A stretch of DNA of 32,360 nucleotides from an uncultured Candidatus Saccharibacteria bacterium. GTDB taxonomy: Bacteria; Patescibacteriota; WWE3; UBA101185; UBA10185. The notes beneath the pieces were generated by a model. The model was not told the origin of the DNA, ran no database searches, and saw nothing but the letters and a program-made list of their open reading frames with translations. Below are positions 1 to 32,360 of the stretch, in pieces; position 1 is the first letter of the stretch; every line of letters begins with the position of its first letter. Both the position numbers and the translations under genes were made by a program. The stretch lies in contig CAZGUN010000001.1 of NCBI GenBank assembly GCA_964529125.1, positions 1-32,360 on the forward strand, in the 5' to 3' direction.

Positions 1-327
1 GCGAACATTTTATATGCAGCTTTAGAGAGGCCTATTAGAAAATTGATTGAAAACGCAGGTGAAGATGCAAGAAAAATCTTAGCCGAACTTGAAAGACAAT
101 CCGGAAACGGAAAAAACGTAAATGTTGGATTTAACGTAATGACTTTAGAGTATGGGGACATGATAAAACATGGGATTGCTGATCCTGCAAAAGTTACACG
201 AAGCGCGATTCAAAATGCAGTTTCAGTTGCCATAATGATTTTAACCACAGAATGTTTGGTTGCCGATGCGCCAAAACCTGAAACGCCAATACCTCCAATG
301 GGTGGTGGAATGCCGGGGATGATGTAA
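1..327 (+). CDS. groEL: Chaperonin GroEL, C-terminal fragment (5' end lies outside the window)
   Basis: Frame 1 is open from base 1, so the track start at 43 is an internal TTG. The translation ...GIADPAKVTRSAIQNAVSVAIMILTTE...PPMGGGMPGMM* matches the conserved GroEL C-terminal equatorial segment and its Gly/Met-rich tail. Confidence 0.9.
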   Translation, partial: ANILYAALERPIRKLIENAGEDARKILAELERQSGNGKNVNVGFNVMTLEYGDMIKHGIADPAKVTRSAIQNAVSVAIMILTTECLVADAPKPETPIPPMGGGMPGMM

Positions 328-328
328 C

Positions 329-1267
329 CTACTCTACATTTAGGTTCTTGCTCTTAGCTTCCTCAAACCCACTCAAAATTCTCTCCGTATTATCAAACTT
401 ATTAAAATGAATTACCCCCTGTGTTGTTATCTCTGTTGTCTTTTTATCTTTCATGTACGCAAGTTGACTTCTATATGCCAGCTTCTCGAAAATGTTAACT
501 ATTCGATTATTCTTTTGCTTCACGGGTTTTAACTCGTATTGTGGCTCTTGTTGATTTCCAAAAAACTTAAAAACCCAATCATTTTCTTTTATGAATTTGA
601 AATATACTTGCTCTCTGTCAAAAAGGGGGTGCAACATTAAAATTTCATGGGCAACGTAAAGATTCCTACCTTTCCTGCTCCAAGCTAAGCTTTTATCGTC
701 CACAAAAATATTTGGACAGATCTTTTGGTTTGGGGTCTCATCAGTTCTGAGTTCGCCGAGAATTTTTAAAATTACAAACACAAACCCGCGAGTCAACCAC
801 AGTCGGTGTGTTTTAGAAATAATAAACAGGTCGATATCGTCATTTTTTGCTGCGTTAAAAGCCGCTACAGAGCCCGTTACACCAACGAGAAGTATCCATG
901 GTATTTTAGCTAGAATCTTTGCCGCCTTTTCGGCTTTGCCCAGCAACTCGCGACTATTATCAAATCTTTCTTTCCATGAAATCAGTTTTGTATCGGTTAG
1001 GCTGTAGTTGCCATATGTTTTTATAACTTTCTTTTCTTGGACTAACTTCTTAAGCGATCTTCGGATAATTTTCTGGGAAGTTCTTCTTTTTGTAAGAAGT
1101 GATGTGTTTAACTGATAGAAAGTTAACGGGTAATTGAAAATGTGTCTGTAACTTAAAGTTTCTAAAATTGCATCCTCAATCTTACCTGTAGCAACCGGTT
1201 GCGTAATCCTTTTCTTTTTTCCTTTTCTGAAGTACTTACGATTATTCTGTGGCATCCAAAACCTCAT
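329..1267 (-). CDS. Pol-beta-type nucleotidyltransferase-domain protein with a basic, winged-helix-like N-terminus
   Basis: 312-aa ORF. GVTGSVAAFNAAKNDDIDLFI fits the G-S-x(9-13)-D-x-D nucleotidyltransferase signature. It overlaps the rnhA 3' end by 26 nt, and an alternative ATG lies at 1255. Assignment is by motif only. Confidence 0.5.
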   Translation of the reverse strand: MRFWMPQNNRKYFRKGKKKRITQPVATGKIEDAILETLSYRHIFNYPLTFYQLNTSLLTKRRTSQKIIRRSLKKLVQEKKVIKTYGNYSLTDTKLISWKERFDNSRELLGKAEKAAKILAKIPWILLVGVTGSVAAFNAAKNDDIDLFIISKTHRLWLTRGFVFVILKILGELRTDETPNQKICPNIFVDDKSLAWSRKGRNLYVAHEILMLHPLFDREQVYFKFIKENDWVFKFFGNQQEPQYELKPVKQKNNRIVNIFEKLAYRSQLAYMKDKKTTEITTQGVIHFNKFDNTERILSGFEEAKSKNLNVE

Positions 1268-1643
1268 TTACTAATTTATCTGCGTGTGCGTTCTTTTCTC
1301 TTCGAACATGAAAAAACTCTACTTTTTTAAACGCCCTAACCAAAACCTGAACCTCTTCCCAAAGTTTCTTGAGATTTTGGTTTTTCACTTTGTAATTACC
1401 GTTTAATTGCTCGACAACAAGAAGGCTATCTAGGTAGACGCTTACTTCGGTTGCGTTGGTACCGTTGGCTGCCTCCAAGCCCAATATAAGTGCTTTATAT
1501 TCAGCTTCGTTATTAGTGCAAACTCCAAAAAAGGTACCTAATTCCTTTACTACGCGCCCTTTGTGGTCCATTAAAACGATTCCGCCGGCTCCAGGCCCGG
1601 GATTTCCTCTAGCTCCACCATCTGTATGCAACTTCATTTTCAT
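1242..1643 (-). CDS. rnhA: Ribonuclease HI
   Basis: 133 aa with RNase H signatures: LHTDGGARGNPGPGAGG, NNEAEYKALILGLE, YLDSLLVV and NAHADKLVN, which supply the D-E-D-D catalytic residues. Confidence 0.8.
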   Translation of the reverse strand: MKMKLHTDGGARGNPGPGAGGIVLMDHKGRVVKELGTFFGVCTNNEAEYKALILGLEAANGTNATEVSVYLDSLLVVEQLNGNYKVKNQNLKKLWEEVQVLVRAFKKVEFFHVRREKNAHADKLVNEVLDATE

Positions 1644-2260
1644 GAGAGGTACTCTTTAAGAGCAGCGACAAAACTTCCTAGAAATAAACCAAGGGTTAGG
1701 CCAACCAAAATATCAACATACAAATTGTTGAAAGTTTCGTAAACTACCGGTTCCCAGCTTATTTGCCAAACCTCAATCAAAGGGTCACCAGCAGATTCAG
1801 TATTTATAGCGGAAGTGTTTATCGCAACATTTGAAAAAGTTTGCCAAACTTTCTTCGCTGATTCAGGATCTGCAGCTTTTACTGTTAGCGTGACGATTTG
1901 TGGAGCGGTTTTCCTTACATCTATAATTCTAGCTGCTTTCCTCAAGCTAGCTTCGTTAACCTCTACCAGCATGGATTCCAGAACAAGCTTTCTTACGTCC
2001 ACGCTCTCAAGAAGCCCAATGAAAGTCTCGGTGTAGTTTGTACCAGCCTGCTGAGCGTAGTAGCCTTCGTAAGTAAAATCACCTTGAGGTGGATTTTCAC
2101 TAATTATCCTGGCTACATAAAAACTACCAACTGCTTTATAGGATTTTGGGTAGTAGTAATAAAAAGCGGCGCCCAAAACGCCAAAAACCAAGCCAAAAAC
2201 AAGAATTAGGGCCAAATGCTTTCGGAAAGTTTGAATGAGTGTTTTTAGTTCCATTAGCAA
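1640..2260 (-). CDS. Wzz/YveK-like polysaccharide co-polymerase (chain-length determinant) membrane protein
   Basis: 206 aa. An N-terminal TM (LALILVFGLVFGVLGAAFYYYY) and a C-terminal TM (ILVGLTLGLFLGSFVAAL) flank a soluble loop of about 150 aa. It overlaps rnhA by 4 nt. Confidence 0.55.
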   Translation of the reverse strand: MLMELKTLIQTFRKHLALILVFGLVFGVLGAAFYYYYPKSYKAVGSFYVARIISENPPQGDFTYEGYYAQQAGTNYTETFIGLLESVDVRKLVLESMLVEVNEASLRKAARIIDVRKTAPQIVTLTVKAADPESAKKVWQTFSNVAINTSAINTESAGDPLIEVWQISWEPVVYETFNNLYVDILVGLTLGLFLGSFVAALKEYLS

Positions 2261-2364
2261 CGATTATAGCGCATGTCCTCAACCTCGCGTAAGTTGGTGG
2301 CGGAACGCTTACCCGTGGCTTAAAATCAGACTCTTAGATATACTTACACCAAGGAAAGCTGCCC

Positions 2365-5300
2365 GTGGCAATAAAAGAACAGGTTATTAAAAAATCTGCC
2401 CTGTCCCCCACTGTTTTAATCGCTGGAGGAGCTGGCTTTATAGGATCTCATCTATCGCAAGCGTTGTTACAACGCGACGCGCGAGTTATTGTTTTAGACA
2501 ACTTCAAAACCGGAAAAGATGTATACATAAACTCTTTGCTGGAAAACCCAAAGTTTGCGGTTTTTGATACCGATATTAACGAAGGTTTACCCAAAAATAT
2601 TCAAAGTGTCGATTACATAATTCATTTGGCGGGCGTGGAGTCCTACTTGTATACCCACGACGCTGTAAGTTTAGATTCCTTGCTCACAAGTACTCTTGGG
2701 ACTAAAAATTTGCTTGACCTTGCGCACAAATCTGAAGCAAAGTTCTTGCTTGTTTCCTCAGTTGATGTTTTACAGGCTCAACCTTCACCAATTGATTTGG
2801 ACAGCTACTTCGGCGAGACTTTGGAAGAAGAAAAAAGATATTCGCTAAGTGAGGCAAAAAGATTCGCGGAAGCTTTGGTCTGGGAATATTACAAAAACAA
2901 TCAAACTGATGTTCGTATCGCAAGACTTCCTGAGGTGTACGGTCCGCGAATGAACCTTGCTTCAACCGGAAACTTAGGCCACCTGCTTAAGAATTTGCTT
3001 GAAAACAAAAGCCTGGAAGTTTACGGCGATGGGACCGAAAGAGAATATTACCTTCACATTTCCGACGCAATCTCGGGACTAATTAAATCTTTATTTAATA
3101 AAGGTACGGACGGGAAAATCTTTACTTTAGCTCCCGAGGAACCACATGCAGTTTTGGAAATTGCCTATTTACTAAAAAGTGTTGCGGACGGAAGAACTCA
3201 AATTGATTTTAAACGAAAGGGCACGGGCGAAAGTTTCTTTTCGACAAAAGTGCTGGATAGAACCGATCTGGATGTTTTGAGATGGGAACCAAAAATTGAC
3301 TTTAAGCAGGGTTTAACCCAAACATTGGAATGGTTTGGCTACGAAACCAACGAACATAGCTTTAAGCCCAATAAATTAATTCAAAAAAGAAAAGATGAAA
3401 AGGCCGAGCAAAGAGGCATGTTAGTGTCAACTTTGGTTGGAGCAAAGGATACAGCAGTCGAGAGAATAACCCAACTTGTTTCCGACGCGGAGGAATTTGT
3501 TGAGGAAAGGCTTGAGGTAAAAACAAAGTTTAAGAAAAAAAGGGCTTCGCTACCGCAATTTAGCCAACGCGTAGGAATTATTATTGGAATTTCCGTTGCC
3601 TTATTTATCTTTGTTTTATTGCCCTTTATACAAACCGGCATAAACGCGAGTCTTGGAGTTTCCGCACTTAAGAAAATTCCGCAGGATTTAAGCCAGATGG
3701 ACGCAGAGAAGGCAAAAAGTGACGCCAACTCCTCGTTCCAAAAGCTCCATAGCTCACAATCTTCTCTTGCAAGGTCAAGGTGGCTTTTTGCTGCGGCGGG
3801 CAAACAGGAAACTTTTTCTTCTTACGCGGCATTACTTTCGTCAGCGACTCATTTCGCAAGAGGAACTTACTACATTTCAAAAGCGGCCATGCCCTTTACG
3901 CAAATTTGGGAAACCATAAAACCAAACTCAGGCCTTCAACTTGATGAAAATGCTTTTGTAAACGCACAAGCTAATTTAACCGAGGCTAAAAACAGTTTGC
4001 AAAGGGCTCAGGCCGATTACAAGCGTGTAAATCAAAACGCGCTAACAAAAAACCTTTCGGCAAAAGCGACCGAATACGAAAATGTATTGAATTCCTTAAC
4101 AAAGCATGTTGATGATGCGGCGGTACTTTCGTCAGAAATTCCAGACCTGTTTGGGACGAAGGACGAAATGAAAAGGTATTTAATTTTGTTTCAAAACTCC
4201 AATGAAATACGCCCAACTGGTGGTTTTATAGGTTCATACGCCCTAGTTGAGGTTCAAAATGGAAAAATTATAAACCTTACTATTGATGATATTTACAATC
4301 CAGACGGCCAGATTGATGCTCAAAATATAGAAGTTGCGCCGCCTGCGGTTTTGGGTGAGCTGTTGGATGAAGACCGGGCTTACCTTAGAAACTCAAACTG
4401 GAACCCTAATTTTCCGGAAAGTGCCGCAATTATAAAAAGTCTTTACGAACAGGTTAGCGGAAAAAGAATCGATGGGGTTGCCGCGGTTGATTTGTACTTT
4501 GCAGAAAATATTTTACGCGTAACCGGCCCGGTGTTTCTAACCGCCTTTGGCGAAGAAATAACCGCGGACAATCTTTACGAACGCACTCAGTTTCATAGCG
4601 AATTTAATTACGAAAACGGATCGACACAAAAGAAAGTGTTTCTGACAATTTTCGGCGGAAAACTTCTTGAAGCAATTTTTGCCCTTCCAAATGAGAAAAT
4701 GCCCGACTTACTTCGTGAAATAAACAAAGCTTTAGAAAAAAAGCATCTGTTGCTAACCCTTTCGGGAAGCTCTTTTAACGCGGTTCTTGAGGAAAATAAC
4801 TGGGATGGGGGTCTTGCGGACACTGAGGCTGGAAATTCTGATTATTTATACGTGGTTAATTCAAATGTAGGCGGGACAAAAGCAAACTATTTTGTGCAAA
4901 ACCAAATGTCGTATACGGTTACTTCTCAAACGCGGGACGGACTTTTGAGAGGAATCCTGGTTCTCAACTATAATCACACTGGAAAAGATATGGCCTGGCC
5001 GGGAGGGCCATATAAAGATTACGTTCGCGTGCTAACTCAAACCGGAACAAACCTAACCGGAGCAACTCTTGCGGTAAACGGAACCACTACCGATATTTTT
5101 GAAGGAGTGGTCATAGATAGGGTGCAAAACTACAATTCTTTTGAAACGCTTTTGGAACTTAATCCTCAAGAAAGCGCCCAGCTTACGCTGTACTACGATT
5201 TGCCGGCGCCTCTAAGCATAAACAGCCAAAATGAAGAATATAGCCTCTACTGGCAAAAGCAGCCCGGAACCAGGGCGGATCAGGTAATATTCCGGTTTGA

Positions 5301-5394
5301 GCCGCCGTTTGGCCTAAAAGCGGACGGTAAAAACCAGGTTTTGCTTGAGGAAAGCTTATCTACAGACAAAATCTTCCGCCTGAGCCTGGAATAG
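2365..5394 (+). CDS. Fusion protein: extended-SDR NAD-dependent epimerase/dehydratase-like domain, one TM helix, then a DUF4012 ectodomain
   Basis: 1009-aa ORF with a GTG start preceded by AAGGAAAG. The Rossmann motif VLIAGGAGFIGSHL and the UXS/GalE-like segments (VIVLDNF, RIARLPEVYGPRM, YGDGTEREY) sit at about 2404..3342. The TM VGIIIGISVALFIFVLLPFI is at about 3571..3630. QNSNEIRPTGGFIGSY (4192..4239) is the DUF4012 signature as I recall it. Confidence 0.75.
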   Translation: MAIKEQVIKKSALSPTVLIAGGAGFIGSHLSQALLQRDARVIVLDNFKTGKDVYINSLLENPKFAVFDTDINEGLPKNIQSVDYIIHLAGVESYLYTHDAVSLDSLLTSTLGTKNLLDLAHKSEAKFLLVSSVDVLQAQPSPIDLDSYFGETLEEEKRYSLSEAKRFAEALVWEYYKNNQTDVRIARLPEVYGPRMNLASTGNLGHLLKNLLENKSLEVYGDGTEREYYLHISDAISGLIKSLFNKGTDGKIFTLAPEEPHAVLEIAYLLKSVADGRTQIDFKRKGTGESFFSTKVLDRTDLDVLRWEPKIDFKQGLTQTLEWFGYETNEHSFKPNKLIQKRKDEKAEQRGMLVSTLVGAKDTAVERITQLVSDAEEFVEERLEVKTKFKKKRASLPQFSQRVGIIIGISVALFIFVLLPFIQTGINASLGVSALKKIPQDLSQMDAEKAKSDANSSFQKLHSSQSSLARSRWLFAAAGKQETFSSYAALLSSATHFARGTYYISKAAMPFTQIWETIKPNSGLQLDENAFVNAQANLTEAKNSLQRAQADYKRVNQNALTKNLSAKATEYENVLNSLTKHVDDAAVLSSEIPDLFGTKDEMKRYLILFQNSNEIRPTGGFIGSYALVEVQNGKIINLTIDDIYNPDGQIDAQNIEVAPPAVLGELLDEDRAYLRNSNWNPNFPESAAIIKSLYEQVSGKRIDGVAAVDLYFAENILRVTGPVFLTAFGEEITADNLYERTQFHSEFNYENGSTQKKVFLTIFGGKLLEAIFALPNEKMPDLLREINKALEKKHLLLTLSGSSFNAVLEENNWDGGLADTEAGNSDYLYVVNSNVGGTKANYFVQNQMSYTVTSQTRDGLLRGILVLNYNHTGKDMAWPGGPYKDYVRVLTQTGTNLTGATLAVNGTTTDIFEGVVIDRVQNYNSFETLLELNPQESAQLTLYYDLPAPLSINSQNEEYSLYWQKQPGTRADQVIFRFEPPFGLKADGKNQVLLEESLSTDKIFRLSLE

Positions 5395-5412
5395 GCTGGA
5401 ATAAAGCCCTTA

Positions 5413-5441
5413 TTGACCCTATAATGCCTATGAAGTAGAAT
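5413..5441 (+). promoter_or_regulatory. Putative sigma70-type promoter (TTGACC-17 nt-TAGAAT)
   Basis: TTGACC lies at 5413..5418 and TAGAAT at 5436..5441 with a 17-nt spacer, in the 89-nt gap upstream of the 5484 ORF and rplY. Confidence 0.4.
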
Positions 5442-5483
5442 CGACTACGTTCGCGCGAGGAAACTGCCAGAAACCGCAAAGAC

Positions 5484-5864
5484 ATGATAGTAGAAAAACA
5501 TATCACCGAGCATCTATCTAAAACAAAATGTCATAAGTGCGGAATGAGCCTGGACGGAGCAAGACTGACTCCAATAAGTAAGGTTCCCCTAGCGCTTGTA
5601 GCCCACGCTGTATGCCAAAACTGTCTGGCCGAAAGCATTGTTACAATTACCCTGGCCGGAAGCGAAGCTATGTCGAGTTCGTCTGATTTGAAAGGTTCGG
5701 AACTTCAAAATTTTATAGGGCTTAAACCAACGTCTTACGAAGAGTTATTTGAACTGCACAGTAAATTAAAGAGAAAACCAATATGGAAATTGTTGCAACA
5801 AAACGAGAAGCACTCGGAAAGAAAAATAAAAAACTTAGAAGCGAAAGAAAAATCCCAGCCGTAG
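5484..5864 (+). CDS. Hypothetical small zinc-ribbon protein (CxxC...CxxC)
   Basis: 126-aa ORF with CHKCG and CQNC pairs 24 residues apart. It lies downstream of the predicted promoter. Its last 82 nt overlap rplY, so the true 3' end and the coding status are uncertain. Confidence 0.4.
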   Translation: MIVEKHITEHLSKTKCHKCGMSLDGARLTPISKVPLALVAHAVCQNCLAESIVTITLAGSEAMSSSSDLKGSELQNFIGLKPTSYEELFELHSKLKRKPIWKLLQQNEKHSERKIKNLEAKEKSQP

Positions 5865-6532
5865 TTTACGGTGAAGAAATCGAATCCACCATACTTACTA
5901 TTGGAGCTCACGACTTTATTAACGTATTCCGCGAGGCCGGCGAAACAGCCTTAATTGACTTAAAATACAACGACAGAAGCGAAAAGGTCCTTATTAAAGA
6001 GGTTCAGTTCAATCCTGTTGATCTAACTCCTATACACGTAAGTTTTCATAAAGTGAACTTGACCGAAAAAATTAAAGCCCATATTCCGGTTGAAATTGTG
6101 GGCGAGGCGGAAAGTCCGGTTGTAAAAAGCGGCGAGGGTTTGGTGTTGGTTCTGTTAAACGAAATAGAAGTTGAGGCTTTGCCTTCTGATTTACCGCAGA
6201 AGTTTGAGGTCAATGTTTCACACTTGGAAGCAATCGGCCAGAATGTTTTGGTTGGAGAATTAAAATACGATAAAGGTAAGGTTGAACTTTTAGGCGTAAC
6301 TTCCGAGGATATGGTGGTTAAAATAGACTACGCCGAAATGAAAGAAGAAGTTGAGGAAGAGGTTGTTGACGAAGCCGCGCTAATTGAAGGTATGGAAGTA
6401 ACTGGAGAAAAGCCTGAGGTTGAAGAAGGTGCGGAGGGTGAAGAAGGTACTGGAGAAAAGACCGAGGGTAAGGCAAAAGCCGAAGGTAAAACTGAAGAAA
6501 AAGGTAAGGAAACCCCAAGCGAAAAGAAGTAA
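5783..6532 (+). CDS. rplY: 50S ribosomal protein L25/Ctc with an acidic Glu/Lys-rich C-terminal tail
   Basis: The N-terminus REALGKKNKKLRSERKIPAVVYG is the L25/Ctc signature. A two-domain Ctc-length body follows, and the tail is rich in E/K/G. Confidence 0.85.
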   Translation: MEIVATKREALGKKNKKLRSERKIPAVVYGEEIESTILTIGAHDFINVFREAGETALIDLKYNDRSEKVLIKEVQFNPVDLTPIHVSFHKVNLTEKIKAHIPVEIVGEAESPVVKSGEGLVLVLLNEIEVEALPSDLPQKFEVNVSHLEAIGQNVLVGELKYDKGKVELLGVTSEDMVVKIDYAEMKEEVEEEVVDEAALIEGMEVTGEKPEVEEGAEGEEGTGEKTEGKAKAEGKTEEKGKETPSEKK

Positions 6533-6534
6533 AG

Positions 6535-8784
6535 CTAGTCTGCTTTAGCCCATGAAGAAGTAATTAGTGGGTCATTACCTTTCCCAGGAATATGACTCCA
6601 AATCTCTTCCGTCACAAAAGGCATAAACGGGTGTAAAAGCCTCAAACAACCCACCAGCACGTCCCTCAAAACACTCAACGCGACATCCTTATCTTCCCTA
6701 CCCTTAACCTGCTCGATATATTTGGCCGCAAGATCCTCCCACATAAAATGATAAATTGCCTCACTCGCATCAAAAAATCTGTATTTGTCTAAACTTTCGT
6801 CAACCACCTTTATTGTCTTATTTAATCCCGCAATAATTTCCACGTCTTCCTTCGACCACTTATCTTTTATTTGCTTGGCCCAGAGAATTTCGCCGCCGTT
6901 TTCTTTTTCGTGCTGTTCAAACATTAAATTCATGAATCTTGCCATGTTCCAGATTTTATTTGCGAAGTTTCTGTAGGCAATTACCTTATCTTTTGGAAAG
7001 GCAAAGTCTTTCCCGTTCGCAGTTCCTGCAATTAAGCCCATTCTCAAGGCATCCGTGCCGTATTCATTTCGGAATTCTTCGGGGTTAATTACGTTGCCCA
7101 ATGACTTGCTCATTTTCTTTCCGTCTAAAGCGCGCACCAATCCGTGCAAGTACACATCTTTAAACGGAGGCTTGCCTGTTAGGTAAATTCCAAACATTAT
7201 CATTCGGCTTACCCACAAGCGAATTATTTCCCAACCGGTTTCTAAAACATCCATTGGATAAAAATATTTAAAATCTTCGGAATTAGGATACCCCAACGTT
7301 ACCAATGGCCACTGACCACTTGAAAACCAAGTATCAAAAGTGTCGGTTTCAGGAAGGAAATTTCCCGCGGGCTTTTCTTTACCAATTACATATTTCGAAT
7401 CCTTCGGAGCAAGAAGTGTCTGAAGTCCCGCTTCAATTTCCTCAAACAGGTACTTGTCCAGAAGTTCTCCAATTTTTCCGGTTACAACTTCGCCTGATTT
7501 TGCCAAGAAATTAATGTTTAGCTCGGGGTTTTCATCCGCACTATACCAAACTGGAATTCTAATTCCCCACACCACTTGTCTTGAAATTGGCCAATCGCGC
7601 ATCTGTTCCATCCAGCGTGTGTAGGTTATTTGCTGCCACTGCGGATAAATCTTCACGTCGCCCTTTAATACAGCCTCCAGAGCCGGCTTTTTTAAGCTTT
7701 CCACCCTCACAAACCAGTTAGGCAAAACTGTAGGCTCTATATCGTGCCCTGCCTTACACAAACTTATCGTGTGTGAGTAATGCTCATCTACTTTAACAAT
7801 TAATCCTCTCTCGTTAAGTACTTCCACGATTTGCTTGCGAGCTTCGGCAACCTTAAGACCAGCGTATTTTCCTGCCTTTTGATTAAGCCTACCGTTTAAA
7901 TCTATTACCGGCTTTATTTCTAGGTTGTGTCGAAGCCCGGCTTCGTAGTCATTTTTATCGTGGGCTGGTGTAACTTTTACAACACCTGTACCGAATTTTG
8001 GATCAACATAAGAATCTGCAATAACCAAAAGCTTAAACGACCCATCTAATCCCTCAACCTCAATTTCTTTTCCTACATACTCCTTGTAACGCTCGTCATC
8101 CGGGTGCACAGCTACTGCTGTATCGCCAAATTTTGTTTCTGGGCGAACTGTAGCCAAAACAAAGGGTCCATATTTCATATAGTACAGCGGGTCTTCTCTT
8201 TCAATATGTGTTATTTCTGCATCGGCAAAAGTTGTTCCACATTTAGGGCAAAAGTTGACCATATAGTTGTCTTTGTAGATAAGTCCCTCTTTGTGCATTT
8301 TTTCGAAAGTACTATAAACGGTGTTTATGACTTTCTCGTCTAAAGTAAATGTATATCGCGACCAATCAACACTCGCGCCCATTTCGCGAATTTGCTGCTC
8401 TATCTGGCTTTTATTTTTCTGTACAAAATCCCAAATCTTTTGATAAAGAGTCTGACGATCAAAATCACGGCGGGACTTGTCTTCCTTTGCAAGTTCGCGC
8501 TCAAAAGTAATTTGGGTTTCAAAACCCGCATGATCAGTTCCAGGAATCCAAAGCGCGCTAAAGCCTTTCATTCTTTTCCAGCGAATTAAAAGGTCTTCAA
8601 TTGCAATCATTAAAATGTTTCCTGTATGCATCTTTCCACTGGCGTTTGGAGGAGGTAAAACAATTGTGTATGGCTTTTTATTAGGGTCGGACTCAGCTTT
8701 AAAATAACCCCCATCTTCCCACATCTTATAGATACGAGCTTCTACTTCTTTATGATCGTATTTTTTTTCCATTTCTTTACTCAT
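6535..8784 (-). CDS. valS: Valyl-tRNA synthetase (short form without a C-terminal coiled-coil)
   Basis: 749 aa. Supporting motifs are PPPNASGKMHTGN (HIGH region), DTWFSSGQWP, GWEIIRLWVSRMIMFG and LDGKKMSKSLGNVI (KMSKS). Confidence 0.9.
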   Translation of the reverse strand: MSKEMEKKYDHKEVEARIYKMWEDGGYFKAESDPNKKPYTIVLPPPNASGKMHTGNILMIAIEDLLIRWKRMKGFSALWIPGTDHAGFETQITFERELAKEDKSRRDFDRQTLYQKIWDFVQKNKSQIEQQIREMGASVDWSRYTFTLDEKVINTVYSTFEKMHKEGLIYKDNYMVNFCPKCGTTFADAEITHIEREDPLYYMKYGPFVLATVRPETKFGDTAVAVHPDDERYKEYVGKEIEVEGLDGSFKLLVIADSYVDPKFGTGVVKVTPAHDKNDYEAGLRHNLEIKPVIDLNGRLNQKAGKYAGLKVAEARKQIVEVLNERGLIVKVDEHYSHTISLCKAGHDIEPTVLPNWFVRVESLKKPALEAVLKGDVKIYPQWQQITYTRWMEQMRDWPISRQVVWGIRIPVWYSADENPELNINFLAKSGEVVTGKIGELLDKYLFEEIEAGLQTLLAPKDSKYVIGKEKPAGNFLPETDTFDTWFSSGQWPLVTLGYPNSEDFKYFYPMDVLETGWEIIRLWVSRMIMFGIYLTGKPPFKDVYLHGLVRALDGKKMSKSLGNVINPEEFRNEYGTDALRMGLIAGTANGKDFAFPKDKVIAYRNFANKIWNMARFMNLMFEQHEKENGGEILWAKQIKDKWSKEDVEIIAGLNKTIKVVDESLDKYRFFDASEAIYHFMWEDLAAKYIEQVKGREDKDVALSVLRDVLVGCLRLLHPFMPFVTEEIWSHIPGKGNDPLITSSWAKAD

Positions 8785-8992
8785 CTACAAGTTGCCCTTC
8801 AATAATTCTGCCTTTTGTTTCTTTTTCAGCCTTTTGAAATTTTCTGTATCTAATAAAAAGTGTTGCTAACAAAACTAAAATATCGTCACCGAAACCAAAA
8901 GCTGGAATAATGTCCGGAATAAAGTCTAGAGGTAAAAAGAAATAAATAATTGCCATTATTAAAAGCCAATTTTTCTTTATAAAGTCCTTCAT
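8777..8992 (-). CDS. DUF1232 (YkvA-like) small membrane protein
   Basis: 71 aa. YFFLPLDFIPDIIPAFGFGDDILV matches the DUF1232 pattern (P-x-D-x-I-P-D...G-x-x-D-D). It overlaps the valS start by 8 nt. Confidence 0.7.
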   Translation of the reverse strand: MKDFIKKNWLLIMAIIYFFLPLDFIPDIIPAFGFGDDILVLLATLFIRYRKFQKAEKETKGRIIEGQLVDE

Positions 8993-9041
8993 AGCCCCTT
9001 TATACTACCAGTAAATGCTGATTTCGTGCTAAATTATCCAC

Positions 9042-10511
9042 ATGAGAATAAAGGAAATCGCGTCACGAAAAGAAGATTACTCAAAGTGGTATTTGGATGT
9101 AATAAGAGAGGCCGACTTAGCCGAAAATTCAATTGTTAGAGGTTGCATGGTCATTAAACCTCACGGTTACGCCATTTGGGAAAATATTCAAAAAAAGCTG
9201 GATTCTGTGATAAAAGAAACTGGACACAAAAATCTTTATTTTCCCATCTTCATACCAAAATCAGTAATTGCCCGAGAAGCCGCGCATGTTGATGGGTTCG
9301 CAAAAGAGTCTGCAGTCGTTACTCATCACAGATTAAAAATTGATAACGGTAACTTGATTGTCGATCCTGAATCCAAGCTTGAGGAAGAAATGATCCTGAG
9401 ACCGACATCGGAAGCGATAATGTATGAGGCCTTCTCAAAATGGATCCATTCCTGGAGAGACCTCCCATTACTTGTTAATCAATGGGCAAATGTAATCAGA
9501 TGGGAAATGAGAACAAGACTTTTCCTTAGAACAAGTGAGTTTTTATGGCAGGAGGGCCACACTGTACATAAAAACGAGGCAGAAGCAGAGGAAGAGGCGA
9601 TAAAGATGCTTCAGGTATACAAGGACTTTGCTGAAAATTTCCTGGGGATGTCGGTGGTTACTGGAAGGAAATCAGAATCAGAAAAATTCCCAGGCGCTTT
9701 GCGAACATACACCGTTGAGGCCCTTATGCAGGACGGCAAAGCCCTTCAATCTGGAACCTCACACAACTTGGGTGATAACTTTGCAAAAGCTTTCAACATA
9801 AAATACGCCGACGAAAACGACGAAGAAAGATTGGCATGGCAAACTAGCTGGGGCATGAGCACAAGAATAATAGGAGGATTAATTATGACCCACAGCGATG
9901 ATAACGGTTTGGTACTACCTCCTCTGGTGGCGCCGGTGCAGGCTGTTATCGTTCCTATATGGAAAGGTGAAAATGAAAAAGCTGCAATTCTAAAATTCTG
10001 CGATGGGATAAGGAAATCCTTGGGCCGAAGCTTTAGGATTGAGTTAGATACAAGGGATTATGTAACACCAGGGTTCAAGTTCAATGAATGGGAAGCTAAG
10101 GGGGTGCCGGTTAGGATTGAGGTCGGAACCAGAGAGGTTTCAGACGGGTACGTAACTTTTGTCCAGAGGATAAATAGGGAGAAACGGAATGTCCAGGTCG
10201 AGAACGTATCCAGAGAACTTCGCGCAGATCTGAAAAGCCTACAGAAATCCCTAAAGAACTCCGCAAAGAAATTCCGCGTGGAAAATACCTACAATATTTC
10301 GAGCTATGCAGAATTCAAAAACCTTGCTGAGAGTCACAAGGGTTTTATAAACTCCCTCTGGTGCGAGGACGCTACGTGTGAAGCCGCGATAAAGCTTGAG
10401 ACCAAAGCTACAACTAGATGCCTGCCCCTAGGTACAAAGGAAAAGTCCGGAAAGTGCATTTACTGCGGTAAAAAAGCATTGCATAGGTGGTTATTTGCTC
10501 AGGCCTATTAA
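9042..10511 (+). CDS. proS: Prolyl-tRNA synthetase, archaeal/eukaryote-like type
   Basis: 489 aa. The N-terminus DYSKWYLDVIREADLAE...RGCMVIKPHGYAIWE is typical of this type. Class II motifs are present. The C-terminal domain is Cys-rich (CEDATCE...CIYCG) and the protein ends in ...AQAY, the terminal Tyr typical of this ProRS type. Confidence 0.9.
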   Translation: MRIKEIASRKEDYSKWYLDVIREADLAENSIVRGCMVIKPHGYAIWENIQKKLDSVIKETGHKNLYFPIFIPKSVIAREAAHVDGFAKESAVVTHHRLKIDNGNLIVDPESKLEEEMILRPTSEAIMYEAFSKWIHSWRDLPLLVNQWANVIRWEMRTRLFLRTSEFLWQEGHTVHKNEAEAEEEAIKMLQVYKDFAENFLGMSVVTGRKSESEKFPGALRTYTVEALMQDGKALQSGTSHNLGDNFAKAFNIKYADENDEERLAWQTSWGMSTRIIGGLIMTHSDDNGLVLPPLVAPVQAVIVPIWKGENEKAAILKFCDGIRKSLGRSFRIELDTRDYVTPGFKFNEWEAKGVPVRIEVGTREVSDGYVTFVQRINREKRNVQVENVSRELRADLKSLQKSLKNSAKKFRVENTYNISSYAEFKNLAESHKGFINSLWCEDATCEAAIKLETKATTRCLPLGTKEKSGKCIYCGKKALHRWLFAQAY

Positions 10512-10557
10512 TACAAATCTTCCTTGTAAAAAATAGAGGTGCAGTAAAATCTTATCG

Positions 10558-11019
10558 CTAGTATATCTTAAGAATCTTTATCTTTACTTCTCTTTGAGCT
10601 AGTTTCGCTTCAAACTCTTCTTTCTCTTTTCTCGAATACAGAAGGCTGCCTAGAGCGGATCTGTAGGATATAACGCCGCCGGACAAGTCAGATTCTGCAT
10701 CTCCAAGAACTTTATAAGTCATCTTTTCTCCATCAATTTCAAAATCAACTGAAGAACCAAAACCTACTTCTCCAGAAACAACTATCTCATCTGCGCTAAC
10801 CACTTTAAGATTTAGTATCCGTTTATTTATTTCCAAAAGCCGTGACCTCGTGTGGTGTGCTTGCTCTTCCAGAAATTCAAACTGATTGTTTTCGTGCCAA
10901 CCTCCCCCGCCTCCGGACATTTCTGCCCTTTTTTGATTAATTTCTGCAAGGTCTCTCTCTATTTTCTTTTTACTTTCACGGATTTTGTCGAATCCTTCTT
11001 TTGTTATCAACTCTTTCAT
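10558..11019 (-). CDS. GreA-family transcript-cleavage-factor-like protein
   Basis: 153 aa. An N-terminal coiled-coil is followed by a C-terminal GreA-like globular domain (VGFGSSVDFEIDGEKMTYKVLGDAESDLSGGVISYRSALGSLL). The coiled-coil tip is atypical (see findings). Confidence 0.7.
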   Translation of the reverse strand: MKELITKEGFDKIRESKKKIERDLAEINQKRAEMSGGGGGWHENNQFEFLEEQAHHTRSRLLEINKRILNLKVVSADEIVVSGEVGFGSSVDFEIDGEKMTYKVLGDAESDLSGGVISYRSALGSLLYSRKEKEEFEAKLAQREVKIKILKIY

Positions 11020-11047
11020 TCGACTATATTAACATCACGATGGGGAT

Positions 11048-11758
11048 TTAACTCAATGTGTAAACATCCCAGAATATTGGGTTTTTGCTGTCTCCAAGAA
11101 AACACATGGATGCAATAAAGTCACTGGCTGTACCACCAGACAGCTCTTTCGCGATCTCAACAAGTTTTGGAATACAATCCTTGATGTAATTTACCTGCTT
11201 TTCGCCCAGAGACGGGTAAATTGTATAAGTACCTATATACGCATCGTCTGGAAATCTATCTTTCTTCTTCGACTCAACTAATTTCTTCTTTCGCTCCTCT
11301 TCATACACAGAGGGGCTTACAAGAAATTTTCCATCTTTGGATATTTCAAGTTGTGGGTACTGTATCTCAAAGCTTTCGTGGAGGGATCCGTGCCTATTTA
11401 GGTCAATGGCGGTAAAACCGGGTCCTACAGCTTCCACAACAACTGTATCGCCAATCTTCTGTATATTTAGACTCCAGAAATTTTTAAAAATGCCGCCCTC
11501 GCCACTCCCAATAAAAACCTCATAGCCTTCGTCAAAAAAGGCCTCAGCTTGTTGAATAAGCCCATCCGATAAAACTGCGTTGATTATGGAGGGGGAAAAG
11601 TTCTCCTTGCCGTCGGTTCGAATCATAAATGTTGTGGGTTTTTCTTTTTCTACAAAACCCTCTATTTGTTTTCGTAGGCTCTCTTTTTTAAGTACTTGGA
11701 AGGGTACAACTGGCAGGTTATGTTTTTTTAGTGAAATTAAAGAAGCAAGTTTGCTCAT
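11048..11758 (-). CDS. Hypothetical protein, possibly a PPDK_N/ATP-grasp-like fold
   Basis: 236-aa ORF that overlaps the upstream gene by 4 nt. It shows only a weak pattern resemblance (HNLPVVPFQVL, FMIRTDG, VVVEAVGPGFTAIDLNRHG) to PEP/pyruvate-binding ATP-grasp modules. The function is not supported beyond this. Confidence 0.45.
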   Translation of the reverse strand: MSKLASLISLKKHNLPVVPFQVLKKESLRKQIEGFVEKEKPTTFMIRTDGKENFSPSIINAVLSDGLIQQAEAFFDEGYEVFIGSGEGGIFKNFWSLNIQKIGDTVVVEAVGPGFTAIDLNRHGSLHESFEIQYPQLEISKDGKFLVSPSVYEEERKKKLVESKKKDRFPDDAYIGTYTIYPSLGEKQVNYIKDCIPKLVEIAKELSGGTASDFIASMCFLGDSKNPIFWDVYTLS

Positions 11759-12168
11759 AGGTTTGTTTTTGATAAATAATCATCTATTAATCTAACGTCA
11801 CTAACATCTTTTTCCCTTGTCCCCAGGGCTTTAAAAATTCTCAAAGTTTCAAGGTTTACATAAGGATGTCCCGCGATTACTTCTGGGTTTATAAGAAGTT
11901 TATCGGGCGTCACAACTTTCGGATCTACAAAAAGCGACGGCGGTCCAAGGGCTTCTATGTTGTCGGTTAATTTAATACGTTCAAATGGCTCCTTGATTAG
12001 TGGGTACTTTGGTTTTAGAGTATTCCCAAGCTCGGCTGAAACAACAATATCTAAGTCATTTGCCTCTCTTATACCTCTAACGGCAAGCGCTGCCGATGAA
12101 GTTATCACATATTGGTTTTTTGGAAGATTTAACGAATCAAGTTCTTTTAGTAGCTCTTGCAGCTGCAT
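11755..12168 (-). CDS. Hypothetical small protein with a minimal nucleotidyltransferase-like motif
   Basis: 137 aa. VITSSAALAVRGIREANDLDIVV resembles the Pol-beta NTase signature h-[GS]-S-x(9-13)-D-h-D-h. Confidence 0.45.
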   Translation of the reverse strand: MQLQELLKELDSLNLPKNQYVITSSAALAVRGIREANDLDIVVSAELGNTLKPKYPLIKEPFERIKLTDNIEALGPPSLFVDPKVVTPDKLLINPEVIAGHPYVNLETLRIFKALGTREKDVSDVRLIDDYLSKTNL

Positions 12169-12180
12169 GGGAAAATATTA

Positions 12181-13191
12181 TCAAACTAAATCCATAATCC
12201 CTAAAGAAGGGTTGGGATTAATATCACTTAAGTCCTTTTCAATTTGGTTAAAATAAGCCGCAGTTGCAATGTAAATCGCGTTATCTGTGCACAAATCAGC
12301 GGGAGGAATAAAAATCTTAATGCCCAAGCTCTCTGCCTCCTTTTTCATTCTTTCTCTTAGCTGAAAATTAGCCGCAACTCCACCCCCAAGCAAAATGGTT
12401 TTAACTTTATGCTCTTTTGCCGCTCGTATTGTTTTTGCAACCAACACATCAACAACTGCTGTTTCAAATTCTTTTGCCAAACTTTCTAATTCAAAATCTC
12501 CAGCATCAACAACCCTTTTGACTGCGGTTTTTAATCCTGAGAAAGAAAAGCCGTAATCAGAATCTGTAATTTTTGGACGGGGCAAAACTCCAACCATTTT
12601 ATTTTCAATACAAGACTGCGCAACTTTGGAAAGTTCGGCTCCGCCAAGATATTTTTTAATTCCAAGAAGCCTTGCAACTTTATCAAAAGCCTCGCCAGCT
12701 GCGTCATCTAAAGTCCCACCCAAATATACAAGAGCACCGTGACCTTTCATCAAAACCAAATCTGTGTGGCCACCACTTACTACTAACGCAACGGCGGGAA
12801 ATTCGGGTTTATTATCACCAACCCAGTTCGCGTAAATATGCCCAACTAAGTGATTAACGGGAATTAAGGGCTTTTCGGTGGCTAAAGCTAAGGACTTTGC
12901 CGCAGCAACTCCAACCACAAGCGAACCAATAAGCCCGGGCCCAATCGTAACCGCAAGTTTATCAATGTCATTAAGCGTAAGCCCCGCCTGCTTCAAAACA
13001 TCCTCCACAACCGGCACAATAGACTCAACCTGCTTTCGCGCGGCAACCTCTGGAACAATCCCGCCAGTTTTTTCGTGCAGCTCTCTTGAGGTAGCCAGGG
13101 AAGATGAAATAACTTTTACACCAGCTTCGCTGCCTTCAACAATAGCAGCCGCTGTTTCATCACACGAGGTTTCTATTCCGAGAATTAACAT
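12181..13191 (-). CDS. tsaD: tRNA N6-adenosine threonylcarbamoyltransferase TsaD (Kae1/Gcp family)
   Basis: 336 aa. Supporting motifs are MLILGIETSCDETAAAIV, VNHLVGHIYA, LVVSGGHTDL and GGGVAANFQLR. Confidence 0.9.
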   Translation of the reverse strand: MLILGIETSCDETAAAIVEGSEAGVKVISSSLATSRELHEKTGGIVPEVAARKQVESIVPVVEDVLKQAGLTLNDIDKLAVTIGPGLIGSLVVGVAAAKSLALATEKPLIPVNHLVGHIYANWVGDNKPEFPAVALVVSGGHTDLVLMKGHGALVYLGGTLDDAAGEAFDKVARLLGIKKYLGGAELSKVAQSCIENKMVGVLPRPKITDSDYGFSFSGLKTAVKRVVDAGDFELESLAKEFETAVVDVLVAKTIRAAKEHKVKTILLGGGVAANFQLRERMKKEAESLGIKIFIPPADLCTDNAIYIATAAYFNQIEKDLSDINPNPSLGIMDLV

Positions 13192-13205
13192 GAGAAAATT
13201 ATACT

Positions 13206-14522
13206 TTAAAAGTTAAGGGTTTCTTTTGCGGCTTTTAGAGCTTCTTCAACGGTTAGATCGCCGCTAAGCACTGTGTTTACCGCCTTCTTCAGCTCTTCTT
13301 CTTGAAGCCTGTTTCCGGATCTACCGGCAATTTCCGCACTTTGAGCAAATGGTGCTGTTTTCACAAGTGGCCCTAGGTATTCGTGGTTTGTTAGCGTGGA
13401 GGCTAAATCCACGCGCGCGTACGCCGGACCAAAAGGCCTATCCTTTGAGGCACTGTTAAACAACGCCCTTTCCCCATCCTGCGAACCTAGGTAGTTAATA
13501 AATTCCCACGAAACCTGTTTTGTTGCATCGCTGTTTTTAGGAACCACATACATCCAAAAGCTTCCCCATGTAACAGGGCTGCTTGCCAAGGCTTGCGGAA
13601 CCGGGGCAATTCCGATGTTCATATCTGGAGCCGCCTTTAAAATATCTAAAACCTGCCAGCTTGGAACAAAAATCATGGAAACTTGTTTGTTTACAAATGC
13701 GGTTGTGGCTTCGGGAAAATCGTTTCGCCAAACTTTGTGATCTTTAAGCAAGCTTGTGTAGAAAGATAGGGCGTCTTGAGCCGGAACTGAATCTATTCCA
13801 TCTGGAATACTTACCCCAGCCTGCTTCCACATCAAACCTAAAATATCCGAGAAATGGCCAATATTATCAGCGCCACCAACCGCCGCGCCACCTCGCAAAA
13901 CCTGCTGCTGAGCGCCTACCCCTTCTGAAAGAACCGTAAGGTCAATTGCGACACGTCTGAACTCTTCCCAAGCTGTTGGTGGGTTAATCTGGCCAATTTC
14001 ATCAAAGTGATCTTTATTATAAACAAGCACTAATCCATCGTAGTAAGCGGGAACTGCGTAAACCTGCCCGTCAACAATTCCGCTTGTGCTTGATACTGGG
14101 TAGTACGTTTGAGAATACCCCGCCGGTGACATTAAGCTTTCCGGCATTGGCTCAAGAAATCCGGCCTTAGCAAGCCTTGAAACCCAGCTATTATGAATCA
14201 TAACCACATCGGCATCCCAGCTTGACTGTTCCATTCGCGAAAAAACCCGCGTCTTGTAATCAACCAGGCCGTTAAGTTTTAGCACCGACATGTCGTCATA
14301 TTTTAATGTAGCGTTAGGAAATTTCGTCTGAAAATCGGCGACTAAAGGCGCGAGGGTTGTTCCCTGCTCCCACAAGCCCCACATAGTAAGTTCAACCGGC
14401 GCATTTGAATTAACACCGCCGAACAAACCTCCGATAAGGGGTAAGTCCTGCAGGGTGCAGGCGGTAAACAAAATTGGCAAAGCCGAAAGTAGGGCAAGCG
14501 TTTTTAATTTATACTTCGACAT
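13206..14522 (-). CDS. ABC-transporter extracellular solute-binding lipoprotein (family 1, sugar-type)
   Basis: 438 aa. The signal peptide has a lipobox-like ILFTAC. The SBP_bac_1-like body includes WGLWEQG and YDGLVLVYNKDHF. No permease or ATPase genes lie in the window. Confidence 0.75.
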   Translation of the reverse strand: MSKYKLKTLALLSALPILFTACTLQDLPLIGGLFGGVNSNAPVELTMWGLWEQGTTLAPLVADFQTKFPNATLKYDDMSVLKLNGLVDYKTRVFSRMEQSSWDADVVMIHNSWVSRLAKAGFLEPMPESLMSPAGYSQTYYPVSSTSGIVDGQVYAVPAYYDGLVLVYNKDHFDEIGQINPPTAWEEFRRVAIDLTVLSEGVGAQQQVLRGGAAVGGADNIGHFSDILGLMWKQAGVSIPDGIDSVPAQDALSFYTSLLKDHKVWRNDFPEATTAFVNKQVSMIFVPSWQVLDILKAAPDMNIGIAPVPQALASSPVTWGSFWMYVVPKNSDATKQVSWEFINYLGSQDGERALFNSASKDRPFGPAYARVDLASTLTNHEYLGPLVKTAPFAQSAEIAGRSGNRLQEEELKKAVNTVLSGDLTVEEALKAAKETLNF

Positions 14523-15798
14523 CTTTCTTAGTATATGTTAGTGCAAGTCCCACCGTCAACCAAAACAAAAGCTGTGTTTGCTGAATTGTCAGCAAATAAT
14601 GGTCAAGACTTCCTATAATAAAAATTTGCAAGATTGTTACGAACAACACGGCCGGAATACCAAAAGGCTGCTCGAGAAGTGTGACGGCGACAAAAATCAA
14701 CAGGGCCAGAAAAGTAATAAAAGCAAATACCCCCGCTTCGGCAAGAAGAAGCACGAAAATGTTATGTGTTGGTTGTGTGAACCTTAAGATCTGCGAGGGT
14801 GGTAAGTAATCTTCGACCCTTACAGTAAAGTTATTTAGGCCAACGCCAAAAAGTGTATTTTCCTTAAGCATCATGTAAGCCGATCTTTGGAGGTTTGCCC
14901 GGCGGTAAATTGAAGGGTTGTCCTGAAACAGACCTAGCTTTGGAAACACCGGAAGAAAAAGTCCAAAAAGAAAAATTAGAAGCGTTACGACGATAGAAAA
15001 AATTACGCCGGGCTTACCCGCTTTTTTTATTAACAACAAAAACAGCGCGCCTAAGATCAGGGCTGCGCCCGCCACTTGGCTAAAAGTTAGAATCATGGCC
15101 GTTAGCCCCGCCACTAGGCTTACAGCATACAAAGCGTTGCGCCAGGCCTCCCGGCCTTCTTTTTTGCCCAAAAGCAGCTGCGAAAAAATCCAAAGTAAAA
15201 CAATCGCCAGGAATCCTCCAAAGACATTGGGGTGGCGAAACGTTCCATAGACAGGAACGCGCAAAGAACCAAATAAGCTTGTTAGTGCGATATTTTCGGT
15301 TGAAGAGTTGTGGGGCTGCTCGCCAAAGAAAAGGTAATTATTAAACGCCGAACCTTGAGCCTGCCACTGAACTAGCGCTAAAACAGAAAGTAAAATAACG
15401 CTAACAGCCAAAACACTTGTTATTTTTTCAAAATGTATCTTCGCGGAAACTTTCGCCGCAACAAAAAGCGCAAACAATGCGTGCAAAACTAAACTTACAA
15501 ACACAAAAGCGCTTGGCAAAATTCGTGAGGAAACCGCAATTGAAGATAGTAAAGAAACTAAAAATAGAAAAACAAACTTTGTATATTTTTCTTTAGGTAG
15601 CTCTTTCAGACCTCCGGAAATAAACCAAACCACCAAAATCAAAAAAACAATCAAATCAGTTCCCCAAATAACCGGAACTAAATAATCAACCAAGTAAGTT
15701 TTTACAAAAGCCTCGGAAATAATAAAATGCTTGCCTAAATTTAACGGCAATAAAAGTACCAGTAGATAAAAAAGCCAAGTTTGTAGTTTTCCGGTCAT
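14509..15798 (-). CDS. O-antigen ligase/polymerase-like (Wzy_C family) polytopic membrane protein
   Basis: 429 aa with at least 10 predicted TM helices. GTFRHPNVFGGFLAIVLL resembles the Wzy_C/O-antigen ligase loop motif. It overlaps the solute-binding protein gene by 14 nt. Confidence 0.7.
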   Translation of the reverse strand: MTGKLQTWLFYLLVLLLPLNLGKHFIISEAFVKTYLVDYLVPVIWGTDLIVFLILVVWFISGGLKELPKEKYTKFVFLFLVSLLSSIAVSSRILPSAFVFVSLVLHALFALFVAAKVSAKIHFEKITSVLAVSVILLSVLALVQWQAQGSAFNNYLFFGEQPHNSSTENIALTSLFGSLRVPVYGTFRHPNVFGGFLAIVLLWIFSQLLLGKKEGREAWRNALYAVSLVAGLTAMILTFSQVAGAALILGALFLLLIKKAGKPGVIFSIVVTLLIFLFGLFLPVFPKLGLFQDNPSIYRRANLQRSAYMMLKENTLFGVGLNNFTVRVEDYLPPSQILRFTQPTHNIFVLLLAEAGVFAFITFLALLIFVAVTLLEQPFGIPAVLFVTILQIFIIGSLDHYLLTIQQTQLLFWLTVGLALTYTKKDVEV

Positions 15799-16574
15799 TG
15801 TTTGAGTTTCTTTGAGGCAGTGTGGGCAGAAATTATCAAGGTGTCATCAAGTTTGTCTAAATCTTCTAGGCCTAAGCTCTTTGCAATTAGATAATCGGCT
15901 AGATGGGGATTTCTTGCAAGTACCGGGCCGTGAAGGTAGGTTCCGATGGAGTTTTTATAAATTATCCCCTCGGCACCATCTTCAGAATTATTACCGTGCC
16001 CCATTACAATCTTTGCGAAGGGTTGCGCGCCCTTTTCTAAATATGTTCGCCCCCCATGATTTTCAAAACCTACCAGGGTATTTCCAATCGTGTTAATTTT
16101 TTTGAATAGGGGGTCGGATTTTATCTGATCTTCAATTTCGCAAACAACATTCCCTATGCATCGTGGTTTATGGTTACCAAAGTGCTCTGTGTAAACATTA
16201 AAAATACCAAGACCGTCCAGCATACTACCATCCGCGGATTTATAGTATTTACCAAAAAGCTGATAAGAGCCGCAGATGTATAAACCAACCCCGCCTTCCC
16301 CCACGTACTCTTTTAGATAATTACCTTTGGTTTCAAGCAAATCCTTATACATACCTTTTTGGCTTGAGTCCGGGCCGCCACCCATAAAGACAATATCCAG
16401 GCTATCCATTAACTCCTCGGTCACTTCAGTTTCCACATTAACGTGCACTACTTTTGCGTCAATTCCCCTGGCTTTTGCCCTGGACAAAAGTATTTGCACA
16501 TTTCCATCATCTCCGTATAGGTTAAGCAGGTCCGGGTAAAAGTAACCGATTGTTAGTTTCTTTTCCAAGTTCAT
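15795..16574 (-). CDS. gatD: Lipid II isoglutaminyl synthase, glutaminase subunit GatD (CobQ-type GATase)
   Basis: 259 aa. Supporting motifs are YPDLLNLYGDDGNVQIL, YICGSYQLFG (catalytic Cys) and GTYLHGPVLARNPHLADYLI. It overlaps murT by 4 nt. Confidence 0.8.
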   Translation of the reverse strand: MNLEKKLTIGYFYPDLLNLYGDDGNVQILLSRAKARGIDAKVVHVNVETEVTEELMDSLDIVFMGGGPDSSQKGMYKDLLETKGNYLKEYVGEGGVGLYICGSYQLFGKYYKSADGSMLDGLGIFNVYTEHFGNHKPRCIGNVVCEIEDQIKSDPLFKKINTIGNTLVGFENHGGRTYLEKGAQPFAKIVMGHGNNSEDGAEGIIYKNSIGTYLHGPVLARNPHLADYLIAKSLGLEDLDKLDDTLIISAHTASKKLKQ

Positions 16575-17719
16575 AAAATTGCCCTTCCGGTTAAAACTTT
16601 TCTAAGTTGTAACATGGCCGAATAGTTAGGCAGGGCTAAAATATCTTTCGCCGACCCGGCCAAACCGACCGCCTGAACTGCTTCCTCAACCGTTTCGAAA
16701 ATATTTTCTTTTTTAATTTCTACGCCTGCGTACTTTAACCTAACCGCCATATCCAAACCCCTTGTTCCCGTAACATAGATATTTTTTCCCTCGCAGGCTT
16801 TCTGTAGCTTCTCCGTCTCAATATCATAAATCCACGAAACATCCCGGCCATCGGGAATTTTATCGTTAAAAACAAAAACGAGGGTGTCAGCGCTGACCTC
16901 TCCGCTTAGAATAATATCTAGGTTGTTATTAAAACTCGCGGGGTTTTTTGCTAACAAAATTTTCCAAGGCTTTCCGGCATGTGTTATGGTTTCGCCTCTG
17001 CCGTAAGCAAAATTAAAGGTTTTTAGGGCTTTTGAGATGCTCTCGTCAGCAATACCTACAAGTTGGGCGGTATAAACGGCCGCGTTAACATTTTTTGCGT
17101 TAAACTCTCCCACCAACGATGTTTGTTTTAAGTAGGTACTATCACCGTCAAAGTAAGTAATATCGCCCTCAAAAACCTCTGGAAGCTGTTTAAAATACTT
17201 TTGGGTAGAATCCAAAACAAGCTCCGCCGAAGGATCCATAGTGTCTATTGCCGAAAGCCATTTTTCCAAAATAATATCCACTTCTCCGTACCTATCAAGC
17301 TGATCTCGGGAAAGGTTCAGTAAAACTAAAACATTCGGTGAAAAATATTCTAAAACCACAGGGAGGTTATTTTCATCAACCTCAAAAACTGCGATATCCG
17401 AACCATGCTTACCTTTCCAATCCATATCTAGTAAAACGGCTGAGACAACTCCATTTAGCAAATTGGCTCCTGTTCTATTATACGTAACCTTTAAACCACT
17501 TGTTTCAAAAATGTGGGTGAGAAGCTTGGAAGTTGTAGTCTTGCCATTGGTTCCTGTAAGAAGCACTACGCCCATCGGAAATTTGAAACGTGTGTTTTTT
17601 GCAACTTTGGGATTTATATTTAAAGCGAAATGCCCCGGCCAAGTGTATCCGGCACCAAGGTGTAGGAAATTAATTATAAAGTTTAATGTTTTTGATAACC
17701 AGAGAATTAAATAGAACAT
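16571..17719 (-). CDS. murT: Lipid II isoglutaminyl synthase, Mur-ligase-like subunit MurT
   Basis: Supporting motifs are GTNGKTTT (P-loop), NLSRDQLDRYGE and DGRDVSWIYD (DUF1727-like C-terminal domain). I place the start at ATG 17719. The track ORF extends to a TTG at 17737. Confidence 0.8.
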   Translation of the reverse strand: MFYLILWLSKTLNFIINFLHLGAGYTWPGHFALNINPKVAKNTRFKFPMGVVLLTGTNGKTTTSKLLTHIFETSGLKVTYNRTGANLLNGVVSAVLLDMDWKGKHGSDIAVFEVDENNLPVVLEYFSPNVLVLLNLSRDQLDRYGEVDIILEKWLSAIDTMDPSAELVLDSTQKYFKQLPEVFEGDITYFDGDSTYLKQTSLVGEFNAKNVNAAVYTAQLVGIADESISKALKTFNFAYGRGETITHAGKPWKILLAKNPASFNNNLDIILSGEVSADTLVFVFNDKIPDGRDVSWIYDIETEKLQKACEGKNIYVTGTRGLDMAVRLKYAGVEIKKENIFETVEEAVQAVGLAGSAKDILALPNYSAMLQLRKVLTGRAIL

Positions 17720-17737
17720 ATCCCCAACCCCATTCAA

Positions 17738-18024
17738 TAAATTAACTATATATTAAATACGTAGCATTAGTAATAGAAGGTGTTGATAAGTGTATAACAT
17801 GAAGTTTTGTTGCGCCGGCAGCCTAAACAACCTTTCGTCCTTGTATATAACCTAAATTGTTGATATTTCGTTGCGGCCCCAGGCTCTTAGAAGGGCTTTG
17901 CACAGGTTTGACCGTCGTTACAACCTTTTCTAATGTTGAAAACCCCTAAAATCTTGTGAATAACCTTGTGGATAACTAGGCCAGTTTATCCCCATGCCCT
18001 ATAAAATAGAAATACTTATCCCCT
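17738..18024. promoter_or_regulatory. Candidate oriC module: AT-rich tract, TAG/TAA trinucleotide run and a DnaA-box cluster between murT and the dnaA 3' end
   Basis: The perfect box TGTGGATAA lies at 17967..17975. One-mismatch boxes are TGTGAATAA (17955..17963), TTATCCCCA (17986..17994) and TGTTGATAA (17781..17789). A two-mismatch box TTATCCCCT lies at 18016..18024. An AT-rich stretch spans 17738..17760, followed by TAG-CAT-TAG-TAA-TAG-AAG at 17762..17779. Confidence 0.6.
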
Positions 18025-19399
18025 AATCCTCCAACACCTTTTTAATATTCTCAATGTCCCTTCTTGTTTTTACTTCCTGAAGCATTTCGTCCCCTACTTT
18101 CTGAACCCCATGCATTATCGTTGTGTGATCCCGTCCGCCCATTAGCTCCCCAATACTCATATACGGAGTCTCAGTCATTTCATACATTAAGTACATCGCA
18201 ATTTGTCTTGGAACAACAATTTCTTTGGTTCTTCTGCTCCCCTTTAAATCTGTCACGCGAACCGAATAATAATTTGCGACGGTTTTTATAATATCGTTTG
18301 TGTTAACCGTTCGTTTAATTTTTTCTCTTATTATTGAACCTTCCAATGCACTTTTTGCAACTTCTAGTGTTGGTGCAACTTTGTTGGCTTGGGCTTGAGT
18401 TAAAACCTGCAGGTAAGCACCTTCAAGCTCCCTAATGTTTGTATCAATTTTTTCGGCAATAAAATCTATTACCTCGTTTGGAACGCTGTGTCCTGCCTGA
18501 TCACGCTTGGTTCTAAGAATAGCAATTCTTGTGTCAACGTCCGGTTTTGAGATGTCCGAAATAATGCCGCTACTAAGCCTGGAAGTCACTCTTTCTTCCA
18601 AGTCTGTAAAGTCTTTAGGCGGACGATCTGAGGCAATCACAATCTGTTTTTGAGCCATGTGTAAAGTGTTGAAGGTGTGAAAGAACTCTTCCTGGGTCGC
18701 TTCTTTTCCGGCAATAAATTGAATGTCATCCAGCAAAAACACATCCACCGTTCTATATTTATTCCTAAACCAGCTTGTGCCTCCCGAACCCCCGCGGGCC
18801 CCGCTTCTAATCGCGTCAATTATTTCGTTTCCAAAAGTTTCACCAGTTGTATAAATAACTTTCAGATTTGGATGTTTTTGAACAATTTCATTTCCAATCG
18901 CATGCATCAAGTGAGTTTTGCCTAGGCCCACACCTGAGTATATAAAAAACGGATTGTAAAGTTTTCCAGGCTTTTCAGCAACAGCCGAAGCAATAGCGTG
19001 GGCAAGCTGGTTGTTGGAGCCCATGATGTAGCTGTCAAAAGTCATATGTGGGGAAAGCCCGGCTTTTGTTGATCTTGAAGCCGCCGCCTCGCTCATTGCT
19101 TTTGCTTGAGGCTCAAAAAGCGGACCAAGCTCCTGCGAACCGTTTTTCGAAATAACATCGCCTACTTTAAAAATAAGCTTGTAATGCCCTTTCCCTATTT
19201 TATTTACGCTGTCTTGAACAAGTGAACGAAGCCTTCCCTCTAACTGTCTTTTAGCGAAAGGGTTTTCGCATACAACCTCCAAAGAATCTTTTGTTAAAGC
19301 CTGGGCACGGGTTTTTTGAACCCAGGTTTTAAACTGGGTTTCTGAGAGGTTTACTTGCAGTTCGGCAAGAACTGCTTTCCATAAATCTTTTACATCCAT
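18023..19399 (-). CDS. dnaA: Chromosomal replication initiator protein DnaA
   Basis: Supporting motifs are NPFFIYSGVGLGKTHL (Walker A), the AAA+ body, and the C-terminal DnaA-box-binding domain (VVPRQIAMYLMYEMT...HTTIMHG). I place the start at the ATG giving MDVKDLWKAVLAELQ (19399). The 22 extra codons up to 19465 would run through a DnaA box. Confidence 0.9.
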   Translation of the reverse strand: MDVKDLWKAVLAELQVNLSETQFKTWVQKTRAQALTKDSLEVVCENPFAKRQLEGRLRSLVQDSVNKIGKGHYKLIFKVGDVISKNGSQELGPLFEPQAKAMSEAAASRSTKAGLSPHMTFDSYIMGSNNQLAHAIASAVAEKPGKLYNPFFIYSGVGLGKTHLMHAIGNEIVQKHPNLKVIYTTGETFGNEIIDAIRSGARGGSGGTSWFRNKYRTVDVFLLDDIQFIAGKEATQEEFFHTFNTLHMAQKQIVIASDRPPKDFTDLEERVTSRLSSGIISDISKPDVDTRIAILRTKRDQAGHSVPNEVIDFIAEKIDTNIRELEGAYLQVLTQAQANKVAPTLEVAKSALEGSIIREKIKRTVNTNDIIKTVANYYSVRVTDLKGSRRTKEIVVPRQIAMYLMYEMTETPYMSIGELMGGRDHTTIMHGVQKVGDEMLQEVKTRRDIENIKKVLED

Positions 19400-19437
19400 A
19401 AAAGTTGAGAAATAGAGGGCAAACCTAAATACTCTAC

Positions 19438-19466
19438 TGTGCATAACTATATATAAGTTATCCACA
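19438..19466. promoter_or_regulatory. Inverted pair of DnaA boxes in the dnaA-rpmH divergent intergenic region
   Basis: TGTGCATAA (19438..19446, one mismatch) and the perfect TTATCCACA (19458..19466) are separated by the AT-rich CTATATATAAG. They lie upstream of the dnaA start. Confidence 0.55.
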
Positions 19467-19506
19467 ATAAATCAAGCAATGTGGGTTGCAGGATTGGGGC
19501 AAAAGT

Positions 19507-19535
19507 TTGACCTAAGGCAACCTTTACTCTACAAT
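19507..19535 (+). promoter_or_regulatory. Putative rpmH promoter (TTGACC-17 nt-TACAAT), near-leaderless
   Basis: TTGACC lies at 19507..19512 and TACAAT at 19530..19535. Only 9 nt separate the -10 from the rpmH ATG at 19545, and no Shine-Dalgarno motif lies between them. Confidence 0.45.
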
Positions 19536-19544
19536 CCCCGAGCT

Positions 19545-19697
19545 ATGCCTAAGAGAACCTGGCAACCTAAAAAACGAAAAAGAGTTAAAAAGCACGGATT
19601 TCTAAAAAGAATGTCTTCAAAGGGTGGGCGTCGCGTGTTAAAAAGAAGGGCCAGCAAAGGCCGAAAACTGCTAGTAAGATCCCTTAAAGGAAAATAA
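19545..19697 (+). CDS. rpmH: 50S ribosomal protein L34
   Basis: [43 protein letters not shown] is the L34 signature. The track ORF start at 19479 is an upstream extension. Confidence 0.9.
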
Positions 19698-19720
19698 GTC
19701 CAGTAGGCTATAATTCCTCC

Positions 19721-20068
19721 ATGCTCCCAAAACCCAACCGACTTTCCTCAACCTATGAATTTAATAAAACCCGCAGGCTTGGTAAGAAGGTAAGCAGTCC
19801 ACTTTTTGACATTTTTTACCTTGATATATACAACTACGACGGCCCGTCTCGTATGGGGGTTGTTGTAACAAACAGATACAGTAAAATAGCTCCAGTACGA
19901 AATAGAGTAAAAAGAGTATTTCGCGAAGTTCTAAGGCACGCAGTAAAAAAGATTAAACCCGGATACTGGATAGTAGTTCATCCCAAAAAATCTGCCGAAA
20001 CCAAAGGATATGAAGAAGTTAGTATTGAAATTAATAAAGTTTTACCAAAAACGCCTTTCTTCGGTTAA
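19721..20068 (+). CDS. rnpA: Ribonuclease P protein component
   Basis: 115-aa basic protein. It has the PKPNRLSSTYEFNKTRR N-terminus and sits in the conserved position after rpmH. Confidence 0.85.
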   Translation: MLPKPNRLSSTYEFNKTRRLGKKVSSPLFDIFYLDIYNYDGPSRMGVVVTNRYSKIAPVRNRVKRVFREVLRHAVKKIKPGYWIVVHPKKSAETKGYEEVSIEINKVLPKTPFFG

Positions 20069-20225
20069 TTTTGGTGTGCACGCCTGCAGGTTTACACCCA
20101 GTTGCTCAGAATACTCCTATCAGGCAATAGATAAGTATGGGGTATTGAGAGGCTCTTTAATGGGAACCTGGCGCGTGTTAAGATGTAACCCGTTATCAAA
20201 AGGCGGAAAGGATCTTGTTAAATAA
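20010..20225 (+). CDS. yidD: Membrane protein insertion efficiency factor YidD
   Basis: LIKFYQKRLS...CRFTPSCSEYSYQAIDKYG...RVLRCNPLSKGGKD is the YidD signature. It overlaps rnpA by 59 nt. Confidence 0.8.
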   Translation: MKKLVLKLIKFYQKRLSSVNFGVHACRFTPSCSEYSYQAIDKYGVLRGSLMGTWRVLRCNPLSKGGKDLVK

Positions 20226-21025
20226 TGCTTGGCACAATCTGGAACACAATACTTGTTAACCCAATATTAAATCTATTCGTAGCTCTATACACATTTCTTG
20301 GTGGAAATATGGGTTTGGCGATAATTGTTCTGACAATCATTATTCGCGCACTTTTAATCCCCGTAATCCTTCCTTCAATGAAAACAATGCAAAAGCAAAG
20401 AGACTTACAGCCAGAAATCGAAAAGCTTAAAAGTAAGTATAAGCATGACAAGCAAAAGCTTGCGAAGGAGCAAATGGAACTTTTCAAAAGACACGGTTTA
20501 AACCCCGCGTCGGGCTGTCTGACCCAAATCTCTATGATTGTGGTTTTGATCGCTTTATATAATGTTATTAACCGCTTCTCAATAAATGTCGATATAAATG
20601 CCCTAAACAACCTACTTTACTTTCCGGCTTTAAGGTTTGTTGAAGGTGTCTCTATCAACACGACCTTTTGGTATATGAACCTGGCCAAAGCCGACCCTTA
20701 TTTTGTGTTACCAGTTTTGGCGGGTATTTTCCAGCTTTTCGCTTCAAAAATGATGTACCCATATGTTGAGGCAGGAGAAAAAGCCGCCAAAAGAACCCCT
20801 GACAAGAAAGATGACCTGGCTTATAATATGCAAGAGCAGATGCTGTACTTAATGCCCGTGATGACCGTATTCATTGGTGCAAGTTTGCCTTCGGGTGCAG
20901 CCTTGTACATTTTGGTAACAACAATATTTTCACTGGTTCAGCAATATTTTGTTTCAGGTTGGGGCGGATTAACGCCATGGCTTAGAAAGCTCAACATCAA
21001 TGTCGGAACAACTATTAAAAAATAA
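20225..21025 (+). CDS. yidC: Membrane protein insertase YidC/Oxa1 (short Gram-positive type)
   Basis: 266 aa. Supporting features are GLAIIVLTIIIRALLIPV, LQPEIEKLKSKYKHDKQKLAKEQMELFKRHGLNP and five TM segments. Confidence 0.85.
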   Translation: MLGTIWNTILVNPILNLFVALYTFLGGNMGLAIIVLTIIIRALLIPVILPSMKTMQKQRDLQPEIEKLKSKYKHDKQKLAKEQMELFKRHGLNPASGCLTQISMIVVLIALYNVINRFSINVDINALNNLLYFPALRFVEGVSINTTFWYMNLAKADPYFVLPVLAGIFQLFASKMMYPYVEAGEKAAKRTPDKKDDLAYNMQEQMLYLMPVMTVFIGASLPSGAALYILVTTIFSLVQQYFVSGWGGLTPWLRKLNINVGTTIKK

Positions 21026-21452
21026 ACTTAATGAAATTCTAAACTTTATCGGAGTTACTCCAAAAGTTTCTATTGTGGAAGAAGACGGTACGTACAAAAT
21101 CTCAATTGAGGGTGATGATTTAAGTTTTCTAATTGGATATCGTGGTGAATCACTAAATGCTTTACAAACGCTTCTTGCGACAATGCTTTTCAACGAACTT
21201 AACGAATGGGTTCACGTTTTAGTTGATATAAATGCCTACCGGGAAAGCAGAAACAGCAAGATTGAAGAAATGACTAAGAACTTTATAGATAGAGTTCGTT
21301 TTCACAAATCAGAGGCTGAGCTGCCCCCAATGAACGCTTTTGAGCGCAGACAAGTTCACGTCTTTGTTGCCGAGTACCCCGACATTATCTCTGAAAGTGC
21401 TGGCGAGGGCCGTGATAGAAGAGTTGTCCTTAAATTAAAGGAAGATGTTTAA
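21000..21452 (+). CDS. jag: Jag/SpoIIIJ-associated KH-R3H RNA-binding protein
   Basis: 150 aa. A KH-like segment (FLIGYRGESLNALQ) and an R3H motif (FERRQVHVFV) are present, in the conserved position after yidC. Confidence 0.75.
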   Translation: MSEQLLKNKLNEILNFIGVTPKVSIVEEDGTYKISIEGDDLSFLIGYRGESLNALQTLLATMLFNELNEWVHVLVDINAYRESRNSKIEEMTKNFIDRVRFHKSEAELPPMNAFERRQVHVFVAEYPDIISESAGEGRDRRVVLKLKEDV

Positions 21453-22565
21453 GTGAAGTTTACATGCTTACAGGAAAACTTAGCTAAAGGGTTATCTATT
21501 GTGGGCAAAGCCATTTCGGTACGAGCCCCCCTTCCAATTCTTTCAAACGTTTTAATAAATGCTGAAGATGGAAGACTTAAACTTTCCGCGTTTAATATGG
21601 AAACTGGAATTTCTACATACGTCGGGGCCTCCGTTGAAGCAGAAGGTTCAATTACTATTCCCGCAAGACTTTTAAGTGAGTTCGTTTCTTTACTTTCACC
21701 CGGAACCGTAACAGGCGAGCTGAAGGATTCAATTTTGCATCTTTCTTCGGGTGGAACAAAATCAAAGTTTGTTGGTATGGCCGCTTCTGATTACCCAGAG
21801 CTTCCCCAAATGTCCAAAAAGCTTCAAGTATTAGAACTTGCGCCACAGGAATTTTCTTCAGCAATAAACGCAGTGGGATTTTCTGCAGCTTTGGATGACA
21901 GCAGGCCAATTTTAGGTGGGATTTTGCTTAATTATGATAAGGGTGTTTTAACCGCGGTCTCAGCTGATGGGTTTAGGCTTTCCGAAAAAACCCTGAAGGT
22001 TGGCAAGAAAGAAGCAGCCTTTAATGTCGTAGTACCGGCAAAAACCCTCATTGAAGTTGCAAGACTTTTGGGAAGCTCTGATGGGCCAATTAAATTTGCA
22101 TTGGACGCTAACGATAACCTCGCATTATTTGAAGCTGACGGTATTTTAATTTCCACGCGAATAATTGACGGAACTTTTCCTGACTACAAAAAGCTAATTC
22201 CGGGAGAAACTTCTTTAAGCGCGGAATTTTCTGTAAGTGAACTTTTAGAGGCGGTAAAGCTCACAAACGTTTTTGCAAGGGAAATGAATAGTGCAATAAG
22301 TTTAACTTTCGATCCAGAAGGAATGATTTACCTTTCATCTACCGCGCAAGAGTCAGGCGAGAATAACAGCCAGGTTTCTGCAAAAGTAACCGGAGAAAAA
22401 CTAGAAATGGCTTTTAATGCTAAATTCTTGCTGGATTTCTTGAATAACGCTGGTAGTGAGCGTGTTACCTTTTCTACAAACGGAAACATGCTTCCTGGTT
22501 TGTTAAAAGTGGTAGGAGATGAGGATTATCTACACATTATAATGCCGCTGAGAGTTCAGAATTAG
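21453..22565 (+). CDS. dnaN: DNA polymerase III beta sliding clamp
   Basis: 370 aa with a GTG start immediately after the jag stop. Supporting motifs are ILSNVLINAEDGRLKLSAFNMETGI, DSRPILGGILL, IDGTFPDYKKLIP and a three-domain length. Confidence 0.9.
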   Translation: MKFTCLQENLAKGLSIVGKAISVRAPLPILSNVLINAEDGRLKLSAFNMETGISTYVGASVEAEGSITIPARLLSEFVSLLSPGTVTGELKDSILHLSSGGTKSKFVGMAASDYPELPQMSKKLQVLELAPQEFSSAINAVGFSAALDDSRPILGGILLNYDKGVLTAVSADGFRLSEKTLKVGKKEAAFNVVVPAKTLIEVARLLGSSDGPIKFALDANDNLALFEADGILISTRIIDGTFPDYKKLIPGETSLSAEFSVSELLEAVKLTNVFAREMNSAISLTFDPEGMIYLSSTAQESGENNSQVSAKVTGEKLEMAFNAKFLLDFLNNAGSERVTFSTNGNMLPGLLKVVGDEDYLHIIMPLRVQN

Positions 22566-22574
22566 AAAGAGCGT

Positions 22575-24758
22575 TTAGTTTAACTGCGTTACCCGAGTTT
22601 TTCCATCTTCCCCTAAGCTTATTAACCCCTGATTCGAATCGTTTGTGGTGTTTGGTCCGATATCCTGCGCTGGAGTTGAGGTTGGGGGCTTGGGTTGCTG
22701 TACCTGCGGCCGGGCTTGTTGAGGTTGGGAAGCCGGAGTTTGTGGCGTTGGTGGTGGACTTACAGCCCTAACATTTGAAGTCAGCGGAGCTTTGGGAGGT
22801 GTTGGGGCTGTGACCACTGGTCTCGGAACCGTATTTTGCACACCGATTGGTTCATATTTACTAAAATCCACGTTTTGAATTGGTCGGTACGATTGTTTTG
22901 GCGCTTTTGGTTGCGGCATGGATTTTAAGATTTTTTCCTGAGCCTCCGCTCTCATTCTAAGAATTTCCTCCGGGTTTGTCGTTATTAATCTATGTTCCTC
23001 TTCTGACGCCACTACTTTTATAGCTACGTGGTTAGATCCAGCAAAGAACAAACCTTCCCCTTTATCTGCAGCCAAAAGCAATCTTTTCTCACCTTCGGAA
23101 AGATAAAATACTTCTGCAATTCTATCTATTGCCGCGGGGTGTTGTTTCAACAAAACTTGAATCGAAGAGTTACTCACAACTGCATGTCCGTACTCAGACT
23201 TTAAGAAGTCGTCAACATCCTGTGTAATTGTTGTCAATCCCAAGTAATATTTTCTCGCGCGTTTTGCGATACTGTACAAAAACTGTGCACTATCTTTGTT
23301 TTGCATTAAATACCAGGCTTCTTCCATTATCAAAAGTCTTTTTTTCAAATCTTTTCTAATTCGAGTCCAGATAAAATCTAAAATCATAAAAAAGGCAATC
23401 GGTCTTAGAGCGTCTTCAAAATTCCTTGTCGAAAAAACGGTCATTTTAGAACCAAAATTAACATTTGACTGCTGGTCGAATATTCCCGTCATGGAGCCTT
23501 TTATGAACTTTTCCAATCTATCGGCCATGCCGCGAGCCTCAGGTTCTGACGCGCCCAACAGCACTTTATATAAATCTTCCATAACCGGCGGCTCAATGCT
23601 TTGTTGGGTGTCTGGGTCAGGTGTAATCCCCTTTAGACGATAGGTTTCAATTAACGCTCTGTCCAGAATTGCCTCTTCAGTTGGGCTTAAAGCGCCAAGC
23701 ATCAATTTCAAAAGAGTGTGCAGAGAAAGAAGTTTTTGCCCAAGTTCGTTCTCGCCTTCAACCGCGACTCCAGATAAGTCAAACGGATTTATTTTCGAAG
23801 TAGAATTTGCCGAGAAATCTATGTAGTTTCCACCTAAAGCTTCACAAATTGGTCTGTACTCTTCTTCAGGATCAACAATTAAAATTTCCGTCCCAAAAAT
23901 TATTGATCTTATTACTTCAAGTTTTACCATGTAAGATTTTCCTGAACCTGATTTGGCAAAAACTACGGTATTGGCGTTTTCCAAAGAAAACCTGTCGAAA
24001 ATTACCAAAGATCCGTTGTGCTTATTGATTCCGTACATAATTCCCGTATCGGAAGTAAGATCAGACGAAGTGAATGGAAATGTTGTGGCCAAGCTTGTAG
24101 TGTCCATGTTTCTAGTTATCAAAAGCTTATCCACCGCTGTTGGAACTGATGATTGTAGGCCCTGCTCCATTTGCAAAGTTGCGTTCTTAGAAATTAAAAG
24201 CAAAGATCCAAGTGTACCTTCCAAATTTTTAGTTAGGTTGTCCAACTCTTCCAGACTTTCCGCGGGAATTGTTATGTAAAACGAAAATTGGAAGAATTTT
24301 TCTACACCTTTTACTAATTGTTCCTGCAGAGTGTTTGCGTCTTCTAAAGCAGCTACTACTACTGGATCGGCAATCTTTCCTCTTTCCGCATCAGATCTTA
24401 CAGTTGCTTCGAGCTCTGTAATTTTTCTTTTTAAATCATCCAAAATTCCCTGAGACTTAACCGGATAATAAAACATGGAAATATCCAAAGAGTGATCAAA
24501 GTTGATTATTGGAGAAAGCCAGTTTGCGCCAACGAACCTTGGGTAACCCGAAACAAATAGGGTTCTGTAATACGTGTTCCCAACCTTTACGTGATTAAAA
24601 TCTACCTCTATGGCGGAAGGCGCGATTATATCTTTGATATCAACCATACCTCTTCCAATGATTTCCCCCGCCGATTCCCCCTGCTGGGTTTGAATCTGCT
24701 CCTCGCCTGGCGCTTTCCTTGGACTTTTCTTTCCCAGTGTTAATTTTGGTAGTTTCAT
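22575..24758 (-). CDS. virB4: VirB4/TraE-family type IV secretion ATPase with a C-terminal Pro/Gln-rich extension
   Basis: 727 aa. The N-domain pattern is Gram-positive VirB4-like (YYRTLFVSGYPRFVGANWLSPII...DISMFYYP). Walker A AKSGSGKS is at 23934..23957 and a Walker B-like RLLIMEEAW at 23313..23339. GAGGA lies about 10 nt upstream of the ATG. Confidence 0.85.
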   Translation of the reverse strand: MKLPKLTLGKKSPRKAPGEEQIQTQQGESAGEIIGRGMVDIKDIIAPSAIEVDFNHVKVGNTYYRTLFVSGYPRFVGANWLSPIINFDHSLDISMFYYPVKSQGILDDLKRKITELEATVRSDAERGKIADPVVVAALEDANTLQEQLVKGVEKFFQFSFYITIPAESLEELDNLTKNLEGTLGSLLLISKNATLQMEQGLQSSVPTAVDKLLITRNMDTTSLATTFPFTSSDLTSDTGIMYGINKHNGSLVIFDRFSLENANTVVFAKSGSGKSYMVKLEVIRSIIFGTEILIVDPEEEYRPICEALGGNYIDFSANSTSKINPFDLSGVAVEGENELGQKLLSLHTLLKLMLGALSPTEEAILDRALIETYRLKGITPDPDTQQSIEPPVMEDLYKVLLGASEPEARGMADRLEKFIKGSMTGIFDQQSNVNFGSKMTVFSTRNFEDALRPIAFFMILDFIWTRIRKDLKKRLLIMEEAWYLMQNKDSAQFLYSIAKRARKYYLGLTTITQDVDDFLKSEYGHAVVSNSSIQVLLKQHPAAIDRIAEVFYLSEGEKRLLLAADKGEGLFFAGSNHVAIKVVASEEEHRLITTNPEEILRMRAEAQEKILKSMPQPKAPKQSYRPIQNVDFSKYEPIGVQNTVPRPVVTAPTPPKAPLTSNVRAVSPPPTPQTPASQPQQARPQVQQPKPPTSTPAQDIGPNTTNDSNQGLISLGEDGKTRVTQLN

Positions 24759-24764
24759 TTTTTA

Positions 24765-25469
24765 TTATTCCTCAAGAATCGCAGGCTCCACAAGCGCTGT
24801 TCTGTAATCATTTACGTTTGTTCTAATTCTTTGGTTTTGAGAGGTTCCCGGATTGTAAAATTCAAAGTAAAGTTCCACGATTTCCTGCGTGTTTAGCTGT
24901 CTAGCTTTTATTCCAAGTCTGTTAAATTCACCAATCAAGTGCTCCACTTTTGGCAGTAATTCTGGCCTGGCCCTTTCCAGTGCCTGCTCGACATTTACTT
25001 TCACCCTTTTTGCGTGAGTTCCGAAGAGTCTAGTAATCCAGTCAAATGGAGAAGAGCCCAGCTCCTGATACTTTGAGCTTCCAGATGGCACTACCACGTA
25101 AAACTTCTTATCCAAAACGTTATTAACTTTAATAATCTCCTGAATAAATTTTCTGTAAGCCTGCGCCTGTCTTTTTAAAAGAGGATCCGCTAAAGCTTGC
25201 TCTGTTTGGACAACTTTAGCTAGATAGTTTGAAATATCGACTCTTTTGGATCGTATAACAATTTGCATAGGAAACGTTATTGAGTTTAATAGCATGGAAA
25301 AAGCGGCAATGAGCGCGTCTTGTTCAATTTCAGAAAGCAGTGCAAAATTTACAGCAGTAGTTGTTATAACGACCGCCACCCCGCCATTTTTAAGTATCAC
25401 TAAATTGTCTCTTATATCCTCTATGTCTAAATGCTCTTGGGTTGTTGCTTTAATTTCTGGGACAGTCAT
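24765..25469 (-). CDS. Hypothetical soluble protein resembling a stand-alone VirB4/TraC N-terminal domain (no NTPase motifs)
   Basis: 234 aa. TQEHLDIEDIRDNLVILKNGGVAVVITTTAVNFALLSEIEQDALIAAFSMLLNSITFPMQIVI follows the pattern I recall for N-termini of Gram-positive conjugative VirB4 ATPases. It has no Walker A and no TM helix. AGGAAAGG lies upstream of the start. Confidence 0.45.
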   Translation of the reverse strand: MTVPEIKATTQEHLDIEDIRDNLVILKNGGVAVVITTTAVNFALLSEIEQDALIAAFSMLLNSITFPMQIVIRSKRVDISNYLAKVVQTEQALADPLLKRQAQAYRKFIQEIIKVNNVLDKKFYVVVPSGSSKYQELGSSPFDWITRLFGTHAKRVKVNVEQALERARPELLPKVEHLIGEFNRLGIKARQLNTQEIVELYFEFYNPGTSQNQRIRTNVNDYRTALVEPAILEE

Positions 25470-25472
25470 GTT

Positions 25473-26792
25473 CTATGCCTTTCCTACGAACACCAAAGGA
25501 GAAATAATCTGGCCTTTAGCTTCAACGTCAATTATATCAAAGGAATAGCCACTTTCGTTATTAACATCAACCACAACTTTGTAGTGACCGCTTGGCAGAG
25601 GGTTAGTTATAGAAAACTGTCCCAAAGCATTAGTTTTTATAGCCCGTACCGGATCGTTGTGTGCATTTTTAATAATTAGAAGAAGATTAGACAAACTTCT
25701 ATTCCGTGGCCCTCTTACCACACCCGTTACTACATTTGGAATGTTGGTTGGTTGTGGTTCGACCATCTCCGTTTCCTTGACCAATACTTTATTGGTTTCC
25801 GGTTCCTGCACTTTCTGTACCTCTTGTACTTTTGCTTTTGGTAACTCCATCCCCTCGGTTTGACCAAGCTGCTTTAGGAATTGTTTTAATTGCTTGGCCT
25901 TTTCTTCCGCATCTCTACTTACTTCCACGTCCTCAACAGTTTTGAGTACCCTTTCCCCTCTTATTGGAAGTACAATATTACCCTCACTTGAAAGAAGATT
26001 TGTGAATTTTCTTCCGGAGTGTCTATCTGGCGTTATTGGAGATAAAGGTGTCGCAGCACTTTGGGAAGGAGGGATTTTAAATGTCTGTTGTCTTTTTGGT
26101 TTTTTTCTCTGCTGAGGCTTTTGTGGCGACTTTTGTTGACTCTCCCGAGCCCTTTGTTCTCTTTGATCTTTGTCCCCAGCGCTTTCAAGAGCCCCAATCT
26201 CCTTGCCGGTTCCTGGACTCTCCACACTTTCAAAATCTGTTTCCACCAACGGCTCCTCAAGAGCTACAGAAGTTTGCATAGGTTCGGTTGACATAAAAGC
26301 AGCATGGATTTTTTCTATGTACGCTTGCTCAGGAATATCCAAAGGATCAACAGGCTGAGTTTCTTGTTGATATTGCAGAAACTGTTCCAGCTTTCTTCGA
26401 CTTGTTGTTGGAGCTAAAGTTATAAGTTCCTGTTTTACTAAAGCTAGGTTTTCGTGAAGAAATACTGATGGGGGTGTTGCTTCTTTTCGCCAAATCTTTT
26501 GATTCTCCTCGTATATGGCTCTGAAGAAATTAACAATCCATTCGTCCAAACCTCTATCTTCAACAGGGACAAATGCAAAGCCCAGACCAAGAAGAATACT
26601 TCCCACTATTGTTGGCCACTTTAGAACCACGGGAACCCTCAGTGAATATGTGGCATAAGCGATTGCTGCAAATATCATAAGATAGAAAAACTGGCGCATT
26701 GTTAGGTCGCCAATGAGCTTGAACTCAACGTCCATTATGTTTTGCGGAACAGCGTGCTGTTTGTTTGATTGTAACGAATCGGTTATGGGCAT
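25473..26792 (-). CDS. PrgI/VirB3-like membrane protein fused to a charged low-complexity linker and a C-terminal CarboxypepD_reg-like beta-sandwich domain
   Basis: 439 aa. The N-terminus AVPQNIMDVEFKLIGDLTMRQFFYLM plus a two-TM hairpin fits the PrgI (VirB3-like) pattern. The middle is rich in K/Q/E/P (QREQRARESQQKSPQKPQQRKKPKRQQ). The C-terminus VVTGVVRGPRN...AIKTNALGQFSITNPLPSGHYKVVV (about 25476..25739) fits a carboxypeptidase-regulatory-like fold. Confidence 0.6.
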   Translation of the reverse strand: MPITDSLQSNKQHAVPQNIMDVEFKLIGDLTMRQFFYLMIFAAIAYATYSLRVPVVLKWPTIVGSILLGLGFAFVPVEDRGLDEWIVNFFRAIYEENQKIWRKEATPPSVFLHENLALVKQELITLAPTTSRRKLEQFLQYQQETQPVDPLDIPEQAYIEKIHAAFMSTEPMQTSVALEEPLVETDFESVESPGTGKEIGALESAGDKDQREQRARESQQKSPQKPQQRKKPKRQQTFKIPPSQSAATPLSPITPDRHSGRKFTNLLSSEGNIVLPIRGERVLKTVEDVEVSRDAEEKAKQLKQFLKQLGQTEGMELPKAKVQEVQKVQEPETNKVLVKETEMVEPQPTNIPNVVTGVVRGPRNRSLSNLLLIIKNAHNDPVRAIKTNALGQFSITNPLPSGHYKVVVDVNNESGYSFDIIDVEAKGQIISPLVFVGKA

Positions 26793-26829
26793 GCGTGGGT
26801 ATTATAGCGCGCTGCGAAGGAATGTTGGA
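26793..26829 (-). promoter_or_regulatory. Putative internal promoter: perfect TATAAT 8 nt upstream of the PrgI-like ATG
   Basis: On the minus strand TATAAT lies at 26801..26806, followed by ACCCACGC and then the ATG (26792..26790). The -35 is weak and no Shine-Dalgarno motif is present. Confidence 0.35.
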
Positions 26830-28329
26830 CTACTTCTTGAATTTCTTTTCTCCAAGAACCGCATCCTCAAGCTTTTTGGGTAACCCGGCAGCCCATACAA
26901 AGATTGCCATCACAATTATTGGGGTTGTTAGAGATAATATTGCGTTGACAGCGCTACCGCCAATAATACCGACTGGGTTTAATGGGGTGCTGGTGGATGC
27001 GATAGTGTAGCCAGTAGGGCCACAAAAACCCTCCTCAAAACTTGACCAAGCAAATGCCAGCCCAAAGGCCAACCCAAAAGTTACGATGGGTATTGTTAAA
27101 ACATTAACTGCAAGATGCTTAAACCAAGTAGCTATCGAGCTTTCATTACCCGGTATTGCCCCCCACGCAAACTGTATCGGGGCAGCGATAACCAAAATAA
27201 GAATTTTTGCGTAAGCCACTAACCCCTTTATGATCAAAATCAACTGCAGTATTATGTATACAATAAAAGCTAGTACCCCAAGGAGCAATCCTACAAGTCC
27301 AATCCCACTTGCCGATACTGCGGAGAGAAGGCCGTTTATCATTATGATTCCCTGAAGAAGAGGGCTTAGCCCAGCCTGTACCGCCCGATAAGGTTCCCAT
27401 GCCACAGAAGTAAGGGGTTTTATCAAACCTACGGCAAGAGCCCCTATGGCGTAACTAAATGCGATTAATGCCAAGGAAACTATAATTCTGGGAATTGCAT
27501 ATTGAATGGTGACAGAGGTTCTGGGGTCAATCTGCTTTCTCATCATTATCATCATGCCAACAATAAGCATAAAAACGGCCATCAGACCAAAGGCAAGATT
27601 TCTGGTTAGTTTCCAAAGTCTTAAAACAAAAGGGAATCCGACAAAACTATCGCCGCTAGTATCAATTTCTTGGGCGAAGGCTGTGTCTTTAAGAAACATT
27701 GTGTTAGAAGCAACATCCCTCGCATAAAAAGCCAAACTCACAGGCACAGGTTCGTGGTATAAGGCGTAGGTTGCACCCGTAGCTATTCCTGCCAGACTTC
27801 CCGATGAGGGAGACCTTCCAAGGGGTCCAAGAGGTTCAAGACCGGCCGCTGCCGCCGCTGGATTTGCTGTAAGGGTGGAGCACACGGAGCTATCAAAATC
27901 GGCAAGAAGGTCGTTTACCCCGGGGGGCATTGCACATATCTGCGGCCCACCCAGCTGACCATCTAGTGCAAGTAATGCGCAGGCATTAAGTTCTTCTTGG
28001 CTAAGTCCTACTGTTGCTCCGGTTGGTATATCCAAGAGAAGAGATGTGAACATATCTTGAACCGTTCTTCTTATATCTATGTCAGGTAAAATTCGAGCCC
28101 CAGCCTCCCAGACGCATCCGATAACACCTCCTACGAGTCCGATGGTCCACTCATATAAATCGTCTGGTGAGTCGGTAAAACAAGGAATTGGATCATCTCC
28201 AGGAAGCGGCGCGCCTTGCGCGTACGCTTTATTAAAAGGAGTTACCAAAAGTAGTGAGATGATTAATAAGACAAGTGCAGTTTTAACTCTATTTCCTCTT
28301 GCGAACATATCTAAGTTAAATTTTTTCAT
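26830..28329 (-). CDS. VirB6/TrbL-like polytopic T4SS membrane protein with a Cys-containing N-terminal ectodomain
   Basis: 499 aa. The signal peptide ends in ...NKAYA|QG. An extracytoplasmic region of about 200 aa carries several Cys, and at least 6 TM helices follow. The call rests on architecture and on position next to VirB3- and VirB4-like genes. Confidence 0.55.
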   Translation of the reverse strand: MKKFNLDMFARGNRVKTALVLLIISLLLVTPFNKAYAQGAPLPGDDPIPCFTDSPDDLYEWTIGLVGGVIGCVWEAGARILPDIDIRRTVQDMFTSLLLDIPTGATVGLSQEELNACALLALDGQLGGPQICAMPPGVNDLLADFDSSVCSTLTANPAAAAAGLEPLGPLGRSPSSGSLAGIATGATYALYHEPVPVSLAFYARDVASNTMFLKDTAFAQEIDTSGDSFVGFPFVLRLWKLTRNLAFGLMAVFMLIVGMMIMMRKQIDPRTSVTIQYAIPRIIVSLALIAFSYAIGALAVGLIKPLTSVAWEPYRAVQAGLSPLLQGIIMINGLLSAVSASGIGLVGLLLGVLAFIVYIILQLILIIKGLVAYAKILILVIAAPIQFAWGAIPGNESSIATWFKHLAVNVLTIPIVTFGLAFGLAFAWSSFEEGFCGPTGYTIASTSTPLNPVGIIGGSAVNAILSLTTPIIVMAIFVWAAGLPKKLEDAVLGEKKFKK

Positions 28330-28342
28330 ACATTCCCTTTAT

Positions 28343-28370
28343 TTTCAACCATTAGGCAATGATATAGAAT
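28343..28370 (+). promoter_or_regulatory. Putative promoter (TTTCAA-16 nt-TAGAAT) placed to give a leaderless mRNA
   Basis: TAGAAT lies at 28365..28370, exactly 6 nt before the ATG at 28377. TTTCAA lies at 28343..28348. Confidence 0.4.
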
Positions 28371-28376
28371 TACCCC

Positions 28377-30410
28377 ATGGCTTCAGGCAACCCACTTTAT
28401 CCAGGATATTATCCAGGTACACCTTATATTAGAGAACCCTCAGGTGGTGGGTCGAAAAGTAAAAGACCGCCCGAGTATCAACCGAGCACAGCCGACACTT
28501 TTTTTGAAGCTCTTTCAAGTACACCACCAACCTCCATACCATTCTGGCTTTGGCAGCAAGAGGTTCAGCAGGCTGAAGATAGCTTCCTACATTTTGCTGG
28601 AGCTCTAAGCGCGCCAGAGTTAGAAAAAGGGTATGGCCGGTATGCTGGGATAGAAACAGAGATTGAAGCTGGGCAGCAGCAGTTTGGTGCGGAAGAAGCA
28701 CAGGAGCTTCCCGGCGCAGCCGGCATTATGGTAAATCTAAACCCTGTCGATTGGATTAAAGATCCAGTCAAACAGGTCAAAAAGCACTTTGAGAGTTCTT
28801 ATAGAGCCATAGCCGATCTGCAGGATTTTACGACCGATACAAAAGTTCTTATGTGGGCGGGTGAGAAGGATAAGAAGGGTAATGTGACGAGGCCTGGATA
28901 TTTTACTGATGAGAGATCCCCCTTTTATTTAAGGAATGCCGACGGACTTGAAGCTTTGTATAAAGATGTCGAAGTTAGAGTCCCACTTTACATGAGAAAT
29001 AGCGCCTCTGCGATTTTTAGAAACAAAGCCTTTGCGGAGGCGAACGTATCAATACTTAACGCTTTGTCAATAGAGTTATATGCAAAAAGAACCTCATTTA
29101 CTGGAGAGGCTCGTAGGGAGGTTGATCTTTTCGAGGCAGGAGCGGCCGTTGCCGACTCCATGGCTGATCTTGGTGGAGCTTTGTACAAAACAAATGAGTC
29201 TTTTGGCGGGGTTTTTATTAACAAGAGAATATTTGATAAGGATGGAAGAGATAAAACTGCCGATGAGGTTAATAAGTTGGGTGGAGAGATTGCCAGAGCC
29301 AAAGCGGCAATCGGAAAGTTTGAAGGTTTGGGCGTGGAAGTGCCTAAGGAGCTTGGGAAATACAAGGACTTTATACAGACGCTGGATGAGGAGTTTAGTA
29401 GGCATGTACGGGTTGAAAGAGTAGGTGGTGTTTCTAAATGGGTTTTGAATGAGGGGTCAGAAACAGCGCTTAACAAAGTAGTAGACTTCCGCCGGACGCA
29501 ATTATTTAGAGCGACCGCCAATGCCGGTATTGGGGGTACCTACATAAATAACCTTACTAATAGAGAGGTGAGAGATCGAAAATCTAACTTAAACAAAGCA
29601 ATAAATGCTAAGAGAGCAGATGGTTCATACATAGTTAGCGAAGCGGGCCGAAAAGTTGGGTTAGTCTCCGCGATGGTGAGGAGGGACTACGAATGGATGA
29701 CGGCGATGGACTTAGCAAGCGCTTTTGAAGAAGGTAAGCTTTTAAGGCAGTACTTATGGGCCAATATCATTTACCCCCGCATTAAAAGATCTACCCCAAG
29801 CTATTACATAGACAGGTTGAAGGACAAAGTTGTTGCCCACAAATTTACTAAAGACACGTACAAACTTATTAAGGGCAACCGTGTATTTGTTGAGGGGGTT
29901 AGTTTTAAGGGAGTGTTTAAAGGGTATGCAAGGAAGTTAGAGTGGCTACAGAAATCAACTTTAAACAAAGCATACGGATGGGCTTTTAGGCCCGCTGAAA
30001 TGATAGGACGTAGAATTTGGGACGCGGTATTAATAGCGCTTGAAGGTGCATTTGGGGGAGCAACCGGTGGGGTAGGCGCAGTAGTTTTCTGGGTTGTAAG
30101 GCAGGCTTTTGCTTATATTGTTACTAAAGCCACCAAATACTTGAGCAACACTTTCAAAGCCCTTAAGAAAATGGATGCTGGGTATTTTTTTGAAGGCACG
30201 CTTGTTTCACTAGCTAGAATTGTAATGGTAGCAGGAATTGTCTTTGCTATACCGGCGTTTATTATAATAATGCTTTTTGGAATGGTTCTAACGGTGATAT
30301 CCCCTGTGGATTCAACTAAAACTGGAAGTTACAGTGTTGGGCAGGGTACGTTGTCGCCGCAAAACACAACTACTTCTGATCAGACATCCCAACCAATATC
30401 CCCTCCCTAA
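28377..30410 (+). CDS. Orphan 677-aa protein: Pro/Tyr/Gly-rich N-terminus, large soluble region and C-terminal TM helices
   Basis: This uninterrupted 2-kb ORF is transcribed divergently from the VirB6-like gene. I recognised no NTPase or other motif. Hydrophobic helices lie near the C-terminus (IWDAVLIALEGAFGGATGGVGAVVFWVV; IVMVAGIVFAIPAFIIIMLFGMVLTVI), followed by a Ser/Thr/Gln/Pro tail. Confidence 0.6.
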   Translation: MASGNPLYPGYYPGTPYIREPSGGGSKSKRPPEYQPSTADTFFEALSSTPPTSIPFWLWQQEVQQAEDSFLHFAGALSAPELEKGYGRYAGIETEIEAGQQQFGAEEAQELPGAAGIMVNLNPVDWIKDPVKQVKKHFESSYRAIADLQDFTTDTKVLMWAGEKDKKGNVTRPGYFTDERSPFYLRNADGLEALYKDVEVRVPLYMRNSASAIFRNKAFAEANVSILNALSIELYAKRTSFTGEARREVDLFEAGAAVADSMADLGGALYKTNESFGGVFINKRIFDKDGRDKTADEVNKLGGEIARAKAAIGKFEGLGVEVPKELGKYKDFIQTLDEEFSRHVRVERVGGVSKWVLNEGSETALNKVVDFRRTQLFRATANAGIGGTYINNLTNREVRDRKSNLNKAINAKRADGSYIVSEAGRKVGLVSAMVRRDYEWMTAMDLASAFEEGKLLRQYLWANIIYPRIKRSTPSYYIDRLKDKVVAHKFTKDTYKLIKGNRVFVEGVSFKGVFKGYARKLEWLQKSTLNKAYGWAFRPAEMIGRRIWDAVLIALEGAFGGATGGVGAVVFWVVRQAFAYIVTKATKYLSNTFKALKKMDAGYFFEGTLVSLARIVMVAGIVFAIPAFIIIMLFGMVLTVISPVDSTKTGSYSVGQGTLSPQNTTTSDQTSQPISPP

Positions 30411-30868
30411 TTTCCAGGATAGTCAACACAACCTATGCCCCCTTGATTACAGTCGTTTATCATAGTAACAAACTGGGTTACGGCGTTTCGGAGAGCTGTT
30501 GCAGGATCTAGCAAAGCTATGTTAAGTCCAAAAGCCCCAATCAGGATTCTGATAAATACAAAAACACCAATTACTATAATAAACCCCACTACCGCTAAGG
30601 TGAGTGTATCTTTTGCACCCTGAAGTCCCTTTGGATCTCCTTGAGACAGTGAGTATTTGTAACCGGAAACAAAAAGCATTATCAAAAAAACAGCCCCAGA
30701 CATATAAACAAGTAGGTTCAATCCCCTAAAGATAAAATCAAATACTGGTCCCAGGTCGTTTGGGACATCGCTTTGGGCGTATGCGATTCTGTGCAGCTTA
30801 GCAAGTACTGCAGTAGTAAATAAAAATAAGGGTTTTAATTTATTTGTTTTAATGTTTAAGTTTTTCAT
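30407..30868 (-). CDS. TrbC/VirB2-like T4SS pilin paralog 1 (C-terminal extension with a Cys pair)
   Basis: 153 aa. The signal peptide ends in IAYA|QSD. The two-helix hairpin core carries the shared loop motif SGYKYSLSQGDPKGLQGAKDTL. The C-terminus has CNQGGIGC and ends in ...DYPGN. Confidence 0.6.
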   Translation of the reverse strand: MKNLNIKTNKLKPLFLFTTAVLAKLHRIAYAQSDVPNDLGPVFDFIFRGLNLLVYMSGAVFLIMLFVSGYKYSLSQGDPKGLQGAKDTLTLAVVGFIIVIGVFVFIRILIGAFGLNIALLDPATALRNAVTQFVTMINDCNQGGIGCVDYPGN

Positions 30869-30876
30869 ATTTTATA

Positions 30877-31338
30877 CTAAAAAGGCACCGGATTTGGAGG
30901 TTGCCCCGGCGGAATGTGCGCTGGCGGAGGGCCCAAAAAGATACTATCAGGATTTTCAACACCAAGCACATTAATGATCACACCCATTATGGCAAAAGCC
31001 CCAACAGTTACTAATAAAGCTACTATGCTGTACGTAAGTGCTTGCTTTGCACCCATCGCAGCCTTCACATCCCCCCGACTTGACATGTATTTTATTCCAG
31101 AAAGGATTGTAGCTATAAGAGATAGAGCTATACCAATTCCCAAAGCTATGTTAATTACTATTCCAGCCAAATCCTCAACAGTTTTAATTTCGCCTGTGTT
31201 TCCTATAGAGTTTTCAGAAATGCTTTTCAGTAGATCGTTCCACTCTTGCGCCCTTGCCATAGCGGTATTTGCTACAAGAAGAAACCCTAGACAACCTAAC
31301 AATATGAGTACTTTTGAATATTTTGGGAGTCTTGTCAT
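30877..31338 (-). CDS. TrbC/VirB2-like T4SS pilin paralog 2
   Basis: I place the start at ATG 31338 (MTRLPKYSKVLILLGCLGFLLVANTAMA|RAQ, a canonical signal peptide). The track ORF begins at TTG 31359. The core loop is SGIKYMSSRGDVKAAMGAKQAL. The Pro-rich C-terminus ends in ...PNPVPF. Confidence 0.6.
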   Translation of the reverse strand: MTRLPKYSKVLILLGCLGFLLVANTAMARAQEWNDLLKSISENSIGNTGEIKTVEDLAGIVINIALGIGIALSLIATILSGIKYMSSRGDVKAAMGAKQALTYSIVALLVTVGAFAIMGVIINVLGVENPDSIFLGPPPAHIPPGQPPNPVPF

Positions 31339-31365
31339 TACGGAAATAAGTATAAACAATAACTT

Positions 31366-31400
31366 AAAGAAAACAAAATGCCCCGCGCTTGGCGAGGCAT
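31366..31400 (-). terminator. Rho-independent terminator downstream of pilin paralog 3
   Basis: The minus-strand RNA reads AUGCCUCGC-CAAGC-GCGGGGCAU, a 9-bp GC-rich stem (one G-U pair) with a 5-nt loop. UUUUGUUUUCUUU follows. It lies in the 63-nt gap between paralogs 3 and 2. Confidence 0.6.
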
Positions 31401-31422
31401 CTTGTTAACTAAGCAGAAAGTA

Positions 31423-31764
31423 CTAAAAGCCCGGAGGCGTTACACCCGGCACAGCTGTACTTGTAGGAGCACCAATAATGTTTAGCAAGACCGTTCTAAT
31501 GGTGAAAGCTCCAATAACCACGATAAATCCAATTACTGCGTTGGTTAAAGAAGTTCTAGCTTCTTGAGCTGCTTTCTGATCACCTTTGGAGGTAATGTAT
31601 TGAATACCGCCTAAGATCAAAAAGACAATCGTTAAAGCAACACCTATTCCGAGAACAATGTTTATAGCCAAACCCAAAATTTCAGGTAATGTGTCAACAG
31701 ACAAGTTTATTATCGTCGGGGTCGTAGGAATGCTTTGTGCGTATACGTGTTGTAATAATGGCAT
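31423..31764 (-). CDS. TrbC/VirB2-like T4SS pilin paralog 3 (no hydrophobic signal-peptide core)
   Basis: 113 aa. The strong Shine-Dalgarno AAGGAGGTG lies about 8 nt upstream, and an in-frame TAA 12 nt upstream rules out a longer N-terminus. The core loop is GGIQYITSKGDQKAAQEARTSL. The protein ends in ...TPPGF. Confidence 0.65.
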   Translation of the reverse strand: MPLLQHVYAQSIPTTPTIINLSVDTLPEILGLAINIVLGIGVALTIVFLILGGIQYITSKGDQKAAQEARTSLTNAVIGFIVVIGAFTIRTVLLNIIGAPTSTAVPGVTPPGF

Positions 31765-31789
31765 CAGTATTCTTTACACCTCCTTTAAA

Positions 31790-32278
31790 TTAAAAACCAG
31801 GATCGCTTCCTGTAATTAAACTACCAATTAATATTCGCAGGATACCTATAGATAATAGAACGAATAACATGCCCATTATAGCAGATGTGAGCTGTTCTTT
31901 AGCCTCCATTGTCTTTTTTGGATCTCCCTGGCTAGTCATAAACATATAACCGCCTACAACTATGAGGATAAACCCAATGATAATTGCGAGGGGTAGGGTT
32001 ATGTTATACACAATTTTGATAAGACCGCTAACGTCAAACCCCTTTCCAATGATAGGCCCGGGAGGTGTGCCTGTGCATTGGCAACTAAAGTTTCCCTGGT
32101 CATTGGGCACACACTGCCCGCCTGTGTAACCGCCTGCAATACATGCTGAAGCGCACGCATGGGCTTCGCAGGCTGCGTATACTTTTGCGTCTGTTGTTAA
32201 AAGAAATGCTGTGAGTACAACACAGACAACGGAGGCAATCTTTAAAATTTTTCTTTGATATAATGCGTTCATGCCCAC
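31790..32278 (-). CDS. TrbC/VirB2-like T4SS pilin paralog 4 with an N-terminal six-cysteine (defensin-like) module
   Basis: 162 aa, starting at GTG 32278 or ATG 32272. The signal peptide ends in ...DAKVYA|A. The module ACEAHACASACIAGGYTGGQCVPNDQGNFSCQC follows, then a TGTPPGP linker. The core loop is GGYMFMTSQGDPKKTMEAKEQL. The protein ends in ...SDPGF. Confidence 0.65.
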   Translation of the reverse strand: MGMNALYQRKILKIASVVCVVLTAFLLTTDAKVYAACEAHACASACIAGGYTGGQCVPNDQGNFSCQCTGTPPGPIIGKGFDVSGLIKIVYNITLPLAIIIGFILIVVGGYMFMTSQGDPKKTMEAKEQLTSAIMGMLFVLLSIGILRILIGSLITGSDPGF

Positions 32279-32286
32279 TGTCAGGA

Positions 32287-32315
32287 ATTATCGAGGTTAT
32301 GATACTACGAGTCAA
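32287..32315 (-). promoter_or_regulatory. Putative promoter of the pilin operon (TTGACT-17 nt-GATAAT)
   Basis: On the minus strand TTGACT lies at 32315..32310 and GATAAT at 32292..32287. The -10 ends 8 nt before GTG 32278 and 14 nt before ATG 32272. Confidence 0.45.
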
Positions 32316-32360
32316 GTATCCCCACTTTTCATAGCATTTTTTCTCATAACGTTTGCGCTA

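Follow-up and report, generated by a model that had tools for sequence, protein, structure and literature searches.

A WWE3 representative of the Patescibacteria-clade type IV secretion system beside dnaN, with signs of cassette exchange

Described systems and the place of the present locus

The type of type IV secretion system (T4SS) considered here has already been published (Wang 2023, Cell; Quinonero-Coronel 2025, Microb Genom; 2025 FEMS review). The Patescibacteria-clade T4SS is derived from monoderm (MPF-FATA-type) conjugation machinery and is chromosomally fixed beside dnaN. Its MPF-FATA-type origin, TrsD, PrgI, pilin arrays, missing relaxase, and proximity to dnaA/dnaN are covered in the literature; nearly every point of the original prediction was in print (PMC12102498; PMC10633639; PMC12857230). 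A phylum-wide survey also reported the matching composition and dnaA/dnaN proximity; class WWE3 is not named in its main text (PMC12102498). The window analysed in this study, an entire 32,360-bp single metagenomic contig of candidate division WWE3, supplies a representative of that class, known from its genes. The locus is the chromosomal, relaxase-less, pilin-bearing T4SS known from Patescibacteria, here in WWE3.

First among the closest described systems is the Patescibacteria-clade T4SS (Southlakia epibionticum SEML1_0006-0019; survey of Quinonero-Coronel et al. 2025), which likewise has an MPF-FATA VirB4, a TrsD-like split N-domain, a PrgI/VirB3-like protein, a VirB6-like protein, and a divergent VirB2-like pilin array, with no nearby relaxase or T4CP, on the chromosome close to dnaA, dnaN, rnpA, and rpmH. 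The two differ in the wall enzyme, which is SpoIID-type beside our locus, whereas peptidase and lysozyme homologues lie downstream of virB4 in Southlakia. The window further differs from the Patescibacteria-clade T4SS in its family-specific headless orphan and in the evidence for whole-cassette replacement between close species. Cassette replacement, the headless orphan family, and ancient pilins in fixed order look new, being unmentioned in the published patescibacterial T4SS accounts consulted here.

The monoderm MPF-FATA systems (pCF10 Prg/Pcf, pIP501 Tra, and pGO1 Trs) share the VirB4 family, a PrgI homologue, TrsD as in pGO1, and the order membrane protein, PrgI, VirB4; PrgJ of pCF10 is annotated CD1110 and matches WWE3 VirB4 at 1e-46 to 1e-47. 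In contrast to them, our locus is chromosomal, not mobile by itself, and carries VirB2-like pilins, which are absent from monoderm conjugation systems (PMC12857230). The archaeal Ced/Ted systems resemble it in a reduced VirB2-, VirB4-, and VirB6-like set without a relaxase and in possible import, but their evolutionary origin is separate and the window VirB4 is not CedB-type. Multiple divergent pilin paralogues are also found in the VirB2 arrays of Bartonella and Anaplasma, whereas those of the window are ancient and positionally orthologous, not recent antigenic-variation duplicates.

Composition and conservation of the locus

Nine ORFs run in an unbroken row from 22575 to 32278 (Table 1), as predicted; the end formerly set at 32315 had to be corrected, since it belongs to a spurious overlapping ORF and the pilin 4 ORF ends at 32278. 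The first gene, encoding VirB4, is convergent with dnaN; 9 bp separate its end from the stop codon of dnaN. The genes of the motor/translocon module (B6, PrgI, TrsD, and VirB4) are co-directional and 3-37 bp apart, and the orphan gene sits between this module and the pilins.

Table 1 Features of the T4SS locus and its surroundings in the window.
Feature	Position	Strand	Remarks
DnaA-box-like cluster, four sites	17781..17994	.	MurT-dnaA intergenic, oriC-like; two more at 19438-19466
dnaA	18023..19465	-	Bac_DnaA 2.6e-62, also Bac_DnaA_C and DnaA_N
dnaN (beta clamp)	21453..22565	+	conserved left cassette border; convergent with VirB4
VirB4-type ATPase (CD1110 / MPF-FATA type)	22575..24758	-	without N-domain; variable Pro/Gln-rich C-terminal tail
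TrsD-like protein, 234 aa	24765..25469	-	split-off VirB4 N-terminal domain
PrgI/VirB3-like protein, 439 aa	25473..26792	-	two transmembrane helices, low-complexity linker, C-terminal beta-sandwich-like domain
Polytopic membrane protein B6, 499 aa, candidate VirB6 analogue	26830..28329	-	position, topology, weak Foldseek matches
Orphan, 677 aa	28377..30410	+	conserved N-terminal module, C-terminal transmembrane helices
VirB2-like pilin 1	30407..30868	-	C-terminal extension with two Cys; PF18895 1e-4, below cut-off
VirB2-like pilin 2	30877..31359	-	paralogue, PF18895 below threshold
Terminator-like hairpin	31372..31406	-	15-bp GC-rich stem-loop and U-run, directly after pilin 3
VirB2-like pilin 3	31423..31764	-	leaderless, 113 aa; best T4SS_pilin match
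VirB2-like pilin 4	31790..32278	-	Cys-rich insert (8 Cys) after signal peptide
SpoIID-domain (cell-wall lytic) protein, first 30 codons	32271..32360	+	contig end cuts gene; conserved right cassette border

The order SpoIID, pilins, orphan, B6, PrgI, TrsD, VirB4, dnaN, jag, yidC, rnpA, dnaA is kept across independent assemblies and species. The proposed check of synteny beside dnaN in relatives showed the position to be conserved: the PrgI-TrsD-VirB4 triad was present in 66/66 species-level loci with enough flank, and dnaN was the immediate neighbour in 44 of 64 loci and lay within four genes in 55. The named close homologues of VirB4 were all from WWE3 or Patescibacteria.

Profile searches agreed with the predicted assignment of the VirB4 ATPase, the VirB4-N-domain-like protein, and the PrgI/VirB3-like protein. 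VirB4 exceeded the cut-off of NCBIfam NF045971 conju_CD1110 (383.8 bits against 325), matched Pfam P-loop_TraG at 5.9e-27 and the solved VirB4 structure 4AG5 at an E-value of 1.3e-50, and its Walker A (GSGKS) and EEAW motifs were invariant in 12 relatives. The 234-aa protein matched TrsD (NF041427) at 5.7e-8, and its relatives are Pfam TraC-like; because it aligns to positions 22-157 of the CD1110 profile and VirB4 to 185-735, it is the split N-domain of VirB4. The 439-aa protein passed the PrgI cut-off (PF12666, 34.6 bits against 27), and its C-terminal domain was CarboxypepD_reg-like below threshold (28.7 bits against 32.3).

B6 consists of a signal/anchor sequence, a Cys-containing extracytoplasmic region of ~190 aa, and 5-6 transmembrane helices. 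Neither B6 nor any of the 28 family members searched had a Pfam, NCBIfam, or PDB-sequence match, and hhalign of B6 against pCF10 PrgH was not significant. In Foldseek searches with its AF2 model (pLDDT 76.9), the top matches were TrwI/VirB6 chains in 7o3v/8rtd (E 0.024, prob 1.0, TM 0.36-0.45). The gene lies directly upstream of PrgI, like prgH in pCF10. The predicted VirB6/TrbL-like identity therefore lacks a sequence match, and B6 is kept as a candidate VirB6 analogue on its gene position, polytopic topology, and weak modelled-fold matches to TrwI/VirB6.

Four TrbC/VirB2-like pilins had also been predicted, correctly. Pilin 3 exceeded the PF18895 T4SS_pilin cut-off (43.1 bits against 26.6; NF045849 7.3e-8) and is a candidate major pilin from its sequence; pilins 1, 2, and 4 scored below this threshold yet are clear paralogues with 29-37% identity. 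Their common pattern is a hydrophobic helix, an SxGDxK loop, a second hydrophobic helix, and a PG[FN] C-terminal end. Pilin 1, a paralogue of pilin 3, has positional orthologues in the related loci L007, L001, and L087. Judged from such comparisons, the four are ancient paralogues in fixed order with positional orthology across species. The true start codon of pilin 4 probably lies downstream of 32278. The hairpin after pilin 3 (predicted -26.7 kcal/mol) has counterparts at the matching position in L007 and L001.

The N-terminal motif NPxYPGYYPG of the orphan is invariant; its AF2 model, with a pLDDT of 38.6, was too poor for use. By its sequence, the orphan is placed, as a headless form, in a family whose members usually terminate in a CHAP, NlpC/P60, M23, or HExxH domain. 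Among 41 members, the heads were CHAP in 8, C39_2 in 3, and NlpC/P60 in 2; HExxH was found in 26/151, and classic M23 motifs were also seen. The hydrolase domain types of PrgK and TraG appear to resemble the M23/LytM and CHAP domains of this family.

The original prediction had called the locus minimal and devoid of a cell-wall hydrolase. Calling it minimal is overstated, as the orphan family normally bears a peptidoglycan-hydrolase-like head and the beginning of a SpoIID-type gene lies at the end of the contig. The SpoIID fragment is identical to its L007 homologue in 28 of 30 residues, and the 608-aa L001 homologue matched PF08486 with 66 bits, which indicates that a wall lytic enzyme gene adjoins the locus and is cut off. 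Since this gene begins in the last 90 bases of the window, the absence of a hydrolase was partly a contig-end artefact.

Possible functions of the apparatus

As a whole, the locus is probably explained as a WWE3 form of the Patescibacteria-clade T4SS beside dnaN, with a proposed pilus or tube and with cassette exchange. TrsD and PrgI would dock VirB4 onto the VirB6-like channel, and VirB4 would pull pilins out of the membrane and polymerise a pilus or tube. With help from the SpoIID-type enzyme and, in most relatives, also from the orphan's hydrolase head, this tube might pass through the symbiont wall and contact or penetrate the host bacterium. The apparatus would then be for attaching to the host and exchanging macromolecules, not for conjugation. 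In Southlakia, the T4SS and pilin array are essential for epibiotic growth, with no coupling protein or relaxase recognised (PMC10633639).

The VirB2/VirB4/VirB6-like parts could instead form a Ced/Ted-like importer of DNA or other nucleic acids, which, if true, would bring nucleotides or repair templates to a cell unable to make them. The part list resembles Ced/Ted, with weak NCBIfam matches to CedB and CedD; Patescibacteria cannot synthesise nucleotides; uptake of host RNA and host-penetrating tubes are known from a cultivated relative; and the T4SS genes of class ABY1 adjoin comF, recG, and radA. However, VirB4 reached only 37.8 bits against the CedB cut-off of 700 while exceeding that of CD1110, and most patescibacterial VirB4 proteins form a clade nested in MPF-FATA, apart from the archaeal importers. 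Furthermore, comEC deletion in Southlakia abolishes competence but not viability, whereas the T4SS is essential, so that its essential role is not ComEC-dependent DNA uptake (PMC12857230). We regard an importer as unlikely.

Equally doubtful is effector delivery or attack on the host wall, with the orphan family as a polymorphic effector in which a conserved N-terminal module carries swappable peptidoglycan-hydrolase heads, each with a membrane-anchored immunity-like partner, and with the window allele disarmed by loss of its head. The diversity of heads and the strongly conserved N-terminal motif are in line with this. A gene for a small N-terminally anchored protein followed the orphan in 14/14 head-bearing species loci and 0/3 headless ones, and head and partner families vary together. 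The co-variation, however, may reflect shared ancestry only, and the motifs of the main partner family suggest an Ig-like surface domain. The transmembrane helices before the head equally fit a resident anchored wall hydrolase like monoderm PrgK or TraG, and the headless, partnerless window allele is nonetheless an intact ORF in a conserved position.

Probable cassette exchange and the absence of conjugation genes nearby

Between the window and the closest species (L007), the flanks had a dS of 0.50-0.67 and 90-99% protein identity (dnaN, 0.54 and 96%). The VirB4 core, in contrast, was saturated (pS 0.75) at a dN/dS of 0.034 against 0.036 for dnaN; TrsD and PrgI were synonymously saturated too, and B6, the orphan, and two pilins were unalignable as DNA. 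Nucleotide identity dropped from ~89% to ~79% at the dnaN/VirB4 junction, the part from 26.8 to 31.5 kb aligned scarcely or not at all, and identity returned to 96% in the last 110 bp, the whole right-hand flank. In control close pairs, dS of VirB4 was about that of dnaN, and among 1,596 species pairs (median ratio 0.44) none was as extreme as window-L007, at 1.85. Saturation beside flanks with a dS of ~0.5, under equal purifying selection, argues for cassette replacement, not simple vertical descent. The position had been taken as support for vertical inheritance; this stands for the position itself, but the cassette content has a far older history than the flanks, indicating allelic replacement.

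In this one close species pair, close relatives seem to have exchanged the whole cassette by recombination, and in these comparisons the ~9.7 kb from dnaN to the SpoIID gene behave as a recombining, hypervariable locus. VirB4, though slowly evolving, appears to coalesce far earlier than the flanks, which fits homologous exchange of whole cassettes. Species with 90-99% identity in their flanking proteins have outward-facing parts that cannot be aligned, and the exchange is plausibly under host-specificity selection. By analogy, O-antigen and capsule locus switching may be comparable, with a hypervariable block between conserved flanks and a deeper history than the core genome; unlike those loci and pilin arrays, the variable block here takes in the channel as well as accessory proteins and reaches into the ATPase. 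It could also be the 5-kb dnaA-dnaN flank, not the cassette, that was imported recently.

Replacement would be an artefact if the window, one metagenomic contig, were a chimera of two related, co-occurring WWE3 populations. The contig end coincides exactly with the point at which the conserved flank resumes, and strain-level branch points often break or mis-join assemblies. A chimera would, however, need one switch at ~22.57 kb and another at ~32.25 kb; since the flank, at ~89% nucleotide identity, differs from L007 too, it can be explained without a second L007-like population. L087, an independent contig from another sample, carries this headless cassette type in a closer version, and closest-pair relationships of dnaN and VirB4 are also incongruent among L018, L019, L029, and L030. 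A chimera is quite improbable.

As predicted, none of the window ORFs scanned with profiles had a domain of a T4CP (VirD4), relaxase, VirB11, VirB8/9/10, or integrase, and there was no tRNA in the window and no att-like flanking repeat at the locus. The search beyond the window, made through relatives, was likewise negative for T4CP, relaxase, and integrase homologues within ~10 kb of VirB4 (1.4 Mb of related loci, 80 species), with pCF10 PrgJ, which matched 88 VirB4, as the positive control; PcfC-type T4CP, PrgK, PrgL (VirB8-like), and adhesin were not detected in these loci either. Beyond this contig, a T4CP or relaxase may still lie at a distance, as Patescibacteria commonly have T4CP-like genes remote from virB4 (PMC12102498).

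That the locus is part of an ordinary ICE, with relaxase, coupling protein, and integrase outside the window, is highly improbable: VirB4 and PrgJ of the conjugative plasmid pCF10 belong to one NCBIfam family, the order B6, PrgI, VirB4 mirrors prgH-prgI-prgJ, and the cassette has signs of lateral exchange, but against these stand the searches above, the uniform nucleotide composition, the constant chromosomal position between housekeeping genes in relatives from many samples, exchange borders within conserved genes, which fits homologous and not site-specific recombination, and the survey count of 109 relaxases in 3,035 Patescibacteria genomes, only 15 of them near virB4 (PMC12102498). The prediction of a chromosomal, non-ICE, relaxase-less T4SS-like apparatus near dnaA/dnaN is supported, and DnaA-box clusters lie on both sides of dnaA. 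With up to one mismatch, TTATCCACA had 17 matches in the window, where 7.7 would be expected; six of the 17 flank dnaA.

Gene content and position of the locus

The window constitutes an entire NCBI contig of uniform base composition, in which the T4SS-like locus stands beside the replication region, as shown in the table. Seventeen DnaA-box-like sites were observed in the window against 7.7 expected, with clusters on either side of dnaA, 3-5 kb from the VirB4 gene, which itself is separated from the dnaN stop codon by 9 bp. These clusters make the original label "origin-adjacent" a reasonable one. The absence of a flanking tRNA, repeats, or an integrase was likewise confirmed within the window, where neither tRNA genes nor repeats bracketing the locus were found.

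Features of the window and of its T4SS-like locus
Feature	Position	Strand	Description
Housekeeping genes	1-17.7 kb		RNase H, Wzz, epimerase-DUF4012 fusion, ribosomal protein L25, class I tRNA synthetase, ProRS, GreA, TsaD, solute-binding protein, Wzy, GatD, MurT
RVT_3 match	1242-1643		RNase H
Wzz-like gene	1640-2260		
Epimerase-DUF4012 fusion	2365-5394		
DnaA-box-like clusters	17781-17994 and 19438-19466		either side of dnaA
dnaA	18023-19465	minus	
rpmH, rnpA, yidC, jag	between dnaA and dnaN		replication-region genes
dnaN	21453-22565	plus	
dnaN/VirB4 junction	22566-22574		stop-to-stop
VirB4	22575-24758	minus	NCBIfam conju_CD1110 (NF045971) 383.8 bits, cut-off 325, profile positions 185-735; 4AG5 E 1.3e-50
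VirB4 C-terminal tail	22575-22960		~130 residues
TrsD-like, 234 aa	24765-25469	minus	TrsD NF041427 5.7e-8; CD1110 profile positions 22-157
PrgI/VirB3-like, 439 aa	25473-26792	minus	PF12666 34.6 bits, cut-off 27; sub-threshold beta-sandwich domain past low-complexity linker
B6, 499 aa	26830-28329	minus	no HMM match; weak fold match to TrwI/VirB6
Orphan, 677 aa	28377-30410	plus	no Pfam or NCBIfam match; family recovered by profile search
Orphan N-terminal motif	28377-28430		
pil1 to pil4	30407-32278	minus	pil3 above PF18895 cut-off; pil1, pil2, pil4 paralogues
pil1	30407-30868		
Terminator-like hairpin	31372-31406	minus	15-bp GC-rich stem and U-run
pil4	31790-32278		
pil4/SpoIID start	32249-32360		last 110 bp
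SpoIID-domain gene, start	32271-32360		first 30 residues

The observation of a nine-gene T4SS-like locus was largely borne out by Pfam and NCBIfam searches on the ORFs, a fold match, and paralogy. VirB4 also matched PF19044 (5.9e-27), and all named proteins among its best 120 matches were from WWE3 or Patescibacteria, with 61-86% identity. The TrsD-like protein and VirB4 jointly span one full-length VirB4 profile, indicating that the ATPase is split over two ORFs, as it is in pGO1 (TrsD) and in most Patescibacteria (PMC12102498). The C-terminus of VirB4 is a long Pro/Gln-rich tail of variable length with a conserved terminal ISLGxD motif, and this tail accounts for most of the size difference among relatives, which span 635 to 956 aa.

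The VirB6 component was approached by sequence and by structure. Pfam gave no TrbL/VirB6 match for any of the 28 members of the B6 family, the family profile found no match among PDB sequences, and the hhalign comparison with PrgH of the monoderm conjugative plasmid pCF10 was not significant (prob 0.3). The AlphaFold model of B6 (pLDDT 76.9, pTM 0.73) was then the query for Foldseek, in which the top seven matches were R388 stalk chains including TrwI/VirB6 (E 0.024-0.6); the best PDB matches were the R388 TrwI/VirB6 chains (E 0.024, probability 1.0, TM 0.36-0.45). In B6, a signal/anchor sequence and a Cys-containing external region accompany 5-6 transmembrane helices, and its gene lies directly upstream of PrgI, the same place as prgH in pCF10. 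B6 is a probable VirB6 analogue rather than a proven homologue.

At the right border, a divergently transcribed gene for a protein of ~608 aa follows the pilin array both in the closest species, in four independent assemblies (L004-L007), and in a second species (L001/L003); a SpoIID domain (PF08486, 66 bits) is present in the copy from L001. The end of the window encodes the start of this protein, with 28 of 30 residues identical to the copy in L007, the closest species. The reported lack of a cell-wall hydrolase is thus partly an artefact of the contig end, where the SpoIID gene begins and the rest is cut off. Partly because of this gene and partly because of the heads usual in the orphan family, the description of the system as minimal does not hold. 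A link between SpoIID and the T4SS in a second, non-dnaN architecture was also considered and was dropped when Pfam showed the proteins concerned to be coiled-coil and Peptidase_C39_2 proteins.

Relation to known systems and to other WWE3 species

The window shares with the Patescibacteria-clade T4SS a VirB4 of the MPF-FATA / CD1110 type, adjacent TrsD-like and PrgI/VirB3-like genes, an array of four pilins, a chromosomal position at dnaA/dnaN, and the lack of a relaxase or coupling protein near virB4 within the 32-kb contig. It was delineated by Quinonero-Coronel et al. in 2025 in a survey of 3,035 genomes, which recovered a VirB4 clade that is monophyletic and sits inside MPF-FATA. In that survey TrsD was the commonest partner, homologues of PrgI/VirB3 and of VirB6 were present, VirB2 genes stood in arrays of 2-11, relaxases were nearly absent, and the genes often lay near dnaA, dnaN, rnpA, and rpmH (PMC12102498). 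Wang et al. in 2023 reported that the T4SS of Southlakia (SEML1_0006-0019) and its pilin genes are essential and that it has no recognisable coupling or relaxase proteins; that the system is required for epibiotic growth was shown by Tn-seq in Southlakia only (PMC10633639), and a pilus is its presumed product. Furthermore, a 2026 preprint describes host-penetrating tubes and uptake of host RNA in a cultivated relative. Only one patescibacterial lineage has been put to the test, and there the T4SS proved essential; what it does is a key question for a phylum that makes up a large share of bacterial diversity. As a proposed mechanism, VirB4 would drive a pilus or conduit that serves contact and exchange with the host.

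The features of a conjugative T4SS or ICE were not found in the window: the ORFs of the 32-kb contig contain no relaxase, coupling ATPase (VirD4/TcpA-type), or integrase domains, and there is no integrase with att repeats at a tRNA. A phmmer search with the coupling protein PcfC and the relaxase PcfG of pCF10 covered the DNA up to ~10 kb from virB4 in 80 related species and detected no homologue. Homologues of pCF10 PrgK and PrgL and of the Tn916 integrase were also absent from the 1.4 Mb of fetched loci, in which PrgJ, the positive control, found 88 VirB4 proteins. The locus differs from Ced/Ted DNA import in that its VirB4 is not of the CedB/TedB type (NF041017, 37.8 bits against a cut-off of 700; CedD, 20.7 against 600). 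The original prediction of a domesticated, non-conjugative, origin-proximal apparatus was right in kind but not new, having already been published: the window is a clean WWE3 example of a known system and no new kind of system. What is modestly novel are two leads, the apparent exchange of the cassette and the orphan family.

In the comparison set of 80 species-representative loci, the PrgI-TrsD-VirB4 triad was present in all 66 loci with enough flank. The expected synteny beside dnaN was recovered in 55 of 64 loci, dnaN being the immediate convergent neighbour in 44 and lying up to four genes away in 11 more; it was absent in 9. The full architecture of the window (pilins, orphan, B6, PrgI, TrsD, VirB4, and dnaN) was found in ~14 species, and most other species have the triad alone beside dnaN, with the epimerase-DUF4012 gene upstream. 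In most WWE3 species the Wzz-like and epimerase-DUF4012 genes adjoin PrgI upstream; in the window they lie 17 kb from the T4SS, which indicates that, compared with the arrangement in most species, the B6-orphan-pilin block (and more) was inserted here or moved. In a third architecture, the triad is apart from dnaN (L023, L028, L043, L049, L051, and L058). By Pfam, the triad in L043 is followed by a holA-like gene for a DNA polymerase III delta subunit and by a sortase gene, beyond which a MurJ flippase is encoded; the ORFs of the other five loci match L043 in size and order. A sortase near a pilin-assembling ATPase is possibly of interest.

Divergence of the cassette from its flanks

The window and L007 were compared in BLAST-based windows. 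The flanking genes dnaA, rnpA, yidC, jag, dnaN, and MurT showed 90-99% protein identity with dS of 0.50-0.67. Between dnaN and the SpoIID gene, synonymous sites were saturated in VirB4 (86% protein identity; core 93%, core pS 0.75), TrsD (85%), and PrgI (64%), and the DNA of B6 (32%) and the orphan (36%) could not be aligned. Nucleotide identity fell from ~89% to ~79% exactly at the dnaN/VirB4 junction, was essentially nil over 26.8-31.5 kb, and over the last 110 bp was back at 96%. The inference of vertical inheritance from position is contradicted by this difference in history between cassette and flanks.

The window-L007 pair was the most extreme of 1,596 species pairs in the ratio of VirB4-core to DnaN divergence, at 1.85 against a runner-up of 0.74 (typical value 0.44, 5th-95th percentile 0.33-0.54). 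Since dN/dS for this pair was practically equal in VirB4 (0.034) and dnaN (0.036), the extra divergence of VirB4 does not come from relaxed or positive selection. The simplest reading, from one close species pair and a right flank of 110 bp, is that the block from dnaN to the SpoIID gene was replaced by homologous recombination. Alternatively, the two species may carry long-lived divergent alleles; under either explanation, the sequence comparison indicates that the cassette is not a case of plain vertical descent. An assembly chimera is a less probable explanation; a closer copy of the cassette type occurs in L087, a locus from an unrelated sample (TrsD 92%, PrgI 70%, B6 53%, orphan 55%, and pilins 54-79% identical in unchanged order). 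A contig that stops at the right flank is expected if several cassette variants in the sampled population share that flank. An intrinsically high synonymous rate of VirB4 was rejected because dS of the VirB4 core was close to that of dnaN in three other close species pairs (0.89 vs 0.79, 0.98 vs 0.93, and 0.70 vs 0.65). A diversity-generating retroelement was rejected as well, as there is no reverse transcriptase, the RVT_3 match being RNase H, and the divergence covers 10 kb.

The replaced block would itself be composite: B6 of the window is 40% identical to that of L001 and 32% to that of L007, out of step with TrsD identity, and the block is thus mosaic. In a second species group, L029-L030 and L018-L019 are the closest pairs by dnaN, and L018-L030 by VirB4 core (99.5% identical), which suggests recombination around the T4SS locus there too.

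The orphan family and the pilin array

A word-indexed search recovered two relatives of the orphan, and a profile search against 1.84 billion representatives recovered 175 at E <= 0.001. Wherever the gene occurs in the loci examined, it is flanked by the pilins and B6 and is encoded on the opposite strand to them. An AF2 model from a three-sequence alignment was discarded (pLDDT 38.6). Family members have a median length of 1,117 aa, and most extend 200-400 residues past the transmembrane region; the orphan copies of the window, L087, and L001 end directly past the membrane helices. In these C-terminal heads, a Pfam scan of 41 members detected CHAP in 8, Peptidase_C39_2 in 3, and NlpC/P60 in 2, HExxH was present in 26 of 151 members, and several locus copies have classic M23 motifs. 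The N-terminus, MAxxNPxYPGYYPGxP, is nearly invariant in a family with a mean column identity of only 15%, and may serve in recognition or docking.

A gene for a small N-terminally anchored protein lies immediately downstream in all 14 head-bearing species loci (L007 at 2747-3367, L008, L014, L024, L034, L037, L041, L047, L052, L053, L059, L060, L070, and L086) and in none of the three headless loci (the window, L087, and L001). The partner family co-varies with the head family. CHAP/M23-type domains are those of the wall hydrolases PrgK and TraG of monoderm T4SSs, and on one of two readings the orphan family would be wall hydrolases akin to these. On the other, the arrangement resembles a polymorphic effector with the partner as its immunity protein. 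The partner might also be the missing VirB8-like component, as its N-terminal transmembrane helix and ~150-aa domain would fit; against this, partner sequences split into several unrelated families, and the main one (FxFSEP...NTPPD) looks Ig-like by eye from its motif pattern. As a lead, the orphan family may be a previously unannotated component through which the T4SS is tied to a varied set of wall-degrading domains and their matched partners.

Taken together, a tentative joint reading, to which we give somewhat less than an even chance, is that the dnaN-SpoIID block recombines as a cassette and governs host specificity. WWE3 lineages would swap complete T4SS alleles (ATPase, channel, accessory protein, and pilins) via homologous recombination at conserved flanks, and the orphan would serve as a conserved carrier for interchangeable peptidoglycan-hydrolase heads, used with cognate partners to breach the host wall, the window allele being naturally headless. 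The decoupling of the ATPase and outward-facing parts from their core neighbours is the pattern expected of a host-range determinant that naturally competent symbionts exchange with one another. If this reading is true, the cassette type would set which hosts an episymbiont can parasitise.

The four pilins are 29-37% identical to one another and share two hydrophobic helices with an SxGDxK loop between them and a PG[FN] C-terminal end; their profile found no match among PDB sequences. Positional orthologues across species are 38-79% identical, closer than same-genome neighbours, indicating that the array is an old, ordered set. The strong hairpin stands directly past pil3, which is leaderless, and L007 and L001 have non-homologous hairpins at the corresponding position; the hairpin of the window is likely a terminator or attenuator parting pil4-pil3 from pil2-pil1. 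This position, and the fact that pil3 matches the pilin family best, hint at pil3 as the major subunit. Ancient ordered pilins and a hairpin after the best-conserved one suggest that the pilus is heteromeric, with a single major subunit, and speak against antigenic variation. Past its signal peptide, pil4 has an insert with eight Cys and weak sub-threshold matches to defensin-like and SLR1-BP Pfam families, and pil1 has a C-terminal extension with two Cys; both features could act as adhesive or tip modules of minor pilins.

Follow-up and report, generated by a model that had tools for sequence, protein, structure and literature searches.

Four tandem, diverged VirB2-like pilin genes beside a chromosomal T4SS core in a WWE3 bacterium: a candidate major subunit with candidate accessory subunits

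We analysed a window of 32,360 nucleotides from a MAG of candidate division WWE3 (Patescibacteria), an ultrasmall bacterium. Towards one end of the window lie four tandem genes for small proteins, here called P4, P3, P2 and P1 in their direction of reading. A set of T4SS core genes is found on the same contig, within 8 kb of the pilin genes (Table 1).

Table 1. Genes and sequence elements of the pilin locus (positions counted from the first nucleotide of the window)
Feature	Position	Strand	Remarks
yidC	20225-21025		
VirB4 ATPase	22575-24758	-	P-loop_TraG (Pfam) 94.8 bits; conju_CD1110 (NCBIfam) 383.8 bits
TrsD-like	24765-25469	-	weak TrsD match (NCBIfam)
PrgI/VirB3-like	25473-26792	-	PrgI (Pfam) 34.6 bits
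499-aa polytopic membrane protein, VirB6 position	26830-28329	-	role inferred from position
677-aa orphan gene	28377-30410	+	convergent on the pilin array
P1	30407-30868	-	ORF; last gene of the array
P2	30877-31359	-	ORF; probable start ATG 31338
Terminator-like hairpin just 3' of P3	31372-31406	-	15-pair stem, then U-tract; -24.5 kcal/mol
P3	31423-31764	-	ORF; short, 113 aa
P3 Shine-Dalgarno site AAAGGAGGTG	31777-31786	-	12 nt before the P3 ATG
P4	31790-32278	-	ORF; first gene of the array; start GTG 32278 or ATG 32272
P4 Cys-rich head	32075-32173	-	C-x4-C-x3-C-x9-C-x9-C-x-C (Cys pattern)
Promoter-like site upstream of P4	32287-32315	-	TTGACT-17-GATAAT; consensus scan, 10/12 matches, pattern match only

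The T4SS core (22575-28329) adjoins dnaN, with dnaA/dnaN beside the locus, and its gene order recurs in a genome of the same genus. Neither the 499-aa protein nor the 677-aa orphan gave a match in Pfam or NCBIfam; the same-genus genome carries a 1047-aa gene at the place of the orphan. No relaxase or coupling protein was seen in the window. When the 615-kb, ~90% complete genome was scanned with a custom HMM, P1 to P4 were the only pilin genes detected. Upstream of P4 only 82 nt of contig remain. The P4 ortholog of the same-genus genome is followed by a divergent gene, so the four genes are probably the full set.

In all four proteins, two helices form a hairpin around a ...S-x-G-D-x-K... loop. 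In an alignment of the four, identity to P1 is 29-35%, and the invariant positions include G69, S75, G77, D78, K80, A85, L89 and T90 (P1 numbering). Of 131 pilin cores of relatives, 98% retain the loop Gly and 89% the loop Asp. BLAST of P1, P2 and P4 against the P3 ortholog of the same-genus genome gave E values of 5e-10, 2e-18 and 4e-8, respectively. Because these cross-paralog E values lie between 4e-8 and 2e-18, the homology of the paralogs is beyond chance. The four diverged paralogs and the conserved loop motif reported in a first-pass annotation of this DNA are thus borne out by the ORFs, the alignment, BLAST and the cores of relatives.

That annotation had also assigned the proteins to the T4SS pilins and proposed an alignment with homologues and an HMM search of the T4SS pilin, TrbC and VirB2 families. 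P3 exceeds the gathering cut-off of PF18895 (T4SS_pilin; 26.6 bits) with 43.1 bits (43.5 in the genome scan). The matches of P1 (22.7 bits), P2 (13.9) and P4 (23.9) stay under it; orthologs of these three proteins exceed the cut-off (5 of 10 scanned in the case of P2), and P4 and seven of its eight homologs carry the PF18895 flag in the database. The cut-off of PF04956 (TrbC/VirB2; 27.9 bits) was reached by none (P2, 18.7 bits, E 0.002; P4, 14.6 bits; best ortholog, 22.7 bits). The NCBIfam model NF045849 (Mbov_0395 family pilin-like conjugal transfer protein), whose cut-off is 40 bits, scored 21.5, 25.1, 32.0 and 28.9 bits with P1 to P4 and aligned over positions 7-80 of its 80. AF2 models of P3 and P4 are helical hairpins with two long helices and a short loop. 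A PDB sequence search gave no match, and Foldseek with the P3 model gave no significant one (the Aeropyrum conjugative pilus 8dfu ranked 12th, E 3.9), helical hairpins being too generic a fold for such a search. Taken together, the four genes almost certainly encode pilin-family (VirB2-like) T4SS subunits, and the family assignment holds.

The proteins resemble TrbC/VirB2 pilins such as RP4 TrbC, R27 TrhA and F TraA in being small two-helix hairpins with a basic loop, in the weak PF04956 matches of P2 and P4, and in the apparent signal peptide of P1, P2 and P4. Unlike the diderm TrbC/VirB2 systems, the locus has four subunits instead of one, in a host that is taken as monoderm following the papers cited below. 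It also differs in containing neither a VirB5-type tip protein nor a TraF-like cyclase, and in that P3 has no signal peptide.

The extensions outside the hairpin are unrelated among the four proteins, as the first reading had described. P4 has a signal peptide, a six-Cys CS-alpha/beta-like head, the pilin hairpin and the C-terminus ...DPGF. Its AF2 model comprises a helix (residues 37-46) and two strands (pLDDT 72-76), followed by the hairpin (H81-113/H118-154). The CxxxC, GxC and CxC pattern is present in the head. Two Pfam matches to the head are both under cut-off (SLR1-BP, 18.9 bits; Defensin-like, 17.5 bits), and the top Foldseek matches are all CS-alpha/beta proteins, with E values of only 0.4-2. 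The Cys pattern is kept in five of nine homologs, and P4-type heads range from none to >400 aa between genera. The short P3 begins with a 9-aa leader (MPLLQHVYA, followed by Q) without a signal-peptide core and ends in ...PPGF; its hairpin (H26-58/H63-97) was modelled at pLDDT 78, and >120 homologs share 54-82% identity with it. P2 has a signal peptide and a Pro-rich tail ending in ...PVPF; its start is more plausibly ATG 31338 (MTRLPKYSK..., 153 aa) than TTG 31359. In P1 a signal peptide precedes the hairpin, after which come 38 C-terminal residues that include Cys140 and Cys147 and end in ...YPGN; most P1 orthologs have 2+2 outer cysteines. The four C-terminal ends are as previously annotated.

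The order P4-P3-P2-P1 is the same in the same-genus genome (identities 40, 69, 54 and 45%, respectively) and is fixed in ~20 further genomes of the family, each type occurring once per genome. In a tree of 91 cores, the P4 clade had 99%, the true-P3 clade 96% and the P1 clade 84% SH-aLRT support. The shortest branches belong to P3, the slowest-evolving type and the only one with recent lineage-specific tandem duplication. On this phylogeny and gene order, P1 to P4 represent four old, non-redundant orthogroups and not recent copies.

Published work on Patescibacteria describes VirB2-like pilins in tandem, with 2-11 diverged copies per array (PMC12102498, PMC10633639, PMC12857230). The first-pass statement that T4SS loci mostly have one VirB2 therefore holds for classical systems and fails in Patescibacteria, where arrays are the norm: PF18895 matches occurred in 113 of 121 sampled genomes, mostly several per genome, in line with PMC12102498. 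As in the published arrays, the genes found here are tandem PF18895 members that share little identity (29-35% in this array against a published mean of 25%) and adjoin VirB4, TrsD, PrgI and VirB6-like genes near dnaA/dnaN. Our array is an ordinary example of these published arrays, except that its host belongs to WWE3 and is not a Saccharibacterium. The passages of PMC12102498 and PMC10633639 found with selected terms do not describe a fixed order of four orthogroups, the pairing of a Shine-Dalgarno site with a hairpin on one type, or a WWE3-specific Pro-x-Phe end. In Ca. Southlakia epibionticum ML1, the essential pilin series SEML1_0014-0019 comprises six PF18895 genes; SEML1_0017-0019, the three whose Tn-seq rows were used, each carry an essential score (PMC10633639), in keeping with non-redundancy. 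Tn-seq essentiality within an operon may reflect polar effects.

The expression signals of the array differ by type. A Shine-Dalgarno match of at least 6 nt precedes 23 of 26 P3-type genes, none of 22 P4-type and none of 23 P2-type genes, and 3 of 20 P1-type genes. Within the 80 nt downstream of the gene, a hairpin at least as stable as -12 kcal/mol was found for 20/26 P3, 0/22 P4, 3/23 P2 and 6/20 P1 genes, and it follows 17 of the 20 last P3 copies in relatives. P1 starts 8 nt past the P2 stop; the median P2-to-P1 spacing is -10.5 nt, and in most relatives the two genes overlap. The -10 element of the promoter-like site ends 8 nt before the GTG of P4, which would leave P4 with a very short leader or none. 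A strong Shine-Dalgarno site combined with a downstream hairpin marks the P3 type only. These conserved signals fit the earlier suggestion of major and minor subunits and, together with the short branches and recent duplications of the P3 type, suggest that P3 is likely to be the major subunit, with P1, P2 and P4 as accessory ones. Since the predicted transcript carries P4 ahead of P3, the hairpin alone would not suffice for an excess of P3 over P4, which would rest on the strength of the Shine-Dalgarno site. Alternatively, transcription could terminate fully at the P3 hairpin, P2-P1 having a promoter of their own.

Other pilus operons (e.g. papA, fimA) have a stem-loop after the major-pilin gene. 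The array described here is similar in that one subunit gene has strong translation signals and a downstream hairpin, with accessory genes beyond. It differs in that the protein families and assembly machines are unrelated, and the effect of the hairpin is putative here.

Judged from its sequence, the array is the subunit set of a chromosomal, origin-adjacent WWE3 T4SS, and we propose the following working model. A single promoter upstream of P4 would drive the operon. P3 would be translated from its strong Shine-Dalgarno site, and the message would end at, or be stabilized by, the hairpin just after P3, so that P3 would be made in excess as the major subunit. P4, P2 and P1, which are without such a site, and of which P2 and P1 are tightly spaced, would be accessory subunits of low abundance. 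All four proteins would enter the membrane as hairpins, the basic S-x-G-D-x-K loop facing the cytoplasm and the two termini facing out. The route would be Sec and signal peptidase for P1, P2 and P4, and probably YidC for P3, which has only its 9-aa leader. A VirB4-driven machine would then assemble the pilins into a pilus or stalk, with the P4 head (CS-alpha/beta-like) and the tails of P1 (Cys loop) and P2 (Pro-rich) exposed as variable outer modules. We hold this major/accessory model as a whole with moderate confidence. Whether an actual extracellular filament is built is evenly balanced in our estimate. A far more specific version, which we regard as distinctly improbable, is a heteropolymeric pilus on a monoderm, with a fixed set of accessory pilins displaying host-contact modules, a defensin-fold P4 head at the tip binding a target in the host envelope, and the WWE3-specific Pro-x-Phe end as an element dedicated to subunit docking or to processing.

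The first-pass annotation had also considered exchangeable subunits. Variants of one subunit that serve antigenic or host-range variation have been proposed for the VirB2 paralogs of Bartonella and Anaplasma, and the idea is raised for Patescibacteria in PMC12102498; a cell would then switch between them to suit its host. The wholly different outer N- and C-terminal parts around a kept core, and the size range of P4-type heads between genera, would fit it. However, the types form separate old clades, each present once per genome and in fixed order in ~20 genomes; their expression signals differ systematically, recent duplication is confined to the P3 type, and SEML1_0017-0019, the Southlakia genes whose Tn-seq rows were used, each have an essential score. 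We consider exchangeable variants improbable. A more serious alternative, although still somewhat unlikely in our view, is that no extracellular filament is made and that the four proteins are membrane-embedded or wall-spanning parts of a channel or stalk. The T4SS would be of the monoderm kind, and its parts comparable to the small pilin-like protein found in Mycoplasma ICEs. Like that Mbov_0395 protein, P1 to P4 align to nearly the whole 80-position NF045849 profile, with 21-32 bits, although under its 40-bit cut-off. The neighbouring VirB4, of the Gram-positive CD1110 type, and the TrsD-like protein match the Mycoplasma ICE VirB4 model; the Mycoplasma protein belongs to a mobile element, whereas the locus studied here sits in the chromosome next to the origin. 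In general, T4SSs of monoderms are described as having no pili (PMC12102498, PMC12857230), and no T4SS pilus has been observed on any Patescibacterium, reviews mentioning only a 'potential' one (PMC12857230). By contrast, high output of one subunit, with exposed modules on the accessory ones, suits a polymer more than a channel part of fixed stoichiometry. The channel or stalk is compatible with the major/accessory model, from which it differs only in the structure that is built.

The shared C-terminal end had been read in the first-pass annotation as a possible processing or anchoring signal. Of 137 pilin-like ORFs from WWE3 relatives, 26 (19%) end in Pro-x(0-1)-Phe, vs 5 of 489 long ORFs of this genome (1%). 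This end occurs in 0 of 20 P1-type proteins, and the YPGN of P1 is thus a coincidental resemblance. In PGF-CTERM or sortase-type signals, a TM helix and a basic tail come after the motif. Here PGF and PVPF are the very last residues, past the second TM helix, and a PGF-CTERM-type sorting signal was ruled out. The end might instead, with the short leader of P3, direct C-terminal trimming and head-to-tail cyclization, or anchoring, as in RP4 TrbC and R27 TrhA, which are trimmed and cyclized by signal-peptidase homologs. Cyclization of RP4 TrbC, cited in the first reading, stands, whereas for Agrobacterium VirB2 three cryo-EM structures now dispute it (PMC12037004). The enrichment in WWE3 pilins, the residues that close 108 P3-type tails (Phe in 58%; F, L, I, Y or W in 89%) and the position of both hairpin termini on one side in the AF2 models of P3 and P4 are consistent with such a signal. 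However, a Phe end is found in none of four same-genus orthologs, and in the other classes of Patescibacteria Pro-x-Phe does not rise above background (2 of 126 pilins); because of these distributions and its absence from the P1 type, a general processing signal is unlikely. Moreover, the locus genes scanned contain no TraF-like peptidase or S26 domain, the two S26 genes of the genome being on other contigs, the tails cleaved from TrbC and TrhA resemble neither each other nor the Pro-x-Phe end, and the folded outer modules of P4 and P1 are ill-suited to cyclization. We consider a trimming, cyclization or anchoring signal very unlikely. Within the major/accessory model, the Pro-x-Phe end would mark the tails of the P2, P3 and P4 types specifically in WWE3, probably as a packing or contact element.

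Four consecutive open reading frames occupy 30407-32278 (-); they encode the pilin-like proteins P1 to P4 and stand in the order P4-P3-P2-P1. The alignment of the four proteins gave 29-35% identity to P1 and showed that they have a TM1-loop-TM2 core in common, in which G, S-x-G-D-x-K, A and L-T are invariant. Their C-termini read ...DPGF (P4), ...PPGF (P3), ...PVPF (P2) and ...YPGN (P1). The array, its core and loop motif and these four ends had been described in the first-pass annotation, and the ORFs and the alignment bore them out. With ATG 31338 as an alternative start, the signal peptide of P2 (MTRLPKYSK...) looks cleaner. P1, P2 and P4 each matched the P3 ortholog of another genome (E = 5e-10, 2e-18 and 4e-8, respectively), so that the likeness among the four is not due to chance. 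The window is an entire 32-kb contig of a 615-kb, ~90% complete MAG, which the names of its close homologs assign to candidate division WWE3. A custom HMM run over the rest of the genome found no additional pilin genes at E <= 1. In a comparison genome of the same genus, the neighbour on the far side of the P4 ortholog is a divergent gene, indicating that four genes probably make up the whole array.

Positions of the pilin-like genes, their associated signals and neighbouring genes
Feature	Position	Strand	Description
P4	31790-32278	-	ORF, 162 aa
P3	31423-31764	-	ORF, 113 aa
P2	30877-31359	-	ORF, 160 aa counted from TTG
P1	30407-30868	-	ORF, 153 aa
Promoter-like region at P4	32272-32315	-	pattern match
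Shine-Dalgarno sequence of P3	31786-31777	-	
P3 N-terminus	31738-31764	-	
Hairpin 3' of P3	31406-31372	-	15 pairs and U-tract
677-aa orphan gene	28377-30410	+	between T4SS core genes and pilins
VirB4	T4SS core block	-	CD1110-type, 383.8 bits
TrsD-like protein	T4SS core block	-	234 aa
PrgI/VirB3-like protein	T4SS core block	-	
Polytopic 499-aa protein	VirB6 position in T4SS core block	-	without family match of its own
yidC	20225-21025	+	60KD_IMP, 159.5 bits; between rnpA and KH/R3H-domain gene

P3 passed the cut-off of the Pfam family PF18895, T4SS_pilin (43.1 bits; cut-off 26.6), and P4, P1 and P2 scored below it (23.9, 22.7 and 13.9 bits). TrbC/VirB2 (PF04956) was matched by P2 and P4 beneath its cut-off. 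Orthologs of the P1, P2 and P4 types (the corresponding orthogroups in relatives) passed the PF18895 cut-off, which upholds the proposed similarity to T4SS pilin families. The T4SS core genes lie directly upstream, on the same strand as the pilins, in a block that begins beside dnaN, near dnaA; rnpA, yidC and a KH/R3H-domain gene are close by.

Arrays of this kind are described in PMC12102498, which counts 441 of them, each with 2-11 VirB2-like pilin genes (PF18895/PF04956), across 383 Patescibacteria assemblies, with 25% mean identity and the T4SS often near dnaA/dnaN. In PMC10633639, a pilin series within the T4SS cluster of Ca. Southlakia epibionticum ML1 is given as essential; its Tn-seq table scores SEML1_0017, SEML1_0018 and SEML1_0019 each as essential, with polar effects possible. 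Six pilins, conserved in structure and divergent in sequence, are summarised in PMC12857230. Our genome searches detected PF18895 matches in 38 of 41 close relatives and, at E <= 1e-8, in 113 out of 121 genomes drawn from the phylum as a whole, mostly several per genome in both cases. Given the published arrays and these matches, the P1-P4 array is an ordinary case of something already published and no new kind of system. A few of its comparative details could guide experiments.

In the same-genus genome all four genes recur in unchanged order, with identities of 40% (P4), 69% (P3), 54% (P2) and 45% (P1); at such protein identities the synonymous sites are saturated. About 20 further family genomes have a P4-type gene, then one or two P3-type genes, a P2-type and a P1-type gene. 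In a tree of 91 hairpin cores, in which few columns (77) limit resolution and relatives are non-independent samples, P4 was set apart by a branch of 99% SH-aLRT support, the true-P3 clade (n=26) had 96% and P1 84% support, and the P2-position genes made up a coherent, poorly resolved group. Branches were shortest in the P3 type, and additional P3 copies were recent and lineage-specific, which fits a dosage demand for the P3 subunit. Two near-identical tandem copies are present for the P3-type gene alone, in relatives from several genera (L014, L022, L031 and L034). Pseudogene-like decay, which the first-pass annotation had raised as a possible objection, was rare in relatives: a few copies contain in-frame stops, so that extra copies do decay occasionally, but no orthogroup as a whole. 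One such copy, in the relative G124 (G124:C3:32938-33153), has one TGA and one TAG in frame.

Two readings of the array had been offered: a filament of major and minor pilins, or exchangeable subunits with different surface modules. The signals around P3 bear on both. P3 is preceded by the Shine-Dalgarno (SD) sequence AAAGGAGGTG, the sole SD among the four pilins of the window; inspection of the sequences upstream of P1, P2 and P4 revealed none. In the family arrays, an SD of at least 6 nt was found for 23 of 26 P3-type genes, compared with 0/22 (P4), 0/23 (P2) and 3/20 (P1). Directly 3' of P3 lies a hairpin followed by a U-tract. Hairpins of <= -12 kcal/mol within 80 nt downstream occurred with 20/26 P3-type, 0/22 P4-type, 3/23 P2-type and 6/20 P1-type genes, and one followed 17 of the 20 last P3 copies; the position is kept between genomes and the hairpin sequence varies. 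Median spacers were 24 nt (P4 to P3), 63 nt (P3 to P2) and -10.5 nt, an overlap (P2 to P1). From these SD, hairpin and spacing patterns across the family arrays, we infer that P3 would be the bulk subunit and P4, P2 and P1 low-abundance accessory subunits. The P3-type SD and hairpin thus support the idea of major and minor subunits and argue against exchangeable variants. A promoter-like site was recognized by pattern match immediately upstream of P4. Its -10 element ends 8 nt ahead of the P4 GTG and no SD is present; the P4 mRNA may be leaderless or near-leaderless at translation.

In the sole Patescibacterium tested, the T4SS and pilin series are essential for epibiotic life, and the role of the machine is described as unknown (PMC10633639, PMC11665869). 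For those who grow these organisms, the array offers testable handles: four fixed subunit types, of which one is marked for high output and the remaining three bear outer modules that vary. The comparative details point to a gene for tagging of the bulk subunit and to genes that could be examined as candidate tip or adaptor subunits.

The P4 head has the pattern C-x4-C-x3-C-x9-C-x9-C-x-C, which was kept in 5/9 homologs. Its AF2 model consists of a helix and two strands (pLDDT 72-76), and the top Foldseek matches were all scorpion toxins or plant defensins, but with E of 0.4-2; a toxin- or defensin-like fold is suggested by the model, not proven. In other genera, P4-type heads range from none to >400 aa. 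P1-type proteins usually have two Cys before the hairpin and two after it; the P1 of the window has only the tail pair C140/C147. Cys pairs in the mature N-terminal part and the C-terminal tail were seen in the relatives L012, L030, L031, L035, L038, L046 and others, and the last Cys is often 0-2 residues from the C-terminus (...PGC, ...RCD). As both parts face outward, disulfides could tie the two ends of P1-type proteins together.

P3-type proteins have at their N-terminus a short leader whose last residues are x-x-A (104/108 homologs; median 11 aa); it is too short for a signal peptide and often without K/R. In P3 itself the N-terminus reads MPLLQHVYA before QS, resembling the c-region of a signal peptide minus its n- and h-regions. 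A longer form of P3 is impossible because of an in-frame stop four codons upstream. A crude regex count of signal peptides per orthogroup mistook TM1 for a signal peptide and was discarded as unreliable.

The shared C-terminal end had been taken for a possible processing or anchoring signal. Terminal Pro-x(0-1)-Phe was found in 26/137 pilin-like ORFs of WWE3 relatives versus 5/489 long ORFs of the window's genome, distributed as 7/22 (P4), 7/26 (P3), 12/23 (P2) and 0/20 (P1). Among 108 non-redundant P3-type tails, Phe was last in 58% and F/L/I/Y/W in 89%, after a variable linker; some other WWE3 families terminate in ...P-x-F-x-G-P. The end is a real lineage feature. However, in the same-genus genome the four orthologs have GL, GI, VN and YK as their last residues, and in other Patescibacteria classes the motif occurred in 2/126 pilins, which is background level, with Phe last in 7%. 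A PGF-CTERM or other sortase-type signal was rejected because the motif stands after the TM helix. No TraF-like peptidase or cyclase is encoded among the locus genes scanned, and the cleaved TrbC and TrhA tails have no similarity to the Pro-x-Phe end; VirB2 cyclisation is disputed (PMC12037004). A processing signal is possible at low odds, and our guess is a role in packing or contact in WWE3. The first-pass annotation stands in its observations and is supported in part in its interpretation, with the major/minor reading favoured and both exchangeable variants and a processing signal unlikely.

The AF2 model of P3 was a clean hairpin (H26-58/H63-97, pLDDT 78) with disordered tails. A Foldseek search with it returned nothing significant in the PDB, as the helical hairpin is too generic, and the P3 profile, searched against PDB sequences, gave only a chance match (E 2.1). 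All four pilins matched NCBIfam NF045849, the pilin-like conjugal transfer protein of the Mycoplasma ICE (Mbov_0395), below its threshold (21-32 bits; cut-off 40), with alignments spanning nearly the whole profile. These matches bear on a question left open in PMC12102498, namely whether Patescibacteria pilins were inherited with a monoderm (MPF-FATA-like) machine or whether diderm systems were the source from which they were co-opted. They hint that the subunit belongs to a monoderm-type machine, and the pilins may have arrived together with that machine instead of being acquired from diderms.

The distance from yidC to the T4SS cluster is 1.5 kb, and its product might be considered a candidate insertase for the P3 hairpin, which has no signal peptide. 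The 677-aa orphan had no Pfam or NCBIfam matches. TM segments lie in its C-terminal part, and the gene runs convergent to the pilin array with a 4-nt overlap at the P1 stop; its positional counterpart in the same-genus genome encodes 1047 aa.

Follow-up and report, generated by a model that had tools for sequence, protein, structure and literature searches.

Genes and features of the locus

The window, that is, the whole stretch of 32,360 nucleotides that was analysed, contains an array of four tandem pilin genes (30407-32272), part of the chromosomal T4SS of a very small, uncultured member of the Patescibacteria (WWE3/Katanobacteria-like); the first of the four is the lead gene. Related genomic loci all come from Patescibacteria, the best being from WWE3, and one of these WWE3 loci, L001, has a syntenic four-pilin array. 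The lead VirB2-like pilin gene (31790..32272, minus strand) encodes, from an ATG start, a protein of 160 aa that is identical to database protein P0001; an alternative GTG start of the same ORF is found at 32278 (31790..32278, minus strand). Upstream, also on the minus strand, the segment TTGACT-17-GATAAT (32287..32315) is a putative sigma-70-like promoter, called by consensus match only, at 10/12 positions. The alignment block 32241-32300 is identical in the window and in allele L016 at 60/60 positions.

The three other pilin genes follow on the same strand, and their products are 28-33% identical to the lead pilin. Paralog 2 (31423..31764, 113 aa) exceeds the gathering score of PF18895 (E 4.6e-11, 43.1 bits) and is 69% identical to the second pilin of L001. 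Paralog 3 (30877..31359, 160 aa) matches TrbC/VirB2 PF04956 (E 0.002) and the NCBIfam pilin-like family (E 1e-5), while paralog 4 (30407..30868, 153 aa) matches PF18895 (E 1e-4) and the same NCBIfam family (E 1.4e-4) and has two Cys in its C-terminal tail. As an earlier sequence-only reading of the window had stated, none of the three carries the N-terminal Cys module of the lead pilin.

Further genes of the T4SS lie on the same strand, 5-9 kb from the lead pilin gene, and encode a VirB4-type ATPase (22575-24758; NCBIfam CD1110-family VirB4, E 1.6e-114), a TrsD-like protein (24765-25469; TrsD, E 5.7e-8) and a PrgI/VirB3-like protein with a CarboxypepD_reg domain (25473-26792; Pfam PrgI, E 2.9e-8). 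A large unannotated gene between this T4SS core and the pilin array (26830-28329, minus strand) and a second one, with a C-terminal membrane segment (28377-30410, plus strand), gave no family matches in Pfam or NCBIfam; the 677-aa product of the second is weakly homologous to its positional counterpart in L001 (25% identity, E 3e-9). The T4SS cluster adjoins dnaN (21453-22565) and dnaA (18023-19465), the latter about 3 kb off.

Organization of the lead pilin

The lead pilin is composed of a signal peptide, a predicted CSab module, a Pro/Gly linker and a two-helix VirB2-like core, in this order. The Sec-type signal peptide (residues 1-33; 32174..32272, minus strand), whose n/h/c regions were read from the sequence as MNALYQRKILK / IASVVCVVLTAFLL / TTDAKVYA, has a 14-residue hydrophobic stretch ahead of VYA/A, where it would be cleaved, and the same leader with its (V/S)YA site is kept in insert-bearing and insert-less orthologs. 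The module (residues 34-66; 32075..32173, minus strand) comprises 33 residues, ACEAHACASACIAGGYTGGQCVPNDQGNFSCQC, encoded by codons 32173->32075, and a single residue precedes its first Cys (C1) in the predicted mature pilin. The sequence-only reading had these residues right but set a surplus Ala at their head, which corresponds to codon 32176-32174 and amounts to a one-codon offset; the KVYA/A site that it placed before the module and the TGTPPGP linker that it placed after it are both in the sequence.

The Pro/Gly-rich flexible linker (residues 67-82, TGTPPGPIIGKGFDVS; 32027..32074, minus strand) has pLDDT values <50 at mature residues 40-48 of the full AlphaFold model. In the insert-less ortholog L020, the corresponding TPPP segment comes straight after the signal-peptide site, and the linker is therefore taken to be part of the normal mature N-terminus. 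This arrangement bears on the possibility that the module is a pro-region, cut off during maturation and then discarded or secreted free, in which case it would never decorate the pilus. VirB2, TrbC and TraA pilins are heavily processed, with long leaders, C-terminal trimming and reported cyclisation, defensins are normally released peptides, and the linker is exposed and disordered in the AlphaFold model, all of which would suit such a release. However, the only recognisable signal-peptidase-type site, VYA/A, sits upstream of the module and is conserved with and without the insert; downstream of the module there is neither a second hydrophobic stretch with a small-x-small site nor a dibasic motif, and the direct junction of leader and TPPP segment in L020 points in the same direction. 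We regard removal of the module as unlikely.

The core that follows is a pair of hydrophobic helices with a short polar loop between them, according to both the sequence and the AlphaFold hairpin. Helix 1 (residues 83-114; 31931..32026, minus strand; H50-81 of the AlphaFold model in mature numbering) is highly conserved among orthologs, helix 2 (residues 119-155; 31808..31918, minus strand; H86-122) comes after a TSQGDPKK loop, and the protein ends with a conserved DPGF. The MTSQGDP...LTSAIMG...GILR block is invariant among orthologous lead pilins.

Against the Pfam family T4SS_pilin (PF18895), the lead pilin gives a match over residues 90-148 with E 4e-5 and 23.9 bits, compared with a gathering score of 26.6, and it matches the NCBIfam Mbov_0395 pilin-like family with E 6.5e-7; orthologs with the same core exceed the PF18895 gathering score (30.8 for P0002, 33.6 for L001, 27.3 for L002 and 27.2 for L021). 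A Foldseek search with the full mature model retrieved matches to the module and to generic helical hairpins only, with no solved VirB2/TraA pilins, and a search of PDB sequences with a nine-pilin profile gave nothing relevant, so the pilin assignment rests on Pfam, NCBIfam and the gene context. The family matches, together with the sequence, agree with the earlier reading, in which the module forms the N-terminus of the predicted mature protein, a VirB2-like T4SS pilin.

Evidence for a CSab fold in the module

The six Cys of the module are spaced as C-x4-C-x3-C-x9-C-x9-C-x-C, and the CxxxC, GxC (GGQC) and CxC elements are all present, as a rereading of the sequence established for both the spacing and the three-part signature first reported. 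In alleles P0002 and P0003, none of the six Cys varies, nor do G16 and the GG preceding C4, despite saturated synonymous sites in the module; conservation of the Cys had been proposed as a check on the fold. Against the module HMM, module 2 of L001 reaches 20 bits.

Searches at increasing depth pointed to the same fold class. A single-sequence phmmer search of the PDB gave 14 matches, 12 of them CSab peptides, with nasonin-1M and scorpion defensin-1 as the best (E ~0.04). With a profile of three pilin modules, all 36 PDB matches were CSab (the best being 2ru0, E 1.4e-3), and a 17-sequence module profile reached nasonin-1 at E 1.7e-4 and plectasin at ~4e-3. In 1.84 billion representative proteins, the three-module profile found only 10 matches at E<=1e-3, namely pilin alleles, one false positive (P0013) and, for all the rest, defensin-like repeat proteins. 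This exhaustive search ties the module to P0009 of Trichoplusia ni (E 7.7e-13), which exceeds the Pfam gathering scores for Gamma-thionin and Defensin-like, and to the tandem-repeat proteins P0012 and P0016 from Logan assemblies, which pass those of SLR1-BP and Toxin_3. A relative of the latter two that came up in a later search, P0017 of the fly Pseudolycoriella hygida, passes them as well. Since the pilin-module profile reaches P0009, P0012 and P0016 at E 7.7e-13 to 5e-4, these proteins provide a transitive link to the defensin families. A word-indexed homology search with the 17-module profile had one fly protein as its sole match. The lead pilin itself stays under the gathering scores, with 18.9 bits against 22.7 for SLR1-BP and 17.5 against 27 for Defensin-like PF24552.

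The structural predictions are consistent with these matches. With a mixed alignment, AlphaFold modelled the module at pLDDT 78 as a helix (H9-18 over C12/C16) and two strands (E23-28 over C26 and E34-39 over C36/C38), and with a pilin-only alignment it gave the same helix-strand-strand, followed by the disordered linker and the helical hairpin. In the Foldseek comparison, which the sequence-only reading had called for, the top 50 matches of the model are all CSab, with E-values of 0.07 or higher that are non-significant, as is usual for mini-proteins; nasonin-1M superposes with a target TM-score of 0.76 and an rmsd of 2.0, and Centruroides defensin-1 with 0.74 and 1.4.

Some of these values could also be read against a folded domain, with the six Cys arising by chance or from the composition of a low-complexity linker, or with C1 being lipidated: the single-sequence Pfam matches are below threshold, and the Foldseek E-values are >0.05. 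In contrast, the six Cys are invariant across saturated divergence, the profile matches are confined to one fold class, and two AlphaFold runs with different alignments agree. C1 was considered as a lipoprotein lipidation site and rejected, the residues before it being unconserved and the lipobox failing at -3 (Tyr) in the window protein and at -1 (Asp) in P0002. Because the Cys and Gly are invariant at saturation, the exhaustive matches, apart from pilin alleles and one false positive, are defensin-like only and the PDB profile matches CSab only, the module is more than a chance pattern, and an unfolded segment is highly improbable. Sequence and models thus support a predicted CSab domain of the cis-defensin/scorpion-toxin-like kind, in which disulfides would pair C1-C4, C2-C5 and C3-C6.

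Regarding the subtype, the likeness to plectasin and insect defensin A that was first suggested does not hold. The n-loop of the module has 4 residues, which assigns it to the nasonin/scorpion short-toxin subtype, whereas classical defensins have a long n-loop. The net charge of the module is -2 (-2 to 0 among the alleles). Judged by these features of its sequence, the module is short-n-loop, nasonin-like and not cationic.

Variation of the insert among orthologous pilins

Orthologous lead pilins have the leader and a near-identical core in common and differ in what lies between them. L020 has no insert, P0004 has a Cys-free Pro/Gly insert, the window protein, P0002 and P0003 have one module, and L001, L018 and L019 have two. 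Other Cys-rich inserts, in proteins of up to 330 aa, occur in L021, L023, P0005, P0006, L002 and L003, and the module HMM has no match in the other Cys-rich inserts of the related loci. Within the Cys-rich N-terminus of the WWE3 locus L002, a stretch with the knottin-like spacing C-x6-C-x5-CC-x4-C-x4-C has no PDB sequence match. In the 32-kb window, translated in six frames, the module HMM detected neither a further copy of the module nor a silent cassette.

The change from conserved to divergent sequence is abrupt. Alleles L016 and L017 have 59-60/60 nucleotide identities per block over the core and the next gene, and 8-25/60 in the module; the core dS is 0.02, compared with a module pS of ~1. 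Module and core also disagree in their relationships, the module of the window protein being closest to the second module of L001 and its core closest to P0002 and P0003. The module is thus a cassette, seated at a hot-spot of recombination that lies between signal peptide and helix 1. Between module-bearing alleles, the surface residues are unconserved and only the Cys/Gly scaffold is kept, and dN/dS is ~0.1-0.2 where measurable, which corresponds to purifying selection on the scaffold and is treated as qualitative because each region offers 21-57 synonymous sites and several of the module comparisons are saturated in dS. The interchangeable inserts at a hot-spot of an otherwise conserved pilin, which the sequence-only reading had missed, point to variable target recognition rather than to a conserved enzymatic or antibiotic activity.

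The same variability would suit a structural decoration without a specific ligand, that is, a cap that stabilises or shields the pilus or that varies only to evade phages or host defences. The cassette-like exchange has sharp recombination boundaries, and since the inserts vary so much in size and type, including the Cys-free Pro/Gly insert of P0004, or are missing, as in L020, no single binding activity seems to be required. Explanations of the antigenic-variation type have been raised for pilin arrays in the available portion of PMC12102498. However, the scaffold of the module-bearing alleles is under purifying selection, and a folded domain is costlier to keep than a disordered spacer. The CSab scaffold elsewhere is nearly always ligand-binding, as in toxins, defensins and pollen-coat ligands. 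We judge decoration without a ligand to be rather unlikely, noting that it overlaps with the recognition function proposed below and that computation hardly separates the two.

Proposed display and role of the module

The organization of the lead pilin suggests how the module could be presented. The pilin would be exported by the Sec pathway and cleaved at VYA/A, and the mature protein would begin with the 33-residue, nasonin-like CSab mini-domain, predicted in its fold and probably held by three disulfides. The flexible Pro/Gly linker would tie this domain to the two-helix membrane/pilus core. Both termini of VirB2-type pilins lie on the outer filament face and the extracytoplasmic membrane face, and their outward orientation would place the CSab domain on the surface of a T4SS pilus or conduit. 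That pilin termini face the exterior, as the sequence-only reading had stated, holds for solved T-pili (bioRxiv 10.1101/2022.09.25.509369). Once displayed, the domain would most likely act as a compact, protease-resistant binder of a ligand on the host or target-cell surface, a binding function suggested by its variability and, by analogy, by the roles of the scaffold elsewhere. Given a hot-spot with differing inserts, cassette exchange would change, retuning or diversifying, what the pilus recognises. As a whole, this explanation, a pilus-displayed, recombining CSab binding domain on the lead T4SS pilin, seems to us somewhat probable.

A different use of the same display had been put forward at the outset, namely that the module is a contact-delivered antimicrobial which would bind lipid II or another wall precursor, locally block or breach host wall synthesis and aid the access of the episymbiont. 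In favour of this, the predicted fold is a defensin fold, lipid II is the target of many CSab defensins, and plectasin is among the profile matches (E ~4e-3 to 4e-2). According to the available portions of PMC10633639 and PMC12857230, moreover, Patescibacteria attach to bacterial hosts and the T4SS is essential for epibiotic growth. Nevertheless, the module and its alleles, at a net charge of -2 to 0, have no Lys/Arg cluster, the orthologs L020 and P0004 lack the module, and the variation of surface residues between alleles is a poor fit to an invariant target such as lipid II. The C1-C2 n-loop has 4 residues in the module compared with 10 in plectasin, in which the lipid II pyrophosphate-binding site is formed by N-terminal residues and the n-loop region. 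Nasonin-1, the closest solved relative, is inactive on Gram-positive bacteria (PMC2853521). The charge and the short n-loop leave the lipid II idea unsupported; a classical cationic, lipid II-binding antimicrobial defensin is unlikely, and delivery of an antimicrobial by contact strikes us as quite improbable. Host-cell recognition rather than killing is most likely the role of the module.

The form of this display may vary. The available portions of PMC12102498 and PMC10633639 describe no visualised Patescibacteria T4SS pilus, and should the pilins build no more than a short conduit, the place of display may be the cell surface or wall zone and not a filament. A domain on every subunit may also be sterically costly, in which case the lead paralog could serve as a minor or tip subunit.

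Much of bacterial diversity belongs to the Patescibacteria, which spend their lives attached to other microbes. In the one species tested, epibiotic growth requires the T4SS with its pilin array (PMC10633639, available portion). A folded, hypervariable and recombining ectodomain on one pilin is a concrete, testable candidate for a host-recognition determinant, and 33 residues are few enough for direct synthesis and testing. We tentatively extend this proposal to lead pilins of the WWE3/Microgenomatia type in general, which might serve as display platforms where swappable disulfide-rich cassettes on a secretion pilus, among them single or tandem CSab domains and other Cys-rich modules, set host docking; we hold this to be less likely than not. 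If it were true, cassette swapping would be a host-range switch of these ultrasmall bacteria, and the defensin fold would gain a third role, as the head of a bacterial adhesin, besides those of antimicrobial and toxin.

Comparison with known systems

The module resembles nasonin-1 (2KOZ/2KP0), Centruroides limpidus defensin-1 (6BAM/6BI5) and cobatoxin-type toxins in its six-Cys framework and in an n-loop of 4-5 residues, and it shares with nasonin-like peptides the pattern AC-x4-C-x3-CI-x-GY-x-G-x-CV...C-x-C. Nasonin-like CSab structures are also the best superpositions of the modelled module (target TM-score 0.74-0.76, rmsd 1.4-2.0 A). The loop between C4 and C5 differs, with 9 residues in the module and 4-5 in nasonin-like peptides. 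Furthermore, the latter are free, secreted, cationic and eukaryotic, whereas the module is bacterial, non-cationic and covalently part of a membrane/pilus protein. Insects, too, have the domain in tandem repeats that lack processing sites, in nasonin-2 and -6 (PMC2853521) and in P0009 of Trichoplusia ni. As the insect nasonin-like domains are the closest relatives found, they raise the question of whether the module reflects an ancient shared origin or an inter-kingdom transfer.

With bacterial cis-defensins (actifensin/actinomycesin 2RU0, xanthusin-1 and classes I-V of PMC11561630), the module has in common the CSab fold, three disulfides, which are probable in the module, and the GxC gamma-core. 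In that study, 2ru0 is an actinfensin structure (Actinobacteria), and "class I" bacterial defensins are defined by their short n-loop. The bacterial defensins described there are small stand-alone secreted peptides from Proteobacteria (including myxobacteria), Acidobacteria and Actinobacteria, with none reported from Patescibacteria or fused to another protein (PMC11561630). The pipeline excluded proteins of >130 aa and those with transmembrane segments, so a pilin-borne module could not have been found with it, and bacterial defensin searches that drop longer or transmembrane proteins will miss such fusions. Our full-text literature searches likewise returned nothing relevant on a pilin-defensin fusion or a Patescibacteria defensin, in line with the novelty suggested by the sequence-only reading. 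The module also takes the predicted defensin/scorpion-toxin fold into a phylum and an architecture that are both new for it, mounted covalently on a subunit of a secretion-system filament.

The genomic setting is a familiar one. The available portion of PMC12102498 describes arrays of 2-11 tandem, highly divergent VirB2-like genes by virB4, trsD, prgI and virB6-type genes; they occur in monoderm Patescibacteria, above all in Microgenomatia, and in many cases close to dnaA. That of PMC10633639 reports the VirB2-like array of Southlakia epibionticum as essential. The window, with four tandem divergent pilin genes, virB4 and a position near dnaA, matches the arrays of PMC12102498. In the portions available of PMC12102498, PMC10633639 and PMC12857230, the pilins are treated as small two-helix proteins and the variation discussed is that from paralog to paralog; folded ectodomains at the N-terminus, inserts rich in Cys and the exchange of cassettes between alleles of one paralog go unmentioned.

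Bartonella and Anaplasma also have tandemly amplified, variable VirB2 paralogs (cited in PMC12102498, available portion). Like these VirB2 proteins and the variants of gonococcal type IV pilin, the lead pilin combines a conserved assembly core with a hypervariable part, presumably surface-exposed, and mosaic recombinant alleles. The difference lies in the unit of variation, which is a variable loop in the Bartonella, Anaplasma and gonococcal pilins and, in the lead pilin, a whole N-terminal mini-domain that is predicted to fold independently.

The lead pilin gene and its cysteine-rich module

The lead pilin gene lies on the minus strand within the last 570 bases of the window, at 31790..32278 if a GTG start is used or at 31790..32272 from an ATG; the latter gives a 160-aa product with the same sequence as the database protein P0001. 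Its C-terminal half matches the Pfam family T4SS_pilin (PF18895) at E 4e-5 and 23.9 bits, just below the gathering score of 26.6, which is passed by orthologs with a nearly identical core; a further match is to the NCBIfam Mbov_0395 family of pilin-like conjugal-transfer proteins. Read codon by codon from 32173 to 32075 on the minus strand, the module is ACEAHACASACIAGGYTGGQCVPNDQGNFSCQC, with the cysteine spacing C-x4-C-x3-C-x9-C-x9-C-x-C. The sequence-only reading had every residue right but began with one surplus Ala (codon 32176-32174). The elements it had listed, CxxxC, GxC (GGQC) and CxC (CQC), are all present, as are the KVYA|A site upstream and the TGTPPGP linker downstream, and the three downstream paralogs (31423-31764, 30877-31359 and 30407-30868, all minus strand) indeed lack the module.

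The module is predicted to adopt a defensin-type fold

Sequence comparisons and structural models together make it very probable that the module has the cysteine-stabilised alpha/beta (CSab) fold of defensins and scorpion toxins. Against the whole PDB sequence set, matches of the module alone were almost all CSab peptides (best E ~0.04), including nasonin-1, scorpion defensin-1, an "arthropod defensin" and K+-channel toxins. With a profile of three pilin-borne modules, 36 of 36 PDB matches were CSab proteins, the best being 2RU0 (E 1.4e-3), the structure of the actinobacterial actinfensin according to PMC11561630. An exhaustive search of 1.84 billion representative proteins with the same profile returned ten proteins at E<=1e-3, among them the pilin alleles themselves, P0009 from the moth Trichoplusia ni (five tandem nasonin-like domains, E 7.7e-13), several tandem-repeat proteins from Logan assemblies (P0010-P0012, P0014, P0016) and a protein with two modules encoded in a Melainabacteria MAG; P0013 was rejected as a false positive. 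A later search added P0017, a relative of the Logan repeat proteins from the fly Pseudolycoriella hygida. Since P0009, P0012, P0016 and P0017 exceed Pfam gathering scores for Gamma-thionin, Defensin-like, SLR1-BP or Toxin_3, the module's homology to the superfamily is supported transitively; the lead pilin alone scores below thresholds of this type. Apart from the pilin alleles and P0013, matches in the profile search proposed with the sequence-only reading were CSab or defensin-like proteins, in the PDB and among the representatives alike.

The Melainabacteria protein (P0015, MBI1857770.1, Candidatus Melainabacteria) has 231 Asp/Cys-rich residues, and its two modules closely resemble the pilin module, down to the trailing …SCTCTGAP. 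It is the sole non-pilin bacterial relative found among the 1.84 billion representatives.

AlphaFold, given a 17-sequence alignment, modelled the module with a pLDDT of 78 as a helix (9-18, with C12 and C16) followed by two strands (23-28, with C26; 34-39, with C36 and C38). A separate run on the whole mature protein with a pilin-only alignment gave the same helix-strand-strand unit (pLDDT 77-81); behind it came a linker modelled as disordered and then a long helical hairpin. In the Foldseek comparison proposed earlier, all of the top 50 PDB matches were CSab proteins, at E-values of 0.07 or higher, which are not significant, as expected for peptides of ~35 residues. Of the size-matched structures, two superposed best: Centruroides defensin-1 (target TM-score 0.74, rmsd 1.4 A) and nasonin-1M (0.76, 2.0 A). 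That the segment is a chance Cys-rich linker or a lipoprotein site is very improbable, given invariant cysteines, matches confined to one fold and models that agree.

The module behaves as an exchangeable cassette

Three features identified the orthologous lead pilins: M(N/K)xLYQ...(V/S)YA as leader, MTSQGDP...LTSAIMG.LFVLL..GILR as invariant core and ...DPGF at the C-terminus. Between leader and core they carry no insert (locus L020, 115 aa), a Cys-free Pro/Gly insert (P0004), one CSab module (the window, the P0002 cluster and P0003), two tandem Cys modules (loci L001, L018 and L019; second module ACNQACSAACIAGGYIGGQCDASGNCRC) or large unrelated Cys-rich regions (P0005, P0006, L021/L022 and L023; proteins of 172-330 aa). 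The more distant WWE3 pilins of L002 and L003 likewise have large Cys-rich regions. P0003 is truncated in its database model; reading in frame upstream of it recovers the same signal peptide. Conservation of the six cysteines in orthologs, a check raised by the sequence-only reading, holds among module-bearing alleles; within the module, only these and three Gly are conserved, together with two Pro in the linker just past it.

The loci of P0002 and P0003 (L016 and L017) are identical at 59-60/60 nt per block through the pilin core and intergenic region and on through the following pilin gene, whereas across the module they agree at 8-25/60 nt and are essentially unalignable. Core dS between the two is 0.02, against a module pS of ~1.0 and pN of 0.5. 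The window's core is nearest P0002 and P0003 (dN 0.07) and distant from L001 (0.32), whereas its module is nearest the second module of L001 (dN 0.22) and further from P0002 (0.44) and P0003 (0.71). Module relationships therefore conflict with core relationships, and this conflict, with near-identical flanks around an unalignable module, is the signature of replacement by recombination. The replacement site is defined: it lies downstream of the signal-peptide cleavage site and ahead of the Pro-rich segment that precedes helix 1. The module is thus an exchangeable cassette, which is our main new result. The 32-kb window holds no silent donor copies of it.

In L002 (3434-4231) and L003 (2658-3413), from WWE3/Patescibacteria MAGs, N-terminal regions of ~160 aa contain several different Cys-rich units; one, with the knottin-like spacing C-x6-C-x5-CC-x4-C-x4-C (CAKYGEPCEKPSDCCTGMTCNINTC), had zero matches among PDB sequences. 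More distant lead pilins of Patescibacteria MAGs (L004-L007, L009, L010 and L012, several mislabelled "Pseudomonadales") have 209-317 aa, ~300-317 except in L009, and a large N-terminal ectodomain closing with a conserved CxxCFxxGGIWTAxGCIP just before helix 1, which shows such ectodomains to be widespread on T4SS pilins of this phylum.

Maturation and display

Upstream of the module, a leader with classical n, h and c regions ends in the sole signal-peptidase-like site, which is conserved whether or not an allele carries an insert. Once the leader is removed, the N-terminus lies outside the cytoplasm, where disulfides can form; surface display of the module is therefore the most economical inference. 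The module might instead be a cleaved pro-region or a released peptide, which we consider unlikely: the lead pilin has no second cleavage-site-like motif downstream of the module, and the linker belongs to the normal mature N-terminus, the predicted mature start of the L020 protein (ATPPPLQLTGF...) being the segment that lies after the module in the window protein. The accessible text of PMC12102498 and PMC12857230 describes no visualised Patescibacteria T4SS pilus.

Paralog 2 (31423-31764, minus strand) lacks a hydrophobic signal-peptide core and starts MPLLQHVYA|Q; its orthologs in L001 (4365-4703), L020 (2772-3110) and L021 (1271-1603) start MLANLLQPVYA|V, MNLVQTVYA|V and LVLQQVFA|V. All it retains is (V/A)YA, the motif in which the paralog 1 and paralog 4 leaders likewise end. 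This suggests either that a dedicated peptidase recognises its leader or that its insertion is Sec-independent (the window includes yidC). A Pro-Gly-Phe motif (…DPGF, …PPGF, …PVPF, …IPGFGE) stands at the extreme C-terminus of pilins 1-3 (31790-31804, 31423-31437 and 30877-30891) and of orthologs in L004-L014 and L020-L023, and might act as a signal for processing, sorting or packing; in other systems, TrbC/VirB2-type pilins are C-terminally processed. The extended C-terminal tail of paralog 4 (30407-30470, minus strand) has two Cys (…NDCNQGGIGCVDYPGN), which could close a small disulfide loop; this terminus, too, faces outward. A strong terminator-like hairpin (31372-31406, minus strand; 15-bp stem, 7 GC pairs, T-run) separates pilin genes 2 and 3 and may cause pilins 1-2 to be transcribed more than pilins 3-4.

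The T4SS cluster and its relatives

Past the paralogs lie two large unannotated genes and genes for PrgI/VirB3-like, TrsD-like and VirB4 ATPase (E 1.6e-114) proteins, with dnaN, jag, yidC and dnaA directly adjoining the VirB4 end. The cluster is a chromosomal T4SS of monoderm type that lies close to the origin and includes an array of VirB2-like pilins. VirB4 function is apparently split (22575-25469, minus strand) between a 234-aa TrsD-like/VirB4 N-terminal-like protein and a 727-aa ATPase, and the neighbouring PrgI-like protein (25473-26792) bears a CarboxypepD_reg (Ig-like) domain. Among genomes scanned at one per GTDB species, relatives of the lead pilin were found only in Patescibacteria MAGs, some with plainly wrong "Pseudomonadales" titles, and the best were in candidate division WWE3; L001, a WWE3 locus, has a syntenic four-pilin array whose second pilin is 69% identical to that of the window.

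Elsewhere, a MurT/GatD-type pair (15795-17737, minus strand), a Mur ligase with a MurT C-terminal domain and a CobQ-like glutamine amidotransferase, implies that this bacterium itself has amidated peptidoglycan of Gram-positive type. A stand-alone RNase H-like (RVT_3) gene (1242-1643, minus strand) adjoins the gene for a Wzz-like chain-length determinant and a 312-aa ORF with no annotation.

Proposed role and comparison with known systems

We moderately favour the module as a displayed, disulfide-stabilised, exchangeable binding head, which fits its fold, position and cassette behaviour. Such a head on a pilus or conduit would set which host surface the T4SS engages, and its exchange would tune that choice. 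A variable shield or decoy with no specific ligand is a lesser possibility, which overlaps with the binding head and is hardly separated from it by computation.

Both components were already known: VirB2 arrays in Patescibacteria (2023-2025) and bacterial cis-defensins (2020-2024). This T4SS type with its VirB2-like array was recently reported for the phylum (PMC12102498; reviewed in PMC12857230) and is essential in Southlakia epibionticum (PMC10633639). In the literature searched, including the accessible parts of these three papers and PMC11561630, we found no description of a pilin-CSab fusion, a CSab fold in Patescibacteria or T4SS pilin N-terminal cassettes; the largest bacterial-defensin survey explicitly excluded any protein that had a transmembrane segment or exceeded 130 aa (PMC11561630). 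The finding, whose basis is so far wholly computational, is of real interest for episymbiont-host recognition and defensin evolution.

The n-loop (C1-C2) of the module has only four residues. This short loop groups the module not with plectasin and insect defensin A, the likeness noted initially, but with the "non-classical" CSab peptides, namely nasonins, scorpion defensin-1, cobatoxin and termicin (PMC2853521). The module has zero Lys, zero Arg and a net charge of -2 (-2 to 0 among alleles). Loop length, charge and conservation limited to the Cys/Gly scaffold speak against any conserved mechanism that is cationic or binds lipid II; the contact-delivered lipid II-type antimicrobial also suggested at first is accordingly improbable, its surface residues not being conserved and the module being dispensable in orthologs. 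In the scheme for bacterial defensins of PMC11561630, the module fits "class I".
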